From a virus (lineage: Duplodnaviria > Caudoviricetes), in the IMG/VR virus record IMGVR_UViG_3300037424_001846, positions 1 to 43,596 of that record: a DNA stretch of 43,596 nucleotides; one strand, written 5' to 3'. This document shows, in pieces, positions 1 to 43,596 of this stretch. Made by a program: the position numbers and the translations under genes. Each line of letters opens with the position of its first letter. The stretch's first letter is position 1. The notes beneath the pieces are model-generated. The model was given only the letters and a program-made list of their open reading frames with translations, was not told where the DNA came from and ran no database searches.

Positions 1-23
1 CCCGTCCATGGGTGCGCATCCAT

Positions 24-212
24 CTAGCGGAGGTAGCCTTCGTCGGGGGGGAGCGGGAGAGTGTTCCCGGTTAGGATGGTACGGATGGTGTCGGCAAGGT
101 GGAGGTAGCGGGCGGGGAGAATCCCGTCGTCCGTGGCGTGCGCCCAAAATGCGGCTTCGCGTTCGGCCGCCCAAATGGCGAGGCGAAGAAGGAGGGGGGC
201 CATGGGAGTCAT
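24..212 (-). CDS. Hypothetical protein (62 aa)
   Basis: ATG 3 nt after the upstream stop, GGAGG/GGGG-rich leader; fits the tight minus-strand gene chain. Confidence 0.55.
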   Translation of the reverse strand: MTPMAPLLLRLAIWAAEREAAFWAHATDDGILPARYLHLADTIRTILTGNTLPLPPDEGYLR

Positions 213-215
213 GGG

Positions 216-446
216 CTAGTGCCCTCCTTTCCCTTGGCGTTGGAGAACAGCGCGAAAACAATCGGATGCGAAGGCGGACCAATCGGCACGTTCGGCAATG
301 GGCGAAAAGCGCCGGGCGGCACGGTCAAGGGCATGGAGCGCGAGGGCGGAAAGGGCAAGGCCACGGATCGTCCCGTCGGAAATGGCATTGCGAAGGATTG
401 GGAGATCGGAGATCGTGAGCGTTGACGTTTCAAGGGTGGAGTACAT
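216..446 (-). CDS. Hypothetical protein (76 aa, MYSTLETS...)
   Basis: TAAGGAG Shine-Dalgarno 7 nt before ATG at 446; start trimmed from the 216..509 ORF. Confidence 0.65.
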   Translation of the reverse strand: MYSTLETSTLTISDLPILRNAISDGTIRGLALSALALHALDRAARRFSPIAERADWSAFASDCFRAVLQRQGKGGH

Positions 447-457
447 GAGAAGGCTCC

Positions 458-556
458 TTATCGGGAAAGGGTAAAGGCGAAGAGACGGAGTAGGGAATAG
501 ATGAGACAAAACAGCCCGATCGCTTTCAAAAGGGCATAGGTATGAGGGTAGCGCAT
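458..556 (-). CDS. Small hydrophobic peptide (32 aa, one TM)
   Basis: GGAGGAG SD before ATG at 556; MRYPHTYALLKAIGLFCLIYSLLRLFAFTLSR. Confidence 0.5.
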   Translation of the reverse strand: MRYPHTYALLKAIGLFCLIYSLLRLFAFTLSR

Positions 557-557
557 G

Positions 558-1364
558 TTAGGACTCCTCCTTTGGGGTGATGTATTGGGCGAGTACGGCG
601 TTCGCCTTGGCGATGGCACCTTCTTCGCTCCAATCGTCGCCATATTTGGGGGTTTGGAAAACTAGGGTTGTGGCGTCGGGGGCCGGGGGCAGGGGGATGA
701 CGTTGCCGTATGTGCCGCCTACGCTAAAATTGGAACGGACGGCGGGTGATTGAATTTCCATAATGGCGAAAATGAGGCGACGGAGGTAGGCGGGGTGCGC
801 AATGGCAAAGGTAAGGGTATCGAGGTTCAAGGGGTTTTCGGATACCTTTAGGGGGAGATGAATAAAGAGTTTCCCGTTGTCGTGACCGGATAGGGCGGTG
901 ACAAGTTCAACGTCGCATCGGATGCCGCGCGATTCTAGGGCGTCTATGACGGCTGCAATGGTGACGCCCCGGTTGATTGCTTTGTCGGTTGTGAATGAGC
1001 CGGAATAGACGGCGGAGACGATGATTTTGACAAAGCGTATGGGGCGCGTGTCGGGGGTGAAGTTTACCATGCACTCGGGGGTGCCTTGGACGTACTGGCC
1101 GACGTCTACATAGGCGCCGGTCACGTCGTGGAAGGTGGCGGAATGGGTTTCGATGAGGGGGGGCAAGGTGAATTGGGACAAAAGGCGCTTGGCGTGGGCG
1201 GCACCTTCGGGCCATCCACGGCGGGCGAATTTTAGAACGTCGTCGAAAGTGGCGGAAGTGAAAAATCCCTCTTCGGTTTCGCGGGAGCGTTCCCCGGGGG
1301 CGGTGGTAGCAGCAAGGGCCGCCATGGCGGCTAGGTTTTCAAGGTCAATGCGAAGGCTAATCAT
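558..1364 (-). CDS. vWA-like partner of the AAA+ ATPase (DUF7192-type)
   Basis: Start MISLRIDL overlaps the ATPase 3' end; motifs HDVTGAYVDVGQYVQGTPECM, NRGVTIAAVIDALESRG, AHPAYLRRLIF; the N-terminal part of the 558..1739 ORF is a shadow of the ATPase gene. Confidence 0.7.
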   Translation of the reverse strand: MISLRIDLENLAAMAALAATTAPGERSRETEEGFFTSATFDDVLKFARRGWPEGAAHAKRLLSQFTLPPLIETHSATFHDVTGAYVDVGQYVQGTPECMVNFTPDTRPIRFVKIIVSAVYSGSFTTDKAINRGVTIAAVIDALESRGIRCDVELVTALSGHDNGKLFIHLPLKVSENPLNLDTLTFAIAHPAYLRRLIFAIMEIQSPAVRSNFSVGGTYGNVIPLPPAPDATTLVFQTPKYGDDWSEEGAIAKANAVLAQYITPKEES

Positions 1365-2484
1365 CGGAATCTCTTGAAAGGCGGGCGATGGTGTCGGAAT
1401 CGAGCCCTTTCCATAGGACCAGGGGGGCGACGGTGGATTCTGGAAGGCCAGAGCCGAGGAGATCGGCCCCGACGATCGAGGCGCGGGGGGAGACAATGTG
1501 GCGGATTGAAAGGGCCGTGGCGCGCTGGCGGGCGTAACGGACCTTGAGAAGCCATCGGGAGATGATGGTGGAGTCCGTGCCGCCCGAGGCGGTGAATGTG
1601 GCGCGGGCGATATCGGTTTCAAGGGCTTCGTCATAGTCCCAGTGGAGCATGACGAAGCGGTCAAGGGTAGCAGCGTCCAATTGGAGGGCGCCGACGTACT
1701 CGCGTGAGGCGCCCGTGCCGTAGGTATTGGCGGCTGCAACGGTGATAAAGTCGGGGTGACGGGGGATCATGGCGTCGGGGAAGGCGCATGTACCGTTTTC
1801 GATTGCTTGGTTTAGGGCCGTAAGGACGCCGGGGTTGCCACGGTCAATTTCGTCAATGAGGAATACGCCCCCCTGCTCGAAACGGCGGCGGAATTCCGTC
1901 GGGATGTAGTTACCGTGGGCGTCCATGTAGCCGAAAAGGGCGGATTGGGTCGTTTGGGGGCCGACGGAGATGGAGCCGAAGGCGAGGGAAAGGGCGCGGG
2001 CGGCGGCATGGGCGGCAGAAGTTTTGCCGGAACCAGCGGGACCGGCTAGCCAAATGTTACGGCGGCGGGCGATGATGGAGACCAATAGGGGGAATTGGGC
2101 GTGCTGGCGACCCGCGTTGAATGGGGGGATGGTGGAGCCGCGCACGGAGACGACAAGGGCGCGTGTGGGGGAATTGGCGATGACGTCTTGGGCGATTTCC
2201 CGCATTTTGGATTCATCGGAGATCGCGGGAAGGAGGGTGTATATGTGGGCTGCGATGATGGCAGCAAGGTCAGCGCTGGGCGCGGGTGCTGGAGTGGTGA
2301 CGGGAACGTCGGCCCGAGGATCGGGGCGCTTGCGTTGGGCGGGGCATGTGGGGGAATGGAATTGACCTATGGGGCCGGTACGGCCGGGGTCGTCCGCGTT
2401 GACGTAGTAGCGGCGGCCCGTCTGTTGGGACGTGCGGAGGGTGACGGGGGCGCCGCAACGGGCGCAATGGATGATGGGGGCCAC
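1357..2484 (-). CDS. MoxR/CbbQ/CobS-like AAA+ ATPase with N-terminal putative Zn-binding segment
   Basis: Walker A GPAGSGKT, Walker B FLIDEID, AANT sensor, LDAATLDRF; N-terminal CARCG...FHSPTC; GGAGG SD before GTG. Confidence 0.88.
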   Translation of the reverse strand: MAPIIHCARCGAPVTLRTSQQTGRRYYVNADDPGRTGPIGQFHSPTCPAQRKRPDPRADVPVTTPAPAPSADLAAIIAAHIYTLLPAISDESKMREIAQDVIANSPTRALVVSVRGSTIPPFNAGRQHAQFPLLVSIIARRRNIWLAGPAGSGKTSAAHAAARALSLAFGSISVGPQTTQSALFGYMDAHGNYIPTEFRRRFEQGGVFLIDEIDRGNPGVLTALNQAIENGTCAFPDAMIPRHPDFITVAAANTYGTGASREYVGALQLDAATLDRFVMLHWDYDEALETDIARATFTASGGTDSTIISRWLLKVRYARQRATALSIRHIVSPRASIVGADLLGSGLPESTVAPLVLWKGLDSDTIARLSRDSDD

Positions 2485-2544
2485 GGGGAAATCCTCCGAA
2501 AATGGGGCCGTCCGTGGCGGGTTTGGTTTGGTGATGGTGAATGG

Positions 2545-2651
2545 GGTGCAAGGGTCGTGCCGGGCGTAAGGTCAATCAATACAAGGGGGCGAGAGTGTGG
2601 GCTCGTGCAACGTGCGAGGTGCGCAATGGGAAGGTGCAATGAGGGTGCAAT
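2545..2651 (+). repeat. Cluster of short (G)GTGCAA direct repeats
   Basis: GGTGCAA 2545, GTGCAA 2605, GGTGCGCAAT 2618, GGTGCAAT 2633 and 2644, in the non-coding divergent region. Confidence 0.5.
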
Positions 2652-2690
2652 AGGGGTTTTGATAAGCGACTATCGCCGTAACTCGTTGAG

Positions 2691-2718
2691 ATGTCGCATA
2701 ATAGCCATTATGTCAACA
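2691..2718 (+). promoter_or_regulatory. dif: dif-like XerC/XerD recombination site
   Basis: ATGTCGCATAA-TAGCCA-TTATGTCAACA versus E. coli dif GGTGCGCATAA-TGTATA-TTATGTTAAAT: 11-6-11 layout, 7/11 XerC arm, 8/11 XerD arm, inner CATAA/TTATG palindrome; intergenic. Confidence 0.8.
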
Positions 2719-2834
2719 TCATTGCATGAGGAGATCGCGCTATGTGTATGTATCGCATGGGGTTGGCTGTATTGCGGCCGAGAGGCGGCACCCCTCCCCC
2801 ACGCGCGGGATCGAATCGCATTCCTAGACCACAC

Positions 2835-2863
2835 TTGCTCCATTGCATAGTTTGACTTATGAT
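2835..2863 (+). promoter_or_regulatory. Putative sigma70-type promoter for the packaging/structural arm
   Basis: TTGCTC-17 nt-TATGAT upstream of the putative terS. Confidence 0.5.
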
Positions 2864-2973
2864 TGAGGAAGAGTGGCTAGGCGTGGATCTCGCCTCAATG
2901 GCCCATGTCTATTTTCACTTCGAAATCAATCGTGCCATGGAGCAACGTCTTTTCGGAAGGGATTCCAGTACCA

Positions 2974-3600
2974 ATGTCGGGCAGAGTCTCCCAGCGCTCC
3001 CAGATCCAGGACTTTCTCCTGGCCTCCGCGCACGCCGGCGCCCATCCCGTCCTCCGCGAAGTAGCCCTCAAGTTCGCGGTCTCCCTGATGACGGTCTCTA
3101 AGGCCCGGCGCGAACTCATTGCCGCAGGGCTCCTTCCCGAGCCCCCTCGCTCTGCCCGAGCCGGTCGGCCCCGCATCCGCCGCGGCAATGCCCCCATCGT
3201 GGCCGACCCCCGCGCCGGCCGTCCGGCCTCCCCCACAAATCCCACATCTCCTCCCGAGCCGGGGCGGCATCTAATGGGGGAAGATCTCCCAGTACGCGCC
3301 CTTCCCGAGGGGATGGTGGGTGCCATCCTCGCCGCGGCGACTGGGCCGGCCCTCTCGCTCGACGAGCAGCGGGAGCGCCTGTCCTGGCTGGCCCAAAACG
3401 CGGCGCGAGAGGAGGTCCAAATCAGCGCCCTTTCGACCCTCGCCCGGCTCGATGCCATGGCGGGGATTCGATCTGGCCCATCGTCCGGCGCCGTCCTCAC
3501 GGAGGAGGACGCCGTCGATCACCTCTCTCTTCTGATGAGGGCAAATGGACGCTCCCGAGTTGATCGAGCACTTCTTCTCGCCTTCCCGCCTAGCCAGTGA
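2974..3600 (+). CDS. Putative terminase small subunit with N-terminal GntR-like winged HTH
   Basis: First + gene ahead of terL; LREVALKFAVSLMTVSKARRELIAAGLL resembles a GntR wHTH; LSLDEQRERLSWLAQ...QISALSTLARL resembles TerS oligomerisation helices; start chosen at ATG 2974. Confidence 0.55.
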   Translation: MSGRVSQRSQIQDFLLASAHAGAHPVLREVALKFAVSLMTVSKARRELIAAGLLPEPPRSARAGRPRIRRGNAPIVADPRAGRPASPTNPTSPPEPGRHLMGEDLPVRALPEGMVGAILAAATGPALSLDEQRERLSWLAQNAAREEVQISALSTLARLDAMAGIRSGPSSGAVLTEEDAVDHLSLLMRANGRSRVDRALLLAFPPSQ

Positions 3601-3905
3601 AGCCTTCCTTGTCCTCCGCCTTTGGCAAGGCCAAGCCGCCCTCCCCACCATCTACGGGTTCTCCCTCCGCTCCCCCATCGCCCCCGACGTCAATGTCACC
3701 TTCATCCGCGGGAACCCCGAAGCCCCCCGCTGGGGCAGTAGTGCAACGTTCTGGGCCTCCGAATGGGTCGAATTTCGATGACGTTCCGTCCCTTCTTGCC
3801 GCCCTTCGAGCCCGCCTCGGGCGGATGGAGTTGACGGAACGGCTTCTGAATGACAGAATTGCGGAACTGGAGGACATCCTACGTGAATACGGCCACCCCA
3901 TTTAA
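3597..3905 (+). CDS. Hypothetical protein (Pro/Ser-rich N-terminus, coiled-coil C-terminus)
   Basis: GTGA overlap with the upstream stop; heptad pattern LRARLGRMELTERLLNDRIAELEDIL. Confidence 0.6.
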   Translation: MKPSLSSAFGKAKPPSPPSTGSPSAPPSPPTSMSPSSAGTPKPPAGAVVQRSGPPNGSNFDDVPSLLAALRARLGRMELTERLLNDRIAELEDILREYGHPI

Positions 3906-4197
3906 CGGCGTCTTGCGGAGCGAAACACCCCACGAAGTCCTCTTCACGGAGGCATCCTTCAGTGCCTCTATCGAAAAGATCTACAATACGATGGGGATCG
4001 CCCATCAACGTGAACGGGTCCTCTATGTGAACCATCCAGAGGACGTCCCCGCTTTCGGGTGGGGGGTCTCCTACGATGTCCCCAGGTGGCGGATGATGTA
4101 CCGCCGCATTGAAGAAGAAGAGGTGTTCGCCAAGTTTCGGATTGCCTCCCGGTTCAAGGATGAACCATGGAAAGCCCCGACGATCTCCCCACCCTAG
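3883..4197 (+). CDS. Hypothetical protein
   Basis: GGAGG SD before GTG 3883; globular-looking sequence filling the gap to terL. Confidence 0.6.
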   Translation: MNTATPFNGVLRSETPHEVLFTEASFSASIEKIYNTMGIAHQRERVLYVNHPEDVPAFGWGVSYDVPRWRMMYRRIEEEEVFAKFRIASRFKDEPWKAPTISPP

Positions 4198-5960
4198 GTG
4201 TTCCGCTCGCTGATCCAATCGGCTGGTCCGTAGATGCTGAGGTCGCTCTCTGGAGCGACATCTGCCGGAAGAACTTTTGGTGGTTTCTCCAGGTGGCGTG
4301 GGGCGCCCATTGGTATATGCGGGCGAACGCCCACGACCGCTGGGTAACTGAGCGTCTCCACAAACCCATCTGCGATTGGCTCCAGACCCACGTAGAGGAC
4401 TGGGAGCGCCGGCGCCTTTCTGGGGAAAAGCGCCGAACAAAACTTGCCCTGGTCATCCCCCGCAGTTACGGCAAGACGGTCATTGCGACGAAGGCCCTTC
4501 CCCTCTGGGTGCAACTCCGAAACCCCGACCTCGCCACCTACATCGGCTCCGAGACGGTCGAGAAGGCGATCGACTTTCTTCGACCCGTGAAGTCCGTCCT
4601 CGATGGGTCGGACCCCTTCGCTCGCTTCACCCACCTCTATGGGAATTGGTTTAGCCCCGAGCGGCTCTGGACGAACCGCACAGTTGTCCATGCTGTTCGG
4701 ACGGCGGTTGGGCGAAGTGAACCGTCGTTCGATACATGGGGGGTGGAGCAGGGGATCACCGGAGCGCACCCTGACTGGGGGATCTTCGACGATCCTATTA
4801 GCGAGGAGAAGTTGAAGGAGAGTGGGGCGTGGATCGACGCCGTGAACAATGCGATGGCGGCGCTTCGGCCGGCTTTCCGGACGGACAGTTTCTTCATGCT
4901 GGTCTGTACCAGGTATCGGGACAATGATGCGGTTGGGAAGGCGCTCTCGGAGGAGGGCGTGCGGAGTTGGACAGGGATGCAGGTGCCGGAAGAGAAGTTC
5001 CAGCCGCGGGACGATGGGGAGTGGGACGTCTACTTCCTTCAGGCCCTCGACACGGTGGGAGTCTCGACGTTCCCCGAGATGTGGCCGACGGAGGAACTCC
5101 GGCGCTACGAGAAGTCGAAGCCGATCTTCTTCGCCGCCCAGATGATGAACGACCCTGCCTCGGGGGAGCACATGGCGCTCACCATGGAGCAGGTCGATCA
5201 GTTGTGGATAGAGCCGAAAGACCTCCCAAGTTACATGCAATACACCCTCCACATGGACACCGCCTTCAAACTCCCCACCCGAGCCGGGCGAGGGGATGAA
5301 AATGTGATAGAGGTGTGGGGGCATGACCCAAGGGGGAATGGGGATGTTTACTACATAGAGGGGTTTGGGAGTAACACCTGGAGGATCGAGGAGTTCACGG
5401 ATGAGTTGCTTCGGTTGTGTCAACGCTACAAGCGGTTTGGGAAGCGGATTCGAATGATGACGGATGAGAGGGAGATGGGGGGAAAGGCGAATACGTGGGA
5501 GATGTGGCTTAGGTCAAGTTTTGCTGGGGCAGGGATCACGATGCCGCCTCTAAAGGTGCTGAATCGGAGTCGGGGTAAGAAAGAGGTGAGGATCCGGGAG
5601 GCCGCAGGGTTCTGGGTTGATGGGCATGTCCGGATTGTCCGGGGGGCACCAGGAGCCCATAAACTTGTGAGTCAGATGGTGCGGTTGGGAGTGGCGGCGC
5701 ATGATGATTGGGCTGATGCGGCGGCTGATGTGTTCGCTCCGGAGGTGTATCGCCCTATGCTGAATCCGGCTCTCTCCGGAGGGCAAGATGATGGGGCGTA
5801 TCCAATCCAGCCCGGTGACGACATCCTCGGCCGCCGTTTGTCTGATGAGGGGGCGAGGAAACTATATGATGTGGCGCATGGGGAGTGGGTGGATAAGTTC
5901 TTTGATGAGAAGGAGGAGGAGATGAGCCGATGGGCTGCGGCGATCAAAGATGCCCATTGA
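4167..5960 (+). CDS. terL: Terminase large subunit
   Basis: Walker A IPRSYGKT, ITGAHPDWGIFDDP Walker B region, AQMMNDP, RNase H-like nuclease LHMDTA...HDDWADA. Confidence 0.93.
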   Translation: MESPDDLPTLGVPLADPIGWSVDAEVALWSDICRKNFWWFLQVAWGAHWYMRANAHDRWVTERLHKPICDWLQTHVEDWERRRLSGEKRRTKLALVIPRSYGKTVIATKALPLWVQLRNPDLATYIGSETVEKAIDFLRPVKSVLDGSDPFARFTHLYGNWFSPERLWTNRTVVHAVRTAVGRSEPSFDTWGVEQGITGAHPDWGIFDDPISEEKLKESGAWIDAVNNAMAALRPAFRTDSFFMLVCTRYRDNDAVGKALSEEGVRSWTGMQVPEEKFQPRDDGEWDVYFLQALDTVGVSTFPEMWPTEELRRYEKSKPIFFAAQMMNDPASGEHMALTMEQVDQLWIEPKDLPSYMQYTLHMDTAFKLPTRAGRGDENVIEVWGHDPRGNGDVYYIEGFGSNTWRIEEFTDELLRLCQRYKRFGKRIRMMTDEREMGGKANTWEMWLRSSFAGAGITMPPLKVLNRSRGKKEVRIREAAGFWVDGHVRIVRGAPGAHKLVSQMVRLGVAAHDDWADAAADVFAPEVYRPMLNPALSGGQDDGAYPIQPGDDILGRRLSDEGARKLYDVAHGEWVDKFFDEKEEEMSRWAAAIKDAH

Positions 5961-6849
5961 CTTCTCTCCTCTCGGGCGCATTATCTATCGTGGTCCCGGT
6001 TGGGAGGTTGAGCGCCACTGTAAGGCGGCTTCGAAAGCAAGGGAGCCGGCGCTCCCCCCAGCCGGGGATGAAAGGCCAAGGATGGCGCAACTCGATGATG
6101 AGTATCAGAAGGTAATTGCAGATCTTGTGGAGGAGGCCCGACTCGTCGGTGCTACCTCCCCCGAGACGGAGGTGTCTCCAAGTACGCCCCCCGCGTCGGA
6201 GCCCTCCGTCTCACTCCCACCACGCCGTTCCATCCTCTTAACTCCTGCTGGGAACATTCGAGCCCCCTTTGAATGGGGGCTTCATATTGTCTACTTTGAT
6301 TTGGAGATCAGGAGGGAGTTGGGGGAGATTGGTGGGTGGGATGGGGCCATTCGAGATGGGGGGATCAGTTGTCTCTGTTTGTGGGATTCGGGGACGGAGA
6401 AGCCGTATTTCTATGATGAGGGGAGCCTGGATACGGCGATGAACCATCTGGAGGGGGCAGATGTGGTGGTGTCGTTCAATGGAAAGGCGTTCGATGTGCC
6501 CCTGATTACGAGCCATGCGAAGAGAGCGATGGTGCTGAAGGAGCATTTCGACCTTTTTGAATTGGTGAAGATGGCGAAAACGAAGGTTGGAGAGGGATGG
6601 GGTGGGAATGGGCTTGGAAAGTTGTGTGAGATGACGTTTGGACAGGGAAAGACGGGGGTTGGAAGTGATGCACCGGGGATGGTGAGGGATGGAAAGTGGA
6701 TGGAGTTGGTGGGATATTGTCTGAATGACGTCTACCTGACGCGGGATCTTTGTACGTTTGTGAGAAGGAATGGGTTTTTGATGGACAAGGACGGGGTGGA
6801 GTTGAGGTTGGATGTTCCGGAGTGGTTTGCGATTAAGAGGATAGATTGA
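5950..6849 (+). CDS. DEDD/RNase H-like exonuclease (YprB/RNase_H_2-type) with low-complexity N-terminus
   Basis: ExoI VYFDLEI, ExoII SFNGKAFD, HFDL, ExoIII YCLNDV. Confidence 0.85.
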   Translation: MPIDFSPLGRIIYRGPGWEVERHCKAASKAREPALPPAGDERPRMAQLDDEYQKVIADLVEEARLVGATSPETEVSPSTPPASEPSVSLPPRRSILLTPAGNIRAPFEWGLHIVYFDLEIRRELGEIGGWDGAIRDGGISCLCLWDSGTEKPYFYDEGSLDTAMNHLEGADVVVSFNGKAFDVPLITSHAKRAMVLKEHFDLFELVKMAKTKVGEGWGGNGLGKLCEMTFGQGKTGVGSDAPGMVRDGKWMELVGYCLNDVYLTRDLCTFVRRNGFLMDKDGVELRLDVPEWFAIKRID

Positions 6850-6850
6850 G

Positions 6851-8746
6851 ATGGTGATGATGACGGAAGTGAAAAGGGAGCCAAATCTCGATCTTCAACT
6901 GGCGAACCTCGTGATGGCGAGGAAGGAGCACTCTGAGAACTACTTTCAGGGGATTCGTAGACAACTTCCGCAACTTTATGATCTTTATCGGGGGGTGATG
7001 ACGGGGCGGTTCTCTCCGCATAAGAATAATATCCATATTCCCTTTATCTTCAGTGTGATTCAGAGCGATGTGGCGCGGAAAACGCAGACTTCGTTCGGAA
7101 CGTGGCCGATTGTGAGTTTTCTTGGCTATGGTCCGAACGATGCGACGATCGCTCGGAAGAGAGAGGCGTTGATTAGCGCGCAAATGAAGGATATGGGGGC
7201 GTTTCGGAAGGGATATGAGGTGTTTCTTGGGGCAGATCTCTACGGAACGAGTGTGGTGAGGTATGGGTGGGACCATAGAGAGCAAGAAATGGAGGTTCCG
7301 ACCTTCGATACGTTGCCATTGAGTGGTCAGATGGTTAGAAGGGCACTAAAACAGCGGATTGTGACGTTTGATGGGCCAAATTTTGTGGTGAAGGACCTTC
7401 TAGACTGCTATCCACAGCCTGGATTCAGGACAATCGAGGATATGGGGTGGTTTACGGAGTCGGATTACCTCGATTTCGACGATATCAGGGCGCTCTCCGA
7501 GATGGAGATGAGTGGGGGGTACTTCTTCGATAAGTGGGAAGTCAATCGGATGGGGAGAGAGGGGACATCGAGCCCTCAGATCGATACGGCGGACTATAAG
7601 GCGTGGCGAGTGCAGTCGAATACGATGATTGAGGAGGAAGCCCGTCAAAGGGAGCGATATGCCCGGCCGGTGAAACTTGTGACGATGTGGGGAAGGGTTC
7701 CGAGCGAACTTGCACCGGATGGGATTGTGGATCGGGTGATAACTGTGGCGAATGGGAAGTATGTGCTGAGGAATCGACCGATTCCCTTCTGGAATGGGAA
7801 GAAGCCCTTCCTTGCGTTCAGCCCGGTGGCGGATCCGCACTACTTCTTTGCGCCGGGGAAGGCGGAGATCCTAGCGAAACTCCAGGTTTTGACGAATCGC
7901 TTCACGAATCAGCAACTCGATGCGTTGGAGATCTTCATCGATCCGGTGTTCTTCGTGAACAAGGATAGCGGGCTGGATACGCGGAATCTCTTCATTCGAC
8001 CGGGGAAGTTCATCAATGTGGAAGGGAATCCGAATGAGATGGTGTACCCCCTTCAGCCAAATATGCAGGGGATTCAGTTTGGTGGAGCGATGACGGAACA
8101 GGCGTGGCGATGGATGCAGCAGGGGAGCGGGATTGTTGAGGATACGGTGCAGGGGGGGCAGGGGAGCCGGCAGACGGCGCGGGAGTTCCTGGGACGGAGT
8201 GAGGCCGTAGCGACGAGGTTGCTCCAGGAGAGTCGGATGTTTGAAGAGGAGTTCCTGGAACCTCTTGCAGATGCGTTCGTGGACCTGAATCGGCAGTTCT
8301 TGGAGGCGGGAAGAGAAGTGCTGATGTTGGGGGAGAACGCGAAGTTGGATCCAGTGACAGGGATGGTGGTGCCGGAGACGACCCGGGAGCAGGTGTATGG
8401 GTGGGATCTTGTGCCGAACTATGAGGCGAGGGCAGTTGGTTCGACGAGTCGGCTGGCACGGGCGAACCGCCAGCAGACGCTCATCTTCCTCATCCAGGCG
8501 ATGGGGCAGAACCCTGTGGCGGCGGCGGCTACGAATTGGATTAACTTCTTCCGCAATGTGCTGAGGGAGTTCGAGATCCCTAACATCAATGAGATCCTGA
8601 ATTCGCCAGAGGAGATGCAGCGGATGATGGAACTTCAGAAGGGTGGGGCGACGCAGCCGGGAGGTGTGCCGGGTGAAGCGCAGGCCCCACCGGGGGGTGG
8701 GAGTGTGAATCCGCTGATGGGGGCTGGGACGGAGACGATCCAGTGA
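6851..8746 (+). CDS. Portal protein (podoviral)
   Basis: 631 aa between terminase and scaffold; IHIPFIFSVIQ, GKKPFLAF..PHYFFAPG, TAREF motifs; Q/P/G-rich tail; start may be a few codons later. Confidence 0.88.
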   Translation: MVMMTEVKREPNLDLQLANLVMARKEHSENYFQGIRRQLPQLYDLYRGVMTGRFSPHKNNIHIPFIFSVIQSDVARKTQTSFGTWPIVSFLGYGPNDATIARKREALISAQMKDMGAFRKGYEVFLGADLYGTSVVRYGWDHREQEMEVPTFDTLPLSGQMVRRALKQRIVTFDGPNFVVKDLLDCYPQPGFRTIEDMGWFTESDYLDFDDIRALSEMEMSGGYFFDKWEVNRMGREGTSSPQIDTADYKAWRVQSNTMIEEEARQRERYARPVKLVTMWGRVPSELAPDGIVDRVITVANGKYVLRNRPIPFWNGKKPFLAFSPVADPHYFFAPGKAEILAKLQVLTNRFTNQQLDALEIFIDPVFFVNKDSGLDTRNLFIRPGKFINVEGNPNEMVYPLQPNMQGIQFGGAMTEQAWRWMQQGSGIVEDTVQGGQGSRQTAREFLGRSEAVATRLLQESRMFEEEFLEPLADAFVDLNRQFLEAGREVLMLGENAKLDPVTGMVVPETTREQVYGWDLVPNYEARAVGSTSRLARANRQQTLIFLIQAMGQNPVAAAATNWINFFRNVLREFEIPNINEILNSPEEMQRMMELQKGGATQPGGVPGEAQAPPGGGSVNPLMGAGTETIQ

Positions 8747-9111
8747 CGATCCAGAAAGAGTTAAGTCCGGAGCATCAAGCGCTCTCGCATCTCCTTCTTC
8801 ATCCGGCGTGGGAGGGGATTATCAAAAAGGGGATTGCAGAACGGGCAGCGGCGTATAACAATCAACTCATCGATCCTTCGGTTAGCCGCAAGGATGTGGC
8901 TCCCGACGATTTCATCCGCGGTTACATAGCAGCGTTGAAGTGGGTGGTGTCGTGGCCGGAGGAGGAGATGAACCGGGCAGTTCAGACGTTGCTGGATGAA
9001 GCCGCAGAGTTGGCTGAGCCAGAGGCGCCGTTGTTCGGCAACATCGCCGATGTGGCGAGAGGGATGACGAATGGACAAGGACGTCCAAGCGACAGCAGTT
9101 CCGGCACCTGA
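8743..9111 (+). CDS. Small head-module protein following the portal
   Basis: GTGA coupling; HPAWEGII...FIRGYIAALKWV pattern common in post-portal podoviral proteins. Confidence 0.65.
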   Translation: MTIQKELSPEHQALSHLLLHPAWEGIIKKGIAERAAAYNNQLIDPSVSRKDVAPDDFIRGYIAALKWVVSWPEEEMNRAVQTLLDEAAELAEPEAPLFGNIADVARGMTNGQGRPSDSSSGT

Positions 9112-10090
9112 AGCGGGGCCAGCGGCAGCGTCAGTTGAGGCGGTCCTCGCTGCGATTGGCGAGGAGGCGTTCGAGAAGACTGGCGGAGACATCTGGCAAT
9201 CCGGGAAAGATCCCGAATTCACGTCTCCGGCTGTTGAAAAGGCTGTTGTCGAGAAGAACGAGGGTTCGGCGCCTGTCGAACCTGCTGACGGAGGGTCCAC
9301 CCCTCCTCAAGCGAAGCCGCTGACGGTAAGTGAGGCGGAGAAAGTCATTCTTGCTGAACTTGGGCCGTTGGTAGGGAAGTATAACTCCCTTGATGAGTTG
9401 AAGCAGGGCATCCATCGCTTGACGCACGAGCGAACGGAGTATCTCACGAAGACGCAGATGTTTGAGGCGGCTGCCGCGAGGGCTTCGGAGACTCCGCCCC
9501 CCAACTTGCCCCCTGAGGATCCATTGGATCAGTTGGAGATCCTAGGATTGCCGAAGGAACCGCTGATTCAGGCGATCGACTTCGCTGTGAGGAGGACGAT
9601 CGAGCAGGCGAATCAGGCTGAGGTGGCGAAGTATGAGGCGAGGGTGAAGGCCGACTCGGAGGTGATCGAGAAGTATCCGGAGTACAAAGAGAGGTTTGAT
9701 GATCTCTCGAAGTGGCTGGATACCAGGCCGGACCTGAAGGGGAAGGTAGTGGAGGCGGAAAAGGCCGGCTATCACACCCTGGCACGCGAGTTCGCATGGC
9801 TTAATTTCAGTCGGGAAGTGGATTCGCCGAAGGAGGCGATCTTGAAGGAAGAGGCGAAGGTCGCAGCGACGAAGGCGAAGGACTTCCGAACGGATGCGCA
9901 GGTTTTGACGAATGGTCAGGAGCCGAATGCGCGGGTCCAGCCGACTGAGGAGCAGGTGGCAAGCGAGAGGAAGATCATCAAGAGGGAAGAGTTGGATCGA
10001 TTGGTGGGATTGGCACGCGATGGATATGCGGCGCCACTCTGGAGAAGGGCGATCGGAGAGACGCTTCCGAAAGAGGTGTTTCCCGACTAG
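9071..10090 (+). CDS. Putative capsid scaffolding protein
   Basis: Acidic, helical, directly before the MCP; GKYNSLDELKQG motif. Confidence 0.75.
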   Translation: MDKDVQATAVPAPEAGPAAASVEAVLAAIGEEAFEKTGGDIWQSGKDPEFTSPAVEKAVVEKNEGSAPVEPADGGSTPPQAKPLTVSEAEKVILAELGPLVGKYNSLDELKQGIHRLTHERTEYLTKTQMFEAAAARASETPPPNLPPEDPLDQLEILGLPKEPLIQAIDFAVRRTIEQANQAEVAKYEARVKADSEVIEKYPEYKERFDDLSKWLDTRPDLKGKVVEAEKAGYHTLAREFAWLNFSREVDSPKEAILKEEAKVAATKAKDFRTDAQVLTNGQEPNARVQPTEEQVASERKIIKREELDRLVGLARDGYAAPLWRRAIGETLPKEVFPD

Positions 10091-10133
10091 GGATTGAGTT
10101 GGGGGCAAGGATGCCCCCTGGAGGAATGCAAGG

Positions 10134-11159
10134 ATGGCTGCTCCTGGAAATTTTGGAACCTACGGGTTTGGGTTCCTGGCGGGAACTGGCGCGAACCGTG
10201 AGGATCTGCTGGATCTCATCACGAACGTCGATCCCTGGGATACCCCGTGGGTGACGCAGGCTCCCAAAGTGCGGGCGAGCCATGTGGTGCATGAGTGGTT
10301 GGTGGATACGCTTGCGACGACGTCTACGGCGAGCGGGGTTGTGGTGGCGATCGAAGGCGATGATTGGGCCTACAACACGGCGACGACCCGTCCTACCCGT
10401 GTGACGAATAACACCATGATCTTCAGGAAGGACATCTCGGTCAGTGAGACCCAAAGGGCGGTGAACCCCGCGGGCTTCAAGGACGCCTACTCGTATGAGA
10501 TTGCGAAGGCGACGAAGGAACTGGCGAGGAATATCGAGGTGTGGTTGTTCCACGGGAATGCGACCGTTACGGGGACGGCGATCTCGGGGGCGAGCAATGC
10601 GGTTAGAAGGATGCTCGGGTTCCAGGGCTTCATTGCGACGACGGCGACTGGTGCTGGTCAGACGGTGTCGAGCCTCGGGACGGCGACGAACAACTCGGCC
10701 CCCCTCACTCAGGGGAACTTCAATGATGCGCTGGAGCGCTGCTTCCTGAACGGGGGGAATCCCGAGCAGGTGTATGTGAGTAGTGCTATCAAGCGTCAGA
10801 TCAGCGGGTTCAACCTGACGGGGCAGAACCGGAACATTGGGGCGATCGAGAAGAAACTCGTCAATGCCATCGACATCTATGTGAGCGATGTGGGTGTGGT
10901 GGAGGTCGTGCTGGATCGTTGGGTGCCGCAGGCAACGAATGCGGGGACGGCGACGGCGAGTGCGACGGATACGAGTGGGAATATGTTCTTCCTTGAGAGG
11001 GCGAAGAACCGCCTCGCGTGGCTCCGTCCGATGCAGCACACGCTGGTCGGAAAGAGGGGCGATAGCGTGGCCGGGACGATTCTCGGGGAGTTGACGTTGG
11101 AGGTGCTGAACGAGAAGGCAGCGTTCAGGATCAACCGCGTCAACAACGCGACCGCGTAG
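10134..11159 (+). CDS. Major capsid protein (SU10/DUF5309-type)
   Basis: NREDLLDLITNVDPWDTP, HEWLVDTL, EGDD, RVTNNTMIFRKDISVSET, KELARNIE, GELTLEVLNEKA; GGAGG SD. Confidence 0.92.
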   Translation: MAAPGNFGTYGFGFLAGTGANREDLLDLITNVDPWDTPWVTQAPKVRASHVVHEWLVDTLATTSTASGVVVAIEGDDWAYNTATTRPTRVTNNTMIFRKDISVSETQRAVNPAGFKDAYSYEIAKATKELARNIEVWLFHGNATVTGTAISGASNAVRRMLGFQGFIATTATGAGQTVSSLGTATNNSAPLTQGNFNDALERCFLNGGNPEQVYVSSAIKRQISGFNLTGQNRNIGAIEKKLVNAIDIYVSDVGVVEVVLDRWVPQATNAGTATASATDTSGNMFFLERAKNRLAWLRPMQHTLVGKRGDSVAGTILGELTLEVLNEKAAFRINRVNNATA

Positions 11160-11274
11160 GGTTCAACGGGCTCCGGGACAGGGATGGCCCGGTCGGAGGG
11201 ATGAGGGAGGGTGGCATTGGTGACCGTCAGGGAGCCGATAAGCGCCTTCCCTCTACCTCTATAGGGAGGAAGAG

Positions 11275-11592
11275 ATGCCTGGTGGGAACAGCAGCAGTTC
11301 GAAGAGGCCACATCGGATGTTGAAGGGCGGGGGACAAAGGGCGCCAGATGTAATGGCGTTGAATGGGAGTGAGTTGCTGGGGGATGAGTCGAACATGGGA
11401 CTCAACCACATCAAGGGGGAGAGTTACATCGATACGGAGTTCGGGTTGTCGAACACTGGGGAGACGCCAGATGCCCCGGGCGACACCCAAGGGAACGCTG
11501 GGTGGAAGATGTCGCCTCCGAAGGGTGATAGCCGGGCTCCGCGGATTCCTGCACCGAAGAAGAGTGATGCGACACCGGGAGGCGGGTGGTAG
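11275..11592 (+). CDS. Hypothetical protein
   Basis: GGGAGG SD; lies in the structural operon. Confidence 0.65.
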   Translation: MPGGNSSSSKRPHRMLKGGGQRAPDVMALNGSELLGDESNMGLNHIKGESYIDTEFGLSNTGETPDAPGDTQGNAGWKMSPPKGDSRAPRIPAPKKSDATPGGGW

Positions 11593-11594
11593 AG

Positions 11595-11819
11595 ATGCCG
11601 CGGAAGCCGGCTCCGCCTCAGAAGAAGAACTTCTCTGGGACTCCGTCTGGGGAGGATGAACTGAGGGCAGCCCGGCGGAGGGCGATCCAGAAGTTGGGTG
11701 GAGAGACGAAAGGGCCGCAGGCGGTTGAGGAGATCACCCCCGGGATCTACAAAGAGGATGTGGGGATCCAGATGGCCCGACGAGGGAGAAAACGCCCGAC
11801 AAGAAGTGGAATGGCGTGA
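11595..11819 (+). CDS. Hypothetical basic protein
   Basis: ATG 2 nt after the upstream stop; TGATG coupling to the next gene. Confidence 0.6.
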   Translation: MPRKPAPPQKKNFSGTPSGEDELRAARRRAIQKLGGETKGPQAVEEITPGIYKEDVGIQMARRGRKRPTRSGMA

Positions 11820-11974
11820 TGCCGTACAAGAGTGACGCCCAGAGACGGAAGTTTCATGCGATGGCGAGCCGGGGGGAGATCGACAAGGCGACGGTCGCGG
11901 AGTATGACAAGAAGTCGAAGGGAAAGGATCTACCTGAGAGAGTTCGGCCGAAACGGTCGAAGAGGGGGAAGTGA
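11819..11974 (+). CDS. Small basic phage protein (51 aa, MPYKSDAQRRKFHAM...), absent from the ORF track
   Basis: TGATG coupling at both ends; MPYKSDAQRRKFHAMASRGEIDKATVAEYDKKSKGKDLPERVRPKRSKRGK resembles a recurrent MP(F/Y)KSxAQRR small phage protein. Confidence 0.75.
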   Translation: MPYKSDAQRRKFHAMASRGEIDKATVAEYDKKSKGKDLPERVRPKRSKRGK

Positions 11975-12207
11975 TGGCCCGAGATTATCCACTTGGAAGG
12001 ATGGCGCTTCGAACGAGGGTCAAGACGGAGACTGCCCGCTTCATGGAGAAGGCGAAGAAGAGAGGGCCGGGGACCTATACAGCGACTCAGACTGGGGCTA
12101 AGGGGCTCGCAGAGTTGAAGGAACATGCCGCTGAAGGGGAGCGGATGATAGGTGCGATGACCAGTCAGGAGAGTCAGGAGAAGTATATCAAGGGAAAGAA
12201 GAGATGA
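11974..12207 (+). CDS. Hypothetical basic protein
   Basis: TGATG and ATGA coupling on the two sides. Confidence 0.6.
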   Translation: MARDYPLGRMALRTRVKTETARFMEKAKKRGPGTYTATQTGAKGLAELKEHAAEGERMIGAMTSQESQEKYIKGKKR

Positions 12208-12542
12208 GCAGGACACATGGACTGTCGTTTGCTGATGAACGGTTAATCACCCAGATCACCAACACGGATGATCTTGCCAGACGGGTTCCTCGCCTCATTA
12301 CCTTTTGGGACGGGGTTGGGGAAATGCGCGAGATCATCCGCGATCAGGGGGCACGGAGGCACCCGCACTCTGGGTCAACTGGGTGGTGGGCAAACGGGAA
12401 GATGAAGTATGCAGGGACAGTTCCAGTGAGTATTAAGGCTGCGATTGAGATGGTGGATCCTGGATTCTTCAGGAGTGTGGAGAAAGTGGAAAGGTTCTTT
12501 GCGATGCACCCAGAGTATCGGATAACGGAGATCCAAAAGTGA
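12204..12542 (+). CDS. Hypothetical protein
   Basis: ATGA coupling; MKYAGTVPVSI...FFAMHPEYRI resembles small post-capsid podoviral proteins. Confidence 0.65.
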   Translation: MSRTHGLSFADERLITQITNTDDLARRVPRLITFWDGVGEMREIIRDQGARRHPHSGSTGWWANGKMKYAGTVPVSIKAAIEMVDPGFFRSVEKVERFFAMHPEYRITEIQK

Positions 12543-13771
12543 TTAGGCTATACACCAAACATCTTGGGGAGTCGAGTGGGTGCATGTATTACCGGGTGCA
12601 GGTTCCGGTGAAGGGGATGAACAAGTTGGGGAATGAGTGTTTCATCGACAACCACAAGACCCCAGTGGATCAGACGATCGCTGCGACGTTCTCCAGTGAC
12701 ATCATCCTGGATTACGCCTTGAGTGGGGCTATGGTGGAGTCGATTCTAAATGCGCTGAGGGGGATGCGTCAGGGAAAGAGTGACGATGGGGCAGAAGATC
12801 TCTATCCGCCTAGTTTCGTGTTTGATCTGGATGATCGGATTGATTGTGTGCATCCTTTTAATCCGGCTTTTGTTCATCTTGGGGTCAGGTCGTATGATGG
12901 GACCGAGTTGAAGAGTGGAGATCGGCTTGTCACGACGTTTCCAGATGGGGAAGAGGTGGTTGTTTGGGAGGATGGAAAGACTCAGTGTGATGGACAGACG
13001 TTTGATGTTGATAAGAATTGGAGGAAAGTGAAGACGGTGTTCTCCATTGCGCAGAGGGCGGATGGAGTCACTGTGCCGTCCTTGGGGCTGGCAAAGTTCT
13101 ACCGGGAAGAGATGGGGTGTGAGGATGTGTATGTGTTTCCGAACTCCGTTGTTCCCGAGGATTATCCGACTGTGCGGTTGGCAGAGAGAACGGATCCAGA
13201 AGAGGTAAGGGTGTTGTGGCAAGGTGGGGCCAGCCATATGGTGGACTGGTTCCCGTTGAAAGAGGCCATCCTGGAAGTCGCCAAGAGATACCCAAAGATG
13301 AAACTTGTGGTATGGGGGACGAACTTCCCGTGGATCTTCGAGGGGTTTCCGCAGGCACAGTTGGAACTACATGACTGGGTTCCATATGATGCTTACAAGC
13401 CACTGCGGGTGATGATGGACTGTGATATCAATCTGTGCCCGCTTGCAGATAATCTCTTCAATCAGGGGAAGAGTGCGATCAAGTGGTATGAGTCAGTGAT
13501 GCCGTTCGTGCCGGAAGCGACGTTGGCGAGCAATGTGGCTCCCTACAATGAAGAGATTGAGGACGGGGTTACGGGGGTTCTCTATAAGGGGAACCAGGAG
13601 TTTGTAGCGAAGTTGGGGAGATTGATCGAGTCGAAAGAGTTGCGGACCAGGCTCGGGCTTCAAGCACGCGCCTGGGTGATGGCGCATCGTCACTATGATG
13701 TGACGACTCCGGGGTTGAATGAGTTTTATGAACACCTCCGGGCAAGGAAGCGGCTTGCGCTTACGGCATAG
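12539..13771 (+). CDS. Glycosyltransferase, GT-B fold (GT4-like)
   Basis: SGCMYYRVQVP, FDLDD, ADGVTVPS, VFPNSV, WQGGASH..DW, DINLCPL..NLFNQGKSAIKWYE, ASNVAPY. Confidence 0.88.
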   Translation: MIRLYTKHLGESSGCMYYRVQVPVKGMNKLGNECFIDNHKTPVDQTIAATFSSDIILDYALSGAMVESILNALRGMRQGKSDDGAEDLYPPSFVFDLDDRIDCVHPFNPAFVHLGVRSYDGTELKSGDRLVTTFPDGEEVVVWEDGKTQCDGQTFDVDKNWRKVKTVFSIAQRADGVTVPSLGLAKFYREEMGCEDVYVFPNSVVPEDYPTVRLAERTDPEEVRVLWQGGASHMVDWFPLKEAILEVAKRYPKMKLVVWGTNFPWIFEGFPQAQLELHDWVPYDAYKPLRVMMDCDINLCPLADNLFNQGKSAIKWYESVMPFVPEATLASNVAPYNEEIEDGVTGVLYKGNQEFVAKLGRLIESKELRTRLGLQARAWVMAHRHYDVTTPGLNEFYEHLRARKRLALTA

Positions 13772-13779
13772 GAGGGGTG

Positions 13780-14691
13780 ATGACGAGAACGGATGCGAAG
13801 ACATACATTGCCAGGGCGTTGAGTGGGTCGAGTGAGACGGAGCAACTTGCTCATGCCCAGGATGCGCTCTTTGCGGCGATTCAGGAGTGGAATCTCCGGC
13901 ATGACTGGAGTTTCCGACTCATGGATACGAGTGGGGGATTCAGTGTTGCAACTTGCACCCTGACGGGGACAGCACTCACGACAAGTGCGACGAATGGGTT
14001 TGCTGGAGTGAACATTGGGCAGACAGCGACGGGGGCTACGATTGGGACGGTGACGGTGACGGCAATTGTGTCGTCTACGGCGGTGACAGTGAGTGGTGGG
14101 AGCGATGGAGGGCCGGAGACTTTGACGTTTAGTGCAGACATTCCGATCATCGCTGGTACGGATACTTACAATTTGCCGAGTCCTGTGAAGCGCCCCTATT
14201 CGGCACGGTTGGTGACGAGTAATCGGAACTTGGATTACAAGGAGCAGAGGACGATTGATAGGGAGTATACCAATTTGAGTGTGGGAGGGACTCCCTACTG
14301 CTACAACTTGTTCAATTCGATGGCGTTCTCGACGTCGTATCAGAATGGGAAGATCAGGGTGTTCCCGGTGCCGAGCGATGCCGACACGCTGAGGGCACGC
14401 TTCCACACTCCCATCCCCGAGCCGGGCGGGGAGTCTGCTGTGCTGGAGGTGTTGGATCGGTATGTGTATGCGCTGTTGGAGTTGGGACGATATTACTTCT
14501 TGAAGAACTCGGATTCTGAGAATCCTAGGACGGGAGAGTATAAGGAGAGAGGGGAGTTTCTTCTCCGGAAGGCGATTAGTGATGATAGGGAGGGGACGCA
14601 CGATAACGATATGGTGATGGTGCCGTACATTGAATGGGGAAGACATCGTCAGGTGGATTCTACGCAAGTCATCCTTGATACGTGGTGGTGA
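13780..14691 (+). CDS. Head-tail adaptor (tail tubular A-like) with inserted beta-rich domain
   Basis: AIQEWNLRHDWSF, AGTDTYNLPS, GTPYCY, IRVFPVPS motifs; position before the nozzle gene. Confidence 0.75.
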   Translation: MTRTDAKTYIARALSGSSETEQLAHAQDALFAAIQEWNLRHDWSFRLMDTSGGFSVATCTLTGTALTTSATNGFAGVNIGQTATGATIGTVTVTAIVSSTAVTVSGGSDGGPETLTFSADIPIIAGTDTYNLPSPVKRPYSARLVTSNRNLDYKEQRTIDREYTNLSVGGTPYCYNLFNSMAFSTSYQNGKIRVFPVPSDADTLRARFHTPIPEPGGESAVLEVLDRYVYALLELGRYYFLKNSDSENPRTGEYKERGEFLLRKAISDDREGTHDNDMVMVPYIEWGRHRQVDSTQVILDTWW

Positions 14692-14694
14692 TGA

Positions 14695-17187
14695 ATGGCA
14701 GCGCCAGAGAATCTGATCGTAGAGAGATTCGATGGGGGGCTGGTAACGGCGAGAGATCCGGCGAAGTTGGAACCGGGAGAGTTGGTGGTTTCGAACAATG
14801 TGGTGTATCAGCCGGATGATACGGCGATCTACAAGGCAAAGGGACGAACAAAGTACAATTCGAGTGCGCTTGGGGCGGGTGGGAATGTCAATGGTGTGAG
14901 GTATCTGGAGTTTGATGATGGAAGTGCGCTGCTTGCGGCGCACGAGAGTGATGATATTCACCTGAGTCAGTTCTCCGCGGAGACGGGGACATTTGGGACG
15001 CTTACGGCGATTTCCAATGTGGGGCAGGGTCAATCGATGGACTCTGCACACTACGGAAATCGCCATTTTCTTTTTACAGGGGCGGGTCAGAACACAGTTG
15101 TGAAGTTGGATGGGACATATCGGAAGCATGGGATGGATCCAGTTCCGGATCTCATTACGACACCGACAACGACAAGTGGGGCATGGAATCAGGCTCTTGG
15201 GACCGGGTTCTATCACTTCCTCTATACAGAGGTGATAAAGGATACGGTGACAGGGATTGAGATAGAGAGTGCATTCTCCGGGAAGCCGAAGAGTGTAAAT
15301 GTGACTACGCTAGCGAGTCAGAGTGTGGTGGTGACGAAGAATGGAATTACATACAACACGGGGGCGACTCACTGGCGAGTATATATGGCTGGGCCGACGG
15401 TGTTCGAGACGCCGGTGCCGCTTCTCTCTGATTTTCATTTGGTGGGAGAACTGGATATTGCGTCTACGACTATTACGGTGGGGAATCAAATAGCGAGTGG
15501 GGCGCGGCTGGCGACTGTTAGTACGGTGATTACTGGAGGATGGAGCAATGTAAATAATGTATTTAGTGACACAGATGGGGTTGGGATGCGGTCTAGTACG
15601 CTCAATTCGGCAGAGTTCCTGAGGACATTTACCTTTTCTGGGCTGACCGGGACGATCACAGGGTTTGAGGTGTTCATTCGGTTTAGGATTCCGGATTGGA
15701 CTCCCTTTTATCTTGTGAGGAACTCTCCGATTTTGATTGTGGATTTGAGTCATAACGGGACGAACTTCTTTCCAGGGAACAATTCTAGGTACTTCATTTG
15801 TAGGATGATTCAGGGGGCAGTTGGGGGATATGTGACGGTAGTGCTGGGGAATCCCTATGACCCTTGGGGGAGGACAGGGAGTCCGGCGTGGGCGTTGGGA
15901 GACGTGAATGGGAATGCTAGTTTTGGGGTGAAGATCAAGTATGGAGAGGAATATGGGGGGCCTGACGCCATTGTTGATGTCGATTGGGTGAAGGTGGCGG
16001 TTCATACGACGGGATCGGCGCGGCCGGTGGATCTGAGTGGAAGGATCTATCAGACGGTGGCGGTGAGTGTGGCGGGGTTGACGACGGTTTTCAGTGCAGA
16101 TATGCCGCCACCAGTTTCTACTACGGGGGACATCTTCGAGGGACAACTGATTGTCAATGATACTGGAGATCCTTCGATCATCAGGGGGAGTTTGCCGGAT
16201 GAAGTGGAGAGTTTCCCTGAGGTGTATTTCGTCAACTTCGAGACGAAAGATCGAGATGAGGTGACCTGCGTTAGGAGATTGGGCAACAAGTTCGTGGTGG
16301 GGTTGAGTCATCAGGTCTATCGGTTGAACTACTTCCCCAGGGAGACGGATGCCGAGTTTGACAGGGGGAGGTGTTATGAGGCAATCAGTGAACATCATGG
16401 AATCGTGGGGCCTATGGCTGCGACGTTGTTCAGTCCTGATGGGGGGTCGATACTTCTGGCGTTCGTGAGCCATGATGGGGTTAGGGTGACGGATGGGTTC
16501 CAGACGAGGGCTGTCAGTGGAGATGTTGATTGGGCCGGGACAGTTCGGTTGCCGTCTGCCGCGGATGTGACGAATTATCTGAGGGGGACGGTGCTGGTGA
16601 ACTACCCAAAGAGTCAGCAGATCTGGATGTACTACGTGCCGACAGGGGCTACGACCAGGACGAAAGCGCTGGTCTTCCATTATGGGAGCCACATGAAGAA
16701 TGGGGCCATGAAGGCTACGGGACCGATTGATGTGGCGGCGTTCAGTGCGTGTCTGAGCCGGCTCGGGGGCGACGATGTGGTGGTGACGGGGCAGAGTGGG
16801 GGGTTTGTGTATGTGGAGGATCGGGGGTACAACCACAATGCTGGGGGGACGATCCCGGTTTCGATCAAGACGCGGGAGATGTATCACGCTGGGTATGCGG
16901 GGAATGTGACGCTGGAATCTACCCGGGTGAGGCTGCGGAGTGATAGTCCGACTGGGACGGTGACGATTCAGCCGATCACCCGGAGTGGTGGGAATGCGCA
17001 GGTTAGCCAGACGGCGAAGACCTTTACGAATGCGACTGGGGGAGTGGCGCTGAACAGTTGGCGCCACAACTTCGACTCCCTCCAACTCTCGCTCACTGAG
17101 CCGGGGGTGGATGGTGGAGGGGCGCTGCGGCTGACAGAGATGGTGCTGGAGGTGTATGGGCATGGGCTTCCAGAGAGTCGGGGGTAG
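14695..17187 (+). CDS. Tail nozzle/stabilisation protein (P22 gp10/tail tubular B-like)
   Basis: N-terminal FDGGLVT..DP..L..GE...NNV; beta-propeller-like blades; 830 aa after the adaptor. Confidence 0.75.
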   Translation: MAAPENLIVERFDGGLVTARDPAKLEPGELVVSNNVVYQPDDTAIYKAKGRTKYNSSALGAGGNVNGVRYLEFDDGSALLAAHESDDIHLSQFSAETGTFGTLTAISNVGQGQSMDSAHYGNRHFLFTGAGQNTVVKLDGTYRKHGMDPVPDLITTPTTTSGAWNQALGTGFYHFLYTEVIKDTVTGIEIESAFSGKPKSVNVTTLASQSVVVTKNGITYNTGATHWRVYMAGPTVFETPVPLLSDFHLVGELDIASTTITVGNQIASGARLATVSTVITGGWSNVNNVFSDTDGVGMRSSTLNSAEFLRTFTFSGLTGTITGFEVFIRFRIPDWTPFYLVRNSPILIVDLSHNGTNFFPGNNSRYFICRMIQGAVGGYVTVVLGNPYDPWGRTGSPAWALGDVNGNASFGVKIKYGEEYGGPDAIVDVDWVKVAVHTTGSARPVDLSGRIYQTVAVSVAGLTTVFSADMPPPVSTTGDIFEGQLIVNDTGDPSIIRGSLPDEVESFPEVYFVNFETKDRDEVTCVRRLGNKFVVGLSHQVYRLNYFPRETDAEFDRGRCYEAISEHHGIVGPMAATLFSPDGGSILLAFVSHDGVRVTDGFQTRAVSGDVDWAGTVRLPSAADVTNYLRGTVLVNYPKSQQIWMYYVPTGATTRTKALVFHYGSHMKNGAMKATGPIDVAAFSACLSRLGGDDVVVTGQSGGFVYVEDRGYNHNAGGTIPVSIKTREMYHAGYAGNVTLESTRVRLRSDSPTGTVTIQPITRSGGNAQVSQTAKTFTNATGGVALNSWRHNFDSLQLSLTEPGVDGGGALRLTEMVLEVYGHGLPESRG

Positions 17188-17190
17188 GAG

Positions 17191-19695
17191 ATGAGAAGTT
17201 ATCGTCCTATGAGGCTGGGTGCAATCCTTGATCCGCAGTTGCGGAGGGAGATGCAACCTGTGGATGACTGGCTCAGGGATTTGTCGAGCCAGCAGGCCCG
17301 GATTGTGACTATGCCGCAGGGAACTCCGACGATTGTGACAAATCCTACGACGGGGGTTGAGTCGGGGGCGTATCTCTATTTGCCGGGAAGGCCGACGGAG
17401 CAGCAATCTGTGGGGCCGGTTAGTTTCCAGGCGTTGCCGCTTCCTTATAGTGTGGGGACTGTGCCGACTGTAGAGACGGCTGTGTCGTTGAGAGCGACGA
17501 CAAGTGATGGGGGACCGCAGCCGGCTCGGGTGTTCTTCTTCATTCAGGGGGGACGCACTGGGGCGACACTCGGGGCACAGAAGAGGTATTGGACGTTTCC
17601 CAGTTTCACGGAGATCAATCAGGGACCGACGGTTGGACATCATGTGTTCGTGGATACGAGTGACTTCCAGACCCTCACGAAGAAGACATTCGATAATGAT
17701 AATCGATATCAGATGGAGGATACAGTTGCGGGGGCGGGGTGGTTGAATGCCGCACATGATAGGACGCTTCAGTTTGCGTGGGGAGGAAGTTATCCGTTTG
17801 GTGGGGGAGCGGTAGTTACACCAACGACGTTGACGGGGATCATTCCAAGTTTGCAAATCCCGGCGTTGGATGTGAAGGACAATGGGAGTGGGGTACGAGA
17901 TCGGTCGCATGTGTTTCCGGTGGTGAAGAGGGCACATACGTTTTCTTCGTCGAGTGGGGCACCGTTTGAGTCGGGCGGGGTGTTGTTTGGGAGTTCGACT
18001 GGACGGGAACTCTATCCGATGTTTACTAGTGTGCAGGGGACACTGGCGGCACCAACGGATGGGAGTTTTCCAGTTTGGCATCCAACAGTTACGCAGAGTT
18101 GTACGTTTACGCTTTCAAGTCCGATTGTGACGATGGCGACGACGGCTGGGATTCAAATCGGAATGAGGATGAAGGAAGTTATCACTAACTATGCGTTGGC
18201 GGAAGATACTCATGTGTTGAGTGTGGATTCCCCGACGCAGATCACTATGAGTCAGAATTGGCCTAGTTCGAATCTGGTTAGGACAATCGACTTCTTCGGG
18301 ATGAGTTGGAGTGACACGGCTACAGGGATTTCTCTTGGGGCTGGGACGCTTACGGATTACTTGTATTTGCCTGGAAGGGTGAGTGGGCAGCATATTGGGA
18401 GTGGGACGGCACCGACTGGTGGGGCACTGGGGGATGTGTCTACATATGGAAGAATTGTGGTGGGGACGTCGTCTGCTGAGGCGGATGCCTATGTGACTGG
18501 TACGAAGATTACCACTAAGTCGGAGATAGATCTTACGAGTGGGGGAACGCAGATCGCAAACAACTTCCATGCGTTCTTGACTGGAAGTGGTGCGGCAAGT
18601 GGGACGATCGTTGGGTTGGAGTTGGATATTTCTGGGGGATCTGGGGCCACATCGGGGACTTACAATGTCAATGGACTTACGATGAGTGTGAGTCCTACGG
18701 TCCCGTCTGGTGTTACATTTTCTGCGATGGGGATGAGGTTTAATAATGCGCCTTCTGGGGCGGGAACTTTCTCCCTCTTGATTGGGGCGCAGTTCAATGT
18801 GTTTGGGTCGGGGACGGTTGGATCTTCGGCTACGACGATTGTGGGAGTTCAGGGTGGAGTTAATAACCTTGCGACGGTTGTTACCAATCTCATAGGGGTG
18901 CAGGCAACAAATTCTGGGGGGACGATCTCGGGGGCGGTGACACAGGCGACTGCGTTTGATGTGGGATCGACTTTTGCGAATGATACAGATGTTGTGACGT
19001 GGTCTGGACTTAGGATCTCTACTGGGATCACCGCTGCAATTGCGAACAAGTGGGCGCTGGATCTGACGAATACATCTACGAATATGGGGAGTCGGATTGC
19101 TCATAAGATGGGGCTTGGATGGAACCCTGCAACTGTGTCGGCGATCACCGCTAGGGTGATGCTTGCGGCTGGGACTGCGACTGCGGGGACGGCTCCGATC
19201 AAGTTTCAGTCCGGGACGCTTCTCACCGCGGCGGAGGCTGGGACGATTGAGTTCAACACGGATGACTTCTACGCCGGGATTACGACTGGGCCAGCACGGA
19301 AGAAGTTCGTGTTGGATGATGGAACAGCGCTGACAAGTGGGCGAGTTCCATTCGCCACAACGAATGGTCGCCTGACGGACGACGCGGACATGACCTTCGC
19401 CACCGACACACTCACGGTGACGAAGATCGCAGGAACCAACTTCACAGGAAGCCTCCAATTCAATCAGGGTGTGAACTTGATCCTTGCGACTGCCACCGGG
19501 ACCAAGATCGGGACGACCATAAGCCAGATGCTGGCATTTTGGGGCTCCACACCAACCATCCAACTGACGACGTCGGTTCCAGCGGGCACATTCACGGCCA
19601 ATACCTCCGGGATCGTAGATGATTCTGCAACTTTTGATGGGTATACCCTTGGGCAAATTGTGAGGGCGCTTAGGACTATGGGGTTGCTGGCGTAG
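17191..19695 (+). CDS. Tail fibre / receptor-binding protein
   Basis: G/T/S-rich 834 aa; QTLTKKT fibre motif; beta-helix-like central repeats; YLYLPGR twice. Confidence 0.75.
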   Translation: MRSYRPMRLGAILDPQLRREMQPVDDWLRDLSSQQARIVTMPQGTPTIVTNPTTGVESGAYLYLPGRPTEQQSVGPVSFQALPLPYSVGTVPTVETAVSLRATTSDGGPQPARVFFFIQGGRTGATLGAQKRYWTFPSFTEINQGPTVGHHVFVDTSDFQTLTKKTFDNDNRYQMEDTVAGAGWLNAAHDRTLQFAWGGSYPFGGGAVVTPTTLTGIIPSLQIPALDVKDNGSGVRDRSHVFPVVKRAHTFSSSSGAPFESGGVLFGSSTGRELYPMFTSVQGTLAAPTDGSFPVWHPTVTQSCTFTLSSPIVTMATTAGIQIGMRMKEVITNYALAEDTHVLSVDSPTQITMSQNWPSSNLVRTIDFFGMSWSDTATGISLGAGTLTDYLYLPGRVSGQHIGSGTAPTGGALGDVSTYGRIVVGTSSAEADAYVTGTKITTKSEIDLTSGGTQIANNFHAFLTGSGAASGTIVGLELDISGGSGATSGTYNVNGLTMSVSPTVPSGVTFSAMGMRFNNAPSGAGTFSLLIGAQFNVFGSGTVGSSATTIVGVQGGVNNLATVVTNLIGVQATNSGGTISGAVTQATAFDVGSTFANDTDVVTWSGLRISTGITAAIANKWALDLTNTSTNMGSRIAHKMGLGWNPATVSAITARVMLAAGTATAGTAPIKFQSGTLLTAAEAGTIEFNTDDFYAGITTGPARKKFVLDDGTALTSGRVPFATTNGRLTDDADMTFATDTLTVTKIAGTNFTGSLQFNQGVNLILATATGTKIGTTISQMLAFWGSTPTIQLTTSVPAGTFTANTSGIVDDSATFDGYTLGQIVRALRTMGLLA

Positions 19696-19705
19696 GGGGA
19701 ACACG

Positions 19706-20026
19706 ATGCCTACTAAGAACCAGGCAAAGGCTGCGGTCGATTCTGCTGTTTTTGACATAAAGGCAGATATAGATGGGATTCTTCCTACAGGGGTTAATAT
19801 CACTGATGGGGGGATTTCTTTTAATCCTACTAAGTGGCGACTTCACATGAATGCTGGTGGGGTAGCCGCCACGGCGGATTCTTGGTTGGCTACGATTGTA
19901 ACGAATTTGACTACGGCAGGGAGAGCATCGGTTGTGAGGCGGTCTGGGAGAAGAGATGAAGATGTGGTGGCATTCATTTCTATTGATACTGCCCTGGCTA
20001 CCTATATCATTCAGAACATAGGGTAG
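19706..20026 (+). CDS. Hypothetical protein (possible fibre-associated protein or chaperone)
   Basis: GGGGG leader; follows the fibre gene; visibly AT-richer than its flanks. Confidence 0.65.
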   Translation: MPTKNQAKAAVDSAVFDIKADIDGILPTGVNITDGGISFNPTKWRLHMNAGGVAATADSWLATIVTNLTTAGRASVVRRSGRRDEDVVAFISIDTALATYIIQNIG

Positions 20027-20044
20027 TCGTCCAAGGAGGATACC

Positions 20045-20614
20045 ATGGCTTATGGACCTGGGGGGTACATTCAGAATGGGGCGTATTCGAATACGCCAAC
20101 GGCAGGGGGGTCTTCGGGTGGATTGGGGACAGGGGTGATTGGGGCAGGGATCGGGGCGCTTGGAGGGATCCTAGGGAGCATCTTCGGGGGGAAGAAGCAG
20201 CCTGGGGCGAAGGATCTGGAGAGGATGTTTGGGCCGGGAGCGTTGACGGGAGACATCCAGAAGATCTACGCGATGTTGTCGAAGTCGCCGCAGTTCGCCC
20301 AATTGCTCAGTCAGAGCAATATCAATGCAACGGGGTTCGAGCACAACTTGAGGGGAAGTCTGGGGGCTAGGGGGTTGACGAGTAGTGGGGTGGGGTCGAT
20401 TGCGACGGCGGCAGGGCAGAGTGCCGCGGCGACGGGGGAGCAAGCGCTGAGGGGTGGGTTGTTCTCGACGGCGTCGGATGTGGCACAGCAGAACCTCTTG
20501 GCAAGGCTTCAGGCGTACATGCAGAGCCAGCAGTTGAGTGCGCAGCAGCCGAGTCCGTTGCAGCAGATTGGGGGGAGTCTGGCAAGTGCCGGATCCTTCC
20601 TGGGGATCTTGTGA
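20045..20614 (+). CDS. Putative DNA ejection/pilot protein (P22 gp7-like)
   Basis: AAGGAGG SD; Gly-rich hydrophobic GVIGAGIGALGGILGSIFGG; LGARGLTSSG motif; Gln-rich end. Confidence 0.7.
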   Translation: MAYGPGGYIQNGAYSNTPTAGGSSGGLGTGVIGAGIGALGGILGSIFGGKKQPGAKDLERMFGPGALTGDIQKIYAMLSKSPQFAQLLSQSNINATGFEHNLRGSLGARGLTSSGVGSIATAAGQSAAATGEQALRGGLFSTASDVAQQNLLARLQAYMQSQQLSAQQPSPLQQIGGSLASAGSFLGIL

Positions 20615-21645
20615 TGCCGTCCTACACACAGGAGCCCAGCAAGACGGTGAAGGAGAAGTTCAGCGCAACTTCTACAACTAGACCGGCTCGGGAGGAGAGG
20701 GGGGTTGTGCCGACGAAGGGAAAACCTGTGGGGGGGCAGGCGGCACTTCCACCGCCTGTGTCGTTGGCGCAGATCGAGGGGATGTATGAGCCACTGAGGA
20801 AGGAGATCGAGGCTCTGCCCCCGCCGGCAGCCCAGCCAGTTCCACCCCAGACGAAGCCGCTGGCGGCGTTCTTGAGTGTGCTGGGGGCGAATCTGGGGGC
20901 AAGTCTGTTGCGGAACCCTCAGGTGGCGCAACAGGCTACGGAGTATTTGTTGCAGAAGGAGCAGGAGCGGAAGGCTACTGTTGCGCAGAACTATGCGACG
21001 GATCTGGCGTTCAATCAGAATAAGCGGAATCAACTGGTACAGATTCGGGGGCAGGCGTTGGAGACGGCGCTGAAGGCGGCATTGGAATCGAATGATTCAG
21101 AGCGGGCAGCGAAGATCGGGCAGAACTTGGCGAAGTTGCAGGGGGAGATCCAGACTGGGATGGTGATCCCTGCGGCTGGGAAAGAGGAGTTGAAGCAGAT
21201 CGAGGAGACGGGGCGGCAGGCGCGGATGACCCAAGCGGAGAGGATCCGGCTGGAGTGGGAGAAGGCAGAGGGGATTGCGACAAAGCCGCTCACGCCGCAG
21301 CAGTTCCAGAAAGCGATTGATGATGTGAACAAAAATAAGGAGTTGACGACAGAGGAGCATGGATTCTTTGGGAACATTTGGAGGAGTTTGTTCGGAGGGG
21401 AGAACAAACTGAGCAAGAGGGATATGCTGAAGGGGGCGTATGTCACGGGGTTGATTGCGGGGGAGCCGGCCGTGCAGGGGACGGCAAAGAGGCGGCTTAC
21501 GACGATGGTGGTGAGTGAATTGGGGTTGTTGAAGAAGTATCCGGATCCGAATACTCCGTTTTCTCCGGAGGATGAGCAGAAGGTGTTGAGGGCGTTTGCG
21601 GATCTTGGACTTAACTATCAGACAGATGTGGCGCCGATCAAATGA
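20614..21645 (+). CDS. Putative internal virion/ejection protein
   Basis: Coupled start; Q/A/E-rich helical protein in the ejection cassette position. Confidence 0.65.
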   Translation: MPSYTQEPSKTVKEKFSATSTTRPAREERGVVPTKGKPVGGQAALPPPVSLAQIEGMYEPLRKEIEALPPPAAQPVPPQTKPLAAFLSVLGANLGASLLRNPQVAQQATEYLLQKEQERKATVAQNYATDLAFNQNKRNQLVQIRGQALETALKAALESNDSERAAKIGQNLAKLQGEIQTGMVIPAAGKEELKQIEETGRQARMTQAERIRLEWEKAEGIATKPLTPQQFQKAIDDVNKNKELTTEEHGFFGNIWRSLFGGENKLSKRDMLKGAYVTGLIAGEPAVQGTAKRRLTTMVVSELGLLKKYPDPNTPFSPEDEQKVLRAFADLGLNYQTDVAPIK

Positions 21646-24548
21646 GCCCGATGAATCTGAATTCGCTGATGGCGAATGACACGACGGCCACCGTCCCATC
21701 GCCCCCCGAGCCGGATACTAGTAAGGGGACCACTGGGGGGATGAGTATTGCGGGGATGATGGGAGGGCCGCCGGCGGTGCCGCAGTTGAGGGCTGCGCCA
21801 GCAATGGCGCAGTCCGCGCGGTCCGTTCCGAACCTTACGGCGCCACCGATCCGGTTTGAGGATGTGATGAAGGGTGTGGTGGAGGGGGCTGTGGCGCCTT
21901 TCACTGGGAGTTGGGAAGCGGCGATGGGGCTGCTGGCGGATCCGATGTTTCGGGTGCTGCCGTTGAGTGAGCAGGATAAGCATCTGGAAGAGGCGGAGAG
22001 GCTGGGGTGGAAGGGTGCTGCGTTTTGGGGGAGCATGGCGGTCGGGGGGCCAGTTGCGAAGTTGCCGGTGGCGATGGTGTGGAAGTTGGGAGCCGCGGGG
22101 GCGGCGACGGGAGGGGCGTTTTCGGCGATTGAAGGGATGGAAGGGTTGTTGAAGGGGTATGAAGATGCGAAGACGTATGTGGGGAATGTGGCGACTACGG
22201 CGACGTTTGGGGCGCTGACGGGAGGAGCACTGGCGATGGTCCCGGGGGCGGCTAGGCTGGGGGTGGGAGCGGTAAAGTTGCCGCTTAAGGGGATGAACCG
22301 GGCGATTGATTTGATGCCGGGGGGGAAGCAGGTTAGGGCGAGGACGGCGGATTTTGTGAAGGGGGCATTTGGACATCTTTGGCAGCCGGGACTGTTTACG
22401 AGTGGGGAAGAGGTTCTGAGGGCGAACGGGTTGGTTGGGTTGGCGGATCAGATGAAGGTGGCGAGGGCGGTGTCGTCACTTAAGGGGAGTGAACTTGTTG
22501 CGGGGTTGAATGTTAATTTGAAGGGATTGACTACGGAAGAGGTGCAGAAGGTTACGTTCTTTATTGAACATTTTGACTTTACGGATCCACTCGCGTGGGA
22601 GACGGCGAAGGCGTATACGACGACGAAGGCGGATGAGAGGTTGTTTGGGGTGGCACAGAGGGAAGCGGAGCGGATGATTGGACTGGGGCAGATGATGGAG
22701 AAGGCGGGAATGCAAGTTTATGATCCTGAGGATAATGCGTTCCATCGGTTTGCGCTCAGGAAGAACTATATCCCCCATAGGTTTGTGAATGATGAGGCGT
22801 TTAGGGTTGGGGGAGAAGTGAGGGGGAGGGCGGTTGGGAAGGTGATGAAGGAGTACCACTATACGAGGGAACTGGCGGAGGAGTGGGTTGACAATTTTGC
22901 GGATAGGATTAAGGCGAGTAATGAGGGGACATTCCAGGGGAAGTTCCCTGCGGGGACGAGTGGGCATTATTTGATTGGGAGGAGATTGGGACTGCCGGGG
23001 TATGAGACGGATCTGACGAAGATCTTGCCACAATACTATGAGCATGTGAGTCGGAGGTTGACGAACCACATCTTCTTTGGGGCGGATCCGCTGGTGATGG
23101 CGGTGAAGGAGGCGGCTGAGGAGGCGCCGGGGGGGTTATTGACGAAGGAAGCGGCGCTGGTGCAGGAGGGATTTCCAGAGTTGATCGGAGAGAGGGCTGT
23201 GCCGAAGATGCCGACGAGCATGTGGCAGATTATCTATGCGCGTCAGAGGCAGGCAGAGAAGGCGGCACGGCAGGCTCAGTCGATTGAGTTTAAGTATCCG
23301 AAGGCGTTTGCACAGTTGGAGGGGATTGCGGATCCAGAAAAGAAAGCACTATCGACTAAGGTTGTGCGTGGGCAACTTGGAATGTTGGAGGAGGCGCAGT
23401 TTGGGAAAAGGTTTTTGGATGAGGCTGCGAAGATGGAGGTGGTCACGAAGTTGGCGTTGGGGGCGATCGCGCAGCCTAGCCAGATGATGACTGCGGTGGT
23501 GAGGACGGGATGGAAAGGGGCGTTTAGGGATCTGGTGGCGTTGTTGGAGGGAAATCCAGAGGCGTGGGACTTTGCGGCTAGGGCGGGGGCTACGTTGAGG
23601 GGGGTGGTGAGGGAGTCGCAGAGATCTCTGACGAGTCAGGAAACTAGTTTCTTGGATAAGGTGTTGTTTACGAAGTTTGATGTGGCGAGTAGGGCGTATG
23701 GGGCGATCAGGGGGGCGAGTTTTGCGGACTTTGTGGCGAAAGATTTGGTGAAGTATAATAGGCAGTTGGGACAGTTGAGGATGGGGAATCAGATTGGGGC
23801 AAGGTTGCAGAAGACTTTGGGGGGAGAGAAGTTCTTGATGAAGAAGGTGGCGGGGCTTGAAGCGAAGTTCAAAGGTCTGGGGATTGATCCAGGGGAGGTG
23901 GTGGCGCAGGGGGGAGCATTGACGAATGAGCAGTTGTTGATTGCGGCGAATAGGGTGAGCCATGAGGTGAACTTTTGGGGGGATGCGCTGAGTCTGCCGG
24001 TTTTCTATAGATCGGCGTATGGGAAGTATCTGACGCAGTTCAAGAGTTTTGGATTTCAGCAGACTAAGTTGATGAAGGATCATATGGTGAAGCCATTTAT
24101 GAAGTGGGTTGAGGGGAAGCCTGGAGGAGATCCGGGACCGCTGACACGGTTTGCGATACTGATGCCAGGGGGTGGAGAGGCGATCTCGGATCTGAAGGCG
24201 CTGGCGCGAGCGAAAGAGCGGCCGGACAATGTAATTGAAAGGTTTGCGGAGAATATAGCGAATGCTGGGGGGTTTGGGTTGATGGCAGATGGGATTCGGG
24301 CAACGGATTTTGGGGTGAGTGGGGTGTTGGGGTTGATGGTGGGGCCTACGGGGGGAGATGTTGGGAAATTTGGGGCGGCTGTAGGAGAGTTGAGGAAGGG
24401 GAAGCCAGGAAAGATGGGACGATTTGCGGTGGAGTATGGGGTGCCGGCGGCAACCTCGAAGGTGCTCCCGGGAGCGGCACCGTTGACGGCGATGATGACG
24501 CCGGCGATTGCAAATGTGTTGTTCCCGAAGAAGGAGCCCCAAAAGTGA
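21642..24548 (+). CDS. Large internal virion/ejection protein (968 aa)
   Basis: Gly/Ala hydrophobic N-terminus, NYIPHRF, LTQFKSFGFQQ; last of three ejection-type genes. Confidence 0.72.
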   Translation: MSPMNLNSLMANDTTATVPSPPEPDTSKGTTGGMSIAGMMGGPPAVPQLRAAPAMAQSARSVPNLTAPPIRFEDVMKGVVEGAVAPFTGSWEAAMGLLADPMFRVLPLSEQDKHLEEAERLGWKGAAFWGSMAVGGPVAKLPVAMVWKLGAAGAATGGAFSAIEGMEGLLKGYEDAKTYVGNVATTATFGALTGGALAMVPGAARLGVGAVKLPLKGMNRAIDLMPGGKQVRARTADFVKGAFGHLWQPGLFTSGEEVLRANGLVGLADQMKVARAVSSLKGSELVAGLNVNLKGLTTEEVQKVTFFIEHFDFTDPLAWETAKAYTTTKADERLFGVAQREAERMIGLGQMMEKAGMQVYDPEDNAFHRFALRKNYIPHRFVNDEAFRVGGEVRGRAVGKVMKEYHYTRELAEEWVDNFADRIKASNEGTFQGKFPAGTSGHYLIGRRLGLPGYETDLTKILPQYYEHVSRRLTNHIFFGADPLVMAVKEAAEEAPGGLLTKEAALVQEGFPELIGERAVPKMPTSMWQIIYARQRQAEKAARQAQSIEFKYPKAFAQLEGIADPEKKALSTKVVRGQLGMLEEAQFGKRFLDEAAKMEVVTKLALGAIAQPSQMMTAVVRTGWKGAFRDLVALLEGNPEAWDFAARAGATLRGVVRESQRSLTSQETSFLDKVLFTKFDVASRAYGAIRGASFADFVAKDLVKYNRQLGQLRMGNQIGARLQKTLGGEKFLMKKVAGLEAKFKGLGIDPGEVVAQGGALTNEQLLIAANRVSHEVNFWGDALSLPVFYRSAYGKYLTQFKSFGFQQTKLMKDHMVKPFMKWVEGKPGGDPGPLTRFAILMPGGGEAISDLKALARAKERPDNVIERFAENIANAGGFGLMADGIRATDFGVSGVLGLMVGPTGGDVGKFGAAVGELRKGKPGKMGRFAVEYGVPAATSKVLPGAAPLTAMMTPAIANVLFPKKEPQK

Positions 24549-24814
24549 ACGATGTGAAGGGGTGGATGAATGGGATGCCATTGCCGAATTGGTTGAAGTT
24601 GGTGGTGTTGGGAGCGGGGTTGGGAATTGTGATTGGGGTGAACCAGAGTTCGGTGGCGGCACTTCAGGAGACGCAGAGGGCGACGACGGCGGAGATCAGA
24701 GAGTTGCGGCAGGATGTGAGGGAGAGACTGGTGACGCGGCAGGAGTTTGATTTGCTTGTGAAGCAGGTGCAGGGGGTTGTGAGGAGAGTGGAGATCTCTG
24801 AGGAGGGGAGGTGA
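24545..24814 (+). CDS. Single-TM coiled-coil protein (lysis-cassette candidate)
   Basis: TM LVVLGAGLGIVIGV followed by coiled coil and VTRQEF. Confidence 0.65.
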   Translation: MNDVKGWMNGMPLPNWLKLVVLGAGLGIVIGVNQSSVAALQETQRATTAEIRELRQDVRERLVTRQEFDLLVKQVQGVVRRVEISEEGR

Positions 24815-24818
24815 GAAC

Positions 24819-25256
24819 GTGAGTTGGAAATGGATTTTGGGGATTGTGGTTGTGGTGATTGTGGGGTTGGTGCTATTTGTGGTTCCGTTCCCGGTCCATG
24901 CGCAGGTTGCGAGTATTACGGTGGACTGGACGGCGCCTGGGGATGATGGGAATGTAGGGACGGCAACGACCTATCAGATGCGGTGGAGTGCGACTAGGCC
25001 GGATACGACTTCGACGGCGGCGATGGATACGTGGTGGGGTGGGGCGACGAATGTGACAGGGTTGCCGGCACCGAAGGTAGCGGGGAGCGCAGAGACGTTT
25101 GTGGTGAATGGACCGTTTACGACGGGACAGACTTACTACTTTGTGATGAAGAGTTGTGATGAGGTGCCGAACTGTTCGGGGTATTCGAATGTGGGTGTGA
25201 AGATTCTACCGGATGCGAGTCCGCCGGCTAGGATCATCGATCTCAGGACGAGGTAG
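24819..25256 (+). CDS. Membrane-anchored or secreted fibronectin type III domain protein
   Basis: N-terminal hydrophobic helix and VHA-Q cleavage-like site; WTAPGDDGNVGTATTYQMRWS...GQTYYFVMKSCDEVPNCSGYSN FN3 pattern. Confidence 0.8.
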   Translation: MSWKWILGIVVVVIVGLVLFVVPFPVHAQVASITVDWTAPGDDGNVGTATTYQMRWSATRPDTTSTAAMDTWWGGATNVTGLPAPKVAGSAETFVVNGPFTTGQTYYFVMKSCDEVPNCSGYSNVGVKILPDASPPARIIDLRTR

Positions 25257-25268
25257 AAGGGAGAACCC

Positions 25269-25601
25269 ATGGATGGGGTGATTGCGTTCTTGAACAATCA
25301 GCAATACGCGATTCTGGCGGCAATGGCGGTAGGGATCCTTGTGAAGTATTTGCCGTTTCTGAAGGGGGTGTCGAACGAGGGGATCCCGTTCTTGGCAGCA
25401 TTGACGGCGTGGGTGACGAATGTATTTGGAGCGCCGGAGGTGCAGGCGGGGGTTCTGGGTGGGGTGCTAGGTGGGATTGGTGGGATCTTCGTGCCGGTGA
25501 TCGATGCCGCGGTGTCGAAGTTCGTGCATGAGACCCTGTTGAGAGGGCTGTGGAAGGCAATCGGGTTGAAGAAGCCTGAAGGGGTGAAGACGCCTGGGTA
25601 G
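25269..25601 (+). CDS. Putative holin / multi-TM membrane protein
   Basis: 2-3 hydrophobic segments, basic C-terminus, last gene of the late arm; GGGAG SD. Confidence 0.55.
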   Translation: MDGVIAFLNNQQYAILAAMAVGILVKYLPFLKGVSNEGIPFLAALTAWVTNVFGAPEVQAGVLGGVLGGIGGIFVPVIDAAVSKFVHETLLRGLWKAIGLKKPEGVKTPG

Positions 25602-25844
25602 TTAGATCCGGCGCTTGGCGCGAGAGATGGCTGCGGCGCGCGGGGTGCCCCGACGGTTGTTTGCAAAGAGTTTGGTTCCGACGGCTTCGTCTTCTTTCGC
25701 CACGTCAGCGCGGAGGGGGATGAGGCCGTCTTTTTGGGCGGCGAGAAGCCAGCGTGCGACCTGACGGGCACGGGGGGGATTGGCGCACTCGATGGTGATG
25801 AAGACGAGGGGGTCAGACTGGAGGGTCAACTTCAGACGTTCCAC
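25602..25844 (-). CDS. Hypothetical protein
   Basis: GAGGTG SD before GTG; its stop abuts the + arm stop. Confidence 0.6.
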   Translation of the reverse strand: MERLKLTLQSDPLVFITIECANPPRARQVARWLLAAQKDGLIPLRADVAKEDEAVGTKLFANNRRGTPRAAAISRAKRRI

Positions 25845-26016
25845 GCTTCACCTCGTTGGAGAGGACCTTCAGGATTCCGTTCAAGATGATGGCCTGACTG
25901 ATCTGAAGGAGGGCGATGGCCTTCAGATAGGCGGTGATGGGAGACTCCCCGGACATGGCGGCAATACTCTTATAGGTAGTCAGGAGTTCTTCATCAAGGG
26001 TGTCTAAGGTGGTCAT
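25813..26016 (-). CDS. Hypothetical protein
   Basis: TGATG coupling; AAGGAG SD. Confidence 0.6.
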   Translation of the reverse strand: MTTLDTLDEELLTTYKSIAAMSGESPITAYLKAIALLQISQAIILNGILKVLSNEVKRGTSEVDPPV

Positions 26017-26198
26017 CAGATCTCCTTGGTGCAGTTGGAGCAGCGACCACGCTTGGGGTCTTTGCCGGTTCGGGGGACGGCGTACTTCTGGATGCGGGCG
26101 CTACAGCATGAACTGAATTCGAGCCGGCGCGGCTTGCGGGCCGCGTAGGTGGAGGGCTCCCGAGTTAGGGGACGGTGGCGATCGTGGTCGGTTGCCAT
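26016..26198 (-). CDS. Small Cys-rich protein (CC...CxxC)
   Basis: SSCCSARI...RCSNC; coupled to the next gene. Confidence 0.5.
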   Translation of the reverse strand: MATDHDRHRPLTREPSTYAARKPRRLEFSSCCSARIQKYAVPRTGKDPKRGRCSNCTKEI

Positions 26199-26200
26199 GG

Positions 26201-26458
26201 CTAGGAGTAGCGGGAAACGATTTCGAGACGGGTGAGATCGTTCTCGGTGAGACGATAGGTCTCGTTGGGAATGACGTGCTCCTCCATGAAAGCGAAGAGG
26301 GTGAAACGCTCCTTGTGAGAGCGGAGGCGCCCTTCGAGAGCAGTTACTACAGGGTCCGCACCACCCGTGACGGAGTTTTGAGTTACAGTGCCGCCTCCCT
26401 GAGCGGCTTCATCTGCGATGCCGGTGCGGAGATGACCGCACTTGAAGTGGTTGGTCAT
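26201..26458 (-). CDS. Hypothetical protein (start uncertain)
   Basis: C-terminal half looks protein-like; the 5' half overlaps a predicted RNA structure and has no good SD. Confidence 0.35.
   Translation of the reverse strand: MTNHFKCGHLRTGIADEAAQGGGTVTQNSVTGGADPVVTALEGRLRSHKERFTLFAFMEEHVIPNETYRLTENDLTRLEIVSRYS
26355..26430 (-). ncRNA. Candidate structured RNA
   Basis: Closing stem TCCGCACC/GGTGCGGA with inner hairpins CATC/GATG and GCCGC/GCGGC. Confidence 0.35.
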
Positions 26459-26464
26459 AGTGAA

Positions 26465-26535
26465 AGACGGTAGACGGAATCGAACCGCCCTAAACGGATT
26501 TGCAGTCCGTCGCCTAGCCGATCAGCCATACCGTC
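26465..26535 (-). tRNA. tRNA-Cys(GCA)
   Basis: Acceptor GACGGTA/TACCGTC, ACGGA-CTGCAAA-TCCGT, GGCGG-TTCGATT-CCGTC, U73; CCA not encoded. Confidence 0.9.
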
Positions 26536-26545
26536 CTCAATTTAG

Positions 26546-26618
26546 TACGCGGCCCCGGATTCGAACCGAGAAAGAACAGATTCGGAGACTGTTTGCCGTT
26601 CCATTCGGCGTGCCGCGC
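26546..26618 (-). tRNA. tRNA-Arg(CCG), atypical
   Basis: Acceptor GCGCGGC/GCCGCGT, D stem GCCG/CGGC, AACAG-TCTCCGAAT-CTGTT, CTCGG-TTCGAAT-CCGGG; A at position 8. Confidence 0.75.
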
Positions 26619-26621
26619 ATT

Positions 26622-26703
26622 TGGGCTGGGAGGGATTCGAACCCTCACGAGTGAACTCGTCTGATTTTGAGCCAGGTGCGTCTACCAATTCCGCCACCAG
26701 CCC
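26622..26703 (-). tRNA. tRNA-Leu(CAA)
   Basis: Acceptor GGGCTGG/CCAGCCC, GCGGAATTGGTAGACGC D arm, CTCAAAA loop, long variable arm CGAG-TTCA-CTCG, GAGGG-TTCGAAT-CCCTC. Confidence 0.93.
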
Positions 26704-26704
26704 G

Positions 26705-26808
26705 TTTGCGGTGCTGCGAGCAGCGCTTACGGTAAGCCACCGGATCGATTCAACTGCTAACCCTTCAGGGGGTTTCGTGATGTTGCTCCACGCCAACAGC
26801 ACCGCAAA
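26705..26808 (-). ncRNA. Candidate multi-stem ncRNA between tRNA-Pro and tRNA-Leu
   Basis: 12-bp closing stem TTTGCGGTGCTG/CAGCACCGCAAA fills the whole spacer; inner stems TGTTG/CAACA, AACCC/GGGTT, AGCAG/CTGCT, GCTTA/TAAGC. Confidence 0.6.
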
Positions 26809-26885
26809 TGGTCCGAATGGGAGGATTTGAACCTCCGACCCCCTGGTCCCAGGCCAGGTGCGCTACCGGGCTGCGCCACACTCGG
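26809..26885 (-). tRNA. tRNA-Pro(TGG)
   Basis: Acceptor CCGAGTG/CATTCGG, CCTGG-CCTGGGA-CCAGG (C33), GGAGG-TTCAAAT-CCTCC, ACCA end. Confidence 0.9.
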
Positions 26886-26895
26886 TTAGTTGTTT

Positions 26896-26927
26896 CAATC
26901 GATGGATCCGTTAGGATCCATCGATTG
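26896..26927. repeat. Perfect 14-bp inverted repeat
   Basis: CAATCGATGGATCC-GTTA-GGATCCATCGATTG. Confidence 0.85.
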
Positions 26928-26999
26928 CCCCCGGCAAGATTCGAACTTGCAAGTGGCGGTTTAGGAAACCGCTCCGGAATCCGTTCCCGGCTCGGGGGC
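26926..26999 (-). tRNA. tRNA-Arg(CCT)
   Basis: Acceptor GCCCCCG/CGGGGGC, D stem CCGG/CCGG, GCGGT-TTCCTAA-ACCGC, GCAAG-TTCGAAT-CTTGC. Confidence 0.9.
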
Positions 27000-27008
27000 G
27001 AGATGAAA

Positions 27009-27064
27009 GAGGGTTTTCGGAAAGGCGGACAACTCCCGCCTAGCCTGCGGTCATTTTCACCCTC
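27009..27064 (-). ncRNA. Candidate small structured RNA
   Basis: Closing stem GAGGGT/ACCCTC, inner AGGCGG/CCGCCT. Confidence 0.35.
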
Positions 27065-27077
27065 CAGACCCATCAAA

Positions 27078-27148
27078 GGAGCGGGGGGAACGCCCAGCCG
27101 TCGCTGGTAATCACGCCCCATGGGTACGCTAGTTCCTTACCCCGCTCC
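27078..27148 (-). ncRNA. Candidate structured RNA just 3' of tRNA(CAT)
   Basis: GGAGCGGGG/CCCCGCTCC plus GGAAC/GTTCC separated by a TAA bulge; inner CCAGC-GACG-GCTGG. Confidence 0.55.
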
Positions 27149-27151
27149 GAA

Positions 27152-27228
27152 TGGTGCCGGGGGCCAGAGTCGAACTGGCTATCCTCGGCTTATGAGACCG
27201 AGATGGTAATCCGTTCCACTTCCCCGAC
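27152..27228 (-). tRNA. tRNA with CAT anticodon (elongator Met or Ile2)
   Basis: Acceptor GTCGGGG/CCCCGGC, TCGGT-CTCATAA-GCCGA, GCCAG-TTCGACT-CTGGC, ACCA; paired 1-72 and no 3GC anticodon stem, so not initiator. Confidence 0.88.
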
Positions 27229-27357
27229 AAAATGAAAAGCCTCCAGGTTGCAGCCATCCCGCTGAGTCACCCCCAAGGAGAGAGGCGGATCCACCATTTC
27301 TGATGGACGACGTCGGACGATGGGTTTTGTCTAGCGTTGACCATTGAGCGATCACTC

Positions 27358-27448
27358 TTGCGGGAGAGGTAGTGTTGAACCTTCACCGTTGAACTTGTTC
27401 GCTCGATATGGGATGCCGATGGGCTGCCATTACCCAACCCCCCCGCAA
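27358..27448 (-). ncRNA. tRNA-like/pseudo-tRNA element
   Basis: 11-bp closing stem TTGCGGGGGGG/CTCTCCCGCAA with G-U pairs favouring the minus strand; D-arm-like GGGT-AATGGCA-GCCC; degenerate GGTTCAAC. Confidence 0.45.
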
Positions 27449-27450
27449 TG

Positions 27451-27575
27451 TGGGGGAGCGTGGAATCGAACCACGACGGTCGGCGTCTATTCCCAGTCAA
27501 CTTTCACAGTTGGTGGACGATATCGCCTGTCCGAGGCGCTCCTTACTTCGACTCAATTCGCTACCGAAGGCTCCC
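27451..27575 (-). ncRNA. Extended tRNA-like RNA with an intact T-arm
   Basis: GGGAG/CTCCC end pairing, perfect T-arm CGTGG-TTCGATT-CCACG, inner CGCCT/AGGCG and CAACT/AGTTG hairpins, no anticodon arm in register. Confidence 0.6.
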
Positions 27576-27577
27576 TT

Positions 27578-28114
27578 CTAGGCTACGTCAATGGTGGTTG
27601 TGGCGTTGAGGAGGGACAACCGGCCGTCGAGTTCTCCAAGGGTTTCGTCGAGGTCCTCGATCTCGGCGAGCAATCCGGCCTCGTCGAGGTTGATGATGAG
27701 GTCGGCCTTCTCCATGCCCGGTGGAGGGTTCTGGATCTTCGCCGAGGCGATATCGCGCCGGCCGTTCTGGATGGAACGGCTGATGTTCGTGAGGTACATC
27801 TTTCTGGCTTCGACCAGTTCCCGGCGCCAAATGAGCCATGCGGCGATGCAACGGGAGATCCCCTTCAACTCCAAGTTGGTTAAAAGGTTGGAGTCTTGGA
27901 TGGCGAAACGAAGGCGAATGAAGCGCTCCTCTAGATCACGAATCGCCTGCCACTCTCGCTTGACGTATTCCTCCGAGCCCCCCTCCTTCAGCATGGGGTC
28001 TACGGCACGGCTGTCTCGCAGGATGTAGTTCCCGGAGTGTTGGCGCTTCTTCTCGATGCGGGACTTGACCGTCTTCAGTTCTGCGAGGGCTTCGGTGATC
28101 GTGATCTTTGCCAT
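27578..28114 (-). CDS. DIP1984/septicolysin-like (DUF6847-type) coiled-coil protein
   Basis: ITEALAELKT..SRIEK, LRFAIQDSNLLT, IAAWLIWRRE, LDGRLSLLNATTTI; TAGGAGG SD. Confidence 0.72.
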   Translation of the reverse strand: MAKITITEALAELKTVKSRIEKKRQHSGNYILRDSRAVDPMLKEGGSEEYVKREWQAIRDLEERFIRLRFAIQDSNLLTNLELKGISRCIAAWLIWRRELVEARKMYLTNISRSIQNGRRDIASAKIQNPPPGMEKADLIINLDEAGLLAEIEDLDETLGELDGRLSLLNATTTIDVA

Positions 28115-28141
28115 CTGTCCTCCTAATCAGTTCAGTTCAGT

Positions 28142-28543
28142 TCAGTCGTAGAGCCATTCACGGGGAGATGGGAGAGAGTCGTCCATGTCCAAGTGAATGA
28201 AGGTCTTACCGATCCCGATTCGTTCGATGCCGCACTCCTTGGCGGCACGGTCGATTAGGAAACGCATTCGGGAAATGTCGCCCGGCCAACGCCCATAGAG
28301 GGCGATGTCTGCTGCTAGACCTTTGAGATGCGCTGAACCATCAACGGATCCAGATAAAGTGGCGTTGTGGGTGGCGGTGCGGATGCCGGAGGTGATGATG
28401 AGGGGGAAATTGCACATGGCACGGACCTTGTCGAGGGTCGAGACGAAAAGGAAGTCCATCGACCCGCCCGAGCCGGGAAAGTCGGGGCTGTCGAATTCAG
28501 AGGGGCGGAAAAACTTGATCTGGGACCATTGCTCGGTGGTCAT
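28142..28543 (-). CDS. Peptidase M15 family (probable endolysin)
   Basis: FFRPSEF, ITSGIRT..HN, SAHLKGLAADI, FIHLD Zn-ligand motifs; AGGAG SD before ATG 28543. Confidence 0.9.
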   Translation of the reverse strand: MTTEQWSQIKFFRPSEFDSPDFPGSGGSMDFLFVSTLDKVRAMCNFPLIITSGIRTATHNATLSGSVDGSAHLKGLAADIALYGRWPGDISRMRFLIDRAAKECGIERIGIGKTFIHLDMDDSLPSPREWLYD

Positions 28544-29007
28544 TTTGCTCTCCTGTCTAGGCGGGAGGTGATGCGACTGGAGAAGCGATTGGGGACACGC
28601 CACTTCTCCTTGAGGAAGACGTGGTGGTAGATGCGGTGGTCGAATTGCCAGAGGTATTCGATGAGGCGGAGCCAGTGGGCAAGGACGAGGCGAAGGTTGA
28701 AGGGGCGGGCTTGGGGGTGAATGGAGAGGGCAATGGCGATGCAGAGGCGTGGGTCAGAGAGGGGGAGGAGTTCCCCTTTGGCGAGGCGTTGGGCGCGGGC
28801 GCTGAAGAAGGCGATGTAGTGGGAACGGAGGCCGGTCCAGTTCTTGAGGGAGAGGGAGGTCTTTGGGCGAGAGGGACCAGTCAGTTTCTTGACGAGGTTG
28901 AACTTCAAGAGGCCGCGGAGAACGTAGTGGTGGAGGCAGTAGAAACTGTTCTCCCAGCGTGGGTTAGGACAGCGGAACTTCCCGCAGCGTTCTTTTAGGT
29001 TGTCCAT
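28540..29007 (-). CDS. Hypothetical protein with N-terminal C-x4-C...CLHH Zn motif
   Basis: ATGA coupling to the M15 gene; start MDNLKERC overlaps the polA end. Confidence 0.6.
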   Translation of the reverse strand: MDNLKERCGKFRCPNPRWENSFYCLHHYVLRGLLKFNLVKKLTGPSRPKTSLSLKNWTGLRSHYIAFFSARAQRLAKGELLPLSDPRLCIAIALSIHPQARPFNLRLVLAHWLRLIEYLWQFDHRIYHHVFLKEKWRVPNRFSSRITSRLDRRAK

Positions 29008-31304
29008 GGGGTCATCTCGCCCCAATTGGGACCGGATTTGGCGGCGACGGGGACGCGGAAACCGGGGGCGATCTGGGGGAACTCGGTCTGCATGGCGTCG
29101 ATGATCCCCCGGGGCTTTGCCCCGGGAGGGAGTTCACAGAGGAAACTGTCGTGGATCTGGGCAAGGAGGTTACCGCCACATTGACGGATGGCGGAATCGA
29201 CGGGGCGGAGGCCGGCCCACATGATGTCGGCTGCGGTGGACTGGGGGAGGTAGTCGTACATCTCTGGGATCTCGGCACCTTCGACGTCTCCGGAAGGGGA
29301 AATGTAGCAACTGTGGAACCAGCGGCGACGACCGAAGACGTTGCGGATGAAACGGTAGGAAGCACCTTGGCGGATCACTTGGGAACGCCAGGCAGCGAGG
29401 TCGGGGTAGAGGGAGAAGAAGCGGGTCTGAAGGGCTCGGGCGGAGGGGATGGAGGTCGGAAAGCCGGCGGTGGTGAGGAGTTGGGAAAGGCGGAAGGGGC
29501 CAGCACCGTAAAGGGTGCCATAGGTGGTGTTCTTAGCGCGGATACGGTCACAGCCAAGGGCGACCATGGTGACGGCATGGACGTCGCCTTCGAGGGCGTG
29601 GAGGAGGGCTTTGTCGTTGGACAAGGCCCCCGCGATCCGGAGTTCGATTTGGTTGTAGTCGAATTCCCACAATTGCCAATCAGGGTGGCGGGGGATGAAA
29701 AGACGGCGGGCAATGGGGGGTTGGTTCTGGATGTTGGGATGGGTGGAGGCGAGACGGCCTGTGGCGGCGGCACCGCGGGCGGCTTCCTTGTCGAAAGGGA
29801 GAAAAGATGGGTGGACGAATCCGTTCTCCATGGGGAACATCGTATAGGTAGAGAGGAGTTTGGACTTTTCACGGTAGTCGAGAAGCAACTGGAGGTAGGT
29901 CTGATGAGGATGGTTGGAAGGGAGATTCCTGGAAAGGGAGCGGAGAGATGTCTCGTCTACGGAGCCAGAGCGGCGGCCATAGAGGAGTTGTTGAAGTTGT
30001 GGGTTGGAGTTGGGGGATGTCTCAGGAGCAAGAGAACGGAGTTTCGATTGCAGAAAAGACGTCGTGTGGAAGAGTTCGTTACGCCACATGGAAAGGGCTG
30101 GGTGATCCACCTTGATCCCGCGTTCGGTCATTTCGATAAGGATGTGAAGAGAGGGCATAAGAGTTTTGTGGAAGAGATGATCGAGCCCATACCGCTCCAG
30201 GAGATGAGATTCGACCTCAGCGATCGCGTGCGTAATGGAGACATCGCTGGCGTTATAGAGAGATGGGTTCGTGTCAGAGAGATGTTTCCAGCGGTGGAGG
30301 TCGAGATAAAGCGGAGCAATGCGACCGAGACCCTTATAGAAATCAGGTTGAAGAAGGTGTGAGGCGAGCATGGTGTCGAAGAGGGGCTTGTCGTGGGGGA
30401 TGATGATGCCGGCGCGTCGGAGACGAGAAATGTCGAAGGCGAGATTGTGGCCGATTAGGCAGGAGGAGGCGTTGATGAGGAGTTGGGTGTGATGAGCGGA
30501 ACTCCGGGACCAAGGGGCGGACCAGACTGGGCCTCCAAAGGAGACACCGATGCGTTCTATGGCGGGAGAATGTCCGATTGTCTCGATATCGAGGCAGAGC
30601 GGCGTAGTGGTTGGATCCGGCGGAACATCGGTTGAAAGGACCGTGTGCGGGGACCAAACATGATGGCTGTTTCGATTCCCCAATTCCGAGAGTCGCTTAA
30701 GTCGGAGAATGTCGGCCTTGAGAATAGGTAGCGTCCGGTATTTCGATGCGGGGAGGGACGCGGGATCGTAGACCACCATAGATCCTGAAAGGTGTCGGGG
30801 AAGCGCAGGGAGTTGGCGTACCCGTACCATTCGACGTTTTGGATCCCCTCTTCGATAAATGAAAGAGCCGTCATCGCGTTTTCTCGATGTACGATATTCT
30901 CCAACAACCTGCTCAACTAGAACCTCCGCTGGTAGGAACTCGTCGGGGCGGATGATGTAGCCACGGAGGTCATCGATGTGACCACGTATTCCAGTAATGG
31001 CTCTGAACGGAGGATTCCCAAGGAAGCATATTGCTCGGATGAAAGGGGATATAGCAGCGTGAGAAAAAGTGTCTGGAGTACAGAATTCGAACTTGGATGC
31101 GGGGAGAGAGCATTCTGAAGCAATTCGAAGAAATAGAGATAGGGACGATTGAAGTGGGGAAGGTTCATGGACAGCCAGAATAGTTGGGAGTTCCTCCGCA
31201 TCCAGTCCATCATCTAGGACCGGAAGAGATTCTTCACCCTGGAGAGGAAGCGGGGGAGATCCGTCTTCGAGAGGGGAGATGGGATCTCGGGGGGAGTCTC
31301 CCAT
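28995..31304 (-). CDS. polA: Family A DNA polymerase with 3'-5' exonuclease and degenerate N-terminal UDG-like domain
   Basis: Exo CLDIET, GHNLAFD, YNASD; TGRLASTHPNIQNQP; motif A DYNQIELRI, motif B RAKNTTYGTLYG, motif C QIHDS; start uncertain. Confidence 0.93.
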   Translation of the reverse strand: MGDSPRDPISPLEDGSPPLPLQGEESLPVLDDGLDAEELPTILAVHEPSPLQSSLSLFLRIASECSLPASKFEFCTPDTFSHAAISPFIRAICFLGNPPFRAITGIRGHIDDLRGYIIRPDEFLPAEVLVEQVVGEYRTSRKRDDGSFIYRRGDPKRRMVRVRQLPALPRHLSGSMVVYDPASLPASKYRTLPILKADILRLKRLSELGNRNSHHVWSPHTVLSTDVPPDPTTTPLCLDIETIGHSPAIERIGVSFGGPVWSAPWSRSSAHHTQLLINASSCLIGHNLAFDISRLRRAGIIIPHDKPLFDTMLASHLLQPDFYKGLGRIAPLYLDLHRWKHLSDTNPSLYNASDVSITHAIAEVESHLLERYGLDHLFHKTLMPSLHILIEMTERGIKVDHPALSMWRNELFHTTSFLQSKLRSLAPETSPNSNPQLQQLLYGRRSGSVDETSLRSLSRNLPSNHPHQTYLQLLLDYREKSKLLSTYTMFPMENGFVHPSFLPFDKEAARGAAATGRLASTHPNIQNQPPIARRLFIPRHPDWQLWEFDYNQIELRIAGALSNDKALLHALEGDVHAVTMVALGCDRIRAKNTTYGTLYGAGPFRLSQLLTTAGFPTSIPSARALQTRFFSLYPDLAAWRSQVIRQGASYRFIRNVFGRRRWFHSCYISPSGDVEGAEIPEMYDYLPQSTAADIMWAGLRPVDSAIRQCGGNLLAQIHDSFLCELPPGAKPRGIIDAMQTEFPQIAPGFRVPVAAKSGPNWGEMTPWTT

Positions 31305-31525
31305 AGATCTAGTTGCTCCCCGAGCCCGTGGCGGGCGTCGGCCAAGAAGTTGTGGAAGGCAGAGAGCCCCTGAGCGGCGAAGTGGGTGGCGACGAGGGTG
31401 CAGTCTTCACAGACGTCAACGGGAATGATCGAGAGGCCGTGGGGAGACTTCTGAAGTCCCGGGGGGATGAGATGGATCGTCCCCCGCGGGATCTCAGAGC
31501 GCCCACACGAACTACAACGGTCGAT
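31214..31525 (-). CDS. Putative Zn-finger protein (CSSC...CEDC) with non-canonical start
   Basis: Fills the gap between the 31525..32049 gene and polA; the frame opens at TAATC (ATC where a TAATG coupling would place ATG). Confidence 0.45.
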   Translation of the reverse strand: MDRCSSCGRSEIPRGTIHLIPPGLQKSPHGLSIIPVDVCEDCTLVATHFAAQGLSAFHNFLADARHGLGEQLDLWETPPEIPSPLSKTDLPRFLSRVKNLFRS

Positions 31526-32049
31526 TACCCCTCGGTCGTCTCGGGCTTGGTGCGCTTGCGGCGGCCGTTCTTGGCCTTTGTCTTTCCCTTGGCCTTCTTG
31601 CGGGAGGCCGTTGTGACGGGAGGCCGGCCGCGCCGTGGGCGCGGGGCTGCCGACTGGGAGAGTTGGGCGTGGAGTGTGGAGAAACCCTTCTTTACGGATC
31701 GGAGACATGCTTTGGCGACCTTTGTGCGATCGGCTGGAGGGAGTTCGAAGTTGCCGATAGTGGTGACGATGATCCCACCGCGTAGATCGACTCCAACGAT
31801 TTCGGGTGGTCCGACGGGTGGGACGGGTTGTGTTGGCGAAGGAGCCACCCGTTGAAGGCGTGAACCGATCGCTCCTCCCATTTGGTCGTCCGGAGGATCT
31901 CCGGACGGAGGAGATGGAGGAGCCCCATTGCCAGGGGGGGTGAAGTCATCTCCCTCGATCGCTGCGCTGACATCGGGATCTCCGGCGATACGGGCTTCGG
32001 TTTCCTTGCGGACAAAGTCCGCCATTTGGTCGATGTTGTTGCCATCCAT
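31525..32049 (-). CDS. Hypothetical protein with basic C-terminus (RRGRP)
   Basis: AAGGAG SD; Pro-rich linker; Lys/Arg-rich tail. Confidence 0.75.
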   Translation of the reverse strand: MDGNNIDQMADFVRKETEARIAGDPDVSAAIEGDDFTPPGNGAPPSPPSGDPPDDQMGGAIGSRLQRVAPSPTQPVPPVGPPEIVGVDLRGGIIVTTIGNFELPPADRTKVAKACLRSVKKGFSTLHAQLSQSAAPRPRRGRPPVTTASRKKAKGKTKAKNGRRKRTKPETTEG

Positions 32050-32079
32050 GGCACTTATCTCCTTTGATGCGTTAGAGAT

Positions 32080-32180
32080 GGAGGGGGTTCAGGCTTTCAA
32101 CTAGGACTCGGGTTGGGAGAACTAGCGCTCTCTTCTCGTAGCCTGTGACTCTCGTGGCCCCCCTTTAGGGGACCCCCTCC
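32080..32180 (-). ncRNA. Candidate structured RNA/ssDNA element downstream of the SSB-like gene
   Basis: Closing stem GGAGGGGGT/ACCCCCTCC; CCCC-TAAA-GGGG, CAGGCT/AGCCTG, GAGAA/TTCTC. Confidence 0.5.
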
Positions 32181-32214
32181 AGGACTCACATACTGGATCT
32201 GACGCTGGGAGAGG

Positions 32215-32793
32215 TCAGATCGGTTCGAAAATGGTGATGATTTCGGGGAAGAAGCGCTTCTTTCCGTCTCGGCCCTCCGAGGGACCTTGCTTCACTTCGA
32301 AACGGATGGACTTTCCGACAAGCGGCGACGGAGTTGTAGGAGGCGGGAAAGCGTCATCTGGCGGAAAACAGGTGGCGAGAAGGCTTCCGGAATAGCCCCC
32401 ATCCTGGGAGTCAGGAAGAATCCCAACGCCGCGAAGAAGCATGGTGAGGCGGTTGGTAGACATGAAGGACATCTTGGCGAGGTTATCGGGGGAGCCGGAG
32501 GCCATGGCGACAGGGCAAATGCGGAGCCCGGTTTTGATGGGGAAGCCGATGTTGTCACCGGAGCCCTCCGCGGAGCAGGTGGTTTCGAAGTTCAAGACGC
32601 GGATCTTCAACTGGGAGTTGTTGTCGGTGTAGATGGAGGAGGAGACGGAGGTGATGGAGCCGGCTTCCTCCCAGAACTTCAACTCTGGGTTCTTGTTGGA
32701 GATACGGGCATTCGTGGGGACGACCATCTTGTACTCGGCCGCGGCTTCCGCGGCCTTGATGACGTCACCAGAGATCGAGAGGAAATCATCCAT
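32215..32793 (-). CDS. Putative ssDNA-binding protein (DUF669-like OB fold)
   Basis: Directly downstream of the Sak4-like ATPase; RLTMLLRGVG and LVGKSIRFEVKQ...DGKKRFFPEI pattern. Confidence 0.5.
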   Translation of the reverse strand: MDDFLSISGDVIKAAEAAAEYKMVVPTNARISNKNPELKFWEEAGSITSVSSSIYTDNNSQLKIRVLNFETTCSAEGSGDNIGFPIKTGLRICPVAMASGSPDNLAKMSFMSTNRLTMLLRGVGILPDSQDGGYSGSLLATCFPPDDAFPPPTTPSPLVGKSIRFEVKQGPSEGRDGKKRFFPEIITIFEPI

Positions 32794-33652
32794 GAGTTGC
32801 CTCCGTGAGGATAGGGGTGGTGACTGAGGGGATGTAGAACTTCTCGTGAATGGTGTTCCAGAAGTTGATTGGGTCGGGGTCCAACTCGATCATGGGGGCC
32901 GGGTTGTTGAGATGGGGGGAGCGGATCCCCGCGATCCAGATGGAATTGGTTTCAGTCCAGGCGACAATTCGGGCCTTCTTGTCGAAGCCAGAGGTGACGG
33001 ACTGGCGGGTGAGGCGGACGGTCGAAGGGAAGCGGCCGGCGATCGAGCCGATCGTTTTCGAGCCGACCGTGAGGGGGCCGCCGATCAGGGTCTTCGCTCC
33101 GGCTTCCATAGCCTCGCGGTAGCCCTCCCAGCAAAGGACGATGATGTGGAGGGGCTGCTGAAACAAAAAGGTGATGAGGCGATCTACGGCACCTTGGGCG
33201 GCACCGTAATCCCCTTGCATTGCAATGGTTTGGTGGTCTTTTGCGCCCTTGACCCCCATGGTGATGTGGGAACCTTGGCTGAAGGAGCCCTGATCGCTGA
33301 TCTGAGCGAGGATCTGCTGGGAGGTGAAGGATAGGGTGTCCCAGACGAGGGTGCGGACTTTGGAGTAGCGACGGACCCAATCCTCTCGGGCGAAGAGGAA
33401 GGCGTCGCCGCGGACATCGTGAAGGCCGGTCTTTGGATCGGGGGCGCTGATGATCGTGTGGATGCGGGAGCGATAATGGGGGAGGACACTGTCCAACCGT
33501 TCCGCGCCTGGATCCGCAGCGAGATACGCGATCTCACCGTAGGGATCCTCGGGAAGCGAGAGGGCAAGGCGGGTCTTCCCCACTTTGGGGGCGCTGTAGA
33601 TCAGCCAGCGTTCGAGGTCGGTTCGGGATGCAACTGGTTCTATGAGGGGCAC
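32786..33652 (-). CDS. AAA_24 / Sak4-like ssDNA-annealing ATPase
   Basis: WLIYSAPKVGKT, TLVWDTLS, QGDYG, HIIVLCWE, GGPLTVG. Confidence 0.82.
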   Translation of the reverse strand: MPLIEPVASRTDLERWLIYSAPKVGKTRLALSLPEDPYGEIAYLAADPGAERLDSVLPHYRSRIHTIISAPDPKTGLHDVRGDAFLFAREDWVRRYSKVRTLVWDTLSFTSQQILAQISDQGSFSQGSHITMGVKGAKDHQTIAMQGDYGAAQGAVDRLITFLFQQPLHIIVLCWEGYREAMEAGAKTLIGGPLTVGSKTIGSIAGRFPSTVRLTRQSVTSGFDKKARIVAWTETNSIWIAGIRSPHLNNPAPMIELDPDPINFWNTIHEKFYIPSVTTPILTEATHG

Positions 33653-33808
33653 TTAGACTAGTCCCCAGTAGTCAGTGGCCCAATAGCGATATGCGTTGGT
33701 GTCGAAGAAGAGGCGGGGAACGTTGTCATCCTCGGTCCAGGTCTCGTAGGCTATGCAGAGAGATGGGATGTCGTGACAGTGACAGTCTCCACAGTCCTCA
33801 TGCCCCAT
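33653..33808 (-). CDS. Small Cys/His-rich hypothetical protein (51 aa)
   Basis: MGHEDCGDCHCHD...; fills the gap between primase and ATPase. Confidence 0.45.
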   Translation of the reverse strand: MGHEDCGDCHCHDIPSLCIAYETWTEDDNVPRLFFDTNAYRYWATDYWGLV

Positions 33809-34730
33809 TGCAACAATAGGCATTCCGAGCGCAACGTTCTGAATCGGAGTCTGGAAGTGGAGGTACGCATCGGCCGGATGCCTTCTGTAGGATCCCCATC
33901 GCCTGAACAAGCGGGACTCCGACCTCGGCGAGACTTCGTCCTGTTGCGAAACAACTAGCGTGTCGGCCTGGCTCGTGAACTCCATGGGTGATGAACCTCC
34001 TGGCTGTGGCGGTGAGAAAACGCCAGACGGGGTAAAGATCTACTAAGTTGTTGGGTCTACTGGCTGTTCGAGGTCGCTCTCGAACTCGGAATGATGGATG
34101 GCTGGTCCAGGTGCTCCACGCGATACGCTTTCCGAGGGCGATGACCCGGGCGATCCGCCCGGATTTGGTGTTGATGGAGCCGGGGAGTCGGACGAGGCGC
34201 GCCAGATCGGCGCAGGAGGTATCAAGACGACAACCGGCGAACGTTCCGAGGTCACGCTGGGTGTGTAGGAGGAGATGACCCACTCCATCCCGCCATCGGG
34301 CAGCAACGTCTTCTGAAGTAACTGGTATTGGGTCAACAAGAAGCCATGCTTGTGCGCCTCTTCCCGTGTCAACGTAACACGGAGCGAAGTCCCTTCCAAG
34401 GTGATTTTCGACAAGTTGAACGGCCCTCTTTGCGGCGGCTAGCGGATCGCACGTCCCCACATCGACGGGGTCCAAATCGAGGACGATTGCGGTGATATGT
34501 GTGACGTCCTTACTTGAGATGCGAAGGCCATGGGAGCGATTCGAAAAATTCAGGTTGAAGTAGAGGTTGAACCCTCTGGGGGTTAGGGTTTTGGAGATGT
34601 GGGGGAAACTGTCCGATCGGCTGGCGCAACCCCCGATATGTTCGAAGCCTCCGGAAGAGAGGGGGCGCCGTCCCCACCAACGGAGGAAGGGCGCCCCGTC
34701 CGAAACGACCCGCCAGACATCCCTGTCCAT
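33798..34730 (-). CDS. RepB'-type (AEP superfamily) primase with C-terminal PriCT-like domain
   Basis: NLYFNLN, IVLDLD, VDTGRGAQAW, DLARLVRLPGSINTK; C-terminal PGRHASCF...PPLPDSD; GGAGG SD. Confidence 0.82.
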   Translation of the reverse strand: MDRDVWRVVSDGAPFLRWWGRRPLSSGGFEHIGGCASRSDSFPHISKTLTPRGFNLYFNLNFSNRSHGLRISSKDVTHITAIVLDLDPVDVGTCDPLAAAKRAVQLVENHLGRDFAPCYVDTGRGAQAWLLVDPIPVTSEDVAARWRDGVGHLLLHTQRDLGTFAGCRLDTSCADLARLVRLPGSINTKSGRIARVIALGKRIAWSTWTSHPSFRVRERPRTASRPNNLVDLYPVWRFLTATARRFITHGVHEPGRHASCFATGRSLAEVGVPLVQAMGILQKASGRCVPPLPDSDSERCARNAYCCNGA

Positions 34731-35476
34731 GGATCCTCCGCAACGGTGAAGGTGGGGTGATGTTGAAGGGCAGCATGATCCATTACTCGGTTGCCGAGGG
34801 CTTCCATGAAGTTCTGGAGGTGCTGTTGCTCTTGGGAGCCGCGAAGGAGGAGGAGTTCTGTGATGCCGGGCGTTGGGGCACGGCCGATGGCAACGAGTCC
34901 GACCCCCCAGGCGTGGGGGAACTCATACCAGTCCTGGGGAAACATCGACTTCACCTCTTGCCAGACTTTCCAGACCCCGTAGGTGCGTTCGGTGACATAG
35001 ATGTCATGGAAGAGGACGATCCCCTTGTCTGAGAGTTTGGGGAGATAGGTATTGAAGTCGGCTTTGACGTCTTCGTAGAGGTGGCTGGCATCGATGTGGA
35101 GGAGGTCGATCGTGCCGTCCCGGAACTTGGGGGCGGCTTCGAGCGTGGTGGAACGGATGAGTTGGACACGGCCGTATTTCATTGTGGCGAGGTAGGATTC
35201 GAGGTCGATGAGGATGGGGTCGCCGTACTCTCCGCAATGGGAATCTCCGCGGAATGTGTCGATGCCGAAGATGCGGGTTGGAAGGGCGAGTTCCCGGCAG
35301 GCTTGAGCCATGGTGCAGAGAGAGTCGCCGCGGTAGACGCCGAGTTCGACGAGCATTTGGGGGCGAATCAGACTGACGGCTAGAGAGAGAACCGGCATGG
35401 ATGGGTGGTAGTCGCTGACAGTTGTGAGGCGATGGGGGAGCATTGCGACAATGGGGTGGTAGAGGACATTGAACAT
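34583..35476 (-). CDS. Class I SAM-dependent methyltransferase (Methyltransf_24-type)
   Basis: VELGVYRGDS, GIDTFRGD, IDLLHIDASHLYEDVKADF, GIVLFHDI, GVWKVW. Confidence 0.9.
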   Translation of the reverse strand: MFNVLYHPIVAMLPHRLTTVSDYHPSMPVLSLAVSLIRPQMLVELGVYRGDSLCTMAQACRELALPTRIFGIDTFRGDSHCGEYGDPILIDLESYLATMKYGRVQLIRSTTLEAAPKFRDGTIDLLHIDASHLYEDVKADFNTYLPKLSDKGIVLFHDIYVTERTYGVWKVWQEVKSMFPQDWYEFPHAWGVGLVAIGRAPTPGITELLLLRGSQEQQHLQNFMEALGNRVMDHAALQHHPTFTVAEDPWTGMSGGSFRTGRPSSVGGDGAPSLPEASNISGVAPADRTVSPTSPKP

Positions 35477-35478
35477 GG

Positions 35479-36519
35479 TCAGATCCCGTAGCAGAGGCCG
35501 TTATGGATGTAGCCGTAGGAGAGATTGCCGCGGCGGTAGCCGAGGTCGCGGAGGGCGGCACGCTTTCCTTCGGAGAGGTCGGTCAGTTGGGGGCTGGCTA
35601 GGCTGACGAGGCGGCCTCCGGCAGCATAGAGGGCGAAGGTCATCAGGGGACGGAAGATCCCGTGGAACTCCCATCCAGGGAAGATGGTGGGGAGGATGGC
35701 GGCGTAGAAATCAGAAGTTGAAGCAGCCCCGGAACGGAGAGAAATGGATTTTGAAGCAATCCCGGAACGGAGAGAAATGGATAACGATGCACAAGGAGAT
35801 GCGGGGTCAGGGTGGAGCGGAAAGATCGCCGGATCTGGATAGAAAAGCCAGTGATCTCCGGGTTCTGTAGGAACGGGAAAAGACAGTCCAAATCTTGGGT
35901 CGAGAGTTGCATCGATGCGTTCCTCTCGGAGGGAGGGATCTAGGTCGCGCATAGCGATGAGACGATTGTGTTTGATAACAGCGTCTTTCCCTGCGGGGTG
36001 GAGCCGGGCGACTTCGGAGAGGAAGGCAACGTCACCGAACTCGCCTGTTGTAAAGGAGGCGAGTTGGGCGAGGCCCTTCGGGATGACGGCACAAGGGAGG
36101 ATTATCTCTCGGGGGGTGATGATTTCAGATGGGTCATCGGAGTGCCAATGAACAGGAAACGTCATAGCACCGATGGCTCGGAAGAGATGGATCTTCGCGC
36201 CCGGCTCGGGAGGCGAGAGGGCGGAGGTGATGTCGGCGAGGGCGCGGGGGGCTGGGATGAAAGATGGGGGAAGGAGCCAGACTAGGTCGTTGGTGGCAAA
36301 GGGGATGGCTTCGATGAAGGAGTCGTAGGGGGGGCAGGTGTGGTTGATGGAGTCGGTAAGCATCTGGACCTTCACCCCAAGATCGATGGCCGCCGCCGCC
36401 ACCTCGCCCTCTGAGCCGGGGCGGGTGATGAGGATCACCTCTGCGTTCGGGGGAAAGATTTGACTTCGAAGGCTGCGGATGGTGCCGGGAGTGGGGTGAT
36501 GGCAGATGATCGAGATCAT
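35479..36519 (-). CDS. Degenerate GT2-like glycosyltransferase
   Basis: MISII...TIRSLRSQ...EVILI, AIPFATNDLVWLL, GDVAFL follow the GT-A layout, but the DxD position reads PPS; ATGA coupling at 36519. Confidence 0.5.
   Translation of the reverse strand: MISIICHHPTPGTIRSLRSQIFPPNAEVILITRPGSEGEVAAAAIDLGVKVQMLTDSINHTCPPYDSFIEAIPFATNDLVWLLPPSFIPAPRALADITSALSPPEPGAKIHLFRAIGAMTFPVHWHSDDPSEIITPREIILPCAVIPKGLAQLASFTTGEFGDVAFLSEVARLHPAGKDAVIKHNRLIAMRDLDPSLREERIDATLDPRFGLSFPVPTEPGDHWLFYPDPAIFPLHPDPASPCASLSISLRSGIASKSISLRSGAASTSDFYAAILPTIFPGWEFHGIFRPLMTFALYAAGGRLVSLASPQLTDLSEGKRAALRDLGYRRGNLSYGYIHNGLCYGI
35718..35783 (+). repeat. In-frame 33-bp tandem duplication
   Basis: TTGAAGCAGCCCCGGAACGGAGAGAAATGGATT / TTGAAGCAATCCCGGAACGGAGAGAAATGGATA, encoding SISLRSG twice. 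Confidence 0.9.
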
Positions 36520-36836
36520 TCGTCGAGAAGGGCGCGGGCGACTTGGAGGTTGGTTTTGGTCTGTTGGATCTGGAGGTTGAGTTCGTCCCAGCGAGCCTGC
36601 TGTTGGAGCCAAGGGTTCTGGAGAGGGCTAAAGAAGGTGCTGGATGAGGCGGTGGCGGAACTCCAGCCGGAGATTTGGGGAGCGGGGCGGGTGAGATCGA
36701 TGGGGAAGCAGAAGCCGAGCCACTCGATTGGGAAGTCGGTTAGCAAGAGGGCCATCAGGCGCCGGGGATCGGGGGCGGGGGCAATGTTCCAGCGCGCATT
36801 GTTAAGTTGCCGGAGGAGTTCCATATCGGTCTTCAT
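36516..36836 (-). CDS. Hypothetical protein (start uncertain)
   Basis: MKTDMELLRQ...; overlaps the nuclease end and is coupled to the GT2-like start. Confidence 0.55.
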   Translation of the reverse strand: MKTDMELLRQLNNARWNIAPAPDPRRLMALLLTDFPIEWLGFCFPIDLTRPAPQISGWSSATASSSTFFSPLQNPWLQQQARWDELNLQIQQTKTNLQVARALLDE

Positions 36837-37698
36837 ATCGGTCTGGGAGATCGGTGAAAAGGGTTGGGTCGTCCAGGGAGACGAAGCCTCGGCGGACGTC
36901 CCAGTAGGGGGATAGGACGTTGCCGAAGCGGCCTCCGTCCAGTTGTCGATTTTGAACTGGGGCTGCTTCGCCGGAACGGATTTTGTCCATCCGCTCAGAA
37001 AGGATCCGAATGTCTGAAAGGGCATGATCCACCTCGATGGTGCGGATGGGGATGAACTCTTGGATGAAGGCCGAGGCTGGACGCTCGCGGAGGGCCTTCA
37101 TCGAGAGTTTCCGGACGACGTTGAGGATCGTCCCACCATAGTCAGATGCGGGGAGGGAGAAATGGGTTCGGATGAGGTGGGAATAGATGAGTTCGTGGAG
37201 GGAGCGTTCGGCCATGGCGATGAAGATCGGGATGGAGGTGCGATCAGAGATGGTCTTGTATTGGACGTGCCAGATGGTCCCGTCACCCCCGAGGCGGATG
37301 ACCCGGTCGGGTGTGCCGACGAGGGTGTGGGGAGTGCCGGGAAGGGGGGCCGAAAGGGGTTCCTCGATTAGGAGGGTCTCCTCCCCGGCTACGAAGTCGT
37401 TGTAATGGTGGAGGGCGCCGAGGAGGGAGGAACATTGGGAGGTGAACTCTTTGATGATGTCGGTGGTGGCGGACATGGTGATGAGTTCGTCGCGGAGCCG
37501 CACCATCGCCTCCGAGGCGGTTTCGATGGCGCGGGACTTGTCACCGTGGCGGATGAAGTCGGCCATGATGGCGTGCCAGTAGGTGCCGGCATAGAGGGCT
37601 GGTTCGGGGCGATGGGGGACGCGGCGGCGGACGTAGCGGCACCACCAGGTAAATTCGTCCTCTTGGAAGTCCTTGATCTCGGAGACGGAGAGGTTCAT
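36802..37698 (-). CDS. PD-(D/E)XK (Cas4/RecB-like) exonuclease, atypical
   Basis: LSVSEI, ALYAGTYWH, IEEPL, LVGTPDRV, HVQYKT, ELIY; AAGGA SD. Confidence 0.8.
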   Translation of the reverse strand: MNLSVSEIKDFQEDEFTWWCRYVRRRVPHRPEPALYAGTYWHAIMADFIRHGDKSRAIETASEAMVRLRDELITMSATTDIIKEFTSQCSSLLGALHHYNDFVAGEETLLIEEPLSAPLPGTPHTLVGTPDRVIRLGGDGTIWHVQYKTISDRTSIPIFIAMAERSLHELIYSHLIRTHFSLPASDYGGTILNVVRKLSMKALRERPASAFIQEFIPIRTIEVDHALSDIRILSERMDKIRSGEAAPVQNRQLDGGRFGNVLSPYWDVRRGFVSLDDPTLFTDLPDRYEDRYGTPPAT

Positions 37699-37722
37699 GG
37701 GCGTCCTTGCCCCTTCTTGCCC

Positions 37723-37896
37723 TTATGGGCGGAGTGCCTCGATGGCAGAAGCGAATTGAGGGAAGTCTGGGAGGATTGTCTCGGGAATGGTGGTGCGACG
37801 TCCGGTGGCACGCTCCCAGAGAACGGCAATGAAGAGGGTGTTCAGACGTTCGCGCTTCTCTAACTCGGCAAGGCGTTCTTCGATAGTAGTTGTCAT
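37723..37896 (-). CDS. Hypothetical protein (57 aa, MTTTIEERLAELE...)
   Basis: ATGA coupling; short coiled coil. Confidence 0.6.
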   Translation of the reverse strand: MTTTIEERLAELEKRERLNTLFIAVLWERATGRRTTIPETILPDFPQFASAIEALRP

Positions 37897-38036
37897 GGGT
37901 GGAGAGCGTAATGCCAGTTGATGGCAATGAGGAGGAGGCCGATGGCTGCCCAGAACCATCGGCGCTCTAGGAGCCACATAAAGGTGACGGCTGCGACAAC
38001 GCCGGCACAGAAGGCGGAGAAGAGTTGGGGGGTCAT
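37893..38036 (-). CDS. Small two-TM membrane protein (47 aa)
   Basis: ATGA coupling to the SPFH stop; MTPQLFSAFCAGVVAAVTFMWLLERRWFWAAIGLLLIAINW. Confidence 0.6.
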   Translation of the reverse strand: MTPQLFSAFCAGVVAAVTFMWLLERRWFWAAIGLLLIAINWHYALHP

Positions 38037-39244
38037 CGCTTGGAGGTGCCCATGCCCATGTCGAGAGCGAGGTCGCGGGCGGCCTTGATGCCCATGTATT
38101 CGAGCAACTCGTTGCCGCGTGTTGCTGTTCCACTTCCACCGCCGGAAACCACCGTCGGAACCCAATTGCCCTGGTAATTCTTGATGGCGTCGGCATAAAA
38201 CTCCTGCGCCTTCAACCAGGCATCGAGGCGCTTGTCGAGGGCGTTGTCGCCAGCGATGATCGCCCTTCGCTTTGCCCCTTCGCCTTCGCCATCGAGAGTC
38301 ATCTTGATCTTGTTCTTTGCGGCGGCCTGGGCATCTAGATCGGCGACAGCGAGACGCTGTTGGGCGGCGGTGACTTCCTTGGCTTTGATGACTTCCTGGT
38401 CCCACTTCGCCTTCGCGGCATCGGCCATACCCGACTGTTCGGTGGTGATGCGGCGCTGCTCGGCTTGCTTGGCTTCGGCGATGGCTGTTTGAACCGCCAT
38501 CGCCATCTCTTGCTGTTGGCGGATCTGCTTTTCGACGGATTCGTCGTAGGTGATCTCTCGGAGGGAGAGGTTGAAGGTGCGGATCCCGAATTCGGAGAGT
38601 GGGGAACGCTCCTGACGAAGGATTGTGCCACGTTCATCGGCGACGAGTTCGACGACGGAGATTGTTTTCTCTTGGCCGGTGATCGGATCGGGCGCCTTCA
38701 TGTCGATCTTCCGGGTGCGATAGACGCCACGTTGCAACTGGTCCTCGATGTAACTGAGGAGGTCGGGGCGGCGAACGGCGTAAGACTCTGTGGAACTCAT
38801 CAAAGGGCCGGTCATGTAGACGCAGCGTTCGGCGGAGGGTCGGATGAGTTGGTTGGCAATGCCCTCCTCGGAGCCGTATTTCATGTGGAGGGGGATGACC
38901 ATGGAGTCGGCGATGGGCATCTCCCAAGCGAAGGAACCATAGGCGAAGGCGTGGCCGCCGTCGTTGAAACGGACGCGGAGGCCGGAATTGATCTCCCTTT
39001 TCTTATCGACTTCGAGAAAGTTGAATTGGACTCGCTTGTGGTACTTCGTGACGCGGCCGAAGCCCTGCCACTTCCAGCCGGGGGTCTTGTAGACGGAGAG
39101 ATGGCCCGATGGGACGGCTTGAAGGACCATGATCTCGTTGGCATCGACGTCCTCGAAGAGGTTGCCGATCATGGAGAGGACGACAATCAGGGCGATGAGG
39201 GCTCCGCCGGCAAGGAGGAGCCGGGCAAGGATGCGTTCGTTCAT
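38033..39244 (-). CDS. SPFH/band-7 membrane protein
   Basis: N-terminal TM, VRFNDGG, long AEA/AK coiled coil, WVPTVVSGG; GGAGG SD. Confidence 0.88.
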   Translation of the reverse strand: MNERILARLLLAGGALIALIVVLSMIGNLFEDVDANEIMVLQAVPSGHLSVYKTPGWKWQGFGRVTKYHKRVQFNFLEVDKKREINSGLRVRFNDGGHAFAYGSFAWEMPIADSMVIPLHMKYGSEEGIANQLIRPSAERCVYMTGPLMSSTESYAVRRPDLLSYIEDQLQRGVYRTRKIDMKAPDPITGQEKTISVVELVADERGTILRQERSPLSEFGIRTFNLSLREITYDESVEKQIRQQQEMAMAVQTAIAEAKQAEQRRITTEQSGMADAAKAKWDQEVIKAKEVTAAQQRLAVADLDAQAAAKNKIKMTLDGEGEGAKRRAIIAGDNALDKRLDAWLKAQEFYADAIKNYQGNWVPTVVSGGGSGTATRGNELLEYMGIKAARDLALDMGMGTSKR

Positions 39245-39513
39245 TTTGCCTCCGGTGGTTCGGTGGAGTTGTTGGACTTATCCTTGTCCTTGTGGGATTC
39301 GTCGTAGATGTGGGCGGCCTCGTCGAGGAGTCGTTGGACACGGGCTTCCTCTTCTAGGTCGAAGAGGAGGCGCTCGACGAAGGGCTCGCGGTGTTGACGG
39401 AAAGCGGGAAACATCGGGCGCCCCCTCACTAAGGGGAGGATCACTTGGGTGAGGAGGGTGAGGGAGGCGAGCCCGATGAGGACCCACTCTAGGAAGTAGA
39501 GAGCAGACATCAT
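39241..39513 (-). CDS. Single-TM protein upstream of the SPFH gene
   Basis: TM followed by QVILPLVRGRPMFPAFR; ATGA coupling on both sides. Confidence 0.7.
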   Translation of the reverse strand: MMSALYFLEWVLIGLASLTLLTQVILPLVRGRPMFPAFRQHREPFVERLLFDLEEEARVQRLLDEAAHIYDESHKDKDKSNNSTEPPEAK

Positions 39514-39740
39514 CGGATTTCGACGGAGGTGGTGCGAAAGACTCCGGGACTGGGAGGGCCGGTGCGGGGCCACTCGTGGTTACAGTCGGGGCACTTCCAG
39601 GTGTGGATGGAATCGCCGTTGCTGATGCCGATCAAGCGGGAGAAATGGGTGGCATTGCCGTAGAAGTGGCGGGAGGTCTCTGGGATCTCGGCGCCTTGAA
39701 GGGAATTGTGGCAATGGGGGCAGGATTCGGGATCCATCAC
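39510..39740 (-). CDS. Zn-ribbon protein
   Basis: CPHC...FSRLIGI...WKCPDC. Confidence 0.75.
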   Translation of the reverse strand: MMDPESCPHCHNSLQGAEIPETSRHFYGNATHFSRLIGISNGDSIHTWKCPDCNHEWPRTGPPSPGVFRTTSVEIR

Positions 39741-40486
39741 GTCTCGCGGATTGGTTTGTAGGAATTGGCGGCCTTGCCGAAGGTCCAGGCGACGGCCTCA
39801 CGGGCGGTCGTTACGGTGAAGGGGACGCACATCCAGTAGTCCTTGTACTTCAATGGGGCGCCACAGGCGCAGACTTGGCCGATCTTCATCTCGCCCTCTT
39901 TGGCTGCGTGACCACAGGTTGCACAGGGCTCGGGGGTGGAGTTGACGACCTTCACCATGGTAAGGGGTTCGTCGCCGGGGATCTCGGCCTTGTAGAGTTC
40001 GCCGAAGTCGTCGCGGTGGATGGGCTTGAGCCCCAAGCCGGCGATGTATTTGTCCTTGCCGTAGAGGTCGATCAGGATACGGCGCTGCTCGATGTTCTTG
40101 CAGTCGCGGATGAGAGCGACGGGGATCTGATCGGGGGACTCGACAGCGAGCCGGCCGACTTCGATGCCGCGGACGAAGTAGACGCGAAAGCCGTCGGAGA
40201 ACTCCATGGCGGGGCCGGTTTCGTTGTGGAGGCGGCCTTGGTTGTCGAAGCGGGCGTAGACTGGAAAGAAGCGGTCGGTGTCGCCGATGGGAGAGAAGTA
40301 GGTGGCTTGGCGCCAGACCTGGGCGACAGCATTGGAGATGGCCCAGGCGTCAGGGGTACGACGGGGGGAGAAGCGTGGGTTCGTTTGGGGTCCTGCTTCG
40401 GTGCCGTAGGTTGGGAAGAGGTCGAGGGCGGCACGCCGGGCGGCCAGACGAGCGCGATCGCGCTCTGTCATCTTCTCGGGGTTCAT
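39737..40486 (-). CDS. DUF6745-type protein (start uncertain, possibly up to ~40630)
   Basis: GRLHNETGPAMEFSDGF, NIEQRR, VVNSTPEP, VP...TAREAVAWTFG. Confidence 0.75.
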   Translation of the reverse strand: MNPEKMTERDRARLAARRAALDLFPTYGTEAGPQTNPRFSPRRTPDAWAISNAVAQVWRQATYFSPIGDTDRFFPVYARFDNQGRLHNETGPAMEFSDGFRVYFVRGIEVGRLAVESPDQIPVALIRDCKNIEQRRILIDLYGKDKYIAGLGLKPIHRDDFGELYKAEIPGDEPLTMVKVVNSTPEPCATCGHAAKEGEMKIGQVCACGAPLKYKDYWMCVPFTVTTAREAVAWTFGKAANSYKPIRET

Positions 40487-40658
40487 TTCGATGGGCGTGT
40501 TGTCGGTTGCCAAGGACGGATCCTCATGGACGAGACTGGCGACAGCCTCTCGCTCGCTGAGTTGGGATGGCCCTATTCTGAATGACTGGTTTGGGTTGGA
40601 GGGTGGGATCCCCGGATCCCACCCTACCAACTGGTCGATTGATTGAGTCTCGAAGAAA

Positions 40659-41051
40659 CTAGTCCGCGACCTTTCGGGCGCGCTCTTGCTCGTCCTTGGT
40701 GATGGAGCCGTGCTCGTACTCGCGCTGGCGTCCGACCTTCCAAAGGCCAGGCGGAAGAGTGATCGGAGCGTGTTCGGGATGAGTGACAACGGCACCCTCC
40801 GGGGTACGGATGTGAAGGATGAGGTCATCGACGGCAGACTGGTCCTCGGGAGAGAGGAGGACGGTTTCCGTGGCGTCATCGACGATCTCGTGGAAATGCC
40901 CCGTCACTTCGCCCTCTGCGAGGACGATGCGGTCGGGAGGACGGGCGGGATCGTAGCGAAATCCCGCAGGGACTTCCGAGATTTGCTCGAAGAAGATATC
41001 GCCCTGACGGAACTGGAGCGGGGTCTTCTCGGACTTGGACTTCTCGGCCAT
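40659..41051 (-). CDS. His-rich partner of DUF6745-type proteins
   Basis: RQGDI, LAEGEVTGHFH, HPEHAPITLPPG, RQREY; AGGAG SD. Confidence 0.8.
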   Translation of the reverse strand: MAEKSKSEKTPLQFRQGDIFFEQISEVPAGFRYDPARPPDRIVLAEGEVTGHFHEIVDDATETVLLSPEDQSAVDDLILHIRTPEGAVVTHPEHAPITLPPGLWKVGRQREYEHGSITKDEQERARKVAD

Positions 41052-41061
41052 GATGCTCCTC

Positions 41062-41352
41062 CTAGTTGATGCGGGTGGGTGGTGGCGGTGGCTCTGGATC
41101 GTTAGATGTGTCGAACATCTGAACGGTCCAGGGTTTTTCTTTGTTCAATTCGGCGGCGATCTGGGCGGTGTGGCTGGAGATGATGGTTAGCAAGAGAGAT
41201 TCGATGAGGGAAGAGGGCATTTCCTGCGGAAATGCCCTAGCGATCTCGATGTCGAGGCGGAAGTGGGTCGGGGAAAGGAGTTCGTAGGAGAGTTCCATGC
41301 CGGTTTCGCCAGAGAAGGCTTTGGCGTCGGACTTGCTTGGCTTGTCAGGCAT
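41062..41352 (-). CDS. Hypothetical protein
   Basis: GAGGAG SD before MPDKPSK. Confidence 0.65.
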   Translation of the reverse strand: MPDKPSKSDAKAFSGETGMELSYELLSPTHFRLDIEIARAFPQEMPSSLIESLLLTIISSHTAQIAAELNKEKPWTVQMFDTSNDPEPPPPPTRIN

Positions 41353-41387
41353 TTTTGCTCCTCGGTTTTGGTGGCCGGCCCGACAGG

Positions 41388-41417
41388 CTTCTCCAGGGGC
41401 CAGAGCCCCTGGAGAAG
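41388..41417. repeat. Perfect 13-bp inverted repeat
   Basis: CTTCTCCAGGGGC-CAGA-GCCCCTGGAGAAG. Confidence 0.8.
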
Positions 41418-41507
41418 GGAGAGGGCTGGGTGGGGCTGCGGAGGCCCCTAGGTCGGTGTCCCTCTCCATCACGGCGCCGTAGTTTCGCCGTGTTTCTGAA
41501 TGGTGAG

Positions 41508-41537
41508 ATGCTACGGGATTTGGGTGGGATTCGTCAA
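41508..41537 (-). promoter_or_regulatory. Putative sigma70-type promoter
   Basis: TTGACG-18 nt-TAGCAT on the minus strand, preceded by AAAAA. Confidence 0.6.
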
Positions 41538-42019
41538 TTTTTCAGTGGCCCCTCATCTGCGGTTGGATCGCCGAGATTGATGAGTTCCCATTGGTCGGAA
41601 CCGTCGGCATCACCGGCTTCAGGGGTGTCGGGATCTCCGATCATAGCGTCGAAGGTGTCGGTGGGATCGCCGAGATAGCGTGCCGTGGGCGGTTCGTCGG
41701 ATGGGGTGCCGTCTGGGTCGTCCGTGCAGTCGCGTCCGTGGCCTTCAGGGAGAGGGCCGATGAAGCCGCAGGGGTAGTCGAGCACCATGATGACCTTGAC
41801 GGTGACGCCGTTCACCGACCAGCGCCCGGTCGGATCGTTCTGGACTAGGGCCTTTTGCATTTGCCCTTCGATCTCGATCCAGGCGATAGAAGCGCCTGCG
41901 GGGATAGCGGTGAGTTGGTCCTGAGTCACTGGGGGCTTGACCAGGGAACCTGTGTCGCAGCCTGGGAGGGCGAGGAAGCAACTGAGGAGGAAGAGGTACG
42001 AAAGGGCGCGCCGGAACAT
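41534..42019 (-). CDS. Lipoprotein with acidic C-terminus
   Basis: AAGGAGG SD; MFRR, hydrophobic core, lipobox LPG-C. Confidence 0.8.
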   Translation of the reverse strand: MFRRALSYLFLLSCFLALPGCDTGSLVKPPVTQDQLTAIPAGASIAWIEIEGQMQKALVQNDPTGRWSVNGVTVKVIMVLDYPCGFIGPLPEGHGRDCTDDPDGTPSDEPPTARYLGDPTDTFDAMIGDPDTPEAGDADGSDQWELINLGDPTADEGPLKN

Positions 42020-42041
42020 GGTGGAGCCTCCTTCTAAGGAG

Positions 42042-42068
42042 AGACCAGGGGGACGATCCCCCTGGTCT
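42042..42068. repeat. Perfect 12-bp inverted repeat
   Basis: AGACCAGGGGGA-CGA-TCCCCCTGGTCT. Confidence 0.8.
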
Positions 42069-42126
42069 TTGAAGGGATGCGGATTAGGAGGGGCGGGTTC
42101 GGGGTTTCTTTCGGCTGGAGTGGGTG

Positions 42127-42279
42127 TCACGGCTTCGGCTCCTTCCAGCCGACCGCGAAGAACAGCGGCCCGATAACCACAACGTGCGCCCGAATGTAGA
42201 TGCCAGCCTCAAGCATGAACGCCATCGCCTTGGAGAGCGGGTAGTACGGCCAGACTGCGAATCTCGGCCATGAGTTCAC
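42127..42279 (-). CDS. Small hydrophobic protein (50 aa), absent from the ORF track
   Basis: GTGA coupling, GGAGGGGGAG leader; MNSWPRFAVWPYYPLSKAMAFMLEAGIYIRAHVVVIGPLFFAVGWKEPKP. Confidence 0.5.
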   Translation of the reverse strand: MNSWPRFAVWPYYPLSKAMAFMLEAGIYIRAHVVVIGPLFFAVGWKEPKP

Positions 42280-42701
42280 TTCTCCCCCTCCTCAAGCAGC
42301 CGGATGACTCCGGCCAGTTCGTCGGCCATAGACTTGAGCGCCGGTAGCACGACCATGCGAATGCCGAACGTCTGGTTGCCCGTATCTGCTCCGAATAGCG
42401 GCTCATTCATGGACTGGACCATCGCCTTCAAGCGCCGGATGGCGTCGGCGTGGGATGGCTCTTTCCAGTCAGGATTGCGCCCAGTCCCTTCACAGCGTTC
42501 GCATCGTTGTGCGATGCAAGGCGTGCCTCCCTCGTACCAGCCTCCACCGCCACACACTGGACACTCGCCCTTGTACTCGCCCTGCGGCTCCGGCTCGGAA
42601 AGCATGGCGCGGATCACGGCGCAGGACTCTCGGCAACCAAGCCCGCTCATGTTCGCGTAAGCCTCCTCCAGCGCCTCCCGCTGTTCCTTCGTCAGTCTCA
42701 C
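42276..42701 (-). CDS. Hypothetical protein with DnaJ-type Zn finger
   Basis: CPVCGGGG...CERCEGTG; GTGA coupling. Confidence 0.7.
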   Translation of the reverse strand: MRLTKEQREALEEAYANMSGLGCRESCAVIRAMLSEPEPQGEYKGECPVCGGGGWYEGGTPCIAQRCERCEGTGRNPDWKEPSHADAIRRLKAMVQSMNEPLFGADTGNQTFGIRMVVLPALKSMADELAGVIRLLEEGEK

Positions 42702-43354
42702 CGCTTCACCTTCCGCGAGTTGCGGCCCCGGGGACGCAAGACAAGGGTGGAGAGGTCGCCGAAGTCGCTGACGGGGATGGAGAGGGCCTTCGAGATGTTG
42801 AGCATGGCGGCGTAGGAGGGGCGACGCCGGCCATTCTCGATGTGGCGGATGTATTGGGGGTGGACGCCGAGGCGAAGGCTGAGTTCCTCGGCGGTGAGGT
42901 TCTGGGCGTGGCGGGTCTCACGGAGTTTGGCGATGAGGGCTGGAGGAGCGGGATGAGCCTTCATGTTGGAAGGGAGTTTGGGTCGGCCACGTCGGGGGGT
43001 TGGGGTTGGGATGGATTGGGGCATGTTGAAGAACTTCTCGACTTTGGCACGGGCGATGGGATTGACGCGCCGATTGTGTTCGAGTTGGTGGATGGTGAAG
43101 TGGGAGACCTTGGAACGGGCGGCGACTTCGGCTTGGGTCAGGCGCCGAGCGGCACGAGCGACCATAAAGGGATTGTTCTTGAGGTCACGGTCGCGGGTGG
43201 AGATGCGGACGTCGGAGCGTTCGGGATGAGGGGTAGGGGTTGGAATGGGCGCGTCTTCGCCCATGAGGGATTGGATGAGGGAGAGGATGTTGGGGGATTC
43301 TTTGAGTTCGGCGGTGAGGATAATAGCGCGCTGGATCTGTTCGATAGTGAACAT
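42698..43354 (-). CDS. Regulator with two XRE-family HTH domains
   Basis: ARAARRLTQAEVAARSKVSHFTIHQLE and LRETRHAQNLTAEELSLRLGVHPQYIRHIENGRRRPS; RRGRP linker; AAAGGA SD before MFTIEQ. Confidence 0.85.
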   Translation of the reverse strand: MFTIEQIQRAIILTAELKESPNILSLIQSLMGEDAPIPTPTPHPERSDVRISTRDRDLKNNPFMVARAARRLTQAEVAARSKVSHFTIHQLEHNRRVNPIARAKVEKFFNMPQSIPTPTPRRGRPKLPSNMKAHPAPPALIAKLRETRHAQNLTAEELSLRLGVHPQYIRHIENGRRRPSYAAMLNISKALSIPVSDFGDLSTLVLRPRGRNSRKVKR

Positions 43355-43431
43355 GGGATGGTCCTTTCGGAGGAGATTAAGGGACAAATGAGGGGTCATG
43401 TATGGAGAGATGCGGGAATTAGGTGGGAGAT

Positions 43432-43596
43432 TCAAGAGAATTCGATGAGGGAGGTGAGTTGCCAGATGCCGTGGTGGAGTTGGGTTGCTTCGTTTCGGCG
43501 GGCCATGGTGCGGAGGGCGTTGGAGATGCGGGCGTAGAGTTGAGCGTCTGAGAGGACCGAGAAGCGAATATCGGAGCGGAGGAGGCTGAAGAGGTC
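43432..43596 (-). CDS. Hypothetical protein spanning the junction (begins at ATG 9..7)
   Basis: Joining 9..1 to 43596..43432 gives MDGDLFSLLRSDIRFSVLSDAQLYARISNALRTMARRNEATQLHHGIWQLTSLIEFS. Confidence 0.55.
   Translation of the reverse strand, partial: DLFSLLRSDIRFSVLSDAQLYARISNALRTMARRNEATQLHHGIWQLTSLIEFS

Follow-up and report, generated by a model that had tools for sequence, protein, structure and literature searches.

A XerC/XerD-type core site beside the terminase genes of an uncultured podophage-type genome and its possible recombination with a second copy of itself

The window analysed here, i.e. the whole 43,596-bp record G000, which is an uncultured short-tailed, podophage-type genome, contains at positions 2691–2718 a 28-bp sequence with the anatomy of a XerC/XerD core site, at which binding and recombination by the host XerCD proteins are predicted. 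We regard it as somewhat probable that this site recombines through host XerCD with its own second copy, and not with the host dif, thereby joining the genome ends or resolving multimers.

Genome organization and the 28-bp site

CheckV rated the record as 100% complete, but 'linear'. A profile scan of 64 of the 229 listed ORFs assigned terL, an SU10-type portal, a capsid, and an adaptor to the plus strand and PolA, a Sak4-like annealase, and an exonuclease to the minus strand. The virion and PolA modules are full, and no match to a plasmid Rep was obtained in the profile scans of G000. The ORF at 2905–3600 had no match in Pfam, PHROG, or NCBIfam; it is a probable small terminase by its position, with HTH-like viral look-alikes (at 0.86–0.87) serving as a lead only. 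The features referred to below are as follows.

1357–2484, minus strand: MoxR/CobS-like AAA ATPase, the first long gene of the leftward arm (phrog_249, PF07728)
2691–2718, plus strand: putative XerC/XerD core site of the dif/xrs type with an 11-6-11 layout (pattern, weight matrix, and retention in six relatives)
2691–2701, plus strand: predicted XerC arm, ATGTCGCATAA (conservation of 0.91 over seven clade sites; an identical arm occurs in bacterial sites)
2702–2707, plus strand: central region (spacer), TAGCCA (XerC-side triplet variable, 0.48; XerD-side triplet 0.95, CCA in six of seven)
2708–2718, plus strand: predicted XerD arm, TTATGTCAACA (conservation of 0.94; canonical, not degenerate)
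2795–2860, plus strand: non-coding block, a candidate genome-end or packaging signal (conserved in both site-bearing and site-lacking relatives)
2905–3600, plus strand: probable small terminase
4167–5960, plus strand: terminase large subunit, terL (phrog_38, E-value of 1.9e-52)
6851–8746, plus strand: SU10-type portal (PF23899)
10134–11159, plus strand: SU10-type major capsid protein (PF17236)
28995–31304, minus strand: family A DNA polymerase, i.e. the phage's own replication machinery (profile matches)
32786–33652, minus strand: Sak4-like annealase (profile matches)

The site reads ATGTCGCATAA-TAGCCA-TTATGTCAACA and combines the ATAA-N6-TTAT layout of XerCD core sites with a TTATGTYAA XerD arm. 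An earlier sequence-only reading of this DNA had described it as an 11-6-11 site matching the Escherichia coli dif at 7/11 and 8/11 arm positions, and direct comparison with the dif of MG1655 (PMC3025954 supplement) gave the same values. Its non-coding position by the packaging operon was likewise borne out: the site lies in the gap between the leftward AAA ATPase gene (1357–2484) and the rightward operon (from 2905 on), and forms a partial palindrome in this divergent promoter region. The pattern ATAA-N6-TTATGT[TC]AA occurs once in the window, as against 0–0.005 occurrences expected per genome (200 Markov shuffles at each of three orders). With a loose weight matrix, the site scores 33 and the next best place in the window 6.6. 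Consistent with the statement of the same reading that no recombinase or partition gene is recognizable, PF00589 (tyrosine recombinase), PF00239 (serine resolvase), PF13614 (ParA), and PF09397 (FtsK-gamma) had no match in G000.

The same arms are found in bacteria. The pattern GTCGCATAA-N6-TTATGTCAA was detected in ~490 stretches of GTDB genomes and 49 of IMG/VR, and the 120 GTDB stretches that were fetched occur mostly once per genome and in many phyla. Acidobacteriota, Nitrospirota, Eisenbacteria, Myxococcota, Betaproteobacteria, and others have these arms. The proposal that the site could serve as a handle for host prediction did not hold up well, because such a spread over many phyla makes it a weak one; prediction of the host from the arms was set aside on this ground, and terL matches among isolates share only 22–25% identity.

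Several other features of the genome were recorded. The AAA ATPase and its DUF7192 partner occupy 558–2484, and the full pair is shared with G001 only. A glycosyltransferase gene (12539–13771) lies inside the virion operon and is present in all six relatives compared, and a gene for a Methyltransf_24 protein (34583–35476) in five of them. G-over-C skew is strong on the plus strand across both gene arms and falls to approximately zero or below only in the ~2 kb to the right of the Xer site; the relatives differ in this respect. At 42327–42419, within a small early gene, a 138-bp contig of run X1 (depth of 7.7 vs 12) has 79 different bases in place of 91 bases of the window, which may represent a strain variant or a chance join.

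Conservation and loss among relatives

In total, 107 homologues of terL were identified, on contigs of up to 54,985 bp. Searches of viral and metagenome sequences gave 79 and 73 loci, respectively, with some contigs in common. A strict scan of 1.41 Mb of non-duplicate loci of these relatives yielded nine matches to the site, one of them weak, compared with 0.2 expected. Six distinct phages (G001, G030, G004, G005, G009, and G007, the last across its contig ends), with terL at 62–77% identity, carry one site each, 0.75–2.7 kb upstream of terL. The position in the gap upstream of terL is thus conserved in these six terL relatives, which is what the sequence-only reading had proposed to look for. 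The orientation is that of the window in five relatives and inverted in G009, and the complete relatives G001, G004, and G007 each contain exactly one site.

Over the seven clade sites, mean column conservation is 91–94% in the arms and about 50% in the flanks (0.47 and 0.50). The arms are thus more conserved than their surroundings and the setting is intergenic, as in XerCD core sites under selection. The two halves of the spacer differ: the XerD-side triplet is CCA in six sites and GCA in one (conservation of 0.95), and the XerC-side triplet, at 0.48, is no more conserved than the flanks.

Five relatives of the same clade, i.e. G002 (91% complete), G006 (100%), G003, G008, and L175, lack the site although the upstream region is present; several other clade relatives are too short for presence to be judged. 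Three times in the terL tree, site-lacking genomes form sister lineages nested among site-bearing ones, a pattern indicative of repeated loss. No convincing site was found in 19 more distant records (36–48%), loose matches in two of them (G013 and G020) having been dropped as no XerC arm could be read. The first 9 kb of phiEco32, which has the same gene order as the window at its left end, contains no Xer site either. Being absent from these five close relatives, the 19 distant records, and that part of phiEco32, the site is dispensable. No tyrosine recombinase (PF00589) was found in the window or in 29 of 29 family records, with 12 further loci lying outside this search, and no PF00239 in 15 of 15; the description of the phage as integrase-free is therefore supported.

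The argument for a cryptic temperate state fared less well. It had rested on a 'double-XRE' regulator (42698–43435), in which only one HTH stretch passes in Pfam, and on a 'lipoprotein' (38033–39244), which is a SPFH/Band 7 protein with an N-terminal hydrophobic stretch; neither gene has a tblastn match in six relatives, three of which bear the site.

Downstream of the site, the non-coding block at 2795–2860 consists of a C-run, ACGCGCGG at 2801, a CATTCC/ACGTTC core, and TTTGACT, and in six genomes its core follows the XerD arm by 73–143 bp. The 8-mer ACGCGCGG is present in a single copy in the window. In phiEco32, whose terminal repeat is 193 bp long, it is located within this repeat, 9 bp from the inner edge, a post hoc correspondence that we use as a lead only. 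Contig breaks were rejected as a guide to genome ends: in the spacer-blind sample described below, they show no side bias around the site (11 vs 11 within 300 bp). L177 and L178 both end 103 bp beyond the XerD arm and may derive from one sample. L178 also carries a lone inverted XerD-type arm ~25 bp beyond the full site, about 60–130 bp from its left end. In L157/L161, a single 74-kb viral contig, the same Xer site occurs near both ends inside a repeat of ~110 bp, and a C-run follows this repeat at the left end.

Xer sites and their spacers in other phages

A short blastn search of isolates with a clade site matched the Ralstonia phage RpT1 twice. RpT1 and RpY2 are T7-like (Autographiviridae), have no annotated integrase, and carry the site in both copies of their end repeats (208 and 236 bp); in phiITL-1, it lies downstream of terL in a region matching that of the other two. 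The spacers of RpT1, RpY2, and phiITL-1 are TAACCA, GGTCCA, and TCACCA, respectively, and that of the R. solanacearum GMI1000 dif is TTTATC. As in the window clade, the CCA half is fixed and the other half free; RpT1 was found through its spacer, and RpY2 and phiITL-1 through homology of the flanks. In rV5, both E. coli arms are exact and the spacer is TAGGTA, as against TGTATA in the E. coli dif, such that RpT1 and rV5 both mismatch the dif of their host species on the XerC side. The isolates PSTCR3 and EKP1 were not taken as additional support for CCA, because they had been found with a TAACCA query and their spacers are not independent of it. The Elizabethkingia phage EKP1 carries two same-strand Xer sites with different spacers (L556:56–83 and L556:3986–4013), which bracket the terL, portal, and head-morphogenesis genes in an arrangement resembling a dif module around packaging genes. 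Since EKP1 has annotated integrases as well as sites before terL and after the head genes, the site is no stand-in for an integrase. A tyrosine recombinase is encoded by 6 of 50 larger viral contigs that carry such sites and were picked by hand (3 of the 19 near-complete ones).

A spacer-blind scan with CGSATAA-N6-TTATGTTAAAT returned ~720 viral and ~8,300 GTDB stretches, from which 120 and 121, respectively, were sampled. Flanks were available for 80 viral loci, 7 of which were duplicates and were removed; for each of the other 73, the two longest ORFs were compared with Pfam (138 ORFs), 14 more ORFs were scanned at a looser cut-off, and the loci were classed by hand. The site lies 5' of terL or the portal gene in 33 of the 73 loci, 27 of them within 800 bp, with several of the terL calls being weak ATPase matches or made from a position before the portal gene; it lies 3' of head genes in one further locus, and 25 loci were left unclassed. 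The terminase- and portal-side loci form 11 clusters at 35–50% identity (the largest with 15 loci) and thus do not represent 33 independent events. A host-type spacer (TGTATA, TATATA, or TCTATA) was found in only 1 of these 33 loci, compared with 13 of 14 loci with Zot, secretin, Rep, or microvirus-capsid genes (inovirus/microvirus loci; p of 5e-9 on the first 29 terminase-side loci).

CCA spacers account for 10 of 109 viral and 4 of 121 bacterial sites (p of 0.095) and for 2 of 51 in the viral GTCGCATAA-N6-TTATGTCAA set. Being not significant, CCA was rejected as a general viral signature; with mild enrichment in one set and two occurrences in the other, it marks some lineages and not all. 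Spacers ending in CA occur in 33 of 109 viral sites vs 4 of 121 in the proteobacterial sample, yet they are common in Actinobacteria (78, PMC3025954 supplement). IHF-consensus boxes lie no more than 120 bp from 10 of the 29 terminase-side Xer sites (L653, L657, L658, L664, L674, L684, L686, L708, L710, and L723) vs 0 of 14 IMEX-type sites; none was found within 200 bp of the site in the window or the clade, and the boxes were left out of the argument.

Possible roles of the site and their relation to known Xer systems

Among the other explanations considered, integration at the chromosomal dif is the one closest to what had been proposed from the sequence: the site would be the attP of an IMEX element that is integrated XerD first, only the CCA half needing to match, with the junction resolved by replication. 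Like the IMEX elements (CTXphi, VGJphi, TLCphi, gokushoviruses, tailless vibriophages, and Legionella LME-1), the phage has no integrase of its own and carries a dif-like site. Gokushoviruses (PMC7062461) and tailless vibriophages (PMC9966536) are reportedly integrators that borrow XerCD. A tailed precedent is LME-1, which has T7-like morphology, integrates at a dif site, and has an att identical to the host site, according to the parts of PMC9765430 and PMC12407071 consulted. CCA-ending chromosomal sites with similar arms also exist: in each of three Thermoanaerobaculia chromosomes (L373, L403, and L411), the only dif-type site has the psi-like spacer TGTCCA, of a type that the 2011 dif table does not contain, and an Eisenbacteria contig combines a GAACCA spacer with the XerC arm of the window beside a tRNA-synthetase gene. 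However, a search of 185,579 GTDB species genomes for related prophages retrieved no terL relative (326 candidates from two peptide patterns, with which remote relatives could be missed, as would any whose host is absent from the sequenced genomes), and the longest of the 107 homologue contigs measures 54,985 bp. A GTDB scan with the clade consensus, which leaves out the last base of the window site and the first bases of the G005 site, identified 17 chromosomal sites, none with a clade spacer or beside a clade gene. Although the arms of the window are nearly or fully identical to those of chromosomal dif sites in several phyla (Kono et al. 2011, PMC3025954), its spacer type is absent from that table, CCATTATG being found at 0 of its 709 TTATG occurrences, and is rare in the GTDB samples, and there is no conserved KOPS convergence around the clade sites. 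In IMEX sites, moreover, at least the XerC side of the spacer agrees with that of the host, and these sites are found integrated, whereas in the clade the XerC side varies and no integrated copy was found. As far as PMC4246890 was consulted, integration of CTXphi and VGJphi depends on matching bases adjoining the XerC arm, and in TLCphi both the XerC arm and the spacer are near-identical and the XerD arm is degenerate, so that the known classes need identity of the XerC side or of the whole spacer; the site of the window fits none of these three types. It also lacks the CTX-class pair of inverted dif-like sites ~90 bp apart (ssDNA hairpin), being a single site with a next score of 6.6, and the degenerate XerD arm that in the TLC class goes with an activator (XafT): its own XerD arm is canonical, and no FtsK-gamma domain was found. 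Sister phages lack both the site and any integrase. In run X1, which may be the source of the window, a single contig runs without a break over 1–8000, and none of the loose ends listed, a list that leaves out 8, lies at the site, although contigs cannot demonstrate absence of phage–host junctions; the listed pieces of run X2 do not cover the site. Taken together, integration at dif appears rather improbable.

A dimer-resolution site of a circular carrier state or plasmid-like episome, monomerized by XerCD with or without FtsK, is unlikely too. It would agree with the finding that dimers of large plasmids are resolved at 28-bp sites that have no accessory sequences (the part of 10.1101/2024.04.05.588136 seen), and all four minus-strand GGGNAGGG words lie 101–1804 bp to the right of the site and point at it; this KOPS convergence, however, is reversed or absent in relatives and was rejected as a conserved feature. 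Matches to ParA or plasmid Rep are missing, the XRE gene is not common to the relatives, and such a site would have no reason to adjoin terminase genes in many lineages or to lie in T7-type end repeats. Slightly less probable still is binding without recombination, in which the site would act as a roadblock or shield near the genome end (against exonucleases or SMC-type sensors) or would titrate XerCD and so block host division. PMC9226527, in the part available to us, cites XerD binding at dif-like loci to unload SMC complexes, and free drift in one spacer half is compatible with any model that has no fixed partner, but conservation of the XerC arm is as tight as that of the XerD arm, and the XerD-side triplet between the cut sites is conserved as well, for which binding alone gives no reason. 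A chance look-alike or an operator of a phage regulator, for which the partial palindrome in a divergent promoter region could be cited, is very improbable given the expected frequencies (0–0.005 per genome, and nine matches vs 0.2 expected in relatives); the arms are asymmetric in the manner of bacterial dif, and none of the regulator genes among the window ORFs is common to the site-bearing genomes.

Recombination of the site with its own second copy corresponds to the second option of the sequence-only reading, i.e. the resolution or recircularization of replicating genomes, and is favoured by conservation, position, and the isolate parallels. The location of the ends of this genome, the activity of XerCD on the site, and any benefit to the phage are what we infer here. 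The packaged linear genome would begin ~100 bp downstream of the site, which would then fall in the terminal repeat and thus occur once at each end. Once the DNA has been injected, or while it replicates, these two copies would be joined by host XerCD into a circle or head-to-tail concatemers, and the enzyme could also cut multimers back to monomers. Because both partners would be copies of one site, the spacer would not need to match that of the host, and its mismatch to the host dif would protect against integration by accident. With its CCA half fixed, the site would be open to cutting by XerD in the absence of FtsK, which would free the reaction from the timing of cell division. It would be a helpful accessory that the clade has lost on three or more occasions. 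Against this reading stand the dispensability of the site, the CCA-ending chromosomal sites mentioned above, the limited occurrence of CCA among viral sites, and the even distribution of contig ends around the site. The Sak4-like annealase of the phage could also join repeats by homology, and an incoming linear genome lacks the supercoiling and accessory proteins that psi needs (10.64898/2026.02.23.706985, seen in part). The position of the site may also partly reflect where non-coding space is available.

The closest known relatives of the site in structure are psi of pSC101 and the Acinetobacter sites xrs38/xrs66, which share the 28-bp core, a canonical XerD arm, and a CCA-ending central region, and at which host XerCD is used on the element's own DNA, as predicted for the window. 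The psi spacer, GATCCA, is identical to TAGCCA at four of six positions, including the whole XerD-side triplet. According to the sections of PMC11705084 consulted, XerD cuts xrs38/xrs66 (T/CCGCCA) without the FtsK gamma domain, the authors suggest as a hypothesis that the central region explains this FtsK-free cutting, and no recombination took place between Acinetobacter sites whose central regions are not closely related. The window differs from these systems in that its site is borne by a tailed phage with its own polymerase and without plasmid functions, beside terminase genes; it also differs from psi and cer in containing no plasmid replicon (no ParA or Rep match). Sites of the psi/cer kind have ~200 bp of accessory sequence bound by PepA and ArcA/ArgR; the flanks of the clade sites are not conserved. 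A second parallel is loxP–Cre of P1, where a tyrosine-recombinase site near the packaging start acts between its own copies, as would be the case here. The loxP site of P1 serves in cyclizing terminally redundant DNA. P1 encodes Cre, whereas the phage of the window has no recombinase and would use host XerCD. Dimer resolution is the role given to loxP–Cre in the part of 10.1101/2024.04.05.588136 consulted.

Our partial coverage of the literature on dif and Xer sites in tailed or lytic phages, which does not prove absence, turned up no report of a site at the genome ends, and PMC12733307, PMC8540360, and 10.1101/633727 contain nothing on tailed-phage dif sites. To this literature, the window adds a new phage clade, a pattern of loss, split conservation of the spacer, a link to psi/xrs38, the Ralstonia isolates, and the difference from IMEX loci in a spacer-blind sample. 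The natural series of spacers bears on the suggestion, made in PMC11705084 as far as seen, that a CCA-type central region frees XerD from FtsK. As a tentative generalization, which we consider slightly less likely than not, many unrelated tailed phages, lytic ones included, may independently have placed a host-XerCD site with a private spacer at the packaging start or in the terminal repeat, circularizing or concatenating their genomes in a host-powered Cre–lox step that would be FtsK-free in the CCA class, CCA next to XerD being a simple code for escape from cell-cycle control. That a phage contig carries a dif-like site does not prove that the phage is lysogenic. Mobile elements are known to use host XerCD for integration (IMEX) and for plasmid dimer resolution; if the reading proposed here is true, tailed phages would employ it in a third way, on the ends of their own genomes, which would be relevant to the question of how DNA with short terminal repeats is circularized or concatenated in phages.
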